From positions 1-64,000 of IMG/VR virus record IMGVR_UViG_3300037423_001433: a stretch of DNA of 64,000 nucleotides. One strand, 5' to 3'. Positions 1 to 64,000 of this stretch are shown one piece after another. The position numbers and the translations under genes were made by a program. Numbering within the stretch: position 1 is the first letter of the stretch; every line of letters starts with the position of its first letter. Origin of the DNA: a virus. Its lineage: Duplodnaviria > Caudoviricetes. The notes below the pieces were generated by a model that worked only from the letters and a program-made list of their open reading frames with translations, was not told the DNA's origin and did not search any database.

Positions 1-21
1 TCTCCTATTGAGAGCAAGGAA

Positions 22-348
22 GTGGTGGAGGCAAAGCGTCATATTGAAAATCTGCGCGAACTAACAGACCTGCATTCATGGGCATATACAGCCATCAATG
101 AAGCTGCTGATTTTATCGAAGACCTCTGCCGCTGCGCACCCGCATCGAATACGGCGAAGGAACAGGATGAAGCACAGGAGAAATTTTCTGATTGGTCAAA
201 CTCGAATCTAACTGACGGCAATGGTTATGCACCTGTCAACACATGGCGTGAGTGCAGGACTGCATTTTTCAAAGCATTCCCAAACGGTGTAGAGGCTGCA
301 GAAAATGCCGCACTTGAGACATTCAACAAGCTGCACCCGAAAAATTAA
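22..348 (+). CDS. hypothetical protein (GC-richer segment)
   Basis: 108-aa ORF; RBS-like GGAG precedes the next gene; no recognisable motif. Confidence 0.6.
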   Translation: MVEAKRHIENLRELTDLHSWAYTAINEAADFIEDLCRCAPASNTAKEQDEAQEKFSDWSNSNLTDGNGYAPVNTWRECRTAFFKAFPNGVEAAENAALETFNKLHPKN

Positions 349-360
349 AGGAGCGTACAA

Positions 361-1248
361 ATGGCAAGTAACCAAACGCTGACGCAAATTGAAATTGCGA
401 GGCACCGTCTTGAAATCGGTGAAGAGTATCCATTCGATCAAGCCACCCCGTCAAAAGGCTGGGCACACAAAGCAGCTCGCGGAATAATTGCTGATTTATC
501 GGATCGGCGCGGCATAAAACATGCCTTCAATACAAATGAAATTGACGAAGATGTGCGCATAGAATTAGTTGAATCGCTCACTGCGATAATTCTGCTTGCC
601 GCCCTTGATGGCGACAAAGCGGTGAGTGAGCAAGAGCCTTGGCGCGTCGGATTAAACGGTGTGATTGAACGCCTTACTGGTTGCATTGATCCATACACCA
701 AATACAACACGGTGCATATGGCAAACACCGCGTACAGCCATGCGATTGCGGAAATTAAAGAAGTTTTGAATGGCACATCACCCGGCATGCAATCTGCTGC
801 ATCCACCCATACAGACAGCAAAGCACCGATTGACGATAGATTCGTCGTAAAGATGACAATCGATGAATGTCTAGCATTTGCCGATGAATGGGTACGAGGC
901 ATGACGTTTCACGCAGGCTCAAATGGATGGCGTGTGGTGTGCATGTTGCTTGCGCGTGAAGTACGCAGTTTGCGGCTGGCTTCGCAAGTGCCGGATGGAT
1001 ATTTCTTCGCTCTGATGGACGCGCTGCGAATCGAAAGAGGCTCCAAACAGTGGGAGCAGGCCGCTCTTGCATCAGCAAATTTTGCAGCAGCCGCAATCGC
1101 TGAATCCAACCACATAGCATTCGGACAGGACGACTTATCGAAATGCCCTAAGTGTGGTGGTGAAGCCGATAACGGACATGATCGATGCGTTCCGCCGTCA
1201 GCTTATTACTGTAAAAAGTGCAGTAATAATACTGAACAGGAAAAGTAA
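361..1248 (+). CDS. hypothetical mosaic phage accessory protein with C-terminal Zn-finger-like motif
   Basis: AAGGAG RBS; 295 aa; C-terminal CPKC...YYCKKC. Confidence 0.7.
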   Translation: MASNQTLTQIEIARHRLEIGEEYPFDQATPSKGWAHKAARGIIADLSDRRGIKHAFNTNEIDEDVRIELVESLTAIILLAALDGDKAVSEQEPWRVGLNGVIERLTGCIDPYTKYNTVHMANTAYSHAIAEIKEVLNGTSPGMQSAASTHTDSKAPIDDRFVVKMTIDECLAFADEWVRGMTFHAGSNGWRVVCMLLAREVRSLRLASQVPDGYFFALMDALRIERGSKQWEQAALASANFAAAAIAESNHIAFGQDDLSKCPKCGGEADNGHDRCVPPSAYYCKKCSNNTEQEK

Positions 1249-1269
1249 ATATGATTATATAGCATTTAA

Positions 1270-1461
1270 ATGAAAAAATTTATAACAAAAGGGTTACTAT
1301 TGATAACCCCAATTTTAACAACTTCTTGTCATTATAAATATACAACACCATTACTTTGGAACCACCATACCAGTGAAGCATTTAATGCATTAATTGTATT
1401 GTGGGTATTAAATATAATAGCGTTGTTGTCAGTATTTATAATTGTATTTTTGGAGGATTAA
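1270..1461 (+). CDS. small membrane/lipoprotein-like protein
   Basis: N-terminal MKK + hydrophobic stretch ending LTTSC; C-terminal TM segment. Confidence 0.55.
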   Translation: MKKFITKGLLLITPILTTSCHYKYTTPLLWNHHTSEAFNALIVLWVLNIIALLSVFIIVFLED

Positions 1462-1799
1462 TGGAGACACGGCAGGAGACAATTCAACAACTTCTCAGAA
1501 ATGTTGTGACAGCAAATGCTATTCGGCACGAAGCTGCGGATTATATTGATGGACTTGAAGAAGAGATTGAAGACTTATTGCAACAAGTAGCAGATTTAAA
1601 ATTAAAAAACCTTGTCACAAAAATTGATAATTCAATAGCTGTTGAAAAACAACGAGCAGCTCTAATGAAACCAAAATCGGAATGGATGCCTCCAGTACCA
1701 TCTTCAGTTGATCTAAGAGCTTACAATAAAGAAATTCGCCGTCAATTGGGACATGATTTAATTAACGCAGAACGAAACGGGGATGACTATGAATCTTAA
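1461..1799 (+). CDS. hypothetical coiled-coil protein
   Basis: GGAGG RBS, ATG at 1461 overlapping the upstream TAA. Confidence 0.65.
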   Translation: METRQETIQQLLRNVVTANAIRHEAADYIDGLEEEIEDLLQQVADLKLKNLVTKIDNSIAVEKQRAALMKPKSEWMPPVPSSVDLRAYNKEIRRQLGHDLINAERNGDDYES

Positions 1800-2313
1800 T
1801 AAAAGTATCAAAATTTTTAAAGAACGATGTAAAACGATCTTATTTGCAATTTTATTTTTCGCATGTTATAATGCACATGCTCTCACTGATAAGCAATGCC
1901 TAGGTTCTGCAATTTGGTATGAAAGCCGAGGTGAAAGTATTGTAGGGCAGAGAGCTGTGCTGGATGTAATTCTCAACAGAACAAAAGTATTACATCAAAC
2001 AATTTGTCAGGTTGTACGTGCTCCGCATCAATTTAGTTTCTTTACCCGACATACCAAATGGCTGTCTGAGGCGCAATCAGAAGAAATTATAATGAAAACT
2101 TTCTTAGGAGAGAGTTTGAGCAAAGATGCTTTGTACTACCACAACCATACAGTGCACCCTAAATGGGATAGGCATATGATTAAAGTGGCAGTGATAGGGC
2201 ATCACACATTTTTTACAAACAAGGATGGAATGCTTGCTTTAGCATTTGAAAGAATTTCATCTGAAGAGAAGAATATTGTGCGTTATGATTATTTAATTAG
2301 TGACGCAAAATAA
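1783..2313 (+). CDS. SleB-like cell wall hydrolase (Hydrolase_2 family)
   Basis: CLGSAIWYESRGE...AVLDVILNR...HQFSF...ALYYH...IGHHTFF pattern; N-terminal hydrophobic signal ending AHA. Confidence 0.85.
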   Translation: MTMNLNKSIKIFKERCKTILFAILFFACYNAHALTDKQCLGSAIWYESRGESIVGQRAVLDVILNRTKVLHQTICQVVRAPHQFSFFTRHTKWLSEAQSEEIIMKTFLGESLSKDALYYHNHTVHPKWDRHMIKVAVIGHHTFFTNKDGMLALAFERISSEEKNIVRYDYLISDAK

Positions 2314-2329
2314 TTCTCATAAATGAGAA
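2314..2329. promoter_or_regulatory. palindromic putative operator TTCTCAT-AA-ATGAGAA, copy 1
   Basis: 7-2-7 inverted repeat directly after a stop codon; recurs at 15892, 28766, 49007, 57268. Confidence 0.6.
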
Positions 2330-2355
2330 AATTAACTGAAAGGGATATTTAATAT

Positions 2356-2613
2356 ATGTGCGCAGTAAGTATGATTACAGACCACTACAGAGGTAAATGG
2401 CCTTTACCGGATTATAGCAAACCAGAAGACATTTCAGTAATTACAATTACTATAAAAGAATGGCAAAAGTATCAAGAACTAAAACGAAAAGCTCAAGAAT
2501 ACGATGAAAGAACAAATCAACCTGATCGTGTAAAACCTGATGTGGCTGAATGGGAAGCAAAAATAGAAGAAATTATTGAACGTAAAATTAAAGAAAATAA
2601 GGAAAATAAATGA
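2356..2613 (+). CDS. hypothetical phage protein
   Basis: 85-aa ORF in operon, MCAVSMITDHY N-terminus. Confidence 0.7.
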   Translation: MCAVSMITDHYRGKWPLPDYSKPEDISVITITIKEWQKYQELKRKAQEYDERTNQPDRVKPDVAEWEAKIEEIIERKIKENKENK

Positions 2614-3275
2614 AGAAAACTTTATTCATATTGTTAATGTTGGTAGTTGTTTTTGCTAATGCAGGAAGTTTTTCAAGCGGAGGTCGAGGATTTTCAGGAG
2701 GCGGATTTCGCAGTGGAGGGTTTTCAAGCTACCGTTCTACAAGCAGCTTTTCAAGGCCATCATACTCACGTCCATCATACTCACGTCCATCTTTAACAAC
2801 TGCAGCACCTTCTCGTACTATTACACGAACAACCATTGTTCGTAGCTACTCGCGGAATGTTTATAGCTCAGGTCATTACTACGGTGGATGGGGAATGGGT
2901 TATAGTTATCACAGTGGATTGATGACTGGCCTTATTCTAGGGAATTTGATGCATCCATATGGAACAGTTATGTACGCTGGCCCCGGCATTTATACAAATA
3001 ATGCTTTGTTATACCCTAATGGACAAGTAGTAAATCAACAAGGATATTTGGTAGGTAATTATATTAACGGGCAATTTATCCCAGTACAAAATGGTGCTAT
3101 GGTAGCTCAAGCAGTACCAACTGATGCTTATCAACAGCAATCTGCACAACCGGTACAACAGACAGCTCCACAACCTGTAATTGTACAACAAAGCATGGAT
3201 GCTGGCGTAGCAGCGTTACTCATTGTTTTCTCAGCAATATTTGCTATTATTATTTTAGCAATAATTATTCTTTAA
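2610..3275 (+). CDS. Gly/Ser-rich exported membrane protein
   Basis: signal peptide ending ANA, GGFS/SRPSY low-complexity region, Q-rich linker, C-terminal TM helix. Confidence 0.75.
   Translation: MKKTLFILLMLVVVFANAGSFSSGGRGFSGGGFRSGGFSSYRSTSSFSRPSYSRPSYSRPSLTTAAPSRTITRTTIVRSYSRNVYSSGHYYGGWGMGYSYHSGLMTGLILGNLMHPYGTVMYAGPGIYTNNALLYPNGQVVNQQGYLVGNYINGQFIPVQNGAMVAQAVPTDAYQQQSAQPVQQTAPQPVIVQQSMDAGVAALLIVFSAIFAIIILAIIIL
2757..2791 (+). repeat. 15-nt tandem repeat CCATCATACTCACGT x2.3 encoding SRPSY repeats
   Basis: direct reading of sequence. Confidence 0.9.
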
Positions 3276-3284
3276 GAGGTTTCT

Positions 3285-3584
3285 ATGTTATTCACAATTG
3301 CTCTTTCGTTAATTTTGTTGTTTCTTGTTATAGCTGCAGTTTTGATTGTTCGTCGTAATAATTGTGTGGCATGTGATTATGAAACATATGAAGAGGAAGT
3401 TATTGTCACAGAATTTCCTAAGCAAAATTGGAACCCAAACAATTATCCTGCTTTAAGAGTATATTATGATGTAGATATGGGTATGTACTATGTATTTGAT
3501 CCAGAAACTACGCAACGAGTTCTTGTTTATCCTGATGATGACATGTATGAAGATGAGTTAGGAAATATTTGGAGATTGGTATGA
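3285..3584 (+). CDS. membrane-anchored acidic hypothetical protein
   Basis: N-terminal TM helix followed by a Tyr/Asp-rich domain. Confidence 0.7.
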   Translation: MLFTIALSLILLFLVIAAVLIVRRNNCVACDYETYEEEVIVTEFPKQNWNPNNYPALRVYYDVDMGMYYVFDPETTQRVLVYPDDDMYEDELGNIWRLV

Positions 3585-3775
3585 AAGAGCAAAATCCAGT
3601 GGCAGTATTTTTGGAAAAGGCTGTAAAGCAGCCTGAAGGTGAGAAAATAACAATCTCTCAACTTGAATATGACCGCCTTATCAAAGATTCTCTTATGCTA
3701 CAAGCCTTGCGTATTGCAGGAGTTGATAATTGGGAAGGCTATCATGACGCTCTTGACACATTTTTGAAATGGTAA
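3581..3775 (+). CDS. hypothetical phage protein (GVDNWEGY motif)
   Basis: ATG overlapping upstream gene; motif common in phage small proteins. Confidence 0.7.
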   Translation: MKEQNPVAVFLEKAVKQPEGEKITISQLEYDRLIKDSLMLQALRIAGVDNWEGYHDALDTFLKW

Positions 3776-3790
3776 TAAGGAATATATTAA

Positions 3791-4165
3791 ATGCGAATGA
3801 AACAAATTAAAGATGCAAATGATCTGGGTGTGTTTAAAGACATTTTGGATTTGCAAGTAGTAGATGGTAATATTGAAGCTATTACTATCCGTCTTGGTGA
3901 AGAGGGTCAACATGAGATTCGTATTGTTGCATCAAATTCTTATAGTAATTATTTGAAGATTCTTACAGAGGAATTTGAAGAAACTACTCGTTATAAATTG
4001 CACGGCAGTTTCATGGGTATGGTGGATGTTTATGAAACATTTAATGATGAATATGGTGCTACAAAACGTTTTCACGAATACTTGGTAAAGGCAGATCATG
4101 ATGAGGAAAAGTGTGGTTTGATTGTAGAGCCATTTATTGTGTTGACTTCTGGGACTAGGATTTAA
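3791..4165 (+). CDS. hypothetical protein
   Basis: 124-aa ORF, AAGGA RBS. Confidence 0.7.
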   Translation: MRMKQIKDANDLGVFKDILDLQVVDGNIEAITIRLGEEGQHEIRIVASNSYSNYLKILTEEFEETTRYKLHGSFMGMVDVYETFNDEYGATKRFHEYLVKADHDEEKCGLIVEPFIVLTSGTRI

Positions 4166-5188
4166 ATGAAAACAATTGAAGGCAAAAGCAGCATTAAAGC
4201 CACAGTAATCTGTGACAGTATTTCTCCTGATGGGGTGCGTCTTGTCACTTGGGAACTTGAATACCCACGCATTATTCACGCAGAATTGATGACACATCGG
4301 ATGTTTTCTCGAAATGCTGCTAGTTCTCGTGCTATTCCGGCTGCTAAGATGATGCAGCAATTGACAGCAAAGCCTGTAAGGTTTGGGGCTAATGTTAGTG
4401 GTATGCAGGATAATGGAGAGCATGACGGATTGATTTCAGGTCGCACTAACTATATAAGATTAAGATCAGGAGATGAACATGCTTTCACTGATCATTTGTT
4501 TGCTGATGCTGCTTGGGAAGCTGCCAAGGAAGACGCTATTTTCTGGTCTAAAGCCTTCGCAGATGCAGGCTATCACAAGCAAGTATTCAACCGTCTCACA
4601 GAGCCATTCCAGATGATGAAGACGATTGTATCTGCCACAGAATTTGCTAATTTCTTCTGGCTTCGTAATGACGGTGCTGCAGATCCTACGTTGCAGGAAT
4701 TGGCACGTTGTATGTTAGAGGCTTTGAATAGTAGCACCTCTGATAATCTCAAGGCTGGTCATTGGCATCTTCCTTATGTGGACACTTGCCGACAAACCAC
4801 TGTTTCAAAATATTATCTTGATTTTGATAGCACTGAAGAAATAAGTCTTGAGGATGCTATCAAAGTATCTTGTGCTCGTTGTGCTGCAGTGTCCTATCGT
4901 AATGAAGACTATGGACTTGAGAAGTGTAAAGAGTTGTATGATCGTCTTGTAGGGGCTGACAGGAAGCATGCAAGTGCGTTGGAGCATTGTGCTACGCCTA
5001 TGCTGGGGATTGAGCATCTTGAACGTCTTGGTAATGTAGGAAAATGTCACAACATGTTGTCAAATCCTGTCACATGGCAAAAAGGTATTAGCCACGTAGA
5101 TCGTGACGGTAATTTGTGGAGCGGAAACTTCAAAGGCTGGATTCAATATCGTAAGACTATTGAAGGAGAAAATTATGTCAAAAATTGA
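4166..5188 (+). CDS. thyX: FAD-dependent thymidylate synthase
   Basis: IIHAELMTHRMFSRNAASSRA (ThyX RHRxxSxxxxSxR-type motif). Confidence 0.92.
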   Translation: MKTIEGKSSIKATVICDSISPDGVRLVTWELEYPRIIHAELMTHRMFSRNAASSRAIPAAKMMQQLTAKPVRFGANVSGMQDNGEHDGLISGRTNYIRLRSGDEHAFTDHLFADAAWEAAKEDAIFWSKAFADAGYHKQVFNRLTEPFQMMKTIVSATEFANFFWLRNDGAADPTLQELARCMLEALNSSTSDNLKAGHWHLPYVDTCRQTTVSKYYLDFDSTEEISLEDAIKVSCARCAAVSYRNEDYGLEKCKELYDRLVGADRKHASALEHCATPMLGIEHLERLGNVGKCHNMLSNPVTWQKGISHVDRDGNLWSGNFKGWIQYRKTIEGENYVKN

Positions 5189-5522
5189 AGAGAAAAAGAA
5201 AGTAGTTAAAACATTGCAAAAAGCTCAAAAAATAATTTCTGACCGAAAGACATGGACTAAAGGAGCTTACGCAAGAAATCAAAAATCTGATTATGTTGGA
5301 GTAAGTTCTAAAACTGCATGCAAATTTTGTTCTATCGGTGCTTTAATGAAAATAAGTGAAGGTCAAGTGTTTTTAGAAGCAAGAGGGTATCTTGAAAATA
5401 GTTTTGACGGAAGAATTGCTGAAGGAAATGATTATCCTAACACAACGCACAGACAAGTAATGATGGCATATGATTTTGCTATTTTAATGGCTAAAGATGA
5501 TTTAGAAGCTGAGAAGAAATAA
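5175..5522 (+). CDS. hypothetical protein (DUF6197-like)
   Basis: W-x-KG-x-x-AR and CxFCSIGAL motifs; GGAG RBS before ATG 5175. Confidence 0.6.
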   Translation: MSKIEEKKKVVKTLQKAQKIISDRKTWTKGAYARNQKSDYVGVSSKTACKFCSIGALMKISEGQVFLEARGYLENSFDGRIAEGNDYPNTTHRQVMMAYDFAILMAKDDLEAEKK

Positions 5523-5523
5523 T

Positions 5524-5679
5524 ATGATGCTAGAAGAAATCGAAAAACAAGCCATAAAAGAGATTGAGCAGGAGAGATTCCGTATGGCTGTGGAAGCAAG
5601 GAAAACAAAATTACTTTTAAAAACACCGTGGTGGCATAAATTAATGCCATTCACAATTTCTATTAAATGGAGAAAATAA
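5524..5679 (+). CDS. 51-aa helical protein, not in the ORF track
   Basis: manual translation MMLEEIEKQAIKEIEQERFRMAVEARKTKLLLKTPWWHKLMPFTISIKWRK; fills the gap between two genes. Confidence 0.7.
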   Translation: MMLEEIEKQAIKEIEQERFRMAVEARKTKLLLKTPWWHKLMPFTISIKWRK

Positions 5680-5681
5680 TC

Positions 5682-5876
5682 ATGGCACTAATCGATATCA
5701 ATGCAATTGAAGCAGAAGCTAAGAAAGAAATTAACGAAGAGCGTTCAAAGAAAGCCAAAACGGCTTTGGTCACTGCATTGCGTAAGAAAGAAGCTGCAAT
5801 GCAAGTTGTTCGCAATATTGACGCAGAAATTGAAGACTTAAAAGCAAGTATTGCTGATGGATCATTCACATCATAA
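5682..5876 (+). CDS. small helical hypothetical protein
   Basis: GGAG RBS; similar charge pattern to the upstream 51-aa ORF. Confidence 0.7.
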   Translation: MALIDINAIEAEAKKEINEERSKKAKTALVTALRKKEAAMQVVRNIDAEIEDLKASIADGSFTS

Positions 5877-6459
5877 CTGCATAGTTCAAAGTCCACACAT
5901 TCCTGTTCATTGGGCGGGATTTGAAACAACGACTGGCCGAATGGGGTATTCTGGATGGCAATGTGCAACAGACGTTTCTCCGTTTATGGATGAAATGAGG
6001 TTTGTTTTCCATCATCCGGGTTTTAAGTTATCAATGTATGGAACAATGCATGGGTATCATGTAATGAGAGCTGTTCAGCTTTCAAATGATTACTATTCAC
6101 CGCGAGCAGCAGGAACGGCTTATCCAATTGTTATTCAAGGTGCTGCCAGTAAGGACATGTTCTGGCTCAATATGACGGAAGAACATGATTTTTCAAAGCT
6201 TAAAAGAGTGGATTTGCATTCATATGTGGTAAAAACTACATATGAAGAAATACATAATATGCCATTTTTTAAAGAATTGTTTGCGCCTGTTCCAGAGGCA
6301 CAGGAATTAATCATTGACCCACAATGCGTGCAGTCCATGCTGGATCAAATATTGAAAATTCAAGGCCCAATGCGAAAAGAAATCAGAGCAAGAGAAAACC
6401 GCAGGGAATCTGAAGTAAGACAAGTGCATGCGCAAATAGTTAGTCTTAAAGCAGCTTAG
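5851..6459 (+). CDS. hypothetical phage protein
   Basis: 202-aa ORF overlapping upstream gene. Confidence 0.7.
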   Translation: MLMDHSHHNCIVQSPHIPVHWAGFETTTGRMGYSGWQCATDVSPFMDEMRFVFHHPGFKLSMYGTMHGYHVMRAVQLSNDYYSPRAAGTAYPIVIQGAASKDMFWLNMTEEHDFSKLKRVDLHSYVVKTTYEEIHNMPFFKELFAPVPEAQELIIDPQCVQSMLDQILKIQGPMRKEIRARENRRESEVRQVHAQIVSLKAA

Positions 6460-6473
6460 TAAGGAAATATAAT

Positions 6474-6767
6474 ATGATCAGATATATGCCAGATGGTGTA
6501 GGTAATATGGACAAAAGCCCGGAAGGGGATTATTATCATGCGGATGATGTAGATTTAGCTATTCAAAACTTTGAAGATGATATTGAAAGGCTTGAAAAGA
6601 AAAATGAAAATCAAGAGGATAGAATTGATGCTTTAGAGTACGATGTTAGAATATTGGAAAAAGAGAAAGAAAATCTTCAAGACGAAATTTGGTCTTTAGA
6701 ATCTGAAAGAGATGATCTTAAAGCGGAAGTTTGGGAACTTGAGCGCAAATTGGAAAATTACCAATAA
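6474..6767 (+). CDS. coiled-coil hypothetical protein
   Basis: heptad-like L/I-E-K pattern. Confidence 0.7.
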   Translation: MIRYMPDGVGNMDKSPEGDYYHADDVDLAIQNFEDDIERLEKKNENQEDRIDALEYDVRILEKEKENLQDEIWSLESERDDLKAEVWELERKLENYQ

Positions 6768-6776
6768 GGAAAAATC

Positions 6777-7841
6777 ATGGGTGGAAATGCTCTCAAGAAG
6801 TGCATTACTCGTAGATATTCTCATAAAGAGTACGTCGCGTTAGCATCTTTAATAACATACCAGCTTAAGAATCTCTTTCCAGATTGTCGGTTTGAAATTA
6901 TCAAGGCGTATCATGAAAAAGAGTCTTTCGGTGATATGGATATCATCATTGATTCTACTAATCTCCCTGTTGATTGGGTAGAGCAAGTAGTTCAAGAGTT
7001 TGAGCCAGCAGAGACTTACAAAAACTCAAATGTATTGAGTTTTGAACACAGAGAATTCCAGATTGATTTGATTGTTACACCAGCATGCAAGTATCAAACA
7101 TCTTTAGATTATTTCGCTTATAATGATTTAGGTAATCTTCTTGGCCGAGTAGCTTATAGAATGGGTTTGAAACTTGGACACGATGGCTTGAGCTATAATT
7201 GGAGAGATGGAACACACTTATATAAGTCAGCTGTGTTGCTCACTGATTGGAAAGATATCCTTCCTGTGCTTGGATACGATTATGAGATTTATGCACAAGG
7301 TTTTGATACACTTGAGGATATTTTTAAATTTGTTGTGACAAGTCCTTACTTTTGCAAAGATATATTTATGCTGCACAATAGAAACCACATCAGCCGTATT
7401 CGGGATATGAAACGGAAAACCTACATGGAATTTCTGAAGTGGCTTGAAACTTATGAAGACACAGCAGTTCAAAAAATTAACGCAGGATGGGTGGAAAGAA
7501 ATAAAAATACTGTAGGAAAGAATTGTTGGCTTCCTCAGTTGTTTGCAACTATTCCCGGTTTTAAAAGTGTGTATGAACAAGTAGAAAAAGAGTATCAACA
7601 ACACCTTCTTTTTAAAGCTAGGTACAATGGTGATTTGATCAGCGTATGGACTGGCTTTAAAGGTAAAGAGCTTGGACACTTTATGCGATGGATTAATGAA
7701 AAATATGGTGGTAAAGAAAAAGTTAAAAGAGATATTCTAAAACTTAATCCAGTTCTTATTGAGAGATGGGTAATGCATTGGAAATTTCTTTACTATACCG
7801 AGGTAAAATTAAATGGACTTGGCACAGAAGTACGGGATTGA
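6777..7841 (+). CDS. Pol-beta-superfamily nucleotidyltransferase
   Basis: MGGNAL N-terminus, ESFGDMDIII (G-D-x-D) and QIDLI third-carboxylate strand. Confidence 0.75.
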   Translation: MGGNALKKCITRRYSHKEYVALASLITYQLKNLFPDCRFEIIKAYHEKESFGDMDIIIDSTNLPVDWVEQVVQEFEPAETYKNSNVLSFEHREFQIDLIVTPACKYQTSLDYFAYNDLGNLLGRVAYRMGLKLGHDGLSYNWRDGTHLYKSAVLLTDWKDILPVLGYDYEIYAQGFDTLEDIFKFVVTSPYFCKDIFMLHNRNHISRIRDMKRKTYMEFLKWLETYEDTAVQKINAGWVERNKNTVGKNCWLPQLFATIPGFKSVYEQVEKEYQQHLLFKARYNGDLISVWTGFKGKELGHFMRWINEKYGGKEKVKRDILKLNPVLIERWVMHWKFLYYTEVKLNGLGTEVRD

Positions 7842-9585
7842 CTTATCTAAAGAACATAAAACTGGATGTCCACGTTGTATAAGAAACGGAAGAGATAAAT
7901 CAAAAAACAATCTACACGTTTATGCTCAATCTCGTTCTGCGTATTGTTGGAGTTGTGGTTGGTGCATTGCTAGCGAAAAGCACAAGAAAAAAATGGGTTG
8001 GGATGTATATGAGTATGACGATGAGGAAGTAATGACGAAGGAATTAATCACAGAAGAAGAACAAGTAAAAGTAAAATCGTATACAGGAACTTCTGGACAA
8101 AATTTTAGGGGTATATCGGATGAAACATATAAAACTTATGCAGTACGTTTTAAATATGATGAAGAGACAGGGGAAGTAGTAGAGTGTTATTATCCATATA
8201 CCCAAGATTACAAAGCAGCAGGATATAAAGTAAGGTGTATTCCAAAAGATTTTTATAGCATTGGAAAAATTGGAAAACATTCAGAATTGTTTGGGCAATG
8301 GAAGTGGAAAGATACACGATCTAAGTATGTCTTATTGTGTGCTGGAGAGCTGGATGCTTTAAGTGCATACCAAATGTTTGAAAACTACAGGAAGACCAAG
8401 GGAAGTGATTTTGATCCTATTCCGGTTGTTTCTAGCGCGATAGGGGAAACAGGAAGTTATAAGCAAATACAAATACAATATAACTGGCTAAATCAGTTTG
8501 AACGTATTGTGGTTTGCTATGACAATGATGAGGCTGGAAAAGAGGCTGTAAAAAATCTTGTTGATGTAATCCCAAAAGGGAAAATGTTTGTGATGAAGCT
8601 TTCTCTGAAGGATGCTAATGAGTATTTAGAAAAAGATAAAGAGAAGCAATTTCTTCGTGCTTTTTATGACGCTCCAGCATATAGCCCAGACGGAATAGTT
8701 GGCAGCGGAAGTCTGGGCGCTAAAATTAGAGAGGCAGCTGCAATTCCTAAAATTCCTCTTCCTCCATTTATGCATAAAGTGCAAAAACAGATGGCTGGAG
8801 GAATCCCATTAGGTGTGATTGTTAATCTAGGAAGCGCCTCTGGAACAGGTAAGTCCACTATTGCAGATGAGTGTACATATTATTGGATATTTAATAGTCC
8901 ACATAAAATTGGGGTCTTATCTCTTGAATCGGACGCAGGACAATATGGCACGAAAGTCTTATCTCGGCACGTTGGGCGTAAGATTGATTTGATAGAAACT
9001 CCAGAAGAAAAACTTGAATATCTGAACAGTGACTATGTTTTGCAAAAAGAAGAGGAGCTTTGGAAACTACCTGATGGAACTGATCGTTGGCATTTAATTG
9101 AAGACCGTGATGGTGGGTTGGAATCTATTAAAGAGCTGATCATGGAGCTTATTGTTTCATGTGGGTGTAAAGTTATTATTATCGACCCATTGCAGGATTT
9201 GATGGATGGTCTATCTGTAGATGACCAAGCAGTGTTTCAACGTTGGATGAAAGGGCTGTTGAAATCCCATGCGGTTACTTTTGTAAATATTAATCACACA
9301 CGTAAGACACCTCAAGGAGGAAAGCAAGGAAGCACCGGGGCGGATTTACATGAAGAAGATTTCTTGGGCAGTTCAAGTATATTTAAAAGTGCTGCATGTA
9401 ATCTGTTATTTACAAGAAACAAAGAAGCAGAAGATGAAATTGAAAGAAACACAACTTACATGAAAATGACTAAATGCAGGTGGACTGGCAATACAGGGAT
9501 GAGTGGGCAATATTATTACGATAATCCTACACATACTTTGTGGGATAAAGATGACTACATGCAAGCGCATCCACAAACTTTTTAA
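7813..9585 (+). CDS. T7 gp4-like DNA primase-helicase
   Basis: Zn finger CPRC...CWSC, TOPRIM (GELDA, YDND), Walker A SASGTGKST, IIIDPL Walker B. Confidence 0.95.
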   Translation: MDLAQKYGIDLSKEHKTGCPRCIRNGRDKSKNNLHVYAQSRSAYCWSCGWCIASEKHKKKMGWDVYEYDDEEVMTKELITEEEQVKVKSYTGTSGQNFRGISDETYKTYAVRFKYDEETGEVVECYYPYTQDYKAAGYKVRCIPKDFYSIGKIGKHSELFGQWKWKDTRSKYVLLCAGELDALSAYQMFENYRKTKGSDFDPIPVVSSAIGETGSYKQIQIQYNWLNQFERIVVCYDNDEAGKEAVKNLVDVIPKGKMFVMKLSLKDANEYLEKDKEKQFLRAFYDAPAYSPDGIVGSGSLGAKIREAAAIPKIPLPPFMHKVQKQMAGGIPLGVIVNLGSASGTGKSTIADECTYYWIFNSPHKIGVLSLESDAGQYGTKVLSRHVGRKIDLIETPEEKLEYLNSDYVLQKEEELWKLPDGTDRWHLIEDRDGGLESIKELIMELIVSCGCKVIIIDPLQDLMDGLSVDDQAVFQRWMKGLLKSHAVTFVNINHTRKTPQGGKQGSTGADLHEEDFLGSSSIFKSAACNLLFTRNKEAEDEIERNTTYMKMTKCRWTGNTGMSGQYYYDNPTHTLWDKDDYMQAHPQTF

Positions 9586-9602
9586 ATAATTGTAATTTAC
9601 AG

Positions 9603-9631
9603 TTGACAATAATCAAAATTTGCTCTATAAT
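9603..9631 (+). promoter_or_regulatory. sigma70 consensus promoter
   Basis: TTGACA-17 nt-TATAAT. Confidence 0.85.
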
Positions 9632-9678
9632 GTGAATTACAAAATTAATTAACACACCAAACCTGAAGGAGGAGCAAC

Positions 9679-9840
9679 ATGGATAAAATTCAACTACTTT
9701 CTCTCGTAACAGCTTTGTATCTAGTAATTCAAGTATTCTTTTTCACTACACATGGGAAGGCGTATACGTTTGTTTTTAAAGTAGTCCCTCTTTGCTTGGC
9801 TTTCCTGCTAGGACATTTTGCCCTCGTTGGGCATATTTAA
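9679..9840 (+). CDS. 53-aa two-TM membrane protein, not in the ORF track
   Basis: GGAGGAG RBS; MDKIQLLSLVTALYLVIQVFFFTTHGKAYTFVFKVVPLCLAFLLGHFALVGHI. Confidence 0.75.
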   Translation: MDKIQLLSLVTALYLVIQVFFFTTHGKAYTFVFKVVPLCLAFLLGHFALVGHI

Positions 9841-9843
9841 AGG

Positions 9844-10122
9844 ATGGATATGGAATATTCTCTGATGCAAAGCCAGTTAAAGCTTAATAGCGGCATTTTA
9901 CGTATAAAATATACTCATAAAAGGGCTTTAAGACTTATTGCTAGAACTTATAAAGTAGCTAAAAATCATGCTGAAGCAGAATATTGTTATAAAAAGCTTG
10001 ATAAGCTGACTAAAGAAATAAAACGATTAGAACAAGTTCAAAAAGCTCTTAAAGAGGATATGCGAGGACATACACGGCACATGCGTTTAGTGAACAGAAT
10101 GATTGATATTTACGTGGAGTGA
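9844..10122 (+). CDS. basic hypothetical protein
   Basis: 92-aa ORF in operon. Confidence 0.65.
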   Translation: MDMEYSLMQSQLKLNSGILRIKYTHKRALRLIARTYKVAKNHAEAEYCYKKLDKLTKEIKRLEQVQKALKEDMRGHTRHMRLVNRMIDIYVE

Positions 10123-10125
10123 ATA

Positions 10126-10524
10126 ATGTCAAATAAATTTAAAAACATGAAGATTAAGACTAACGGTAGAGAGCATGTTAGCAAAGTTGTTTTTGCCCTG
10201 CTTGAGTTGGGGTATAAGCAAGCTAATGGATCATCAGACTATTTTAATGGAGAAGTAAAATGGTTTTTTACAGATGAAAGAAATGGAATGATAAAACTTT
10301 CTTTCAATGATAAATTTGGGCAAGGACATTCACATCCAACGTATTTTCTTTCAGCGATGGACGAGTTTTTGCCACGTATTCAGACGCCTCAATTTGAAGT
10401 AAAACCATGTGCGCACGCTTATGCCGCAGAGCATATTAAAACAGAAGCTGAAAGATTGCGTCCGCTTATTGAACAGATTGTGCGTGAACAAATGGCGCAT
10501 TTAAAATTAATTTATGACAAATGA
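10126..10524 (+). CDS. hypothetical protein
   Basis: 132-aa ORF, GGAG RBS. Confidence 0.65.
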   Translation: MSNKFKNMKIKTNGREHVSKVVFALLELGYKQANGSSDYFNGEVKWFFTDERNGMIKLSFNDKFGQGHSHPTYFLSAMDEFLPRIQTPQFEVKPCAHAYAAEHIKTEAERLRPLIEQIVREQMAHLKLIYDK

Positions 10525-11126
10525 CAACAATTGTAACGATTCATGGACATGGTTCTTCTCCTGAAAGTTTTAATTACATAAAAGAGTTTCTTGAAGGATT
10601 TAATATAGTAGATTTGTCTTATGACAGTTCATATGGTTTTGAAAGTAATCTTCTAGCTCTTTCTGAAAAACTTTCACAAATAGACGATAAAATTATTTTT
10701 ATAGGGCATAGTTTAGGTGGAATTTATTGTGCTCATCTAGCACTACTATTTCCAGAGAAAACTTTTGGAGGGGCTACTTTAGCAACTCCTTGGGGTGGTT
10801 GTTTTGCAGGGCTTTTTCTTAGGTTTATTTGGCCTGCCAGAGTGTTTAAAGATATTACGCCTACAAGTTTGCCTATTTGCACATTATTGAATAAAACACT
10901 TCCGGGTAAATGGTTTAGTGTTGTCACAACAAAAGGGTATAATAAATGGTTGCTTGGGGATAATGATGGTGTGGTAAGTAAAGTTTCTATGATGACTAGA
11001 ACAGATGTTGAATACATTGAAAGTGACACAGGACATATTGGTGTCTTGCTAAGTTCAAAAGTCGTTCAACAAATAAAAGGAGCTTTACTAGCTATTGAAA
11101 TAATGAGTGGCAAGTTATGCGTTTAG
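10521..11126 (+). CDS. alpha/beta-fold hydrolase (esterase/lipase-like)
   Basis: IHG oxyanion strand, GHSLGG nucleophile elbow, NDGVV and GH acid/His motifs. Confidence 0.85.
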   Translation: MTTIVTIHGHGSSPESFNYIKEFLEGFNIVDLSYDSSYGFESNLLALSEKLSQIDDKIIFIGHSLGGIYCAHLALLFPEKTFGGATLATPWGGCFAGLFLRFIWPARVFKDITPTSLPICTLLNKTLPGKWFSVVTTKGYNKWLLGDNDGVVSKVSMMTRTDVEYIESDTGHIGVLLSSKVVQQIKGALLAIEIMSGKLCV

Positions 11127-13570
11127 TCTTTGATAAAGAAACTTCTGATTTATTGAACTCTAATTCTGTCGATTACACAGCATCTCCTTATAAGCTCAAA
11201 GATAGTTTTAAGGTTCATTCTACAGTTTTTATCAATGCTGACAAACCTGAAGAAGAATTTATATTTGTAGGTGATGAGACAAAACGTGTAAAAGAGTTTA
11301 TTCTTGATACTGCGACTGAGCTTATAGGACATAACATAATCAACTTCGATTTGATGGTCGGTAAAGCGGCCTTTGGAGCAGAATTCAAGATTGGAGTGAA
11401 TCAGGGCAGGCGTAACGAGAAATTTTATGATACGGGCAGGGATAGCTATTGTGGAAAGCCTATAACCATCACAGACACATTGGTGATGTCAAAAACTTTA
11501 AATCCTGATCGTGTAGCCCACAGCATTGAATATTTTGGTAAGTTGCATGGTGAAGAGAAGATTGATTGGAGGGCTAAAGCTATTCAGCTTGGTTTGATCA
11601 AGCATGATGCACCAGCTGGAGCAGAATTTAAAGAATATCATCCTGAAATGCTTGTATATAACAAGCAGGACGTGCGTTCTAACTTGAAGACATGGAAATT
11701 TTTACTTAGAGAGTGGGGAGACTGGGATTGGCGAGATGCTTATGAGCTTGAGAAGAAAGTTGCATTTATTATTGTGCATCAAGAGCATCGTGGATTTTGG
11801 TTCGATAAAGAAAAAGCGATTGAACATGTAAAAGAGCTTGATGAGAAAATGGAAGCATTGCGTCAAGTGGTTGAGCCATTAATTCCGCCAAAACCCCTTG
11901 GAATTACAGCAGCAAAACAGTATATTCCTCCTGTCAAACAATTTAAGAAAGACGGAACACCCAATGCGCACATCACAAATTTTGTGGAAAAGCATGGTGG
12001 TAAGATTGAGTTTGATCCGGGGCTAACTGAGGGACAAGATAGATATGTAACAACTTTATATGAAAAAGATTATATTCTTCCAATCCCACAAAGTCCCATC
12101 GTAACTCATTGCGCTGCTAAAATAAATGACACAACGCATATTAAAGGTTGGTTAGTGGAGTTAGGTTGGAATCCTTCAGCATATAAAGAAAGGGATTTGA
12201 CAGTTGACAGTAAAAAGCATAAACTGACGAAGGAGCAATATATTGCCACATGTGATCGATATATCGAACAGACATTAAATAGTCCGTTCAAAAAAGATCG
12301 CATGGAGTTGTTGGAGGTTGAGAGTGAAGCAGAGTTTAAAACAAAACTTTATAAGCACGATCATCTAAAGCGTCCTCTGAAGGTTTATACCAATCCTACA
12401 TTGACTGTAGGTATGGAAAAGGAAATAGACCCGAACTTACTATTGTTGGCAGATAAATTTTCTCACGCAAAGGACGTTTCTGATTACCTAACTTATCGTC
12501 ATCGAAGAAACAGTATTCTTGGAGGTGGTATTGATCCAGACGATGAAGATGAAGAAGCGTCTAAGGGATGGTTGAGTGTTGAACGAATAAATATTGACCA
12601 TCGCATTCCAACTCCTGCTGACACATGTGGTGCTGGTACTAGTCGATTTAAACATCGTCTAGTGGCTAACATTCCTCGTGTGACTTCTCCGTATGGAAAA
12701 GAGATGCGGGAGTTGTTTGGAGTTGATGTTGCCGATGGATTTTTTCAACTCGGGTATGACTTCGCAAGTTTGGAGGCAATGGTTGAAGCACATTTTTGCT
12801 GGCTTTATGATAATGAAGATAAAACGTATTGTAAATCTCTAACACTAGAAAAACCGAATGATGTGCACACAATTACTGCCAAAAAAATATCGGAAGTTTT
12901 AGGAAGAGAATTTAAGCGAACCCCTTCAAAGAATGTGAAATATTGCTGTGCATATGGAGGTCAACCAAAACGTGTAGCGAAGACAGTTGGTTGCAGTTTG
13001 ATGGACGGTGAGATTATTTTTAATGCTTATTGGGAAGCTGCACAACCGCTGGCAAAGCTCATGGATAAGCTTAAAAACCACTGGGAAAAAGTAGGTGGTA
13101 AAAAGTTTATCAAAGGAATTGACGGTAGAAAAATTCCAACTCGATCTGCAGGAGCTTTAGTGAATTCTCTATTCCAATCAACAGGGGTTATCTGTGCTAA
13201 AAGAGCAATGGTAATTCACTATGATATGCTTGAAGAAAGAGGTTTGTTAGTAGATTTTTGGGAAGACGATTGGAAAAGATTGGCCTTCGTACAGCAGCTG
13301 ATAGCCTATCATGACGAGGGCCAGATGGAGGTGCATAAATCTCTGATAAAATGGAAACGATTTGACACAGAAGAAAAAGCTAAAGAGTTTAAAAAAGCTA
13401 ACCAAACTTGGTCAGAAATTGGACACTCTGAAAGAGGATATTATCTTGGTTGGTGTGAAGCAGGGGAACTAATTCAAAAAGCTGTAAGAGACACAAGCAC
13501 ATACTATAAATTAAATGTGACTTTATCGGCGGATTATATTTTGGGGCGTAATTGGGCAGAATGCCATTAA
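11117..13570 (+). CDS. polA: family A DNA polymerase with 3'-5' exonuclease
   Basis: GHNIINFD ExoII, YNKQDV ExoIII, motif A GYDFASLE, motif B RTPSKNVKYCCAYG, motif C YHDE. Confidence 0.95.
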   Translation: MRLVFDKETSDLLNSNSVDYTASPYKLKDSFKVHSTVFINADKPEEEFIFVGDETKRVKEFILDTATELIGHNIINFDLMVGKAAFGAEFKIGVNQGRRNEKFYDTGRDSYCGKPITITDTLVMSKTLNPDRVAHSIEYFGKLHGEEKIDWRAKAIQLGLIKHDAPAGAEFKEYHPEMLVYNKQDVRSNLKTWKFLLREWGDWDWRDAYELEKKVAFIIVHQEHRGFWFDKEKAIEHVKELDEKMEALRQVVEPLIPPKPLGITAAKQYIPPVKQFKKDGTPNAHITNFVEKHGGKIEFDPGLTEGQDRYVTTLYEKDYILPIPQSPIVTHCAAKINDTTHIKGWLVELGWNPSAYKERDLTVDSKKHKLTKEQYIATCDRYIEQTLNSPFKKDRMELLEVESEAEFKTKLYKHDHLKRPLKVYTNPTLTVGMEKEIDPNLLLLADKFSHAKDVSDYLTYRHRRNSILGGGIDPDDEDEEASKGWLSVERINIDHRIPTPADTCGAGTSRFKHRLVANIPRVTSPYGKEMRELFGVDVADGFFQLGYDFASLEAMVEAHFCWLYDNEDKTYCKSLTLEKPNDVHTITAKKISEVLGREFKRTPSKNVKYCCAYGGQPKRVAKTVGCSLMDGEIIFNAYWEAAQPLAKLMDKLKNHWEKVGGKKFIKGIDGRKIPTRSAGALVNSLFQSTGVICAKRAMVIHYDMLEERGLLVDFWEDDWKRLAFVQQLIAYHDEGQMEVHKSLIKWKRFDTEEKAKEFKKANQTWSEIGHSERGYYLGWCEAGELIQKAVRDTSTYYKLNVTLSADYILGRNWAECH

Positions 13571-13571
13571 C

Positions 13572-14048
13572 ATGCAATTAAGTGAGTTATTTTATTGTTC
13601 AGAAGGGAGTCTCCAGATGCCACGTAAGATAGTAAAACGAAGAGGCGTCTCCCATTTGAAGAAGCCCTACATTGGAAGAGAGCCGGGAGCTTTACGGAGA
13701 GGACATGCAACAGAGTATAAAAAAACCCTTCGCAAGCCTACAGAACAAGATTGGCAAAAACTTGTTCAAGCCGCAATGGAAGGAATTATTGATGGGAAAG
13801 AGAATATTTTGATCTCATTTAGCCACTTAGTTATTCTTCCTTTAGACTTTCCTGCTGGCTGGATAATGTGGAAGCATGAGCGTAATGACATTAGAAAAAT
13901 AAATTGTAATAAGCTTTTAAATTGGTTACATAAAGAAGGGCATACTGAAATAACGCCTTTGATGCTTAATTATGAAAAAGGGCGTTTTAGTAAAGAGTTT
14001 AGTGAATTATTTAATAAATTAGAAGGAAGTTTTGATGAGGGGATTTGA
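13572..14048 (+). CDS. hypothetical protein
   Basis: 158-aa ORF directly after pol. Confidence 0.65.
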   Translation: MQLSELFYCSEGSLQMPRKIVKRRGVSHLKKPYIGREPGALRRGHATEYKKTLRKPTEQDWQKLVQAAMEGIIDGKENILISFSHLVILPLDFPAGWIMWKHERNDIRKINCNKLLNWLHKEGHTEITPLMLNYEKGRFSKEFSELFNKLEGSFDEGI

Positions 14049-14655
14049 AAATAAAGGGACTAAGCCTGCTGAGTTTCCAAATGACACTAAGGTTATAGTA
14101 CTCCTTAATGATGGAACAGTGGCAGCTGGAGAATTGGATGTCTTTACATGGGAAATTGATGGCGAAGATTATAATATTAAAAAATGGTGGCTTTTTGACG
14201 AGCTAGCAGACAGCTATGAAGCACGAGAAGATAGTCTTAATACAAATCCAAAAGCAGCACATGGAATTAAGTCTCTTCCAGTGTCTTTGCTCTCTCCGTT
14301 AGCTATTGTTTTAGGTAGCTTGGGTAAGTTAAATGGTAAGCTGAAATATGGCGGTGCAAATTACATTGGAACGGAAGTAGTTGCATCAATTTATATTGAA
14401 GCTATCCTTCGCCACATTTTTAAATATCTTCTTGGGGAAGATGTAGACGAAGTTGATAAAGTTCCACACCTAGGAGCTATTATTGCTGACTGTGATATCT
14501 TGGCGAGTGCAGCAGCCGCAGGAACTCTTATTGATGATAGGTTGCGTTGTGATGGACAACTAGAAGCAATTAAAGCTTTGATGCCACTTGTGCAAAGTCT
14601 ACAAGAGCTTCATAAAGATAAAAATCCGAAACACTATTACATGAAAGATAAATAA
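14032..14655 (+). CDS. dATP/dGTP diphosphohydrolase-domain protein (DUF5664-like)
   Basis: TNPKAAHGIKSLPVSLL...GKLKYGGANY...EAILRH...GED-x-D...PHLGAIIA pattern. Confidence 0.7.
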   Translation: MMRGFENKGTKPAEFPNDTKVIVLLNDGTVAAGELDVFTWEIDGEDYNIKKWWLFDELADSYEAREDSLNTNPKAAHGIKSLPVSLLSPLAIVLGSLGKLNGKLKYGGANYIGTEVVASIYIEAILRHIFKYLLGEDVDEVDKVPHLGAIIADCDILASAAAAGTLIDDRLRCDGQLEAIKALMPLVQSLQELHKDKNPKHYYMKDK

Positions 14656-14703
14656 TGAACACAGAAAAATTTGTCGGCAATACATTGATTCAGTTTTGGA
14701 GGA

Positions 14704-14964
14704 ATGATGTCTGTATATACCCTCGCATTTTGCACAAGCTTTATTTTTATTGGGTTGAAATCGTGGCAGCAATTGAACGTGGTTCATAAGAAATTCTGGT
14801 GGATTGTTCCAACTTCTATGAGTATGGCAATTTGTGAGGTGTTTATTATTGCTTCTGCAGCCAAAAATGGATGGGGTTGGATAGTGCTTCCAATTGGTCT
14901 TGGAGGAGGTTTGGGCAGTTTAAGCAGCACTTGGTTGCATTATAAGTTTTTAGAGAAAGAATAA
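14704..14964 (+). CDS. small multi-TM membrane protein
   Basis: three hydrophobic segments, GLGGGLGS helix. Confidence 0.7.
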   Translation: MMSVYTLAFCTSFIFIGLKSWQQLNVVHKKFWWIVPTSMSMAICEVFIIASAAKNGWGWIVLPIGLGGGLGSLSSTWLHYKFLEKE

Positions 14965-14970
14965 TTTAGA

Positions 14971-15642
14971 ATGACAAGATACACGGGTGCACCAATTCTG
15001 CACTTTGAAGAAAATACAAAAGGTAAGGACTATGTAGTAGGAGATATTCACGGCTGTTTTGCAAAACTTGAAGCAGAATTGGAAGAGATTGGTTTTAATC
15101 CAGAAGTAGATCGTTTATTTTCAGTGGGAGATTTAGTAGATCGCGGCGCACAATCTGAAGAAGCGCTAGATTGGCTTGCAAAACCTTGGTTCTGGTCTGT
15201 GCGTGGAAATCATGAGCAAATGGCAATTGGTTATGTTGAATATGGAGATAACGGGTATTATGCATATAATGGTGGTAAATGGATGATGGATTTGCCACGT
15301 GAGCATGGAAAACTGTTTGCTGATACTTTTAAAATGCTTCCATTTGTTATTGATATCAAAGTAAGTGATAGACTTTATGGAATTGTGCATGCTGGCCCTT
15401 CTGTCAGTGATTGGAATGATTTTGAAGAAGCATTAACTAATGAGTTTAAAGAAGCACATCAAAACGTCTGCATGTGGAGCAGAGATAGGATCAATCAAAA
15501 CTACAAAGGTTTTATTGAAAATGTTGAACTGATATATGTCGGCCACACTCCATTGAAAGATGTCAAGGTATTAGGCAACGTGATCTATATAGACACTGGT
15601 GCTTGTTTTGGTGGAAAACTAACGATATTAGAGATATATTGA
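14971..15642 (+). CDS. Ser/Thr protein phosphatase (lambda NinI-like metallophosphoesterase)
   Basis: GDIHG, GDLVDRG, RGNHE, VGHTP, IDTG motifs. Confidence 0.93.
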   Translation: MTRYTGAPILHFEENTKGKDYVVGDIHGCFAKLEAELEEIGFNPEVDRLFSVGDLVDRGAQSEEALDWLAKPWFWSVRGNHEQMAIGYVEYGDNGYYAYNGGKWMMDLPREHGKLFADTFKMLPFVIDIKVSDRLYGIVHAGPSVSDWNDFEEALTNEFKEAHQNVCMWSRDRINQNYKGFIENVELIYVGHTPLKDVKVLGNVIYIDTGACFGGKLTILEIY

Positions 15643-15649
15643 GGAGAAA

Positions 15650-15904
15650 ATGGGGAGATATCACACAAAAGGAGAATATTGGAAATCTTTTCCAATCACA
15701 ATTCCAGACCCAGTATTAAAAGATGATCTTGAAGTTGAATGCTGGTTTTATTTTTATAAGGCCACTGCATTTGACGCAGCATATGTTGATCTAATTGATG
15801 TACGCTGGGAAGGAACTTCGATATGCAATGATTTTAACGCAGCACAGTGGAAGAATATTGAGAGTTTGCTTTTAGCTGAATGTTTAAATAATTCTCATAA
15901 ATGA
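15650..15904 (+). CDS. hypothetical protein
   Basis: GAGGAG RBS. Confidence 0.65.
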   Translation: MGRYHTKGEYWKSFPITIPDPVLKDDLEVECWFYFYKATAFDAAYVDLIDVRWEGTSICNDFNAAQWKNIESLLLAECLNNSHK

Positions 15905-15907
15905 GAA
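15892..15907. promoter_or_regulatory. palindromic putative operator, copy 2
   Basis: TTCTCATAAATGAGAA spanning an ATGA stop/start overlap. Confidence 0.55.
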
Positions 15908-16110
15908 AAGGAGAAGTGATGTATTACGAAATGAGAGATATTTCTAAACGTGTGAATGAGTTAAGTACTAAACGACAAAACGCAGACGCAGTTTGTAAGA
16001 AATTGAATGCAGAATTCCATGCAAGCTTTTACGCTAACAAAAACGATGTGTGGGTAAGCTACATGGAAAACGGAAAACCACAGTGTCAAAACCTTGGCAC
16101 TTTTATTTGA
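15901..16110 (+). CDS. hypothetical protein
   Basis: 69-aa ORF in operon. Confidence 0.55.
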   Translation: MRKGEVMYYEMRDISKRVNELSTKRQNADAVCKKLNAEFHASFYANKNDVWVSYMENGKPQCQNLGTFI

Positions 16111-16118
16111 AAGAAAGT

Positions 16119-16397
16119 ATGGAAGAAAATAAACTAGAAGAAAAGATTAATAAATGTAATAATGTTGTGGAAAAAATTCATAACATGCTTGTTGATGAGC
16201 ACATGTCATTTGATGAAATTTTTTCAGTTCTTGTGAGGACATGCGCAATTGAGCTTACTTTGTTTGAATCGAATTTTAATGATCCTCCAGAAGAGCAACA
16301 GAAGTTTATTGATCAGTTCTGTGATGGAATTAAAAAAGAAGCAGAATTTTTTATTGTTAATATGCGAAATCAAGCAGCAAACACAACAAGTAATTAA
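16119..16397 (+). CDS. hypothetical protein
   Basis: in-frame ATG 16119 within ORF 16050-16397. Confidence 0.65.
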   Translation: MEENKLEEKINKCNNVVEKIHNMLVDEHMSFDEIFSVLVRTCAIELTLFESNFNDPPEEQQKFIDQFCDGIKKEAEFFIVNMRNQAANTTSN

Positions 16398-16412
16398 TTA
16401 GGAGAACATTGA

Positions 16413-17099
16413 ATGGCAACAAAAAATAAATCAGAAATCGGTATTTTGAATGGTGTATTTGCATTCGCTAAGATTGCACGTCCAGACTTCAAATATCAAT
16501 CCAAAGACACGGAATATTCAGTCCAAATTATCGTAGATGAAGATGAAGCAGATGAATGGGATGAAAAATTCAAAAAACAACCTGCTAAAAAAATTAAAGT
16601 AGCTGACTTTGAATCTATTTATAAATTTCCTTGTCCAATTCAAGGAGCAAAAAATGTCTATGCAATCACTCTTAAACGTGATGCAGTAGTTGATGGTGAG
16701 GAGTTTTTCCCTGAAACACGCCCGAAAGTTTTGTTGGATACAACTGAAGGTCGTGTGGATATAACTGAAAGCCGACTGATTGCTAATGGAAGTAAAGGTA
16801 AAGTATCTTATCGCGTATCTTCAAATGATTATGGTACATTCGCACGTCTACAAAATATTTTGATGAATGAAGAAGATTTCATTGAATATGAATCCAATTA
16901 TTCAGCAGCGGGTGCAGAATTTGGTGAAGAGAAGCCAGTAACAAAAGAAGCTCCACGCAAAGAAATCACTGAAGCACGTAAACCGCGTGAAGAGCAAGCT
17001 GAAAAAGAAGAGAAACCTATTAAAGAGCCTCAACAAAAATCTCCTAAGAGGGCTTCACGTCCAGTTCAAAATGACATGGATGATGATATCCCATTCTGA
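16413..17099 (+). CDS. single-stranded DNA-binding protein (T7 gp2.5-like)
   Basis: AKIARPD...EYSVQII, NGSKGKV, acidic C-terminal DDDIPF. Confidence 0.8.
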   Translation: MATKNKSEIGILNGVFAFAKIARPDFKYQSKDTEYSVQIIVDEDEADEWDEKFKKQPAKKIKVADFESIYKFPCPIQGAKNVYAITLKRDAVVDGEEFFPETRPKVLLDTTEGRVDITESRLIANGSKGKVSYRVSSNDYGTFARLQNILMNEEDFIEYESNYSAAGAEFGEEKPVTKEAPRKEITEARKPREEQAEKEEKPIKEPQQKSPKRASRPVQNDMDDDIPF

Positions 17100-17111
17100 T
17101 GAAGACATATT

Positions 17112-17135
17112 GCCCCTAAATAACTAGGGGCTTTT
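17112..17135 (+). terminator. rho-independent terminator
   Basis: GCCCCTA-6 nt-TAGGGGC followed by TTTT. Confidence 0.75.
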
Positions 17136-17156
17136 AAAATTTTCTTAGGAAATAAA

Positions 17157-17414
17157 ATGGATTTAGGAAAAATACACAGACTCAGCCAAGCACTGGCAAA
17201 AGTAATTGATGAGTTTCCAGAAGCAACAACATTTGAAGAACGCTCCTATGCAGTTCTTTCCGTAGAAGGCACTATGATTTCAGTGCTGTCTTTGAATCAT
17301 GAGCCTAAAATTGGAAATAAGATGGGTCAATGTGAGCAATTGATTATGTTTGCTGAAGACCAGTTTGAATTAGTAATGAATATTGCGAGAGAGGCAACTA
17401 GAAGGCAAGTATGA
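17157..17414 (+). CDS. hypothetical protein
   Basis: 85-aa ORF, AGGA RBS. Confidence 0.65.
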   Translation: MDLGKIHRLSQALAKVIDEFPEATTFEERSYAVLSVEGTMISVLSLNHEPKIGNKMGQCEQLIMFAEDQFELVMNIAREATRRQV

Positions 17415-18418
17415 TGAAATTGGCAGTGATAGATGGAGATACTATTGCCTATAGAACTGCAGCAGCTTGTGAAAAACGTAGGATATTAGCCGTTCACAAA
17501 GAGACATTAGAAGAGACGAAATTTAATAACGTTACTGAGTTTAGACAGTGGCTGGCAGCTGATGGAAATTTTACAGAAGATCAATTCACTGTAACAGCTT
17601 CCCAAGTTGCACAACCTCCTGAAAATGCTTTCCATGTAATTAAACAGACGATCAATTCTATAGTTAGAAAAGCTAAATGTGATTCCTATCATATCGTAGT
17701 GTCAGGTGATAATAATTTCAGATTAGACCTTCCTCTTCCAACCCAGTATAAATCAAATCGTTCTGCATCTGTCAGACCTTTGCTGCTGGACGATTGTAAG
17801 AGATATTTAATCAAGAAACATAATGCAGAGATTTCTGATGGAGTTGAAGCCGATGATTACCTTGTAGGCTACGCCTATCAAGGGCATAAGGATGGCGATT
17901 ACATTGTTCAATGCTCTCCAGATAAGGACGCGAGACATGGCCCCTGCTGGTTATTTGATTGGACTACGATGGATGCGCCTGAGCTTATTACAGGCTTTGG
18001 CGGATTAGAGTTAATATTGACACCTACAGCTAAAACCAATGTAAAAGGTGAAGTAGTTAATAATAAATCTGTGAAAGGGAAAGGGAGAGCCTTTCTTTGG
18101 TATCAAATTCTATTTGGTGATCCTGTAGACGGCTACAAACCTTGTGAACTTGCTAAAGGGCGTTTAGGTGACATTGGAGCATATGAGCTTCTAAAGAGTG
18201 CTAAAAATGATAAAGAGGCATTAGAAGTTCTTGTAAGGCAATACAAGTTGTGGTATCCTGAGCCAGTTATTTATAGAGATTGGGCAGGCAATTTACAAAC
18301 AAAAGATTGGCTTGAGATTATGCAGATGTATGCTGATTGCGCGTTTATGAGACGCTTTGAAGGAGACAGGCTTATTATGAAGGATGTGTTGGATAAGGTT
18401 GGAGTGAAATATGACTAA
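17411..18418 (+). CDS. 5'-3' exonuclease (T7 gp6/FEN-like)
   Basis: IDGDTIAY, YKSNR, GVEADD, DKD, GDPVDGY motifs. Confidence 0.9.
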   Translation: MMKLAVIDGDTIAYRTAAACEKRRILAVHKETLEETKFNNVTEFRQWLAADGNFTEDQFTVTASQVAQPPENAFHVIKQTINSIVRKAKCDSYHIVVSGDNNFRLDLPLPTQYKSNRSASVRPLLLDDCKRYLIKKHNAEISDGVEADDYLVGYAYQGHKDGDYIVQCSPDKDARHGPCWLFDWTTMDAPELITGFGGLELILTPTAKTNVKGEVVNNKSVKGKGRAFLWYQILFGDPVDGYKPCELAKGRLGDIGAYELLKSAKNDKEALEVLVRQYKLWYPEPVIYRDWAGNLQTKDWLEIMQMYADCAFMRRFEGDRLIMKDVLDKVGVKYD

Positions 18419-18725
18419 GAAAGAGGTTGAAGTCCTTGTGGTCAAAGATGTTTACGACTCATTTGAAGGAAAAGACTTAAAAGACATTCTTGATATTGTA
18501 ACTTATTGGATAAATAGCTATGGTGAAAATGCGACAATTCAAGGTGAGACTGATTACAACGATATTTATCGAGTAGGGTTGTATGAAATAAGGCTTGAAA
18601 CCGATGCAGAGTATGCTGCGCGCCTTGTTTTAGAGGCTTACTCAAAAGTTAGACATGAAGAATATGAACTAAAAGAACTAAAACGTTTGCAGGAAAAATA
18701 TGGCTCCGTGGGAACAAGTACCTGA
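18411..18725 (+). CDS. hypothetical protein
   Basis: 104-aa ORF overlapping neighbours. Confidence 0.65.
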   Translation: MTKKEVEVLVVKDVYDSFEGKDLKDILDIVTYWINSYGENATIQGETDYNDIYRVGLYEIRLETDAEYAARLVLEAYSKVRHEEYELKELKRLQEKYGSVGTST

Positions 18726-19254
18726 AGTATGGCCTACTGAAGCTAAATTTTGGACTTGGGTGCGTGGGGTGCTTCGTAAAGGTTGGTCACACCATCCAGT
18801 AAAAATTGCATACATACAAGCAAACCGGAAGAAGATTCCGAATCCAAACAAAGCTTCAAGCAAGCGATTCCCAGAAGTGTGGGGCATGAGATGTGGGATA
18901 TGTGGTAAAGAGCATATAGCGACGAATATTGAAATTGATCACATAAAAGGGAATTCAAAATTCACATGTTTGGAAGATATGAAATCGTATGCAGAACATT
19001 TGTTTATGGTGGATTTTGAATCTTTGAGAGCTGTTTGTAAACCTTGTCACAAAATAAAGACATATGCAGAATCAAAAGGCATTTCATTTGAAGAGGCAAG
19101 AATTGAAAAGCTCGTGATCGAGATTTTGAAAGATAAAAAGCAAACTCAAGAGATTATTCAGCAAGCTGGCCTAACTGCAAAAAATAACTCAGAACGTAGG
19201 CAAGCGTTGCTGCAAATTTTAAAAGGAAAAGAAATTGTTGTTGATAACAAATAG
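18700..19254 (+). CDS. HNH endonuclease
   Basis: CGIC...IEIDHI...VCKPCH Zn-binding HNH pattern. Confidence 0.85.
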   Translation: MAPWEQVPEVWPTEAKFWTWVRGVLRKGWSHHPVKIAYIQANRKKIPNPNKASSKRFPEVWGMRCGICGKEHIATNIEIDHIKGNSKFTCLEDMKSYAEHLFMVDFESLRAVCKPCHKIKTYAESKGISFEEARIEKLVIEILKDKKQTQEIIQQAGLTAKNNSERRQALLQILKGKEIVVDNK

Positions 19255-19438
19255 TTTTAATGAAGCTGTGGCTAAATATTTCGGCCTGCCTCTTGAACAA
19301 GTAATGCGGAAGATGAAGATAAATACCAACCCTGATGAAGTTCTGTCAGTGGAAGTAACAATCGCCATTACTGCAGATGATTTGATTAAAATTGGCGAGA
19401 CAATGAAAATAATAGAGAAGGAGGCTCAATGTGGATGA
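19235..19438 (+). CDS. hypothetical protein
   Basis: 67-aa ORF in operon. Confidence 0.55.
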   Translation: MLLITNSFNEAVAKYFGLPLEQVMRKMKINTNPDEVLSVEVTIAITADDLIKIGETMKIIEKEAQCG

Positions 19439-20309
19439 ATACAAAGAATGGCAAAAACAAGCCATAGCCTTGCACGAGTTGAATTTAATGTCTTGGAGAG
19501 AAATTGCCAAAACTTTAAAAATCCCTCGTAGCACAGTGTCTGATTTTCTTCGTGCTTATAAACGGTTCAAAGAAGTAGCAGCTAAAGATGGATTTTCAGG
19601 CCATGTTGTACCGCAAGTGAATTCATCGGGTAAGAAGCATGATAACTCCCGAATCCTTTGTATTTCGGATATGCATATTCCATATCAGCATAAAGATACA
19701 TTGCTATTTTTGCAGATGTTGAAGGACAGGTATGAACCAACACGAGTGATTTGTTTAGGAGATGAGATAGACCACCATGCTATGAGTTTTCATGATTCTG
19801 ATCCTGATTTGATGAGTGCAGGAGATGAACTGAAGAAAGCTTTGGAAGTGATTGCAGAATTGCATAAAATGTTTCCTGAAATGGATTTGATTGACTCTAA
19901 TCATGGTTCAATGGCATTTCGTCGTGCAAAGCATCACGGAGTTCCAAGGCACTATTTGAAGAGTTACAATGAAGTGTTGGAAGTAGGCGAAGGATGGGTG
20001 TGGCACAATGATTTGGTTATTGAATTGCCTGACGGTCAGCAAGTTTATTTTCATCATGGTAAGAGTCAAGAAGCGATTAAAACTAGTCAATCTATGTCGA
20101 TGAGCCATGTATGCGGACATTTTCATGAGAGCTTTGGCGTCAAATATTGGGCAAATCCAAATGGGTTATTCTGGGCAATGAATTCTGGTTGTTTAATTGA
20201 CGACTCTAGTTTGGCATTTGCTTATAATAATGTGAATTTGAAACGTCCGATCATTGGTACGTCATTGATTATTGATGGGGTTCCTATTCTTGAAGCTATG
20301 CCACTTTAA
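19431..20309 (+). CDS. HTH-fused calcineurin-like metallophosphoesterase
   Basis: N-terminal SWREIAKTLKIPRSTVSDFL HTH; ISDMH, LGDE-x-D, SNH, FHHG, GHFH motifs. Confidence 0.85.
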   Translation: MDEYKEWQKQAIALHELNLMSWREIAKTLKIPRSTVSDFLRAYKRFKEVAAKDGFSGHVVPQVNSSGKKHDNSRILCISDMHIPYQHKDTLLFLQMLKDRYEPTRVICLGDEIDHHAMSFHDSDPDLMSAGDELKKALEVIAELHKMFPEMDLIDSNHGSMAFRRAKHHGVPRHYLKSYNEVLEVGEGWVWHNDLVIELPDGQQVYFHHGKSQEAIKTSQSMSMSHVCGHFHESFGVKYWANPNGLFWAMNSGCLIDDSSLAFAYNNVNLKRPIIGTSLIIDGVPILEAMPL

Positions 20310-20463
20310 TTATTTATCAGACCAACTTGATATACTTCGACGTATTGCGGCCAGAAGCATGAAATTAGCTCAGACAAATAATGAGTTTATTGATATTTCA
20401 CAGCATATGTTGGATGAGATAGAGAGAACTAAACTTTATTTAGAAAATATTAAAGATGACTGA
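20272..20463 (+). CDS. hypothetical protein (start uncertain)
   Basis: ORF fills gap in operon. Confidence 0.45.
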   Translation: MMGFLFLKLCHFNYLSDQLDILRRIAARSMKLAQTNNEFIDISQHMLDEIERTKLYLENIKDD

Positions 20464-20638
20464 AAAAGAATATAACAAAGTACTACTTAAACTTGCTCTT
20501 GGTGCACCATTAGCGCACGAAGAAGTGCAGGAGTTTATTGCAGTAGTGGAGCATATGGAATCCATGTTGGATGCCGGGGACGGGGATGATTATTATGGCA
20601 CGGTCGGCTGGCGCTACCATTTTGGATGGAGTGATTAA
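20456..20638 (+). CDS. hypothetical phage protein
   Basis: 60-aa ORF, DxDDYYGTxGWR motif. Confidence 0.65.
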   Translation: MTEKEYNKVLLKLALGAPLAHEEVQEFIAVVEHMESMLDAGDGDDYYGTVGWRYHFGWSD

Positions 20639-20904
20639 TGCATAAATGCCAAATTCCGATAGGTAATTTGCCAATTAATTTAATTCTTTGGGCTGATAGT
20701 GAAATTGAATTCATCAGAGCACCCAAGTTTAAAACTATCATTGACCAAAAGCTTGACGGAGTGAGTGCAATTTTCGATACAGAATCATTTAGTATTGGCA
20801 ACTATCCTGATTTAGTGTATAATGTGAAATACAATTACAAGGAAATGAAAGACATTCTTTTGTGGTTGCAACAGCAAAACTTAGATCAGCCGCAATTTAT
20901 GTAG
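20638..20904 (+). CDS. hypothetical protein
   Basis: TAATG coupling with upstream gene. Confidence 0.6.
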   Translation: MHKCQIPIGNLPINLILWADSEIEFIRAPKFKTIIDQKLDGVSAIFDTESFSIGNYPDLVYNVKYNYKEMKDILLWLQQQNLDQPQFM

Positions 20905-21077
20905 GAGACGCAGTGGAAGTATTATGTGAAGTATGTGGAGCACCAGCCACAAAGATGTTTTTTGGTGTATGCATAGATATCTGTGATAATCCTGTTTGTA
21001 GTGTAATAGTGGAAGAGGGTTTCACAAATCCAGAAAATAAAATAAAACTAGAAGAAAACGAGGAACCTGATGTCTAG
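20862..21077 (+). CDS. small Cys-rich hypothetical protein (start uncertain)
   Basis: CEVC...CIDICDNPVC. Confidence 0.5.
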   Translation: MVATAKLRSAAIYVGDAVEVLCEVCGAPATKMFFGVCIDICDNPVCSVIVEEGFTNPENKIKLEENEEPDV

Positions 21078-21618
21078 GAGTTTATCGTTCAGGGATTTAA
21101 AACTTATTCCTGAGCTTAGTAAGTATAATGAGATTCAATTGCTTGATCTTTCAATGGATACGGTAGTAAATAGTTTTTTGGAACAACTTGGATTTGATAT
21201 TGAATATCCGCTTGTGTACCTACCATCAAAGCATCGAGATATGTCTAATAAAATAGCAGTAGGATTTAGAGTTGTAGGAGAAGTTAGTACTAATAGAAAT
21301 TTTATCAATTCCCCACTTTGTAGCGTAACAGAACGTTTGGTTGCAGCTTCTTACCAAGATGTTTCATTGACAAAAGAACTTGCAAACCTGATGGGTAACA
21401 ATCTGAATTATGAAAGTGTGTTTGGAAAAGATTCTGAGGAAGATACAGAATTTCCTCCAGAATTAGTTGAACCTGACGCTGCTTATGTAGCAGAACAAAT
21501 CAAAACACTAGAAAGAGTTCGTGATGAAATTCGTGGCCCGATGTTCAATTCACGCGGGGGTCTGAAAACCCCAAAAGAGTATGCAGATTATTACAAGAAA
21601 ATTAAAGCAAATAATTAA
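21070..21618 (+). CDS. conserved hypothetical phage protein
   Basis: 182-aa ORF, GAGGA RBS. Confidence 0.75.
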   Translation: MSRSLSFRDLKLIPELSKYNEIQLLDLSMDTVVNSFLEQLGFDIEYPLVYLPSKHRDMSNKIAVGFRVVGEVSTNRNFINSPLCSVTERLVAASYQDVSLTKELANLMGNNLNYESVFGKDSEEDTEFPPELVEPDAAYVAEQIKTLERVRDEIRGPMFNSRGGLKTPKEYADYYKKIKANN

Positions 21619-21626
21619 AGGAAGCA

Positions 21627-23480
21627 ATGGATATTTCGCAGCAAATTTTAAGTGACGTAGTAGTTTTTAATAAGTATGCAAAATACATTGAAGAGATTGG
21701 TAGGCGTGAAACTTGGGAAGAAATTTGTGAACGTAATATGGCAATGCATATTAAATTTCATCCTAAGCTTCGTAAAGAGATTCAAAAAGTTTATAAAGAA
21801 TTTGTTATTCCCAAAAAGGTGCTCCCATCTATGCGCTCGATGCAATTTGGTGGACGCCCAATTGAAATTAATCATGCAAGGATTTACAATTGCTGCTGCA
21901 TGCCGATAGATTCTGTACAATCTTTTGCAGAAACAATGTTTCTTTTGCTTGGCGGTAGTGGTGTAGGATACAGTGTTCAAAAGCATCATGTAGATGCTCT
22001 TCCAACAGTGCAAGGCCCAAAGCGAACAAAGCGACGTTTCTTGATTGGAGATTCAATTGAAGGATGGGCTGATACAATTAAGGTATTGATGAAGGCTTAT
22101 TTTGAAGGGCGCTCTGATCCTGAGTTTGATTATCGTGATATACGACCTAAAGGCGCTAGGTTGATTACAGCGGGAGGTAAAGCACCCGGCCCTGATCCGC
22201 TTCGGATTTGTGTAGAGAATATTCGTGGTGTATTGAATCAAGCTATTGGACGTAAGCTTACTCCATTGGAAGCGCATGATATTCAGTGTCATATTGCAGA
22301 TGCAGTGTTGTCTGGTGGAATTCGTCGTGCAGCAATGATTGCGTTTTTCAGTCCCGATGATCTGGACATGATTTCATGTAAATCTGGAAATTGGTGGGAA
22401 CTTAACCCGCAACGTGGACGTGCAAATAACTCTGTTGTACTCGTTCGTGGAGAAATTACCGAAGAGCAGTTTAAAGATATTTGGAAGCGCGTAGAATTGT
22501 CTGGGGCAGGAGAGCCGGGGGTTTATTGGACAAATGACCGTAACATTTTGAGTAATCCTTGTGTAGAAGCAACATTGAGGATGTATTCATTTTGTAATTT
22601 GACAACCACAAACGGTAGTGATATTGAAACACAAGAAGAACTGAATGCTCGTGTTAAAGCAGCAACATTCATTGGAACTCTTCAAGCATCTTATACAGAC
22701 TTCCATTACTTGCGCGATGTATGGCGTGAAGTAACAGAAGAAGATGCATTGATTGGTGTGAGCATTACAGGTGTCGGTAGTGGAAAGATTCTAAATTTAA
22801 ATCTTGAAGAAGCAGCAAAAATCGTAGTAGCAGAAAATGCGCGAGTAGCTTATTTGTTGGGAATTAATCGTGCAGCTCGTACAAGCTTGCTTAAACCAGA
22901 AGGGACGGCTTCAATTGTTGTGGGTTCATCTTCCGGAGTGCATGCATGGCATAATGACTTTTATATTCGTCGTATGCGTGTAGGTAAAGCTGAAGCATTG
23001 TATGGGTATTTGAAAGAAAACTTTCCAGATTTGATTGAGGATTGCAAATTTAAACCTCATTTAGAAGCTGTGATGAGTTTTCCTCAAAAAGCTCCTGAAG
23101 GCAGTATCTTGCGCACAGAAAGCTTTATAGATTTACTTGAGCGTGTGAAGCGTTTCAATCAAGAATGGATTGCTCCGGGACATAACCGTGGAGTGCAAAA
23201 GCATAATGTAAGCTGTACAATCTCTTTGAAACCCGATGAGTGGGAAGCTTGTGGGAATTGGATGTGGGAAAATCGTGATCAATATAATGGTATTAGTGTA
23301 TTGCCCTACGATGGTGGTACATATGTTCAAGCACCATTTGAGGACTGTACTGAAGAACAATACAATGAAATGATGAAACTGCTGCATGGTATTGATCTAA
23401 CACAGCTTCGGGAGGAAGAGGATAAGACAGCACATACTCTCGAAGCTGCTTGCAGTGGTGGAGCGTGTGAAGTTAAGTGA
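21627..23480 (+). CDS. nrdJ: class II (adenosylcobalamin-dependent) ribonucleotide reductase
   Basis: LPSMRSMQFGG, IYNC, GGSGVG, SGGIRRAAMI, SNPCVE radical site, LLKPEGT, C-terminal CSGGAC; no beta subunit gene nearby. Confidence 0.92.
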   Translation: MDISQQILSDVVVFNKYAKYIEEIGRRETWEEICERNMAMHIKFHPKLRKEIQKVYKEFVIPKKVLPSMRSMQFGGRPIEINHARIYNCCCMPIDSVQSFAETMFLLLGGSGVGYSVQKHHVDALPTVQGPKRTKRRFLIGDSIEGWADTIKVLMKAYFEGRSDPEFDYRDIRPKGARLITAGGKAPGPDPLRICVENIRGVLNQAIGRKLTPLEAHDIQCHIADAVLSGGIRRAAMIAFFSPDDLDMISCKSGNWWELNPQRGRANNSVVLVRGEITEEQFKDIWKRVELSGAGEPGVYWTNDRNILSNPCVEATLRMYSFCNLTTTNGSDIETQEELNARVKAATFIGTLQASYTDFHYLRDVWREVTEEDALIGVSITGVGSGKILNLNLEEAAKIVVAENARVAYLLGINRAARTSLLKPEGTASIVVGSSSGVHAWHNDFYIRRMRVGKAEALYGYLKENFPDLIEDCKFKPHLEAVMSFPQKAPEGSILRTESFIDLLERVKRFNQEWIAPGHNRGVQKHNVSCTISLKPDEWEACGNWMWENRDQYNGISVLPYDGGTYVQAPFEDCTEEQYNEMMKLLHGIDLTQLREEEDKTAHTLEAACSGGACEVK

Positions 23481-23776
23481 TTGAGTGGCCTGATTTAAAA
23501 TTACCACCAATTAATTTATGGAATATTTCAAAAAGAAATAAAATGCTTAAAATATATGAAGAAAAGAAAAAAGAGAAAATTGTAAATCTCAAATTACAGT
23601 ATGTGTATGGAAACCATATTCGGCTTGTCGCTGTTGATGGAGATGGTAAAGAACTTATTAATGGCGCACTATTGACAATTTCCTCAACTGGTGCAGTTTT
23701 ACTGCATGGAGGCGTGGACAAAACTCTTGGCTTCCAATTAGATGTCGAGGGTAGGTTACTAATAGGAAAGGATTAA
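23477..23776 (+). CDS. hypothetical protein
   Basis: GTGA overlap with nrdJ stop. Confidence 0.6.
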   Translation: MIEWPDLKLPPINLWNISKRNKMLKIYEEKKKEKIVNLKLQYVYGNHIRLVAVDGDGKELINGALLTISSTGAVLLHGGVDKTLGFQLDVEGRLLIGKD

Positions 23777-23777
23777 A

Positions 23778-23984
23778 ATGAAACAGCCATTCGGAAAACA
23801 ATGGGCAAAAATTTTGTGGGAAGCAGGTGCTCGCAAAAACTGGAAAGGCTTCCGCATTCCATCGTTTAAATTGACAGAACGAAATGCGATCCGCCACCCA
23901 GACGCAAGACGAAATGATAAATCTGCGGATATACCTAAACATTTCCGTAGTTATCAAAAACGATATCAATCAGTAGATTTGTAA
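23778..23984 (+). CDS. basic hypothetical protein
   Basis: AAGGA RBS. Confidence 0.55.
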   Translation: MKQPFGKQWAKILWEAGARKNWKGFRIPSFKLTERNAIRHPDARRNDKSADIPKHFRSYQKRYQSVDL

Positions 23985-24002
23985 AAGGATTTTAAACAAA
24001 AG

Positions 24003-25316
24003 ATGAAAAATTATATTGGATTTTTAACAGATCATTCAGGTTCTATGCATGACATTCGGAATGCTGCTCTGAAAGATTATAATGATAGTATTAAAGCAGT
24101 AAGAGAAGCTGCTACAGCCAACATGCTAGACACAATTGTTTCAGTGTTTGGATTTGGTGGTAAAAGCCAAGTAACAAAGCATGTGGTAAATTCTAATCCG
24201 CATGTTCTTACACCAATGGTGGATTGGAGTGCACAAGGCAACACTCCACTTTATGATGCAATTGGTGATATGATCACATTGTTAAAATCAATGCCAGACT
24301 ATGATAACCCAAAAGTGTCATTTTTGATCATGCTTACATCTGATGGTGAGGAATACCAATCTATTCGATACACCAAAGAGAAGATTGCAGAGATGATTGG
24401 AGAACTTCGCCATGATGAACGTTGGACAATTGTATGTCGTATTCCTTCTGGATGCCGCCGCGCATTTGATGAATTGAATATTCCGGCAGACAATATTCAA
24501 GAGTGGGATGTATCAGAGAAAGGTATTGGGATTTCTACTCAATCTACCACTGTAGCAATGAATAATTTCTATGCTCAACGTGCTAAAGGACTGCGCGGGT
24601 CTTCTACGTTCTATGCAAATGCAGCTCATGTCACTCAAAACCAAGTGAAAGCTTCTTTACAGAATATTTCTGCTGAGGTAAGTTTGTGGACTGTGCTGCC
24701 TGAAGAAGATGGAATCGAAATTAAACCATTCGCTGAAAAACGTCTTGGCACAATGCCTTTCTTGAAAGGTGCAGCGTTTTACCAGTTGAGCAAGACTGAA
24801 GCTCGTGTCCAAGAAACAAAGATGATCATTATTCGTGATAAGAGTACAGGACATGTTTATTTCGGAGAAGCAGCACGAGATATGATTGGTCTGCCACGTA
24901 CAGGAAATGCACGAGTCCATCCGGGCAATCATGGTAACTATGACATTTTCATTCAGTCCACTTCTATTAATCGTAAATTGGTAGCTGGAACTCAATTGAT
25001 GTACTGGCCTAAAGTTGGTGTTGGATTCACAGCAGCAGACTTTCCTTGGTTGACTAACGGACAGTCAAAGATTGATCCAACATTAGTACAGAAATCAACT
25101 GCTGCAATTCAAGCTACAGCGGGTATGCAACCAGCTTTTGCACAGCCTTATGGAGCTAATCCTGTAGTGAAAACAAACATTACACAAACAAATGATCGAA
25201 CTTATTATCCATCTCGTGACGAATGCCGTCTTGCAGCTCGTAAGCTTGGCACTTCTCCTCGTGATGCTGGTAAGTCTTCTCCTACGGGACAACGTTGGTT
25301 TATTCCGAAAGTTTGA
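24003..25316 (+). CDS. von Willebrand factor A domain protein with large C-terminal extension
   Basis: MIDAS DHSGSM, GNTPLYDAIG, LTSDGEE. Confidence 0.85.
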   Translation: MKNYIGFLTDHSGSMHDIRNAALKDYNDSIKAVREAATANMLDTIVSVFGFGGKSQVTKHVVNSNPHVLTPMVDWSAQGNTPLYDAIGDMITLLKSMPDYDNPKVSFLIMLTSDGEEYQSIRYTKEKIAEMIGELRHDERWTIVCRIPSGCRRAFDELNIPADNIQEWDVSEKGIGISTQSTTVAMNNFYAQRAKGLRGSSTFYANAAHVTQNQVKASLQNISAEVSLWTVLPEEDGIEIKPFAEKRLGTMPFLKGAAFYQLSKTEARVQETKMIIIRDKSTGHVYFGEAARDMIGLPRTGNARVHPGNHGNYDIFIQSTSINRKLVAGTQLMYWPKVGVGFTAADFPWLTNGQSKIDPTLVQKSTAAIQATAGMQPAFAQPYGANPVVKTNITQTNDRTYYPSRDECRLAARKLGTSPRDAGKSSPTGQRWFIPKV

Positions 25317-25318
25317 TT

Positions 25319-25537
25319 ATGAGAGTTAGCGTAGAAGAAACTTTTAAACCATTAACAATAAAACTGGAAAGTCAAGCAGAAGTCGATTGGCTTTCTGCAA
25401 TTATTGGTGCATGTCCTGCACAATTTGATGTAGAGATGGGTGTAGGTGAAAGTGTAATTACTTTATATAATTTTCTTAAAAGATATAAGACTAACACAAT
25501 TACAGCATACAAAATTAAAACAACATTTAGTGATTAA
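25319..25537 (+). CDS. hypothetical protein
   Basis: ATG 25319 just after vWA stop. Confidence 0.6.
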   Translation: MRVSVEETFKPLTIKLESQAEVDWLSAIIGACPAQFDVEMGVGESVITLYNFLKRYKTNTITAYKIKTTFSD

Positions 25538-25539
25538 AT

Positions 25540-25812
25540 ATGACAAAAGTAACGACAATTGATACAAAAGATGGAACCGTCACAATTAACCTAGACGATT
25601 TTATTGGATTTAATCAAGAGGCTATGGAAGCTCTTGGACAAGAAGAAGCAGCAAAACAACAATTCAAAGATATCGTAGCTGAAGCTGCAGGAAAAACTGG
25701 AATGAAGAAAGGGAAAATTTCTAAATATTTTCGTGCTCGTTTCGCTGCAAAAACCAAAGAAGCGACTGAACTTGGTGAGTTGTTTGAAAAGCTTGATGAA
25801 GCCATTTCATAA
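25540..25812 (+). CDS. small dsDNA-binding protein, DsbA/GapR-like (tentative)
   Basis: helical pattern FKDIVAEAAGKTGMKKGKISKYFRARF. Confidence 0.45.
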   Translation: MTKVTTIDTKDGTVTINLDDFIGFNQEAMEALGQEEAAKQQFKDIVAEAAGKTGMKKGKISKYFRARFAAKTKEATELGELFEKLDEAIS

Positions 25813-25819
25813 GTTGTAA

Positions 25820-25854
25820 AATAAAAAGCCCACGCCCTTTACAGGATAGTGGGC
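25820..25854 (-). terminator. terminator at the convergence of the two gene blocks
   Basis: GCCCAC...GTGGGC interrupted stem followed by a T-run on the minus strand. Confidence 0.65.
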
Positions 25855-25884
25855 GAAATGCTCTACCAAGAGCACTACAAAGAA

Positions 25885-26385
25885 TTATTTTTGGTCTTGA
25901 TCTTTCGGCCAAGCTTCCATCAATGTTTTTGCATCGTTTGCATGTCTGTCAGCTGTTTCTGCCATTGCAGAATATTTTCCTTGGCAGTCTGCAAGTATGG
26001 TTGTGAGGGTTGTGGTTGACTGACGGAGGGCATCAATGGAAGCTGTGGACACGCCGTTGCGGATATTTGCGAGGGTGTCACGCAAGCTGTTAGCAACAAT
26101 GGTGTTAGCATCAGACAGAGTTTTGATAAGTTCTTCACGATTTTGCGCATGTTGGTTTGCCTCCTGTAACTGTTCTTGATAGAATGCTTCTTTAGCTCGT
26201 GCAGCTATTTGAGCATTCAGCTCTTTGGTAGTGTATTCTGCTACTGCTTTTTGATACCCGATATCTTGCTCATGCTGGAGGAAAAGGTGAATACCAATCC
26301 CTATTCCCAAAATGAGCGCCCCTATCAGTACCACTTCTATGAGTAGTTTATAGGGCGACAAAAAATTCAACATAAAAACTCCCAA
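25885..26385 (-). CDS. Rz: inner-membrane spanin (Rz-like)
   Basis: N-terminal TM, GYQKAV, coiled-coil periplasmic domain, downstream of endolysin. Confidence 0.85.
   Translation of the reverse strand: MGVFMLNFLSPYKLLIEVVLIGALILGIGIGIHLFLQHEQDIGYQKAVAEYTTKELNAQIAARAKEAFYQEQLQEANQHAQNREELIKTLSDANTIVANSLRDTLANIRNGVSTASIDALRQSTTTLTTILADCQGKYSAMAETADRHANDAKTLMEAWPKDQDQK
25920..26150 (-). CDS. Rz1: outer-membrane lipoprotein spanin (Rz1-like), nested in Rz; likely start at MLTPLLLTAC
   Basis: lipobox LLTA-C, Pro-rich mature part, embedded in a different frame of Rz. Confidence 0.8.
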   Translation of the reverse strand: MRKIVKNLSKLCLMLTPLLLTACVTPSQISATACPQLPLMPSVSQPQPSQPYLQTAKENILQWQKQLTDMQTMQKH

Positions 26386-26592
26386 TTATTTAGTAAAGTG
26401 GGATGCCAATGAACTCCACAATGTTTTAACTTCTTCGTAATCTTTTTCCAAGATTGCAACAAAACTGGTTTCCAAGCCACTCAGACGAGTTTCCAATTCT
26501 GTGACTTTAGCTTTAGCAGCTGCTTCAACCGCCGCAGCATCTTCTTTTGCTTTTGCAATTTCTGCAACAAGTGATTCACGCAATGTCGTCAT
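26386..26592 (-). CDS. coiled-coil hypothetical protein in lysis cassette
   Basis: AAAGGA RBS; between endolysin and spanin. Confidence 0.7.
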   Translation of the reverse strand: MTTLRESLVAEIAKAKEDAAAVEAAAKAKVTELETRLSGLETSFVAILEKDYEEVKTLWSSLASHFTK

Positions 26593-26603
26593 AATACTTT
26601 CCT

Positions 26604-27137
26604 TTAAGCACCCAATACTTCTAGTGCACGTTTATAAAATGCTTGCCTACTTGCAAGCCCATTAATTCCACCATTAATCTTTCGAGTAATTGTGGTGAAA
26701 CTTTCTTCTGTTCCTATTTCTGCAATTTCAGACAAATGATGTGTTTTCCAGAACCATCCTGCACTTCTAGCAGCATTCTCCGGTAATTCAATCAATTCTG
26801 GATGATTTAAACAGTCTACATTCAACGCAAGCATTAAAGCTGCATAGTTTACTCTTCCAGTAATTTGAATCAAGCCACGGCCCTTATAACGAACGCCATC
26901 ACCCTTTTCAGTATTACCCAAATCTTTGCGCCCTTCATATGCCTCTCCAGACGCTAATTCTTTCACAAACAAAAGTTGCTCGCTTTCATGAGCTATTTGA
27001 GCCAAAAATGCTGCTTGTTGCAGAGGCGTAATAATTTCAAATTCAGCCATTGCTTTATTCAAAGGACTTAGAAATATCTCAGCCCTTTTATGTGCCTCTG
27101 GCATTATTTCTTGCAATTGAGAAAGTGTTATATCCAT
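26604..27137 (-). CDS. endolysin, glycoside hydrolase family 19
   Basis: AAFLAQIAHES, YEGRKDLGN, YKGRGLIQITGRVNY, INGGING. Confidence 0.93.
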   Translation of the reverse strand: MDITLSQLQEIMPEAHKRAEIFLSPLNKAMAEFEIITPLQQAAFLAQIAHESEQLLFVKELASGEAYEGRKDLGNTEKGDGVRYKGRGLIQITGRVNYAALMLALNVDCLNHPELIELPENAARSAGWFWKTHHLSEIAEIGTEESFTTITRKINGGINGLASRQAFYKRALEVLGA

Positions 27138-27242
27138 TCAAGTCATTCCCGGAATCGGAGTAGATAAAAGAATATAAAGTTGACAATAGATAATTTTTAA
27201 AATATCTATTTTTTCTTTTTTATGTTTTGCCCCGAATATCAT
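27138..27242 (-). CDS. 34-aa ORF between holin and endolysin
   Basis: manual translation MIFGAKHKKEKIDILKIIYCQLYILLSTPIPGMT; stop abuts endolysin ATG. Confidence 0.4.
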   Translation of the reverse strand: MIFGAKHKKEKIDILKIIYCQLYILLSTPIPGMT

Positions 27243-27244
27243 AA

Positions 27245-27421
27245 TTATTTTTTAAAATATTTGTTAATTAATTTTTGTACTGTCGCAGATTCGTATATTC
27301 TCAGACCTGTCCAAATGATTGAGAACAACGCAGCGATATGAGGTAATGTCCACCATCCCACGATTGATCCAATCACTGAAGTTATTGATATTGTGTCGAG
27401 AAAATGCTTCACATGTTCCAT
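27245..27421 (-). CDS. holin (58 aa), not in the ORF track
   Basis: MEHVKHFLDTISITSVIGSIVGWWTLPHIAALFSIIWTGLRIYESATVQKLINKYFKK: TM segments, basic C-terminus, upstream of endolysin. Confidence 0.75.
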   Translation of the reverse strand: MEHVKHFLDTISITSVIGSIVGWWTLPHIAALFSIIWTGLRIYESATVQKLINKYFKK

Positions 27422-27462
27422 GTTAGTTCCGATTTTTCTTAATTGTTTTTAAAGAATTTTAT

Positions 27463-27915
27463 TTATGGCTTTATGCCTAGAAGCACTGTCTCAGTTATAT
27501 GTCCAGTGTCTGCAAATACATCTTTTCCTGCTTCTGCTAAAGTTGCTGCAACCAGCTCATAGCAGTACCATTTTGACGGATCACGCCAATTCCGGTTTAA
27601 ATCTACTCCAAGTCCTAACGCTGCAAGCCAATCATATTTAGCACCAATTTGAGTCCAAGCCCACGTTATACCATTGTGTGCATCAGGGACGCTATAATCG
27701 ACAGTTGCAACGATTGTCTTACCAGCTAGAGCTACTTCACGAGGCACACGTCTAACGCCATGCAACATCGATGCCTCAATAATGTAGTCTCCATCAACAA
27801 TCATTCCATGAGAAGACTTAGACCAATTGATTCTATTTCTTGGAAGCGCCCATCTGATAAGATAGGAAATAGGATTCCATTTTTGTTTAGTAAAAAGAAC
27901 GCGAATTGTATCCAT
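27463..27915 (-). CDS. permuted papain-like NlpC/P60 protein (YiiX/YebB-like)
   Basis: His (SSHG) precedes KYDW and catalytic Cys (WYCYELV). Confidence 0.8.
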   Translation of the reverse strand: MDTIRVLFTKQKWNPISYLIRWALPRNRINWSKSSHGMIVDGDYIIEASMLHGVRRVPREVALAGKTIVATVDYSVPDAHNGITWAWTQIGAKYDWLAALGLGVDLNRNWRDPSKWYCYELVAATLAEAGKDVFADTGHITETVLLGIKP

Positions 27916-28520
27916 TATATTTCCCCATAAATTTTAGGCCATCCAGAAAGATAATCATAAGTAAGAGGATCAGCAGCTTGTAGCATTGCTTGTTGATGAG
28001 CTTCTGCTTGAGCAAAAATAGCTTGGTCGCTGGCTGCAGCTGCTGAAAAGATTTGGCTTGCCAGTGTTGGAGTCATTATCACAAATGAGCCGTCCATTGT
28101 CCTCCATTGAAGATTGGCTGGTATAGAAGTGCCCATCAATGTCAACCCAATTTGTTGTGATCTGCTGAATACATCAGAGTGAAACCATTTATCCACATTG
28201 TCTACAACAACTTTATATCCGCCAGTTTCAGTACGTCGCATTCTCTCTGTTTTAATTAACACCCAAACATAGTCTTGTTTCTGTTGAAGAGTTAATCCTG
28301 TTTGCGGAGCTTGTTGGGAAGAGATGTAATTCTTTATTTCAGATATTTCTGCTGCAGATAAGGCTGTAGCTCCAATCCCAATTTTCTTTACGAAAAAGTT
28401 TGTCTCATCGGAATAGAACAAACCATCGTATTGAAAAGAAAATTGGGGGGCATCGTTTATTGTCCAACTCGATGTATTATTATTGATTTGTCCTTCACCA
28501 TTGCCCCAAACTAATTTCAT
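27915..28520 (-). CDS. tail fibre assembly protein (DUF4376-like)
   Basis: KWFHSD..SRSQ, QWRTMDGSFV, QAIFAQAEAH...YDYLSGWP. Confidence 0.8.
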   Translation of the reverse strand: MKLVWGNGEGQINNNTSSWTINDAPQFSFQYDGLFYSDETNFFVKKIGIGATALSAAEISEIKNYISSQQAPQTGLTLQQKQDYVWVLIKTERMRRTETGGYKVVVDNVDKWFHSDVFSRSQQIGLTLMGTSIPANLQWRTMDGSFVIMTPTLASQIFSAAAASDQAIFAQAEAHQQAMLQAADPLTYDYLSGWPKIYGEI

Positions 28521-28726
28521 GATGTAGCTTCAACTTTATTTTCAGCAGAAGCAGCTGGAGCATCTTCTTTAGGAGGATTATTAGCTTCTTCAATTTGCCG
28601 TGCTGCTTCATTTTTAATTGCTGTGAAAAAATCGCCGCTAACTTTCAAAGGAAGTTCCGCTAGCCCTGCAAGAATTAGGTTGATTTGTTCAAGATTGAAA
28701 TTAAAAGAAATAACTGTTTGATTCAT
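28517..28726 (-). CDS. small tail-fibre-associated protein
   Basis: EQINLILAGLAELP motif typical of genes after fibres. Confidence 0.65.
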   Translation of the reverse strand: MNQTVISFNFNLEQINLILAGLAELPLKVSGDFFTAIKNEAARQIEEANNPPKEDAPAASAENKVEATS

Positions 28727-28765
28727 TTTGTTTCCTTAATAAATTAGTAGTGTGTTTGGTAGAAT

Positions 28766-28781
28766 TTCTCATTAATGAGAA
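28766..28781. promoter_or_regulatory. palindromic putative operator, copy 3 (perfect palindrome)
   Basis: TTCTCATTAATGAGAA, intergenic. Confidence 0.55.
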
Positions 28782-28782
28782 T

Positions 28783-29046
28783 TTATAGTTGTGTATGAAT
28801 GTAAAACAATAAAGGGAATAAAACAGTTACAAAAGTTTTTGCAACACAAATGCCGATTCCTTCTCCCTCTTTGAAGTAATCAACAATTTTCTTCAACACA
28901 GATATAATGAACGAGATGAGGAGTGCTATATCTGCATCAATACCAAGCAAGAGAAATGTAAACCCCATCAAACCGCCATAAATAATGTGATTTGCATAGT
29001 CTTGCCTGATTTGTGGAAGTTTGTCTAGTGGATTAATCCAAGTCAT
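28783..29046 (-). CDS. small membrane protein
   Basis: three hydrophobic segments, DKxxH-like N-terminus. Confidence 0.6.
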   Translation of the reverse strand: MTWINPLDKLPQIRQDYANHIIYGGLMGFTFLLLGIDADIALLISFIISVLKKIVDYFKEGEGIGICVAKTFVTVLFPLLFYIHTQL

Positions 29047-31336
29047 ATTGATATTGTAAATGTCTAGGTACGGTTAATTTAATCAACTTATTTAAACGCT
29101 CATCCAATTCTTGAATTGCTTTTACTAAAACAGGAATTAAACGTCCATAAGATGCTTCCAGCTTTTCAGGATTCTCTTCATACACAAGTTGCAGAATTTC
29201 TTCGCATTTCAAATCTTCTTGTGCAGCCTTCAATTCTTGAGCAATAAAACCGCTATCCTTAATTCCAATCTTTGCTTTATCGCGAGTATTCCATGTGAAT
29301 GACACTGGATTAATCTTACGAAGTAAATTAAGTCCTACTTCTAATGGCTTGATATCTGTTTTATCACGTGCATCAGACAAAGAAGTAATGGAAGTTACTT
29401 GGCAGCGCAGAGTTGTGATTGAACTATTACCTAAAGTAATTTCATTATTCACAGAGACAGATGATGCTTGAGCTGCATATCCAATTACTGTGTTGTTCGT
29501 CCCAGTTGTAATGTTGCTGCCAGCACCGTGCCCCAATCCTGTGTTATTTGAACCTGTCGCAGCAATAAGGGACTGATCACCAAAGGCAGCATTATTAGAG
29601 CCTGTGGAAACTGTATACAACGCTTGATATCCAACTGCAGTGTTAAAACTGCCTGTAGTATTTGAAATCAAGGCTGCATTTCCAACTGCTGTGTTTGGAG
29701 TCCCAGTGGTGTTTCCCACTAACGCTTGATATCCAACTGCAGTGTTATTGCTTGCCGTACTAGCTTGAAGTGCATTATGACCAATAGCAACATTGGATGA
29801 TCCAGCAGTATTTGCAGATAATGCTGAACCACCAATTCCAATATTATATCCACCGTTTACATTAGCAACTAACGCAGAATCCCCAAAAGCACAATTACTT
29901 GGGCCGGTAGTATTATTATGAAGTGCTGATGTGCCGAATGCGTTATTTGAGCCTCCAGTTGTATTTGAGACTAACGCTGAAGCACCAAATGCATTATTAT
30001 CATTTCCAGTAGTATTAGCAGTAAGAGCACTTGAACCAAACGCACAGTTTGGAGTCCCAGTTGTATTAGCTTGAAGCGCATAAGACCCAAAAGCTGTATT
30101 ATTACTTACAGTATTGTTCTGAAGTGCAGCATAACCAAAAGCAGAGTTACTACCGCCAGTTGTATTTACATTTAATGTAATATAACCAAAAGCAGAGTTA
30201 CTACCACCAGTTGTATTTGACGCCAATGCAAGAGAACCAAAAGCAGAATTATAAGATGTTGTGTTTGAATTAAGTGCAGAATAACCAACAGCTGTATTAT
30301 GTACACCAGATACATTATTTGACAGCGTATAGGTGCCAAAACCAGTGTTACTACTTCCTGTTGTGTTAGTTACTAGTGAGCTGTAACCAAAGGCTGCATT
30401 ATAATTACCCGTTGTGTTGTCATTCAAAGCAAAGTTTCCAACTGCTGCACAAGCGACACCAGTTGTATTTGATGCAAGAGCGCCATCCCCTGCACCGAAA
30501 TTACTTGTAACTGCTCCACCGCCATAACTGCCTGCATATACTCTTGCTCCATTAAGAGATAATTTAGGAGAACTTAGTGTCATTACTGTGATACCACCTA
30601 ACTGCCAATAATGCGCTATTGATCCGCCAGTTCCTCCAGCGTTATAATAAGTTCCGCCTACGCCATCTTGATTTAACTGAAACACAGTGGCTGCAGTTCT
30701 TTGAACATACAGCGCAGCACCACCAGTCCCAGAAGAATCAATTTCAGAACTATAAGTAGAGCCTATGTATGATCCTACAGAGAACGATCCACCAGAGGAA
30801 ATAATTGTGCTCATCTGAATGGATAGTTTATTAGGAACTGAACCTGTTCCCGCACCACCGGGGCCAATATAAAAATTGGTTGCACTATTCCAACCTAAAC
30901 CAATCCAACCTACATTAGTGCCAGCTGCATTGTTTACGTTGTATAATCTGATAGCATCATTCGTTTGCAATGTTCCTGACGGCATAATTGCAATACCATT
31001 TGGAGCAACAAAACGAATAGAACCTGTTGCAAATCTTCCTGTGTCAGCAGTCGCTGTAACAAATGAACCAAATAAATTACCAGAAGCTGTAAATGTCCCT
31101 GTTACAGCCATGGCCCCTGTTAAGTTGAAAGAAGATAGTGCATCAACCCAACTTGTCCCATTAAATCTTTCAAACTTACCTGATGCACTATTCAGCCGTT
31201 GAGAATTAGTAGGAAGATTAGTAGGAGTAGAATACGCTGGATCGAGCATTGTTGCCAAATCCAAATCTCTGCTGCTTATTTGTGGTAGCAAGGTAGCGTA
31301 TGCTGTCCCTGTTGAAAGAGCTGTAAAATCTGCCAT
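29033..31336 (-). CDS. tail fibre with 14-aa repeat beta-roll region and C-terminal intramolecular chaperone (peptidase S74)
   Basis: about 20 NxAxGxxALxxNTTG repeats; SDARDK autocleavage motif; ...YGRLIPVLVKAIQEL. Confidence 0.9.
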   Translation of the reverse strand: MADFTALSTGTAYATLLPQISSRDLDLATMLDPAYSTPTNLPTNSQRLNSASGKFERFNGTSWVDALSSFNLTGAMAVTGTFTASGNLFGSFVTATADTGRFATGSIRFVAPNGIAIMPSGTLQTNDAIRLYNVNNAAGTNVGWIGLGWNSATNFYIGPGGAGTGSVPNKLSIQMSTIISSGGSFSVGSYIGSTYSSEIDSSGTGGAALYVQRTAATVFQLNQDGVGGTYYNAGGTGGSIAHYWQLGGITVMTLSSPKLSLNGARVYAGSYGGGAVTSNFGAGDGALASNTTGVACAAVGNFALNDNTTGNYNAAFGYSSLVTNTTGSSNTGFGTYTLSNNVSGVHNTAVGYSALNSNTTSYNSAFGSLALASNTTGGSNSAFGYITLNVNTTGGSNSAFGYAALQNNTVSNNTAFGSYALQANTTGTPNCAFGSSALTANTTGNDNNAFGASALVSNTTGGSNNAFGTSALHNNTTGPSNCAFGDSALVANVNGGYNIGIGGSALSANTAGSSNVAIGHNALQASTASNNTAVGYQALVGNTTGTPNTAVGNAALISNTTGSFNTAVGYQALYTVSTGSNNAAFGDQSLIAATGSNNTGLGHGAGSNITTGTNNTVIGYAAQASSVSVNNEITLGNSSITTLRCQVTSITSLSDARDKTDIKPLEVGLNLLRKINPVSFTWNTRDKAKIGIKDSGFIAQELKAAQEDLKCEEILQLVYEENPEKLEASYGRLIPVLVKAIQELDERLNKLIKLTVPRHLQYQYDLD
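29500..30480 (-). repeat. 42-nt (14-aa) degenerate tandem repeats in tail fibre
   Basis: e.g. AACGCTTGATATCCAACTGCAGTGTTA recurs; NSAFG/NTAVG periodicity. Confidence 0.85.
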
Positions 31337-34300
31337 TAATGACCTCTAGCTGTCCATGAAACAGTGCCACTGAGCCTTGTTCCAGTGTTATCGAATAAAA
31401 GAACTTTAAAACTTGTTGGATTAGGTATGCTTGTGAAATTTACTACACAATAAGCAGCGCTTGTTCCCATTGGAGTAACATTAATGCTTGTTACATCTAA
31501 AAATGCTATATTAAATGTTGCAGTAGTTCCTCCAGAATCTGTTGAAACAACATTCAACACTCCAGCATCATTTACAAGTTTAGAATCAACCCGAACATTC
31601 AATGAAGTCAATTTATACAAATCTGTTGCACCTCCAGATACAGCAATTCTTATTTTGATGTATCTAAAACCAGTCGCATAGATTTCTGTGACCCCACTAT
31701 AACTCGTATATGTAATATTGTCTGCGGAAGTAGAAAGAGTGGTCGTAATTGTTGGAGAACCTGCAATCACGCTTCCAAGATAGGACATCGTTATTTTGTT
31801 TGATCCTAATGTAACGCCCAAATCAAATACTTCTTCGTAATAACCCGGAGAATCTGCAGGTTCAATATAAATTGGATAACCTGCGTTAATTTGGTCTTGA
31901 ACGTCAGTCCACGATCTTGTAGAAAAATGTTGTGCCCAAGTTTCTGTCGTATTAACTGGCATAATTACCCCGCCAGTTTCTACAAACGCATTTGATATCG
32001 TACCCGTGAATGTAGAGTCAATACTACTTCTAAATACATAATCAGGAGGTTGATTCACATTTACAGCAATTCCTACAGGAGTGCCGTAATTGCCTGCTGA
32101 ATCAATACCGGTGATCCAGTATGTAAATAATCCTGCGACAGTTTCAAAGACGGTCGTAAACAGCCCTTGCTTAGTTCCTATCAAAGTCGAAGAAGCATAT
32201 GTAGAACCTTTTCTTACCTCATAAGATAAAATAGGTAAAGTCGCTGTTGCATCCGTCCAATACAACAAAACATTATTATCAATTGTTTGTGATGTAATTG
32301 TCACTGCATGCGGTATACTGACAACTACTGTCACGCTTCCTGTTACCGCTCCAACATTTCCTGCGACATCAACAGCAGCAATCCAGTAGGTTTTTGATCC
32401 ACTAAAATTTACTTTTTCTGTGTATGATGTAGTATATAAAGAAGTAATTGGTGTGCCTGCTGCCCAAGATGAACCATATCTAATTTCGTAATGATCAATT
32501 GCAAAAGCGCCTGTAACTTGTGACCAATTAATAACTACATTTTGGCCTGAAATAGATGCTGTTGGACTTGTTGCAGAAGGAACTGCTACAATAACAGTAG
32601 TATCAGCTTCGTTAGTAGAATAATTTCCGCTTGTATCGATTGCTTTAATTCTGTAAGGAATATTTCCAGACGTAGTAGGTTTTGTAAAATAATGAGTAGA
32701 ATTTGTTTTAGCAACGAGTGTCGCACTATTCCAATCAGTTCCACCTACCCTGATTTCATACTCTTTTAAATCCACATCTGTGTTGGCATTCCATGTTAAA
32801 GTGATGCCAAAATTTTCCAATGAATAAGTAAATCCTGTTACATCCTTTGGAGGTTGAGTTTTGCCAATTACTGTATATGCTGGAGAGTTAAACCAAGCAG
32901 ATTTGGCATTTACAGGAGTATTAACCGCGCGAATCCTCACAATATATTGCTGACCATCTTGTACAGGAGACAGATATGCCGCTGTTGAATCTCCTGTAAC
33001 AGTTGTTGAGTGCCATGTTGTTGTTCCCAATTGAATCCATTGCAATTCAATATCTCCTCCTGCTACAACGTTCAAAGATGTAGATTGAGGCCAAGTAGCT
33101 AAAATCCTAGACACAACAGTACCATCTGGCATCAACAACAAAACGTCAGTACCAGAAGAGAGAGTCAAAGAGCTGATTGCAGGAATCGAATAAGGATTTT
33201 CTACATCGTTAATTGTTAATGGAGCAGCTGAAACAGCATCTGCAAAATCCCAAATAGTTGGGTCATCTTCTTTTATAGTAAGTTCAACCAAACCCGATGG
33301 AGAAAATTTCTTATCCGTTACACGGAATATCTTATCATTAAATCCAAAAAAAGAACTTGTAAATGTGACTCTATCGCTAACTTTTAAAGGCCACGTTTTT
33401 AAACTAAATTCTGCATTTACTGTATAAGAGTTTCTTTGATCTTCTGTAAAAATACGAGATAAGTTATGAATTCGCTGAACGGAGTCAGTGAATGGAAAAT
33501 CTATGTTTGTCCATTTTTCTAATCCATCTGCTGTAACATATGTACTATTTTGATACGGTGTAAAATCAGTTAGTGCGTAATCATTCTCTGGGCCTATATA
33601 TTGTCCTTTTACTCCGTTGTAAAGCTGCGTGTCAGAGATTGATGGTGTTATACCCACTTTACCTACAATATCACTTTGATCAAGCGGCATAACAGGCGCA
33701 ATATACTTGCCTGCTGCAATACTCCAAGTTGTAGAAACAATACTTCCAGCCATTGATTGTGCTATATGCTCTAGCGTGCCTTCTTGAGCCATATCCGCAG
33801 TAATCGTTCCATTAAATGTATAACGTTTACCTAAATCAACTGGAATAGATGAATCGTCCGCATTAGTTTCATCACAAATATTAGCAGCAGCAATATAATC
33901 TGCTAAAGGAATGTCACTAGGATCAACACCGCACATCTCGCTTGTAAGATAATCATACGCGACAAGAGCGTTATTATCACTCCAAGCCGTAGTTCCTGTA
34001 CGAACATCTAATATCTTCTTACCCTTAACAACAGCCTGAATCGAGGGAATACCTGCCTGAAATTCTGACTGAGATAAATGTAATTGCACAACTAGGTAAC
34101 AAAAACCATCTAAAGTTGCTGTTGAAGGCCAGAGAGTTGGATTAAGCGCATGCAAGACAGGATCAACTGGATCACCAGCAGTTCCCATATGAGGCCAAAT
34201 ATGTACAGTAGGAATATCGCCGGGACTTGTGTAGTAAATAAAATCTCCGGGACTAATTGAGCCTGTCACAAGTGCACCCGCTTCATAGAGATCGGTTGAT

Positions 34301-34911
34301 CCCGGAACAAGAGTACCAGTTACAGTTATACCAATCGGGGAGTCAGTTTCTCCCCCTTGTAGTCCAACAGCCCATACCGTACCAACATAAGATTGTTTAC
34401 TTAATGTCATTGAGCCATTAGTAGAAGGGGACTCAATAGACATTCCTAAATTTCTTGGATAAAAATAAGATTCAGGAGGACAAGCACCTGTCAATGGATC
34501 ACGGTTAGCCCATCCAAATGGATGTCCTGCGATATAAACTTCTTCTATGCTTTCGCACTCATGCGCGGCTAATACACAAACTAAATATTTACTTGTACCA
34601 GCCGTGTCACCATTAATAATTGCCACAATAGAAGAGCCAACAATTGTTTCCCCATAGATGTATACATACGGGGATTCTCCGCTGACTGCTGTAATGGTTC
34701 TGTCATGTAACCCATTTATCCATTGTTGATAGGCGTCTTTTTCGGCTTTGCGTTGTTGCATAGAGCCATAAATAGCCATGCCAATAACCAAAATTAAGGC
34801 ATAATATGTCTCAACAAAAACGATAATTGCCGCTATTACTGGGGCAGCAAGAGCTAAAGAAGGAGTAATTAAGAGGGTAATGATAAGGCTGATAAATGTG
34901 ACCAAGCGCAT
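31336..34911 (-). CDS. tail tip / central fibre protein (lambda J-like, FN3 domains)
   Basis: YIYGETIVG, PSIQAVVKGKK, DNNALVAYDYL, YTFNG, FN3-like repeats with YEIR. Confidence 0.9.
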   Translation of the reverse strand: MRLVTFISLIITLLITPSLALAAPVIAAIIVFVETYYALILVIGMAIYGSMQQRKAEKDAYQQWINGLHDRTITAVSGESPYVYIYGETIVGSSIVAIINGDTAGTSKYLVCVLAAHECESIEEVYIAGHPFGWANRDPLTGACPPESYFYPRNLGMSIESPSTNGSMTLSKQSYVGTVWAVGLQGGETDSPIGITVTGTLVPGSTDLYEAGALVTGSISPGDFIYYTSPGDIPTVHIWPHMGTAGDPVDPVLHALNPTLWPSTATLDGFCYLVVQLHLSQSEFQAGIPSIQAVVKGKKILDVRTGTTAWSDNNALVAYDYLTSEMCGVDPSDIPLADYIAAANICDETNADDSSIPVDLGKRYTFNGTITADMAQEGTLEHIAQSMAGSIVSTTWSIAAGKYIAPVMPLDQSDIVGKVGITPSISDTQLYNGVKGQYIGPENDYALTDFTPYQNSTYVTADGLEKWTNIDFPFTDSVQRIHNLSRIFTEDQRNSYTVNAEFSLKTWPLKVSDRVTFTSSFFGFNDKIFRVTDKKFSPSGLVELTIKEDDPTIWDFADAVSAAPLTINDVENPYSIPAISSLTLSSGTDVLLLMPDGTVVSRILATWPQSTSLNVVAGGDIELQWIQLGTTTWHSTTVTGDSTAAYLSPVQDGQQYIVRIRAVNTPVNAKSAWFNSPAYTVIGKTQPPKDVTGFTYSLENFGITLTWNANTDVDLKEYEIRVGGTDWNSATLVAKTNSTHYFTKPTTSGNIPYRIKAIDTSGNYSTNEADTTVIVAVPSATSPTASISGQNVVINWSQVTGAFAIDHYEIRYGSSWAAGTPITSLYTTSYTEKVNFSGSKTYWIAAVDVAGNVGAVTGSVTVVVSIPHAVTITSQTIDNNVLLYWTDATATLPILSYEVRKGSTYASSTLIGTKQGLFTTVFETVAGLFTYWITGIDSAGNYGTPVGIAVNVNQPPDYVFRSSIDSTFTGTISNAFVETGGVIMPVNTTETWAQHFSTRSWTDVQDQINAGYPIYIEPADSPGYYEEVFDLGVTLGSNKITMSYLGSVIAGSPTITTTLSTSADNITYTSYSGVTEIYATGFRYIKIRIAVSGGATDLYKLTSLNVRVDSKLVNDAGVLNVVSTDSGGTTATFNIAFLDVTSINVTPMGTSAAYCVVNFTSIPNPTSFKVLLFDNTGTRLSGTVSWTARGH

Positions 34912-35294
34912 AGTGCTTTTGTCCTGTCTAAATAAATTAAGCCGGATTCACTTGGGCCGACAATTTTTGATCCACTGAAAATACAGATTGACTCTTCGTA
35001 AAGAGCAATATCACCATCTTTTGCTAAGTTCGGATGAATTTGTTTAAGACGTTTATCAACAGCTGCTTTTATTCCGCCTTCTTGCTGAAGAAATCTTAAA
35101 GCTTCTTTGGCTGAAGCCCATTTTGGATAATCTGCTAGAATATTTTTTCCAGTCTTTAAAAATATCCAATTGTTTGCAAATAAAACGCAGTCATGCTTTC
35201 CCCATTCAAATGGGGTTTTCAAATTTTCTGTTAAATACTCATGCAGTTTTACTACGGAGTAAAAATTATCTTTTGAGCTGCTGCTGAGAACCAT
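34869..35294 (-). CDS. tail tip NlpC/P60-like protein (DUF6950 / lambda K-like)
   Basis: FEWGKHDCVLFANNW, AKDGDIAL; start codon uncertain. Confidence 0.8.
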   Translation of the reverse strand: MVLSSSSKDNFYSVVKLHEYLTENLKTPFEWGKHDCVLFANNWIFLKTGKNILADYPKWASAKEALRFLQQEGGIKAAVDKRLKQIHPNLAKDGDIALYEESICIFSGSKIVGPSESGLIYLDRTKALCAWSHLSALSLPS

Positions 35295-35848
35295 GTTTGC
35301 GGCCTTGCTATCAAATCACTTAACAGATTAAATCCAGTATCACTAGGATGTTTCAATATTTGTTGGGCTGCGGTCATACGTAAAGAAGGAAGTTTACGCA
35401 AGCCATACGCGGAAGTTTCACATTTTAATGTAATTGTTCCAGCCCCCGTGTTGTCAATCATAATAGAAACCATGTCCATATAACCACGCCAACAAAGAAT
35501 TGGTGTATCAATAAGTTGAAATTGCTCTGTCAAAGGGCACATGTACATTTTTGCTTCTCCACCGCGAAACTCAGCAGGATCGCCAGCAGCTAAAGCAAAA
35601 ATTGACGGTTGCGAAATATTTAAAGTAAAGTTCAAAGGTTGTGAAATAACTTGTTCGCTCTCTTCAACTGTGTCAATTGACCCTAATGAACCAACACCAA
35701 TCCATGTATTACCGCCCCAAGTGTAGTTTTGATTCATAGTGCTAACATACAGCACTGATGATTTAAAATGGAATTCAACAAAATAAACAACTCTAGCAAC
35801 TGGGGCTGCCAAAGCATTATCTTGCCCAGTAGTTGTACCTAAAGGCAT
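35252..35848 (-). CDS. minor tail / hub protein (lambda L-like position)
   Basis: WGGNTWIGVGSLGSI, WRGYMD, HPSDTGF; synteny. Confidence 0.8.
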   Translation of the reverse strand: MPLGTTTGQDNALAAPVARVVYFVEFHFKSSVLYVSTMNQNYTWGGNTWIGVGSLGSIDTVEESEQVISQPLNFTLNISQPSIFALAAGDPAEFRGGEAKMYMCPLTEQFQLIDTPILCWRGYMDMVSIMIDNTGAGTITLKCETSAYGLRKLPSLRMTAAQQILKHPSDTGFNLLSDLIARPQTWFSAAAQKIIFTP

Positions 35849-36486
35849 TACGTCCTCCAGTCTTCAATCAGTGGAATAACAATGCCAGAAATCATATCCA
35901 TCTCGTAATCCCATTGAATTAATGTTCCAGTTTGACCGTTACTGCTGTTTTGATCGTTGTACCTAAACAGAGCTTTAGGTGCATCCCAAGTTATAGAATC
36001 TCCTGCTGAAAATGCATTGCGAAGAGGAGGCTCTATGGAAAGACTGATAATTCCAGAACCGTCTGCTGTTGCGTCAGCTAAAACCATTACAACTTGTTGT
36101 GTAGCACCACTGCCAAAACCAATTAAATCCCCTTTCAATAATGTTTTTCCTGCCTCTGTTGCAGCAATCACACTTATTGTTGTATCTCCTGCTGATGGGG
36201 CTGTATTAAAAGTCATTGTTCCGCGCATTGTTCCAAGTGGTGCAGGACGTGCTAAATTATGTAATGCTAACTGATTAGTACGTCCTTTTAATTGCATCAA
36301 AAGAGTTTCAATATCTCCTGCATCTTTTTCATACACCAATAAAGGTGTAATTGATGCTGACCATTGCGGTGGAGATACTTCAATTGCTTGAGAACCAAAA
36401 ATGGAGTTAAAATAAACATCCCTTCGCTGTTGCATCCACGAAAATTTTTCAACAGTAATCGTGGAAGGCCATGTTATTACACTCAT
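35848..36486 (-). CDS. distal tail protein
   Basis: directly after TMP; ADATADGSG...IEPPLR motif. Confidence 0.8.
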   Translation of the reverse strand: MSVITWPSTITVEKFSWMQQRRDVYFNSIFGSQAIEVSPPQWSASITPLLVYEKDAGDIETLLMQLKGRTNQLALHNLARPAPLGTMRGTMTFNTAPSAGDTTISVIAATEAGKTLLKGDLIGFGSGATQQVVMVLADATADGSGIISLSIEPPLRNAFSAGDSITWDAPKALFRYNDQNSSNGQTGTLIQWDYEMDMISGIVIPLIEDWRT

Positions 36487-36490
36487 TGAA

Positions 36491-39400
36491 TTAACCTCTT
36501 AACTTGCCAGCTCTATTTAATTTTTCAACCAATTGGGAGTTACCTTGCTGTACCATTGCTGAAACCATAGTTCTAATTTGAGCAGAATCTGAACGAGAGT
36601 CAATATGAATTGTCGGAGAATAATTTACTTGTGTTCCGCCCATCATATTAGCAATTTGGTCATTAGGAATGATAGTTCCGCTTTGCTTTGGAACAAAAAG
36701 CTCTGGGCCTTTTTCCCCAACAAGAGAGACTTTATTCATCGGAGGAGTACCACCTTCAGCATATTGGCCAAGCGACTCTCCATATCCAACAGAAGAGTTT
36801 CCTGCTAATCCCATCTCTTCACTTTCTGCAGTTTGTCCTGAATAAGATGAAACACTGTTTAGATTTACTCCAGTATAATATTGGGCGACAGCACCAAATA
36901 TAGAACTAAACATCCCGTTGTAGCTGGAGCCGCCACCACTATTAGGGGCTTCTGTGAAACCGGAACCTCCAAAAAGACTAGCTATTGCTTTCTTTGCAGC
37001 AATTCGAGCCAAATCCGCAATAATTGAATCTGCAAAACTTTTGAAGTCAGCTTTTCCTTTTGATAAAAAAGTGGTCAAAGTGTTTTCTGCAGAACTAAAA
37101 GCACTATTCAATGCTCCACCAATCAGGGTTGCATCATTTTGAGCTGATTGTGTGTACTTTAGCAAAGCATCTTGAGCGCCAGATAATGCACTTGTCTTAT
37201 TCAAATCATCTTGCATCTTCTTCACTTCAGCATCCGCTTGTGCAATTGCTTTAGTCTGTTCTGGAGTTGCGTTTTGAATTTGTTTTAATAAATCAAGTTT
37301 TTGACGCAGCAATGGAAGTTGTTGTTGCTCGTAGCTTTTTACTTCTCTATCCGCAATAACTTTAGCTAATATACCGCCTTGATCTGTGACATCTTGCAAT
37401 TCAGTGATATGAGCTTTTACATTGTCATATAAAGTTTTAAACTGTGCATCTGCTTCTTTGAATTGACCTTCAATTGTGTTGGCCTTCATTGTTTCTTGAA
37501 GCACACGCATTTTTTCAGTCAACTCTTGAACATACATATCCAACTCTTTGGTAGGAGCGACGCCCCCATCCATCTCTTGAGCCATCAACATACCCAAATT
37601 AAATGATTGTGCTGCAGCTTGTTTTTGCAACAAAGAGTTTTTCTCTGCTGCTGCTGCAACATACTGACCTTCACGCTCTAAAGTTTTAATGTGGTTTTGT
37701 TCATTCTCTTGATACAAACGAGATAATTCCACATTCACGTCTTGCTGAGCTTGAATCTGGGCTTGTTTGGCATTATCTTCTGCAGCTTGAATTTGATTGC
37801 CATAACGTTGTTGTGCTGCTTTTTTGTTCAAATCCCCAGTCGCCGTGTCAATCATCCTTTGATATGCAGCAGCTTCTTTATTGTAAGCTGCAACAGCTAC
37901 ATCAGCATTTGCTTTGATCATTTGAACACGATCAATTTCTCCAGCTTTGAACGCAGCATCATTCGCTGATTGTGCAGCCTTTAATTCACGCTTTGCTGCT
38001 TCTGCATCACTTTGAATTTGAGCAATAGCTTGATTATATGCGTCGTTTTCCGCTGCACGTTCTCCCGGAGTTTTCTTGTCCTTATATTTTTCACGGACAT
38101 TCTGAATCATTTTCAGACGATCTTCTTCAATCTTCGCAGTATCAACTCCGTAAAGAATGGCATCTTCTTTCAGCTTGCCATAAAGCATATTGACATTAGC
38201 TTCTTCTTCAGCGCGTTTTTCAGCATTAGTTGCAAATTGATTTTTTAGAATATCAATTTCTTTTTGAGCATTAGCGCTCTCTTTTCGGATACGTGCATCA
38301 TCAGCTTGTTTATCAGCTGCTTCTTGTTCTGCAGCCATCTTTTGGCGTAATTGCTCTACCAAAGATGCTTGAGCATCAATTTGATTTTGAAGATTTTTAT
38401 CTGTGCCTCCCATCAAATTGTCGCTTTTCATTTGCTCTTGCATAGCTTTTAAAGAAGCTTCTGCTTGAGTAAAATCGATCTGTGTGGACTTTTTACCAAT
38501 AGAGCTAATAGCATCAAACGTATCAGATACAGCGTTACTAACCGCTCTCCATCCTCTTGTCCAAATACTTAGTTCATTTACGTTTTGATCAATAACTGGA
38601 GTCAGTGCTTTGACTGCTTCAGCCATTGCTTCTTGTGATTTACCAGCTTTTTCCATCGTCACAATCAATTCATACTCTTTGGCATCCATTGTACCAATTG
38701 CTTGATTGTGTTCCAACGCCCACTTAGATGCGCCTTGTGCCAATCCATCATAAAACTTGAGTGTTTTATCTGTAGATTCGCCTGTCATTTCAGACATTTG
38801 AATGGCACCCTTACCGATAGCTTCAATTGTAGAGCGCGTGTAAAGACCATAAGAAGCTATATCTTCAAATGCGGCTCTAGCTGCATTTGTTGTTGTTCTA
38901 ACAGTGGTGTATTGGATAGATAACTGCTGAAGGCTTGCACTTGTCAGACCTGCAGAGTTACTAGTCATCTTTAAAGAATTATCAAAATCTCTTTGTTCTT
39001 GTGCACCTTCATTAACTAGATATGCAAAGCCTGCGAATACACCAACAACAGCCGCAATAGCTGCACCAATTCCAAGAATACTAACACCGGATGCTGCGGC
39101 TCTTTCGCCCAAAACCATGAAACTACCCGGAATGCGAGAAAAATTACCACTCAATGTTTCGTGAGCTAACACCATTAATTCACGTTTAGCACCAACCGTG
39201 CCTAAACCAATTTTTGCTAATGCGCCAACACCCTTTTCACCAGCATCATCTAAAGCTGCACCTAAGGACTTGGCTTGGGCAATCGTCTCTGCAGAATATC
39301 CACGGGAAGCAGCAACTGCAGCAGCTTTTTCTGCTGAATTAGCTTTAATTGTATCTACTTGCAATTGCAAAGTACGAAGATAATCAGCCTCATCTTTTGC

Positions 39401-39769
39401 GCGTGCTCTTGCAGCAGCATCCATTTGGTTATTCATACGAATAGCTTCTGCTTGAGCTGCAGCTAATGCTTTATACTCATCTACCTGTGCGCCTAATGCA
39501 GCAGATACATCAATAAATGCTTGATCTTGTGTTCTCAAAGACATCAAATAAGCATTAGATTGAGAAACATTCAGTCCCAACATATCTGCTTGTTGCATTT
39601 GTTTTGACAACAACTTGCTAGCAGCGTCAGCTGATTTTGTCGTAGCATCAGTTAAAGCTTTAGTGGAAGTCTCTGCTTTAGCAGAGTTGTCAGCAATGTT
39701 TTGAAGACCATCCGCAAGGTCTTCAATACCATCACTTTTTACTTGTACTGCTAAAGTTGAAATATCCAT
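36491..39769 (-). CDS. tape measure protein
   Basis: 1092-aa Ala-rich helical protein; lambda-type TMP motifs (RELMVLAHE, DFKSFADSIIADLARI, LVGEKGPELFVP). Confidence 0.93.
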   Translation of the reverse strand: MDISTLAVQVKSDGIEDLADGLQNIADNSAKAETSTKALTDATTKSADAASKLLSKQMQQADMLGLNVSQSNAYLMSLRTQDQAFIDVSAALGAQVDEYKALAAAQAEAIRMNNQMDAAARARAKDEADYLRTLQLQVDTIKANSAEKAAAVAASRGYSAETIAQAKSLGAALDDAGEKGVGALAKIGLGTVGAKRELMVLAHETLSGNFSRIPGSFMVLGERAAASGVSILGIGAAIAAVVGVFAGFAYLVNEGAQEQRDFDNSLKMTSNSAGLTSASLQQLSIQYTTVRTTTNAARAAFEDIASYGLYTRSTIEAIGKGAIQMSEMTGESTDKTLKFYDGLAQGASKWALEHNQAIGTMDAKEYELIVTMEKAGKSQEAMAEAVKALTPVIDQNVNELSIWTRGWRAVSNAVSDTFDAISSIGKKSTQIDFTQAEASLKAMQEQMKSDNLMGGTDKNLQNQIDAQASLVEQLRQKMAAEQEAADKQADDARIRKESANAQKEIDILKNQFATNAEKRAEEEANVNMLYGKLKEDAILYGVDTAKIEEDRLKMIQNVREKYKDKKTPGERAAENDAYNQAIAQIQSDAEAAKRELKAAQSANDAAFKAGEIDRVQMIKANADVAVAAYNKEAAAYQRMIDTATGDLNKKAAQQRYGNQIQAAEDNAKQAQIQAQQDVNVELSRLYQENEQNHIKTLEREGQYVAAAAEKNSLLQKQAAAQSFNLGMLMAQEMDGGVAPTKELDMYVQELTEKMRVLQETMKANTIEGQFKEADAQFKTLYDNVKAHITELQDVTDQGGILAKVIADREVKSYEQQQLPLLRQKLDLLKQIQNATPEQTKAIAQADAEVKKMQDDLNKTSALSGAQDALLKYTQSAQNDATLIGGALNSAFSSAENTLTTFLSKGKADFKSFADSIIADLARIAAKKAIASLFGGSGFTEAPNSGGGSSYNGMFSSIFGAVAQYYTGVNLNSVSSYSGQTAESEEMGLAGNSSVGYGESLGQYAEGGTPPMNKVSLVGEKGPELFVPKQSGTIIPNDQIANMMGGTQVNYSPTIHIDSRSDSAQIRTMVSAMVQQGNSQLVEKLNRAGKLRG

Positions 39770-40174
39770 TTATTTTTCCTGATTTTTTCTAATCGATTTA
39801 AATACTGACTTTGCTTGAACTAACACAGATGTTCTGTCAATCTCATCTGGCAATGCATAAGGCATTTTGGCATCTTTGCTTTTTGCTCGGTTAAATTCAC
39901 AAGCATAAGAATGACTCATCATCTTAAGAAGTTTCAATTCCCAGTTAGAAAGAGATTTATTAGTGAGATTGTACCAACTCTCCATCTCTTGCCAATTCAA
40001 TGGGGCTATACCTTCTGCTGTCTGCATAACCAAACCAAGTTCATGAAAAAATTCTATCAAATATTCCGCGCCTTCAATTGGAGGCAAATGAATTTTGTAA
40101 TCAGGGTCTTCTCCACGATACACCTCTAACCTGCTCTCATACTCTCCTTCTGGAGTAGCATGGAACCATGCCAA
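39770..40174 (-). CDS. tail assembly chaperone, C-terminal (frameshifted) part
   Basis: no good ATG; reached by a -1 shift from the upstream gene. Confidence 0.8.
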   Translation of the reverse strand: MAWFHATPEGEYESRLEVYRGEDPDYKIHLPPIEGAEYLIEFFHELGLVMQTAEGIAPLNWQEMESWYNLTNKSLSNWELKLLKMMSHSYACEFNRAKSKDAKMPYALPDEIDRTSVLVQAKSVFKSIRKNQEK

Positions 40175-40203
40175 TTGTCTGCAGTATAAAGTTAGGCTAG
40201 AGG

Positions 40204-40614
40204 TTATTGAGTCAAAAAAGCTGCAGGATCAATCAATGCTTCATCAACTTGGCGTTTGAACCAAAAATATTGTGGGTTATTATAAAGTTCGCGGAATGCA
40301 TCTGGATTATCTAAAGCTGCACCGTTATAAGTCAGGTTATTAACTTTAATGGAGCAGGCAACAAGCAAATCAATACTTTCTTGCTTAAGCTCATCAAATG
40401 TAGGGTCTGGTAATTTTTTTGTTTTACGTTTCAAATCCCTAGCACGCATCGCTGTAATAGCATTGATATATTGCTTAGACGAAGGGCCATACAATTCGAT
40501 TGTAACTGGTAGAGTGTTATCTGCATCCGCAAACAAGAACTCATTTGTTGCAGGATGACGCAATTGATACTCAGTTGTATCTTTCAGCGCAAGTGTGTTA
40601 AGATCAAAAGACAT
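40204..40614 (-). CDS. tail assembly chaperone
   Basis: between major tail and TMP; LYGPSSKQY, WFKRQVD. Confidence 0.85.
   Translation of the reverse strand: MSFDLNTLALKDTTEYQLRHPATNEFLFADADNTLPVTIELYGPSSKQYINAITAMRARDLKRKTKKLPDPTFDELKQESIDLLVACSIKVNNLTYNGAALDNPDAFRELYNNPQYFWFKRQVDEALIDPAAFLTQ
40213..40219 (-). promoter_or_regulatory. -1 ribosomal frameshift slippery site T TTT TTG
   Basis: GCT TTT TTG ACT CAA TAA; -1 frame is open as DSITSSLTLYCRQLAWFH into the downstream ORF. Confidence 0.8.
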
Positions 40615-40683
40615 GTGTAGTTTTCCTATTGGTAGATATATTATTAGATTTGTTCGTACCCTCTGCGTGGCTTAGAAACAAAC

Positions 40684-40708
40684 AAGGCTACCTTGTGAGT
40701 AGCCTTTG
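40684..40708 (-). terminator. hairpin terminator after major tail gene
   Basis: AAGGCTAC-7 nt-GTAGCCTT. Confidence 0.6.
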
Positions 40709-40752
40709 GAGAATCAAAATGTTATACAAATTGATTAAAACAGTTTATTATT

Positions 40753-41190
40753 TTAGACTTCGATTACGTCGCCATCAATAGCGATAGTAGCATCAGCACC
40801 AGTAATTTGGTCAACGTTACCGACTGCATTTACATACGACATCACTTTACCGCTAAAATATTCGTGAGTACCGTCTTGCAAAACAACTTTAAATGCATAA
40901 GAACTGTCAGATGCCAAAGCTGTAAGCATTTCTTGCTGGCCTGCGTCAGATGCCAATTTTGCCATTTTTAATTGCAATTGTCCGTTATCATACGAACCTT
41001 TGAATTTTTTAGTTTGACGTTGTGTCAGGGATGTATGTTTAACTTCAGTATATGTTTTACCAAAGCTACCCAAATCTGTAATCTCTGCTACTGCTGTCCA
41101 TGAAACTGCAGCAAAACCCGCTGCGTCGTAAGTTGCCGGATATGCACCAATCGATAGTGTTGTTCCTGCCGATGTCATTACATTAGACAT
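40753..41190 (-). CDS. major tail tube protein
   Basis: AGTTLSI, EITDLGSFG, KFKGSYDNG, YFSGKV; synteny. Confidence 0.88.
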   Translation of the reverse strand: MSNVMTSAGTTLSIGAYPATYDAAGFAAVSWTAVAEITDLGSFGKTYTEVKHTSLTQRQTKKFKGSYDNGQLQLKMAKLASDAGQQEMLTALASDSSYAFKVVLQDGTHEYFSGKVMSYVNAVGNVDQITGADATIAIDGDVIEV

Positions 41191-41224
41191 TTATTTTCCT
41201 TTTGTAATTAGTGTTATGATTGGA

Positions 41225-41572
41225 TTAAGCGAAAAGGTTATAAACCAATCCCGTACCACCAGTGATAGTAATTGTTCCCGACAAATATGCAGAAATTTTA
41301 TCCAAATTCAAAATCTTGCTTTGTCCTGCAGCAATTGTCATCGAGAAGCCTGCTGCCACAGAAATTGTGCCACCGTAGCCATCTGGAGAAATTGTTCCAG
41401 CTGTACTACCAATGATTGTCATTGTAATGGGGGAACCTGTTGGGTTATTTACATACAACATCTGTTTAGAACCAGAAGAATACGCAAATGTATCCGAAGA
41501 ACCACCTGTTGTACTTGTTAGTGTCACAGGGCCATTAACACCTGAAACAGTATTTTGTGCAATTGTTGCCAT
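41225..41572 (-). CDS. putative virion structural protein (small beta-sandwich)
   Basis: Thr/Gly-rich, LYVNNPTGSPITMTI; between terminator protein and tail tube. Confidence 0.7.
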   Translation of the reverse strand: MATIAQNTVSGVNGPVTLTSTTGGSSDTFAYSSGSKQMLYVNNPTGSPITMTIIGSTAGTISPDGYGGTISVAAGFSMTIAAGQSKILNLDKISAYLSGTITITGGTGLVYNLFA

Positions 41573-41623
41573 CTAATTTCCTTGTTAAGAAGACTGCCTT
41601 TCGGCCTGTACCCGATAGGGTGT

Positions 41624-42025
41624 TTATGAGTCGTAACGATATTTAACCGTAATAGGGACGTATCTACGACCTGAATTATCTACTATTGCGCGTCCTGAAT
41701 TTGGAGTTTGTTCTACGCTCACGGGAGAGTCTTTAGGAACAACAGGGTACAAAGCAATAATGTTTTGAACTAGATCATCAACTTGCTTCGAGCCAGAACC
41801 ATCAATAACCACTACATTTATTTGAAACAATCCAATTTGTCTTGTTCTGATACCACCTAAATTAGGATTTAAAGTTTTTGAGTTCATCAGAAAACATTCT
41901 AAATAAGGTGCATCATCAGGTTTTGTAAATGGAACTCCTTCAAAAGAAACAGCAATTGGAGGATTTTGTGCATCAGCGAAGTTTTTTAGTTTCGTTTCAA
42001 AATAACTTCTAATAATATTAGCCAT
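41624..42025 (-). CDS. tail terminator protein (DUF4128-like)
   Basis: likely start MANIIRSYFETK; FEGVPF, GLFQINV, VPITVKYR. Confidence 0.8.
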   Translation of the reverse strand: MANIIRSYFETKLKNFADAQNPPIAVSFEGVPFTKPDDAPYLECFLMNSKTLNPNLGGIRTRQIGLFQINVVVIDGSGSKQVDDLVQNIIALYPVVPKDSPVSVEQTPNSGRAIVDNSGRRYVPITVKYRYDS

Positions 42026-42458
42026 TACTTGTAGCCCTTTGTATTGATAAAAACACCATTCGATAAGGGCCAATCGCGCCTGTGTATCCGTCTTCTTTTC
42101 TCCATCCAATAGTCTCAGCAAGTTGAGCATATGGCACATTGTTTGTCAGAGTTAAAGAGCCGTCTTTACCCAAGAATTCTGTTGTTCCTTGGAGTTCATT
42201 CACACGCTCTATGCTTGCTGCACCTGTTGGGCTTGTGTCATCTGTCAATTCAGATGAAAAATCATTTCCAATGCTCGGATACCATTGATTAGATAGTAAG
42301 CCTTTAGCAAAGTTAGGATGATTTACGTTAAAAGTAGGGGAAGGGGTAGATTCAACAATATCAGTAAAAAGATTCACTGCTGTGGTTGTAACTTGGGTAT
42401 TGACATCTTCTAATATTTTCTGTATATTATTTTTTATACTGTCTGAAAATGTGCCCAT
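42018..42458 (-). CDS. tail completion / neck protein (HK97 gp10-like)
   Basis: G.LSNQW, LTNNVPYA..ETIG, PYRMV. Confidence 0.75.
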   Translation of the reverse strand: MGTFSDSIKNNIQKILEDVNTQVTTTAVNLFTDIVESTPSPTFNVNHPNFAKGLLSNQWYPSIGNDFSSELTDDTSPTGAASIERVNELQGTTEFLGKDGSLTLTNNVPYAQLAETIGWRKEDGYTGAIGPYRMVFLSIQRATSNG

Positions 42459-42475
42459 GAATTTTCTACTCTTTA

Positions 42476-42504
42476 ATTATAACACGAAAGTATCTATTTG
42501 TCAA
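42476..42504 (-). promoter_or_regulatory. sigma70 consensus promoter for tail genes
   Basis: TTGACA-17 nt-TATAAT on minus strand. Confidence 0.85.
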
Positions 42505-42511
42505 GTTATTT

Positions 42512-42910
42512 TTAACTTTGAGGTGGAGTTGGATTTTTAGATGACAAATATGTTTTTGCCAAATCAATCAGTTTATCCACTGTTTTAGTCCCTGCCCAAA
42601 CAAGCTGAAAAGAAATGTTCCAATAGAACAACTCTCTTAGTACTTTGACAAGACCATCCACATTATCTGTAGTACGAATTCCGTTCATTAACACATAGAC
42701 CAGCGCCCACGCACTAAAAACAAGAGAAATAGGGATTGCTGCACGAAGCCAGCTAACTTTGCCAGCATCATCCCTGAATGCATCTCCCCAATCGAAGTTA
42801 GCATCTTTTTGCTTAGAAAACATTGCCCAGAAGATACCAAGCAACAAAACAGCTAAAAGGAGTGCAGGAAAATCGATTTGAGAACAAATTTTTGTAATTG
42901 TGTCTAACAT
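42512..42910 (-). CDS. 2-3 TM membrane protein (holin-like topology)
   Basis: AAGGA RBS before ATG 42910; hydrophobic segments FPALLLAVLLLGIFWAMF and AAIPISLVFSAWALVYVLM. Confidence 0.7.
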   Translation of the reverse strand: MLDTITKICSQIDFPALLLAVLLLGIFWAMFSKQKDANFDWGDAFRDDAGKVSWLRAAIPISLVFSAWALVYVLMNGIRTTDNVDGLVKVLRELFYWNISFQLVWAGTKTVDKLIDLAKTYLSSKNPTPPQS

Positions 42911-42918
42911 ATTATTCC

Positions 42919-45096
42919 TTAGTATGGACTTGTATTTCCTAAATATTCCCAAATATATTTAGTCAGGCTCTTACCGCTTGCACAGAAACCTGATGTGTTG
43001 TGTCCACGGGTATAGATTGTGCATGAAGTGTTGTTTGCAGCTTCACATGTACCTGCCGTTGAAGTATCTGGGCCTTGGCATAGATCATCTTTAATAACAG
43101 CTTCATTAGGGAAAGGCCATAATGTAGTTCCTGTCAAACTCCCATTCACATATTTATTAACTATAGTAGCACCAATATTTCCGCTTGGATTTCCTGTATT
43201 ATATGCAGGCCCAGAAGTGATATCCGGTATCCATACAAAAGCAGGATCAGCATTGGTTGCATTTGGCATTACTGTATGAAGTGTGTTATTGCAATTCCAC
43301 CATAAATTTGCAGCTGTAGTAGGTGTGCCAGCGTACTGTTGGTTATAACATCCTGCAGATGTGTAACTACCCCCATCCACAAGCATATTTTTCATAGTGA
43401 CGGAATTATATGAATAAGAATCTAAACGCACTCCGTTACCATTTGAGCCATACACAGTGTTGTGATTTAATATAATATCGTGTGCGCTTCCTCTTGTGCT
43501 CGCTGTAGTATCAGCAGAAATCCACAAGCCACCCGCAGTACTTGAGTTAGAAACACCTATAACAGCATTATCATACGCTGTGAAAGTAGGTATAGTAGTA
43601 CCAGTTATGTCACTATACATTGAAGAGTGGGAGTCATAATAAAAACCGCCATTTCCACTTGTTGCTACTGTATTGATTGCAATATTGCCATACCAACTAA
43701 CTGTGCCAAGACCATATGGATAAGTGCTGTTTGTTACAGATGAAGTCGTAAATAACGGAGCATGCACATCTGCTGTACTGTCTGTTCCATTATCAAAATC
43801 TAATACAATACTGTTTTCTACAATAGAGTGATCTTCATCATATTGAACAATACCAGCTTTAGGTTGACCATCGGGAGCACCATCATAACGAGAGACACTT
43901 TCACGTACAATATTATTTACGCCACTATATAAAGCAAATGGATAACGTGCACCATAACCCCATGACCAGTCCCGTTCAAATACACAGCCATTGCAACGAT
44001 TAGAGCCTGCCCCAAATATGTTAGCTCCGCTCGAACCCGGCAACGAGTATCCTGCACCTGTGTCATGGATATAAATATTACTTGCACGAATATCTGCACT
44101 TGCTAATGTAGTACCTTGTGTGCAACCGCTTCCACCATTAGTGACTGTTGCAGTGCTAAGTGCTCCGCCACTTGTTGTAGTAATTGTATATTGTGCTCCA
44201 GTAATTCCACCACCCCAAATAGCTCCTAACCAAGAACTATTAGCTGAAAAACCACTACCTGCTTGTGCTATTGAAATACTACCAACTGCACCTCCAGAAC
44301 AAGTCACTGTTAATGCTGAACCTGTACCATTTGAGCTTCCATCAATATCAATTGGGCCTGAAGCAGAATGAATTGCTCTTAAATAACCAATTTCAATATT
44401 GCTACTACGCCAGATATAAATTGGAAGTTTAGTATATTGACCATCTATTGTGGCTGATGCAGTACCACTTGCACAACTTGGGGAACATAATGATCTTGTC
44501 CATCCAAAAAATCGAGTTGATTTTACTGATGTGCCTGAGACAAGATTGGTAGAGAATGATCCACCATTACCACCTAGTGATTGTCCTGCATAAGTGCCAT
44601 CATCAAAATATAGCGTATCCCCCGCAGACATCAATGGTAAAACATGATTTAATGTCGCAAATGGGCTTGTCCTGCTTCGTCCCGTGTTTGAATCACTGCC
44701 ACCGGGAGAAATCCACCATACATCAGAATCTTTTGGTGTGAATGTCGCCGCAGCATCTGTTGCTCCAGAAAATGTAAATGAACAATTACTTGCTGTTGAA
44801 GTACCTGTACACTTTGTTCCACCCCAATTATAAAGCTCACTTCCTGTGCCATGCACCGTGCTACTGGCATTTGATGATGCAGCTGTTGCTGTCAATGTTA
44901 CAGTAGCCCCATTACTAAATGATGCAGAGCATGTGCCGGGGCATGAAATACCTGCAGGACTAGATGTAATAGTTCCGTTCCCATTAACAGTAACTGTCAA
45001 TTGAGGAGCCGCAGGATTTATTAACCAAGGCATTACTAATGCTGATGTTATTGAGTAATAAAACATCAACAAGAAAGTGAGAATTATTTTTTTCAT
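42919..45096 (-). CDS. secreted protein: signal peptide, InlB-B-repeat-like Ig domain, right-handed beta-helix (pectin-lyase-like)
   Basis: MKKIILTFLLMFYYSITSA signal; LTVTVNGNGTITSSPAGISC...VTLTATA; WWISPGGSDSNTG...PFATL...GDTLYFDDGTY; many paired Cys. Confidence 0.75.
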   Translation of the reverse strand: MKKIILTFLLMFYYSITSALVMPWLINPAAPQLTVTVNGNGTITSSPAGISCPGTCSASFSNGATVTLTATAASSNASSTVHGTGSELYNWGGTKCTGTSTASNCSFTFSGATDAAATFTPKDSDVWWISPGGSDSNTGRSRTSPFATLNHVLPLMSAGDTLYFDDGTYAGQSLGGNGGSFSTNLVSGTSVKSTRFFGWTRSLCSPSCASGTASATIDGQYTKLPIYIWRSSNIEIGYLRAIHSASGPIDIDGSSNGTGSALTVTCSGGAVGSISIAQAGSGFSANSSWLGAIWGGGITGAQYTITTTSGGALSTATVTNGGSGCTQGTTLASADIRASNIYIHDTGAGYSLPGSSGANIFGAGSNRCNGCVFERDWSWGYGARYPFALYSGVNNIVRESVSRYDGAPDGQPKAGIVQYDEDHSIVENSIVLDFDNGTDSTADVHAPLFTTSSVTNSTYPYGLGTVSWYGNIAINTVATSGNGGFYYDSHSSMYSDITGTTIPTFTAYDNAVIGVSNSSTAGGLWISADTTASTRGSAHDIILNHNTVYGSNGNGVRLDSYSYNSVTMKNMLVDGGSYTSAGCYNQQYAGTPTTAANLWWNCNNTLHTVMPNATNADPAFVWIPDITSGPAYNTGNPSGNIGATIVNKYVNGSLTGTTLWPFPNEAVIKDDLCQGPDTSTAGTCEAANNTSCTIYTRGHNTSGFCASGKSLTKYIWEYLGNTSPY

Positions 45097-45097
45097 T

Positions 45098-45898
45098 CTA
45101 ATTAATTAGCCATATGCCGGGAACATAAGTTCCACCGCCGCCTCCACCACCGGCAGCACCTTTAATAACTACTGCTTCAACAACCGTGTGTTTTGATGTT
45201 GAATTTGTGATAGACGGCCAGCCTGCAGTAACACCACTCGAAGTTGCAGCCATCTGTTGACTAGCACTTGCAATTTGTGTAAAGCCTGTTTCATTATTGT
45301 TTGAAACACTTGCAGTAAATCCTGTTTGTGGTGTTCCAGCCGTAACTACAGATTGTGCACTTGAATCAAAATACTGAATCACGCAATCTGTTGCGACTGA
45401 TGTAGCAGCTGTAGTAATTGTATTGGTTGTTCCTGTTTGATCACCCGCAGCTGGAGGTGTGCCATCAAATATTGTTGTTCCATCCCAATTAGCAGCCGCT
45501 ATGTGATGATAAGCAATAACTACCGTGGTTCCAACACCATTTTTATTAACTGTAAGGGTTAGAGTTCCTGCAGCAGCACCAGTAGTAATTTTTGAAGTAT
45601 AAATAGCCAGCCCATGTGACGAAGTTGTGTAATAATCAACTTGTCTGGTATAAGTATTTCCTGCAGAATCCGTAATTCCACTGATTGCAGCAGGATCAGT
45701 ATTAAAATTGGCCAAACCAACAACAATCAAATCTCCAGCATTAACTGCATTTGTCAGAGGAGTCGTGCTAAAATTCGTCGTATTATCAGCTGCACCGGGG
45801 TCTGTTGCTGACCCCGTATTCGCGAATGTACATCCAGCAGCGTAGGAATTTACTATAAAAACAAATAGCAACAATAATGATAAAAGAATTTTTTTCAT
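45098..45898 (-). CDS. secreted Thr/Ala-rich beta-sandwich-like protein
   Basis: MKKILLSLLLLFVFIVNSYA signal; AGDLIVVG, ITDSAGNTY motifs; Gly6 linker before C-terminal tail. Confidence 0.75.
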   Translation of the reverse strand: MKKILLSLLLLFVFIVNSYAAGCTFANTGSATDPGAADNTTNFSTTPLTNAVNAGDLIVVGLANFNTDPAAISGITDSAGNTYTRQVDYYTTSSHGLAIYTSKITTGAAAGTLTLTVNKNGVGTTVVIAYHHIAAANWDGTTIFDGTPPAAGDQTGTTNTITTAATSVATDCVIQYFDSSAQSVVTAGTPQTGFTASVSNNNETGFTQIASASQQMAATSSGVTAGWPSITNSTSKHTVVEAVVIKGAAGGGGGGGTYVPGIWLIN

Positions 45899-47610
45899 TA
45901 TCTTGCAACCCTCCAATTGAGTGTAACTGCACCCGGTGTAATGGAGGAACTAGTCATATTGCAAACTTTAAAATTAACATTTCCAGCAGTAGGATACGCT
46001 ATAATTGTTAATGTTCCACTTGTGGACGGTGTATAACCTGTAATAGCAGTTGGATCGCCGTTAAAACCAGCTCGTACCACATCCGTTGTTGCAACACCTG
46101 TAGCAGCAACAGTAACGACAGTTGCGCATGTACCTGAGGAAATTGCACTTGTTCCCAATGCAGCAGTTCCGCTTGCTACCGTGTATGCCAAGGTTGCAGT
46201 CGCAACAGGTAATGTCAGAGTGTTAGAACCAAGTGCACCTGTTGGAGGAGAAATCGTAATAGAACCAGACGTAGCATTGTTATAAACAACTCCGCCTGCA
46301 CTTGTTCCAGATACACCTAGCGTAATTTTACTTGTGCCATCAGTCGTAATGCCTGCTACAACTTTTGTATCAGTTGTTCCTGCACCTAGCACGACAGAGT
46401 TTGCAGTCAAACTACCACCTGAAGCTGTTACAGTGCCAGAGCCACCGGGTGTTGCACAAGAACCATCACCACGCAAATATGTAGATGCGCTGCAAGTACC
46501 AGACCACAAGCCATAAATGTCAGAAGAAGTATAACTATGCCATTCCAAGCCAGTAGCGCCAGAATTCACACGCAATTGTTGCAAACCTGTACCAACTGCC
46601 AAAGAGGATAAAGCTGTAGGACTTGTAAAATATGGCAGAGATAAATTAGCAGGCGTGCCAGTTACATTCGCCATGGTTCCACCAGAACCAAAGTTTACTG
46701 TGGAACCATCAGTGCCTGTAAATGTCAAAGTATTGCTTGCTGTAAGCGTTTTACCATCAGCAACAGTTAATGTAGAGCCTGTTGCAGGTGCTGTGATCGT
46801 AACTTTGTTTACCGTTGTTGCTGTAGCAGCACCAATATTTGGAGTTGTCAAAGTCGGGCTTGTTGCAAGAACAATTCCACCAGAGCCTGTCGTCCCATTA
46901 GACATATCCGAAGCAGTAAGTTGGCCTACAGTAAAAGCCGCACCTGTGCTTGTTTGTTTTACTACTTGGGATGTTCCACCTGTAGCACTGAAATCTGTTG
47001 TGCCAGCTGGCAAAGTAATTACACTCCCTGTGCCAGCTGTAGCTGCTGGTTTAACTTGCAATGTGCCTGAAGTAGAGCCGCTAAAAGTTAAACTCAAACC
47101 TGTTGCTGCGCCGATATTAGGAGTAGATAAAGTCGGACTTATAGCCAAGACTACGGAGCCACTTCCAGTTGTACCATTTGTCAAATCTGATGCAGCTAAT
47201 GTCTGGCTTGCGCCTAATGCAACAGAATGACCTGCAATAGTAACTGAAGAATTTACCAAGTCTGTGTTTGCAACACTAGCGCATGATGCTGTACCCGACG
47301 CATTTAAACTACGTGGGAATTGATTTGTACATGATGTACCCGCATAAGCCCCTAATGCTCCTGCACCATTGTTTGTTTGCAAGTTACCGGAAACACCTGA
47401 AGGAGAAGAACCGCCTCCTGCTGGAGTCGCCCATGTGCCATCTCCACGCCAAAATGTAGTAGATGATGCACTTGTTCCACTGTTCAAATGAGAGACATCC
47501 AAGTTACCTTGAACTTGGTTTGCCAAATTTATCTTTGTTTGAGCAAAAACTGAGGATGCACTTATTGCAAGTGACATCAAAAAAAATTTAATACCTGTAC
47601 CAAGCCGCAT
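45898..47610 (-). CDS. fibre-like Thr/Ser/Gly-rich protein with signal peptide
   Basis: MRLGTGIKFFLMSLAISASSVFA signal; duplicated NGTTGSG.VVL..SPTL.TPNIGAAT and RGDG..ATP repeats; three Cys pairs. Confidence 0.75.
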   Translation of the reverse strand: MRLGTGIKFFLMSLAISASSVFAQTKINLANQVQGNLDVSHLNSGTSASSTTFWRGDGTWATPAGGGSSPSGVSGNLQTNNGAGALGAYAGTSCTNQFPRSLNASGTASCASVANTDLVNSSVTIAGHSVALGASQTLAASDLTNGTTGSGSVVLAISPTLSTPNIGAATGLSLTFSGSTSGTLQVKPAATAGTGSVITLPAGTTDFSATGGTSQVVKQTSTGAAFTVGQLTASDMSNGTTGSGGIVLATSPTLTTPNIGAATATTVNKVTITAPATGSTLTVADGKTLTASNTLTFTGTDGSTVNFGSGGTMANVTGTPANLSLPYFTSPTALSSLAVGTGLQQLRVNSGATGLEWHSYTSSDIYGLWSGTCSASTYLRGDGSCATPGGSGTVTASGGSLTANSVVLGAGTTDTKVVAGITTDGTSKITLGVSGTSAGGVVYNNATSGSITISPPTGALGSNTLTLPVATATLAYTVASGTAALGTSAISSGTCATVVTVAATGVATTDVVRAGFNGDPTAITGYTPSTSGTLTIIAYPTAGNVNFKVCNMTSSSITPGAVTLNWRVAR

Positions 47611-47851
47611 GTGTATCTCCGGTTGCCATTGCAACTGTGTAAGTAATAGTATTGCCACTCAATGTGTAATCAACTCCACCATTTTTCATAACAACGCCAT
47701 TGCGCATCAGAACTAAAGAAGCGGGAGGATTCGGTGAATGACCGAGCGTAAAAGTTGAACCGGGAATTGCACCAGATGGCGTCTCTGAATCTGTAAAATT
47801 AGGAACAGTTCCGCCACCGCTGCCTGTAGAGGATGATGGGCTAATAGGCAT
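47588..47851 (-). CDS. small Ig-like virion-associated protein
   Basis: FTLGHSP...VLMRNGVVM...DYTLSGNTITY pattern seen in phage fibre domains. Confidence 0.65.
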   Translation of the reverse strand: MPISPSSSTGSGGGTVPNFTDSETPSGAIPGSTFTLGHSPNPPASLVLMRNGVVMKNGGVDYTLSGNTITYTVAMATGDTHAAWYRY

Positions 47852-48135
47852 TATGCCTCCTGTACTAAAATTCGTGTGCCTGCTGCTGCGTCACAATACA
47901 CCCAAAGACCACTCTCCCCAGCGGATATATTTGCAAAACTCCCTACACTACCAGCATAAAGTGGTGCGCCAATCTGTGTATCTGTATCTGGAGAAGTCGC
48001 TTTAATACATAACAGGCAAGCATTGCTACCTTTATTATAAACATTAACTGCTGTACCAACAACGATCCCTGTTGCCGCGTATAAATCCGTCCAAGTTTGT
48101 GATGCAATCAATACATCGTCTCTTGTATTTGCCAT
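47851..48135 (-). CDS. putative small structural protein
   Basis: AAGGA RBS; WTDLYAATGI...NVYNKG. Confidence 0.65.
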   Translation of the reverse strand: MANTRDDVLIASQTWTDLYAATGIVVGTAVNVYNKGSNACLLCIKATSPDTDTQIGAPLYAGSVGSFANISAGESGLWVYCDAAAGTRILVQEA

Positions 48136-48148
48136 TACATTTCCTTAA

Positions 48149-48544
48149 TTATCGCCTTACATATAATTCAATTAAAACTTGATTATCCGCAGACGTATTT
48201 ATTTCTTTAAATGTTACTATCTTGTAGACAGTTGAGCCTATTTGTATTCTGTCACTTGTCGTGTCAATAGATATCGACGAACTAAAAGGTTCAGTTTTTT
48301 GAGGTGGTCTGATAAAAACTTGCTTGTCACCTACTTTAACTAAAGAATCTCCAGCCTCTCCCATGCCATCTTTTTTAAGATTAAAATCTAAAACGATTGC
48401 AGATACCGGGATTGAAGTCTGGGTTGCAGTATATTCACCCTGCGAAGGATCATAATTCCCTGCGTTTCCTCTTAAATAATAAGCTGTTCCTCCGAAATCT
48501 GAGAACATCGCGGCAACTGCAGCATCAAAATCTGAAGAGTCCAT
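48149..48544 (-). CDS. head closure / head-tail joining protein
   Basis: YDPSQGEY, VKVGDKQVFI, ELYVRR; synteny. Confidence 0.75.
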   Translation of the reverse strand: MDSSDFDAAVAAMFSDFGGTAYYLRGNAGNYDPSQGEYTATQTSIPVSAIVLDFNLKKDGMGEAGDSLVKVGDKQVFIRPPQKTEPFSSSISIDTTSDRIQIGSTVYKIVTFKEINTSADNQVLIELYVRR

Positions 48545-48546
48545 CT

Positions 48547-48990
48547 TTAACTATTCCATTGCCAATTACCAGTGTCATTGTTAGGAGCGCCAAGAGCATC
48601 CCATGCCAATTGTGCAGATTGAGTACCCATTGCAAAATTATTATTCCAATCCTGCGAGAACTGAATTAATGGGTGTAAATCTGTTCCAAAAGTATTATAT
48701 GGAACAGGTGCAATTTCCATGAATGAAGGGTCTTTAACTGTTAGAATTAAAAACTCTTTATACTGTTGAAATGAATTCCCAAACACTTCCAATTGTGCTA
48801 ACTTACGATGATCTTTAAAAGATAATAGACCTAGAATATACGTAGCACATTGTTTTGCTGCTTGAGGTAAATTGCCATTGCAATCCGTGATTGCTTGTTG
48901 ATACACAGAATCCGGCAAATACGGAATATCTGAAATATCTGCCGTGCGCAAACGTACACGACCAACATCAGAAGAAAAATCAATTGCCAT
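48547..48990 (-). CDS. head-tail adaptor protein
   Basis: VGRVRLRTAD...LPD..Y; first gene after MCP. Confidence 0.75.
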   Translation of the reverse strand: MAIDFSSDVGRVRLRTADISDIPYLPDSVYQQAITDCNGNLPQAAKQCATYILGLLSFKDHRKLAQLEVFGNSFQQYKEFLILTVKDPSFMEIAPVPYNTFGTDLHPLIQFSQDWNNNFAMGTQSAQLAWDALGAPNNDTGNWQWNS

Positions 48991-49006
48991 ATATTGTCCT
49001 TAGTTA

Positions 49007-49020
49007 TCTCATAAATGAGA
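49007..49020. promoter_or_regulatory. palindromic putative operator, copy 4
   Basis: TCTCATAAATGAGA, intergenic between MCP terminator and adaptor RBS. Confidence 0.55.
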
Positions 49021-49039
49021 ATTTGTAACGTCTTTATTG

Positions 49040-49070
49040 AAAAAACCTCTCAGTTTTTAGCTGAGAGGCT
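49040..49070 (-). terminator. terminator after major capsid gene
   Basis: CCTCTCAG stem with inverted copy CTGAGAGG, followed by TTTTT on minus strand. Confidence 0.75.
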
Positions 49071-49085
49071 TCTTGGGTAAAGCTA

Positions 49086-50111
49086 TTACGATTTTGTGCA
49101 AGCAATGACCAACTCTGGACGCAGCAATGCAGAGATGTGGTTAGACTCAGAATCGATAGTAATTTGTGTACCGTCAATTGCAGGAGTTTCAAACATATAC
49201 ATGCGCTCGCCGAGAGTATTTACCAGACCGAAGCGATTAGCTGGAGAGAAGTATGTTTTGAAATACTCTGTACCAGTTGGAATTGCTACAGCTGTGTCTG
49301 CTGTAATCAGGGCTGTACCATTATAGGCATCACGCATTTCAATGAACGTTGCGCCATTGAATTCAAACACGCGATGGTAAGCAGTCGAAAGACCACCCGG
49401 AGCCAAACGATCACGCAATGGTTGTTGTGCACCAGTTGTAGTATAATACTGGTAAGCTGTCTTCATCGTAGGATGAGAGATCAGAGCCGCAAACCATGTT
49501 GGGGAGCACAGGAACACAACGCCTGTAAACTGAATCGCACCGCCATTATCTTGAATAGCAGCGATAACACTTTCAACTACACCAAGTACATCCGTTGTAG
49601 ATGTGGAGAATGCAAAGTTGATAGTTGTTTGCGACTTGCTGAATTCTGTGAACCAGTTTTGGCTAACAGTGCCGTTAGGTGCATAAGCAGTCCCAGACAC
49701 CAAAGCTTGAGCACGAGCTGCTTCCAAAGTCCACGCATGGTCTTGTGCAATGCGTTCCATTTTACGAGTGCGCACAAGCGACAATTGTTCAGATTGCTCT
49801 GGATTGCCATAAGCACGTTTGCCCTGAATATCGCTTGGGCTGATATAATCAGACAATGGGAAGTGAGGAACTGGGAAGCTATGCACTGTACGTGTATAGT
49901 CTTTGTTTACGTTAGCTTTATCACCACGCACACGGTCAACAATCAATGCACCATCTTTTTTAATTGCTTCAAATACAACGGTATGCTCTGCTACTGGCTC
50001 TTCCACGAAGATACCCAGTTTACCAATAGTACCCCATTGGTTAGGGATAATATTGAGTTCTTCTGTCCAATCGACTACCTCGAACCCATTACCAAATGAA
50101 CGTACAATCAT
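49086..50111 (-). CDS. major capsid protein (lambda gpE-like family)
   Basis: 341 aa; DIQGKR, RTRKMERI...TLEAARAQAL, FKTYFSPAN, SESNH..RPEL. Confidence 0.92.
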   Translation of the reverse strand: MIVRSFGNGFEVVDWTEELNIIPNQWGTIGKLGIFVEEPVAEHTVVFEAIKKDGALIVDRVRGDKANVNKDYTRTVHSFPVPHFPLSDYISPSDIQGKRAYGNPEQSEQLSLVRTRKMERIAQDHAWTLEAARAQALVSGTAYAPNGTVSQNWFTEFSKSQTTINFAFSTSTTDVLGVVESVIAAIQDNGGAIQFTGVVFLCSPTWFAALISHPTMKTAYQYYTTTGAQQPLRDRLAPGGLSTAYHRVFEFNGATFIEMRDAYNGTALITADTAVAIPTGTEYFKTYFSPANRFGLVNTLGERMYMFETPAIDGTQITIDSESNHISALLRPELVIACTKS

Positions 50112-50153
50112 TTTATATATTCCTATTCTTTAATTGATATGTTAAAATATGGC

Positions 50154-50855
50154 TTAAACTTCGGTCGTGGACAGAATGCCGAGTGCTGCCAATTGGCTCA
50201 GGGCTGTATTTTTCAACGTTGTTGTATTCACAGAAGTGCCATACGACAGCTGAGTTGGATCAACTGTTACTGGGCCACGTGTGATTGCCAAGAAAGTTGT
50301 ATCTGTGTTAGCAGTAGTCGTTGTTGGACGCGACAGACCAAGATTGTCAGCAATCATAATTGCCGCCGCCACTTGAGAACCGTCTGTTGCAGTTGCTTCA
50401 ACCAGTTTATATTTAACTGTGCCAGTTACTGTGATAGCAAAAGTGTCACCAACTACGAAGTCAGTTGCACCATCTGCCAATGTGAACGAGAAGCCTGCTT
50501 GATTAAATGCCGTAGCAACTTGACCAATTGCAATAACTTTGCCATTTGGGCCGAGCAATTCAAAGTCACCAGCATTAGCTACTGCACGGTAAATGCGCAG
50601 AGTATATGTACCGATTTGCAAACCTGCTGCGGAAGTCATTGTGATTGCGCCCATAACACCGTTACCAGTATTAGAGCTACCTGCAACAGCAGTAGCTGCT
50701 GGAGAAGCGATAAATGCGCCAAGCACAGCGCCTACGTTAAGAGTTGTAGCCGTACCGTTGTAAACAACAGCATCGCGGCAATATTTAGAAGCTGGATCAA
50801 ACTCACGCTTTACAACCGAGCTGAAACGCTGTGCATCTGTAGCAATTACAGTCAT
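50154..50855 (-). CDS. head decoration protein
   Basis: between scaffold and MCP; GAVLG, GSQVAAAI, TRGPV, LAALGI. Confidence 0.82.
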   Translation of the reverse strand: MTVIATDAQRFSSVVKREFDPASKYCRDAVVYNGTATTLNVGAVLGAFIASPAATAVAGSSNTGNGVMGAITMTSAAGLQIGTYTLRIYRAVANAGDFELLGPNGKVIAIGQVATAFNQAGFSFTLADGATDFVVGDTFAITVTGTVKYKLVEATATDGSQVAAAIMIADNLGLSRPTTTTANTDTTFLAITRGPVTVDPTQLSYGTSVNTTTLKNTALSQLAALGILSTTEV

Positions 50856-51007
50856 TTTATTTCCTTAATGATTTTATGTTTGGCGAATGCCATGTTTGAG
50901 AGACTTATCCCCAGAAGTATCTGGTGTAAGCTTTACTACTGAAGATTAGTCAGGGATGGCTAATCTCTTTTGAGACATAGTGAATTACCTTTTGTCCCGA
51001 ATTCTTT

Positions 51008-51553
51008 TTATTTCTTAGCGTATTTTTCTTTAAGCATTTCTGCTTCTTTTGTAACGCCAGCAGCTTCAAGAGTTTCCACATGATCAGCTTCGCCTGCCAT
51101 GCCTACTTCTTGAAACATTGGATTTTTTTCTGCTTCAGTTTTCAAAGTTGTTTTCATAGCTTCGACAATAGCTTCAAATTGAGCATCATCCAAGCTTTCA
51201 GTTGCTGCCAACAGTGCAGAGGCTTTTTCTGTACCAACTGCCATTTCAACTTTTTCTTTACGTGCAGAAAGACGTTTTTGAGCTGCTTCTGCAATCATTG
51301 CAGCTTTTTCAGCAAGCATGGCATCAAAAGATTTTTTCATCTCATCATATTTAGATGACAACTCAGTAAACTTACCAGAAAGCTCTTTGAGTGTTTCATC
51401 TTTTGCTGCAATCGTTGCCAACGCAGCATCCAATTTAGCTACAACTTCCGATGCAGCTTGCTCTGGCTGCGATTGGTCTTTTTTCATTTCAGTTTTGTCC
51501 TTAGAAATAGGATTAAAAAGTTTATTAAACTCTTTTTTAATTTGATTAAGCAT
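51008..51553 (-). CDS. capsid scaffolding protein
   Basis: Ala/Glu/Lys-rich coiled coil after protease. Confidence 0.7.
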   Translation of the reverse strand: MLNQIKKEFNKLFNPISKDKTEMKKDQSQPEQAASEVVAKLDAALATIAAKDETLKELSGKFTELSSKYDEMKKSFDAMLAEKAAMIAEAAQKRLSARKEKVEMAVGTEKASALLAATESLDDAQFEAIVEAMKTTLKTEAEKNPMFQEVGMAGEADHVETLEAAGVTKEAEMLKEKYAKK

Positions 51554-52400
51554 TAGATGCTCCCTGCAAGCTTGCTATGTATGTTGCAAACTCTTTGTTC
51601 GTCATAATTTTATTTGCAAGCCCATTTGCTACTGCGTCTTGGGCATTAAATACTCCAGCTTGAAAATCTCGGATTACTTTGGCATCAATGTGAGAATATT
51701 TGCTTACAAAATCTATAAATTGACTATTCAAAACATTCACTTCTTGTTGAATTTTGTCCAAAAAATCTTGTTTGAATGAACCATCGTCATCGAAAGGAAC
51801 TTTTTGATCTCCCGCACTGATAAAGATGCGCTTTAGCCCTTGCTGTTCCATTGCCTTGCTAGTATCCATAAGTGCAACAACTGCTCCAATAGAACCGACA
51901 GAAGCTGATGGATTAACGATTACCTCGTCTGCAATCACTATGAGTGCGTATGCAGCGGAATAGGCATGTGTATCAACATAAGCAATCAAATTTGCATCCG
52001 CCTGATCACACATTGCGCGAATATCTTCTGCTGTTTCAAAACAATGCGAAGATTCTCCACCGCCAGAGGATACGTTCAAAACAATTGTTGAATATCCTGC
52101 TTCGAGAGCTTCTTCTACATCCTCCCTTAAAGATTCGTAACTTGTACCTACTTCACCACACATTGTTACCACAGGTTTATAAGTCAAGGAGCCATCGATA
52201 TTGATTACAGCTACGCCAAGATCATCGTCATCATCTGTATCTTGACCCATATCATTATCTGGGTCACTTGTAGGAAGCATCAAATTGATACCCCTATTTC
52301 GTGCATCGATATAGTCCAAAATAACGTTGAAAGCATCAGGAGAAATAAGATGAGGCTTATTCCAGATAGTGCTTGCTAATTTGTGTAGTTCATGTGCCAT
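51546..52400 (-). CDS. prohead protease, peptidase S49 family
   Basis: SSGGG, AYSAAYAL, VGSIG, AGDQK motifs. Confidence 0.92.
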   Translation of the reverse strand: MAHELHKLASTIWNKPHLISPDAFNVILDYIDARNRGINLMLPTSDPDNDMGQDTDDDDDLGVAVINIDGSLTYKPVVTMCGEVGTSYESLREDVEEALEAGYSTIVLNVSSGGGESSHCFETAEDIRAMCDQADANLIAYVDTHAYSAAYALIVIADEVIVNPSASVGSIGAVVALMDTSKAMEQQGLKRIFISAGDQKVPFDDDGSFKQDFLDKIQQEVNVLNSQFIDFVSKYSHIDAKVIRDFQAGVFNAQDAVANGLANKIMTNKEFATYIASLQGASNA

Positions 52401-52402
52401 TA

Positions 52403-53890
52403 TTAAGCCTTATTATCTGCGTTCTGCGCACTTGCATCTTTTCCACCGACAGAAGTTGAAGTGCCTTCTCCGACTACTCCGACCGCCATCCCTTCACTTG
52501 CATTTGTAGACTTACCTGCAAGTTCTGTTGATAAATTTTCTTTATCAATTGGTGCGTCATCCGGTTTAAGTGGGAAACCACCAACTTCACGAATTTTATT
52601 AAGAACTCCACGATCAACTTCAATAGCTCCAACAGAGAACACACGCTGTACAAACTTAGACATCTCTTCCAAAGAAACAGAGCTAATATCTTTGAATACA
52701 AATTTAGGAAGGTCTGTATCAGCCCATCCGTTTAATTGAAACAACTGAGGAATCAAGTCTGAGTTAAGTACATCCGCAATTTCTTGTAGACGATGAGATA
52801 CAGCCAATGTTAGAATGTTGGTGTCGCCATCTTGTGCACTAAAACTTCCTGCTGTATCCATGCCCATTTTCAAAATGCCACATGACAAAGCATCTAAGAT
52901 ATCGTTCTGGAGACGTTTAATAATCGCCTCAGTGTCATATTTAGCTTGGCCTTTATCACCCATTAAATCATAGGTAAATAATGGTTGTTTAGTGTCGGGG
53001 TCAATTACATTCGGAGCTAACAATCCACGCTGTGTACCTGCGTTATAGTTGTTGATAATATTTTGAAATCCAGTCAATACTGCTTTATCTTCAATGCTAG
53101 CGTTGACATCAAAATATTTTGGAGGAGCTGTGATTTTCAACATTTGCTGCACATCTTTTGCAACACCTACCAACTCTTGTTCTTGCAAGAGAGTAAGTTG
53201 CTTATAAGCAAGATATACAGTTTTTAACAAACTATTTCCTTCTGGATTCCCTAGAATAGGGTCAGCACGGAAAAGGAGAAATTTTTCACGAGGAATTGGA
53301 ATCAAGCCACGTTCATCCGTTTGATCCATATAGAGGTAGCTTTTAGCCATGTAACGCAAAGATTGCTCTACGCCCAACAACTCTCTTCCATCGTCCGAAA
53401 ACATCCAACGCTGAATGCTAGAATGTGCACGTGGAGAGATTTTTTGAATACCTACGAGGCCATCATTAAATTTACTTCCATTCCTATAGAGCCTACGTCT
53501 GTAGACTTTTTCAGAAACTTGAAAGCCATATTCCAAATATGGGAAAAAACTTGCTACCGTAACGCCCCAAGAGTCCTCCATATCATCCATGCAGGATTTA
53601 ATAAACTTGGCACGTTCAATTTGTTGCGGAGTTGCATTTACTGGCGGCACAACATCCCATTGCGCACGGTTCATCAGAAGTCGATACGCATTAAAGGCCA
53701 TCGATACTGTAGGACAAAGGCGCATCTCATCAACAACTTTAATGAGGGCAGGCCAACGAAAGGCGCGATTAGCTTCTTCCCAGATATAGCCATTAGTTGT
53801 GCGCAATCCCACGAATCCAGTTTCGTTCAACTTCATACGAGGAATACTTGCCCCGTCATCTGGGGCTAAATTTTTAGTATTTTCTGACAT
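52403..53890 (-). CDS. portal protein
   Basis: LEYGFQVSEKVY, IPREKFLLFR, GNPEGNSLL; between terL and protease. Confidence 0.9.
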   Translation of the reverse strand: MSENTKNLAPDDGASIPRMKLNETGFVGLRTTNGYIWEEANRAFRWPALIKVVDEMRLCPTVSMAFNAYRLLMNRAQWDVVPPVNATPQQIERAKFIKSCMDDMEDSWGVTVASFFPYLEYGFQVSEKVYRRRLYRNGSKFNDGLVGIQKISPRAHSSIQRWMFSDDGRELLGVEQSLRYMAKSYLYMDQTDERGLIPIPREKFLLFRADPILGNPEGNSLLKTVYLAYKQLTLLQEQELVGVAKDVQQMLKITAPPKYFDVNASIEDKAVLTGFQNIINNYNAGTQRGLLAPNVIDPDTKQPLFTYDLMGDKGQAKYDTEAIIKRLQNDILDALSCGILKMGMDTAGSFSAQDGDTNILTLAVSHRLQEIADVLNSDLIPQLFQLNGWADTDLPKFVFKDISSVSLEEMSKFVQRVFSVGAIEVDRGVLNKIREVGGFPLKPDDAPIDKENLSTELAGKSTNASEGMAVGVVGEGTSTSVGGKDASAQNADNKA

Positions 53891-53898
53891 AGCTTCCT

Positions 53899-54570
53899 TT
53901 AAGCAGACTTAAATAGCAACCATTGCTCATCCTCTGCGGGAATCCAGCCTGTTAGTATTTTGTTTTTGATAGTGACCGCAGTTTTATTGGAAATTGGAAA
54001 AAGTTGTGTCAATTTCCTTGGCCCAGTTTTTGGTTTTTCTTTTAATTGTAAATATACCTCTTGTGCATATTTCCACATCTCATGGTTAGCACGAGGATGT
54101 TTCCAAGAAGGCCAATCTTTGCAGCCATTTCTGTTTAAATTTTTAATTAATTTTGCTACCGTTTCAGGAGAATGCTTCTTACCCTTCATTTTGGGTATTA
54201 AAGCTAACTTGTCTTTAGTCTCTTGTGAGAAATTTTTACGAGCCTGAGAGATTTTTGACCTAGACTCAATTGAAAGAGGAAAACCACCATGACCGCCTCC
54301 TGAAGCAATATTCCAACCAATATTAAATTTTGGTCTTAACTTGGCTTCAATTTCATAACAGTATTTTGATGGGCCTTCTACTAATATAGAAACTATTAAG
54401 GCTTCTCCATATTTTCTTATAGCCCTGTGGACAGGATACTCAGAACCATTTTTGGCAGCATTTTTATGCACTAAGTATCTTTTTGAAGCAGTTTTTGCGG
54501 AAACTCCAATATAGCCGTCTTTTAGTATATCTTTATGTTCTTCTAGGTGTATCCAGTAAACAACTGACAT
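53899..54570 (-). CDS. GIY-YIG/NUMOD3-type homing endonuclease
   Basis: VYW...GYIG, GWNIASGG, KKHSPET NUMOD3-like motif; free-standing between terL and portal. Confidence 0.85.
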   Translation of the reverse strand: MSVVYWIHLEEHKDILKDGYIGVSAKTASKRYLVHKNAAKNGSEYPVHRAIRKYGEALIVSILVEGPSKYCYEIEAKLRPKFNIGWNIASGGGHGGFPLSIESRSKISQARKNFSQETKDKLALIPKMKGKKHSPETVAKLIKNLNRNGCKDWPSWKHPRANHEMWKYAQEVYLQLKEKPKTGPRKLTQLFPISNKTAVTIKNKILTGWIPAEDEQWLLFKSA

Positions 54571-54590
54571 AATTCATTTAAATTTAAATC

Positions 54591-54619
54591 ATTATACCAC
54601 GGAGATTGCATTTTGTCAA
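54591..54619 (-). promoter_or_regulatory. sigma70 consensus promoter upstream of homing endonuclease
   Basis: TTGACA-17 nt-TATAAT on minus strand. Confidence 0.85.
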
Positions 54620-54648
54620 GTCTTTTTGTAAAATAATTTGACTTTTTA

Positions 54649-64000: not shown

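Follow-up and report, generated by a model that had tools for sequence, protein, structure and literature searches.

The window analysed here is the first 64,000 nt of IMG/VR record IMGVR_UViG_3300037423_001433, a siphovirus from soil whose complete 82.9-kb genome has terminal repeats (DTR). Because this genome includes genes for a GH19 endolysin (26604-27137) and a 58-aa holin candidate with two transmembrane (TM) segments (27245-27421), as well as an embedded Rz/Rz1 pair, its host is predicted to be a diderm. Two leaderless fibres are encoded elsewhere: a J-like protein of 1191 aa, and a 767-aa fibre whose C-terminus, judged by eye, has the look of an S74-type intramolecular chaperone. The genes of interest are on the minus strand, in the late operon, where the original prediction placed six ORFs between a head-closure and a tail-completion gene. 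All six are present in that arrangement, and PHROGs profiles identify the flanking genes as head closure Hc1 (48149-48544; phrog_161, 1.3e-10) and tail completion/Neck1 (42018-42458; phrog_169, 2.2e-11). Starting from Hc1, the six encode a small jelly-roll/cupin-like protein of 94 aa (g94, 47851-48135); a leaderless protein of 87 aa (g87, 47588-47851); three export-tagged proteins, namely a tail-fibre-like protein of 570 aa (g570, 45898-47610), a probable double beta-sandwich of 266 aa (g266, 45098-45898), and a 725-aa protein with a predicted InlB-B-repeat-like region and right-handed beta-helix (g725, 42919-45096); and a membrane protein of 132 aa (g132, 42512-42910).

The cassette genes either overlap or are 1-13 nt apart. 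The 3' end of g87 overlaps the start of g570 by 23 nt in a different frame, g570 has a GGAGA Shine-Dalgarno sequence 5 nt upstream of its ATG, and g266 begins at a TAATG stop-start overlap. On the minus strand between 42919 and 48135, a search found no promoter-like site matching at least 10/12 positions, and no convincing terminator. Because the junctions are tight or overlapping and no promoter or terminator interrupts them, the genes are probably expressed together and late, as had been proposed. A sigma-70 promoter had also been placed after the cassette, in front of the tail-completion gene. It does exist (TTGACA-17-TATAAT at 42504-42476, minus strand, matching 12/12 consensus positions, plus an extended -10 TG), but it should be considered a feature of the phage backbone, since the relative L104 has a TTGACA/TATAAT pair at the equivalent junction.

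Signal peptides were called throughout by a home-made heuristic and not by SignalP; its rules look, in the first ~30 residues, for a positive n-region, an uncharged hydrophobic h-region at least 8 residues long, and small residues at -3/-1. The three Sec leaders claimed for the cassette are present, each with a positively charged n-region and a hydrophobic core free of charges, followed by small residues at the cleavage site (predicted as VFA/Q, SYA/A, and TSA/L, where slashes represent cleavage). The rules accept g570 with cleavage after residue 23 (leader at 47542-47610), g266 with cleavage after residues 20-22, and g725 with cleavage after residue 19; they reject g94, g87, and g132 at their annotated starts. 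An alternative reading of g266 is as a lipoprotein (AAG/C). The composition reported for the three proteins also holds: Gly, Ala, Ser, and Thr together account for 57, 50, and 47% of g570, g266, and g725, and their Cys counts are even (6, 2, and 16), with most Cys in near-neighbour pairs. The chance of finding three adjacent strong leaders among the 84 ORFs of the window is about 0.05, which is only mildly unlikely.

That the leaders are beyond chance is settled by their recurrence in other genomes. The 95-aa C-terminal domain of g570 (CTD; residues about 476-570, at 45901-46185) served as the marker of the cassette, and identifies it in 76 viral contigs and at 14 MAG loci. At 88 distinct loci, leaders are found in 85% of the CTD genes, 87% of the next genes, and 67% of the genes after those, compared to a background of 14.5%. 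One fear had been that homologues would use downstream starts without leaders; instead, leaders are kept in diverged phage and bacterial homologues. By this conservation, it is strongly supported that the leaders are real and under selection.

The module is hosted by sipho-, myo-, and podo-like phage contigs and by bacterial EPS loci, mostly of Acidobacteriota. Some of the loci are in bacterial chromosomes or prophages: one leader-plus-CTD protein is encoded inside an Acidobacteriota glycosyltransferase cluster, and one complete trio immediately follows an ECF sigma factor gene, in surroundings where no phage genes were detected. As far as we have found, this export-tagged module of about 90 uncultured phage and bacterial loci is apparently undescribed. 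When the gene order of the window was sought in other genomes the cassette did recur, but not always in the neck slot: it follows the portal gene in L003, and baseplate/tail-fibre genes, beside lysis genes, in L010, L011, and L006.

In two colinear relatives, L104 and an ENA contig, the cassette is absent, and the gene order is adaptor, Hc1, a g94 homologue, a 297-aa fibre or 119 + 130 aa, and tail completion. The g94 gene, which had been counted in the cassette, therefore belongs to the conserved connector backbone: its homologues in colinear cassette-free relatives (57-65% identity) directly follow Hc1, it matches phrog_4770 (1.7e-20), and its atlas neighbours are 90-95% viral. The proposal that both small unsignalled proteins are tied to the cassette thus stands for g87 alone. 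This protein consists of a short N-terminus, similar to that of the leaderless 297-aa fibre in the neck slot of L104, and a 65-aa beta domain; it has a weak match to a tail-fibre N-terminus (phrog_18673, 1e-4).

As might be expected of a moron or other accessory element, the cassette is missing from close relatives and varies in position, though it has no promoter or terminator of its own. Its absence from close relatives and its GC content (0.43-0.455), somewhat above that of neighbouring genes, could also be taken to suggest a decaying, unexpressed insert of host origin. This is hardly credible: every ORF is intact and tightly coupled to the next, and the conservation of module, leaders, and Cys pairs in 88 loci contradicts it.

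The distribution of cysteines is closely connected with that of leaders. The CTD includes a near-invariant Cys pair (C495 and C550 in g570), which 73 of 75 leader-bearing proteins retain and all four clearly leaderless ones lack, having A/V or S/S instead (Fisher p 1e-5 for clear cases, 0.004 for all). There are more than 2600 homologues of g570, and among the best 119, about 42% have leaders. Within these 119, the leader-bearing homologues have a median of 8 Cys, even in number in 44/50 (88%), and the leaderless ones a median of 2, even in 19/56 (34%); the difference in Cys number is significant by the Mann-Whitney test (p 1e-11). Retention of leaders, covariation of the CTD Cys pair with the leader, and numerous, mostly even Cys are all consistent with the export and oxidative folding originally predicted. 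Since conserved, even-numbered Cys accompany the leader and are absent from leaderless relatives, the pattern implies that, in a diderm host, these proteins are probably exported and form disulfides in the oxidising periplasm.

The repeats of g570 match virion structural proteins, including phrog_6002 and cyanomyovirus proteins (55-67% over residues 250-314), and its six Cys are in three pairs. An AF2 model of the CTD has pLDDT 94-98 over the domain, and its best structural matches (Z 6-7) are to C-terminal domains of phage tailspikes/depolymerases and to H-type lectins; on this model, g570 is predicted to be a fibre with a tailspike-type lectin tip. No match to the CTD family was found among 50,697 GenBank phage records.

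Relatives of g266 are few (24 among 1.8e9 representatives), and where these were inspected, leaders were mostly absent. Its AF2 model (pLDDT 85.5) has 73 matches in BFVD at E<=1e-3, including actinophage minor tail proteins, and is that of a minor-tail-protein-like double beta-sandwich. The same fold is also found embedded in (fused to) Pel9A-type beta-helix enzymes of Acidobacteriota. The C-terminus is a run of Gly followed by a short hydrophobic strand. The C-domain of Bd2133, one of the MAT fibres of Bdellovibrio, is among the weak fold matches. MAT fibres are tail-fibre-like trimeric proteins that are exported by the bacterium and act outside any virion, but they are encoded by genes of a bacterial predator, not carried by phage, and the resemblance seen here is one of fold, not of sequence.

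The third protein, g725, is a candidate polysaccharide depolymerase of Pel9A/PL9-like type. Hmmscan of g725 itself against Pfam (E<=0.1) returned nothing, including no PF18998 (divergent InlB B-repeat); this domain is carried by hundreds of proteins that match residues about 30-120 with 40-50% identity. The putative beta-helix is called from homologues and from an N-cap match only: the family profile matches the PL9 rhamnogalacturonan lyase 5olq (1.5e-4) over just 47 N-cap residues. Relatives of 36-63% identity keep leaders, those of phages having SPase I sites and those of bacteria lipoboxes, and all full-length relatives begin with one or the other. Four of the 16 Cys are invariant across the family. 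At full length, the architecture is common to bacterial secreted enzymes: P0002, 63% identical to g725 and of the same architecture, is chromosomal, and P0009, which carries a weak PF22842 match, is a lipoprotein in an EPS biosynthesis cluster with Wzy, GT4, flippase, and Wza. As an exported lipoprotein in an EPS cluster, P0009 is also the point of resemblance to the periplasmic glycanases of such clusters (AlgL and PslG type) and to WceF of Pantoea stewartii, an exported tailspike-like beta-helix enzyme that trims the EPS of its own cell (PMC7949094). WceF, however, has a Tat signal and is a host gene, whereas g725 combines a Sec leader with a predicted InlB-repeat N-domain, and is phage-borne together with an exported fibre and a beta-sandwich.

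Secreted carbohydrate-active proteins might instead be auxiliary metabolic genes (AMGs) that help the infected soil host to use external polysaccharides. The sequence does come from soil, and beta-helix and carbohydrate-binding-like folds are predicted in it; in soil prophages, signal peptides are found on about 5% of 64,678 CAZymes, and these have been read as carbon-cycling AMGs (PMC13507307). That survey concerns single enzymes as metabolic genes, with no fibre-led syntenic module and no leader/Cys covariation (PMC13507307). Here, a late-operon site by structural or lysis genes would hardly allow expression for long enough to benefit metabolism, the protein that is always present alongside is of tail-fibre type and not a CAZyme, and the bacterial relatives are in clusters for EPS synthesis, not in catabolic loci. 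A metabolic function thus seems quite improbable.

The explanation we favour, although we give it only about an even chance, is that this is a mobile, exported, disulfide-stabilised module that works apart from the virion, binding and cutting envelope glycan. The module would consist of g570, g266, and g725, probably with g87 upstream and g132 downstream, and would be an accessory element that entered the late operon of a siphovirus at its variable neck-fibre slot. The three large proteins would be versions of phage receptor-binding parts (a lectin-tipped fibre, a minor-tail-like sandwich, and a beta-helix depolymerase), each with a Sec signal peptide standing in for the virion-anchoring N-terminus, and would not be stoichiometric parts of the virion. 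Made late, alongside the head genes, they could accumulate in the periplasm, and there bind and cut the envelope polysaccharide of the host (EPS, capsule, or O-antigen type) during its export. Because the Sec pathway of a diderm takes proteins no further than the periplasm, any extracellular action would depend on lysis. This would release stable, soluble proteins that might strip and mask glycan on the dying cell and in its surroundings, so that progeny could escape the matrix and would not be wasted on debris to which they re-bind. It is hard to see what a long fibre would do in the periplasm, and the virion-type folds, the slot fibre in a relative, the N-terminal motif retained in some homologues, and g87 would fit virion attachment as well or better.

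Virion appendages that mature in the periplasm are a less probable but still serious alternative: the proteins might be exported for disulfide folding, and dock on finished particles once the holin opens the inner membrane and lets the contents of periplasm and cytoplasm mix. Holin lesions are very large, and spontaneous attachment to particles in vitro is known from T4 and P22 for tail fibres and tailspikes. For tailed phages no precedent is known. All three folds are of virion receptor-binding types (by the g570 repeats, the CTD, and the g266 matches), yet the same protein types are found without virions in bacterial EPS clusters and in the ECF-sigma island, and g725 has the full architecture of a bacterial secreted enzyme, with no phage-specific anchor. 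g570 itself has the repeats and distal domain of a virion fibre, with a signal peptide where the N-terminal virion-attachment domain would be. Homologues point both ways here. A leaderless 850-aa protein of L009 (residues 222-831) can be aligned with a leader-bearing 641-aa protein of L010 (residues 22-620), the leader occupying the place of the 220-aa N-terminal region and replacing the anchor; in some leader-bearing fibre homologues, a canonical fibre N-terminal motif is retained directly behind the leader, which fits attachment. Cassettes do occupy appendage slots in structural operons, but their position varies among phages, close relatives lack them, and the phage of the window already has complete leaderless fibres. 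Attachment is also suggested by g87: the corresponding slot of L104 encodes a leaderless fibre whose N-terminus resembles that of g87, the C-terminal domain of g87 is found again in L033 and L036, at position -1 of export-tagged CTD genes, and a leaderless protein with this domain precedes the exported fibre in three loci. If so, there may be a class of tailed phages whose receptor-binding fibres, adaptor-like beta-sandwiches, and depolymerase spikes are exported by Sec, acquire disulfides in the periplasm, and join particles built in the cytoplasm only at lysis, when the holin unites the two compartments, in this case at the neck by way of the g87 stub; we put this forward tentatively, as unlikely on present evidence.

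The exported proteins might also bind or remove the phage's own glycan receptor on infected or lysogenic cells, so that the receptor is masked and a second infection is excluded, much as by T5 Llp but with parts derived from fibres. Llp and Cor are functional precedents for masking, the exported folds are of receptor-binding type and accompanied by a candidate glycan-cutting enzyme, and some loci are in bacterial chromosomes or prophages. We consider this improbable, however: genes that belong to a late structural operon and lack a separate promoter would be expressed too late to exclude superinfection, and no similarity was seen between g570 and the 767-aa fibre of the phage.

Tail fibres and tailspikes are usually regarded as virion parts that are cytoplasmic and poor in cysteine. 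Those with depolymerase activity (KP32gp38, phi297 gp61, AP22 gp54, P22 tailspike) resemble the cassette proteins in fibre repeats, C-terminal lectin-like beta-sandwich, and the beta-helix type predicted for g725, and like them presumably have glycans as their targets and have genes in the late structural region; but they are leaderless, fold in the cytoplasm, and have an N-terminal virion anchor, where the cassette has Sec leaders and conserved Cys pairs. Phage proteins exported by the host are also known, among them the morons Lom/Bor of lambda and Llp of T5. The fOg44 endolysin Lys44 and SAR endolysins are Sec-exported as well (PMC6116005). Like the cassette, such lysis proteins and morons are phage-encoded and use the host Sec system, some from within late operons, but they are muralytic, or small outer-membrane proteins or lipoproteins, each encoded by a lone gene, and have no homology to the receptor-binding proteins of virions.

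A large syntenic set of fibre and tailspike homologues with secretion signals and conserved Cys pairs appears not to have been described. If these proteins act free of the virion, they may represent an exported, oxidation-hardened kit for binding and cutting glycans of matrix-rich hosts, which would matter for the way phages spread through soil and biofilms and for the search for stable depolymerases. Joining of virions at lysis would instead make this a new type of virion assembly, one that spans two cell compartments. In either case, covariation of leader and Cys offers a simple rule for sorting two classes of receptor-binding homologues in viromes, and a warning for annotation: a fibre-like phage gene does not always encode a virion protein.

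The last gene of the cassette, g132, had been described as encoding a membrane protein with 2-3 TM segments, and does have two strong hydrophobic segments (residues about 8-34 and 55-78). Its Pfam matches are all sub-threshold, and no relatives were matched in other cassette loci. A holin function was considered for g132 and rejected, given this lack of relatives in other cassettes and the location of the endolysin, holin candidate, and Rz/Rz1 genes ~15 kb away. The 132-aa form starts at an ATG with AAGGA 6 nt upstream; an alternative form of 146 aa would start at an upstream TTG at 42952.

The six closely packed genes that the original prediction placed between the head-closure gene (Hc1; 48149-48544, minus strand) and the tail-completion gene (42018-42458, minus strand) were all found there, on the minus strand (42512-48135); they are named here by length in amino acids, in transcription order g94, g87, g570, g266, g725, and g132. 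The leaders (Sec-type signal peptides, called throughout with a home-made rule) that had been quoted are present at the starts of the three large proteins, g570, g266, and g725. The richness of these proteins in Gly, Ala, Ser, and Thr was borne out, as were their cysteines, which number 6, 2, and 16 respectively and are mostly in near pairs. A GGAGA lies 5 nt 5' of the g570 ATG; the g570 stop and the g266 start overlap as TAATG, and g725 starts 1 nt past the g266 stop. A g87-g570 frameshift fusion, which would make the leader internal, was set aside because a Shine-Dalgarno and an ATG belonging to g570 itself are present; free-standing leaders at the starts of g570 homologues also disfavor it. 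The last gene does encode a membrane protein, with two strong hydrophobic segments; its start is most likely the ATG at 42910, with AAGGA upstream, giving a 132-aa product. A holin assignment for g132 was dropped, the phage having a separate lysis cassette. As predicted, a new sigma-70 promoter follows, with perfect consensus and an extended -10 (42504-42476). Inside the cassette neither a comparable promoter nor a comparable terminator is present, so it is presumably co-transcribed with the head genes. A Pfam search with the six proteins found nothing above threshold.

g570 is a mosaic of a leader, fiber repeats common to virion structural proteins, and a 95-aa C-terminal domain (CTD; 45901-46185). 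The CTD model is a beta-sandwich (pLDDT 94-98), closest to H-type lectins and to C-terminal domains from the tailspikes and depolymerases of phages (Z 6-7, two aligners); Foldseek against the PDB gave no match at E<=1e-3 for this model or that of g266. Two other identities for the CTD, a trimeric-autotransporter anchor and a T9SS sorting domain, were dropped because the modeled beta-sandwich is soluble, contains the conserved Cys pair, and matches tailspike C-domains. The idea that g570 duplicates the 767-aa fiber of this phage as a decoy was also dropped, there being no similarity between them. By tblastn, the CTD is missing from 50,697 deposited GenBank phage genomes, so that no cultured example is at hand. 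The first mature residue in related loci is very often Gln (A|Q, G|Q), as at the predicted g570 cleavage site (47539-47541); this resembles the Bacteroidota "Q-rule" (N-terminal pyroglutamate), yet the linked MAGs are mostly Acidobacteriota.

The g266 sequence family is rare (24 matches in 1.8 billion representatives), and the members inspected are mostly leaderless phage proteins. Modeling with good confidence (pLDDT 85.5) gives a double beta-sandwich, which matches 73 predicted viral structures significantly, among them many minor tail proteins of actinophages; Acidobacteriota DUF1565/Pel9A beta-helix proteins embed the same fold. The best PDB match by VIA-align, a bicupin/jelly-roll, reaches only Z 6.0, which does not allow the PDB to assign it to a specific fold family. 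g725 is predicted from its homologues to consist of an InlB-B-repeat-like domain and, after it, a right-handed beta-helix. A chromosomal bacterial lipoprotein (P0002) is 63% identical to it with the same architecture; a second lipoprotein (P0009), 46% identical, has a weak Pel9A-like match and is encoded within an EPS biosynthesis cluster. The g725 family profile touches PL9 rhamnogalacturonan lyase at the N-cap only, and the leader is kept in every full-length relative. Against the 50,697 GenBank phages, tblastn of g725 found no match, and blastn of the region found two short repeat matches only. Together, this evidence makes all three large proteins receptor-binding-type parts.

The leaders covary with cysteines. 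In the CTD alignment, both CTD cysteines are kept in 73 of 75 leader-bearing proteins, while the two columns are occupied by Ala/Val or Ser/Ser in four clearly leaderless proteins, which start like ordinary fibers (Fisher p 1e-5 for clear cases; 0.004 with nine ambiguous starts counted). A census of the 119 best g570 homologues, counting only the mature parts of leader-bearing ones, agrees. The 50 with leaders have a median of 8 cysteines, none has zero, and the count is even in 44; among the 69 without leaders the median is 2, with none at all in thirteen and an even count in 19 of 56 (p 1e-11 for the difference). This pattern appears to be the signature of disulfide-bonded exported proteins as against cytoplasmic relatives, and export would then be functional rather than incidental.

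The arrangement recurs. The same trio, leaders included, is also found in three high-GC phage-like contigs (L003, L004, and L008), in the first directly after the portal; longer runs of four or five leader-bearing genes lie between tail-fiber or baseplate genes and lysis genes in the myovirus-type L010 and SU10-like L011, with similar runs in L006 and L007. Probing with the CTD alignment recovered 76 viral contigs, along with 14 MAG loci that come mostly from Acidobacteriota. Across 88 non-redundant loci, the signal-peptide rule was positive for 85% of CTD genes; the gene that follows, typically ~250 aa, was positive in 87%, the second one along in 67%, and the gene just before the CTD gene in 40%, against a background of 14.5% among the remaining ORFs at these loci. 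A Pfam scan of ten "+2" proteins from other loci found mostly nothing, with two Beta_helix and a few Ig/TIG domains, and does not establish an "enzyme" label for most of them. The small -1/-2 proteins share no family across the 88 loci by jackhmmer. A 607-kb Acidobacteriaceae contig (L021) carries a leader-bearing trio of 602, 1031, and 552 aa (7953-15162). An ECF sigma factor gene immediately precedes the trio and overlaps its start; no phage genes were detected nearby. This hints that the bacterial version may be under envelope-stress-type regulation. A cassette component is also contained in a glycosyltransferase cluster on an Acidobacteriota chromosome.

Two colinear relatives, an 84.9-kb contig (L104) and an ENA contig, delimit the insert. 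Both have the order adaptor, Hc1, g94 homologue (58-65% identical), variable slot, tail completion. In L104 the slot holds a single leaderless 297-aa fiber with Phage_fiber_2-like repeats (recognized by eye), followed by the same TTGACA/TATAAT promoter. Because a g94 homologue is present in both relatives and the promoter in L104, g94 and the promoter belong to the backbone, and the insert runs from g87 through g132; g94 has no relative in other cassettes. At its N-terminal end, g87 resembles the start of the L104 fiber (a short stretch, by eye), and its 65-aa C-terminal domain recurs only in leaderless proteins of two loci (L033 and L036), directly upstream of export-tagged fiber genes. From sequence comparison, the slot looks like the product of recombination inside a resident neck-fiber gene.

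The complete genome, taken as such because the 82,878-bp record has direct terminal repeats, includes the window as its first 64 kb; the stretch is present in three soil metagenome DNA runs, one of which may have yielded it, and no RNA run is listed among the sequencing runs containing it. Late genes (minus strand) run from terminase through portal, S49 protease, scaffold, decoration protein, major capsid, and adaptor to Hc1; after the slot come tail completion, tail terminator, major tail protein, chaperones, tape measure, distal tail, a J-like central fiber, and the 767-aa fiber, then holin, GH19 endolysin, and embedded Rz/Rz1. Pakpunavirus-like phages of Pseudomonas, Limnohabitans, and Curvibacter have head genes that share 42-46% identity with the ones here. 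A 58-aa holin candidate with two TM segments (27245-27421, minus), the GH19-type endolysin (26604-27137, minus), and an i-spanin (25885-26385, minus) with a lipobox o-spanin embedded in another frame (25920-26150, minus) are a canonical lysis set; as a spanin pair is encoded, the host is a diderm. A 223-aa ORF (53899-54570, minus) lies between large terminase and portal, where L104 has a 234-aa gene. Two plus-strand genes (1783-2313 and 2610-3275) also have strong signal peptides, the first looking by eye like a SleB/CwlJ-type cell-wall hydrolase. The 1191-aa J-like fiber starts (34750-34911, minus) with ~50 almost uninterrupted hydrophobic residues in two helix-length segments, preceding the first charged cluster, which gives the appearance of a membrane hairpin joined to a tail-tip protein.

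We put at about even the chance that the cassette is a glycan-binding and glycan-cutting module whose proteins are exported and hardened by disulfides, acting independently of particles. In the periplasm its target would be host envelope polysaccharide; after lysis, the proteins would act in soluble form, helping progeny escape and avoid debris. They might instead attach to particles once the holin merges compartments, as the receptor-binding-type folds, the fiber occupying the L104 slot, the link of the g87 domain to the cassette, and the canonical fiber N-terminal motif right after the leader in some homologues would suggest. This is a serious but less probable reading: components are present in bacteria without virions (the EPS and glycosyltransferase clusters, the ECF-sigma trio), secreted bacterial enzymes match g725 in their entire architecture, a leader stands in place of a 220-aa N-terminal region in the L009/L010 pair, the cassette is variable in position and dispensable in close relatives, and the phage has a full set of leaderless fibers of its own. 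These arguments favor a free exported module. Location in the late operon and the ties of bacterial relatives to EPS synthesis also make receptor masking for exclusion improbable, and a metabolic role very improbable.

Known parallels include WceF, an exported tailspike-like EPS enzyme of bacteria (PMC7949094), Sec-exported phage endolysins (PMC6116005), and signal peptides on a minority (5%) of soil prophage CAZymes (PMC13507307). Searching the full text of an open-access library turned up no account of a syntenic module in phages headed by a tail-fiber homologue with a signal peptide, nor of the leader/cysteine covariation; a virion appendage of this kind, if real, would be categorically new.

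In most other cassettes (L029-L068), the mature "+1" protein (~250 aa) starts with a conserved G-x-x-P-G-P-G (for example QGGMGPGPG, SLPFPGPGG); since g266 does not have it, a second, commoner "+1" family exists. A short hydrophobic peptide is common to the g266 C-terminus (…VPGIWLIN; 45098-45130) and the mature g725 N-terminus (LVMPWLIN…; 45016-45040), and a 224-aa leader-bearing L010 protein ends …VPSVWVIN (12900-12944); it could be a docking strand.
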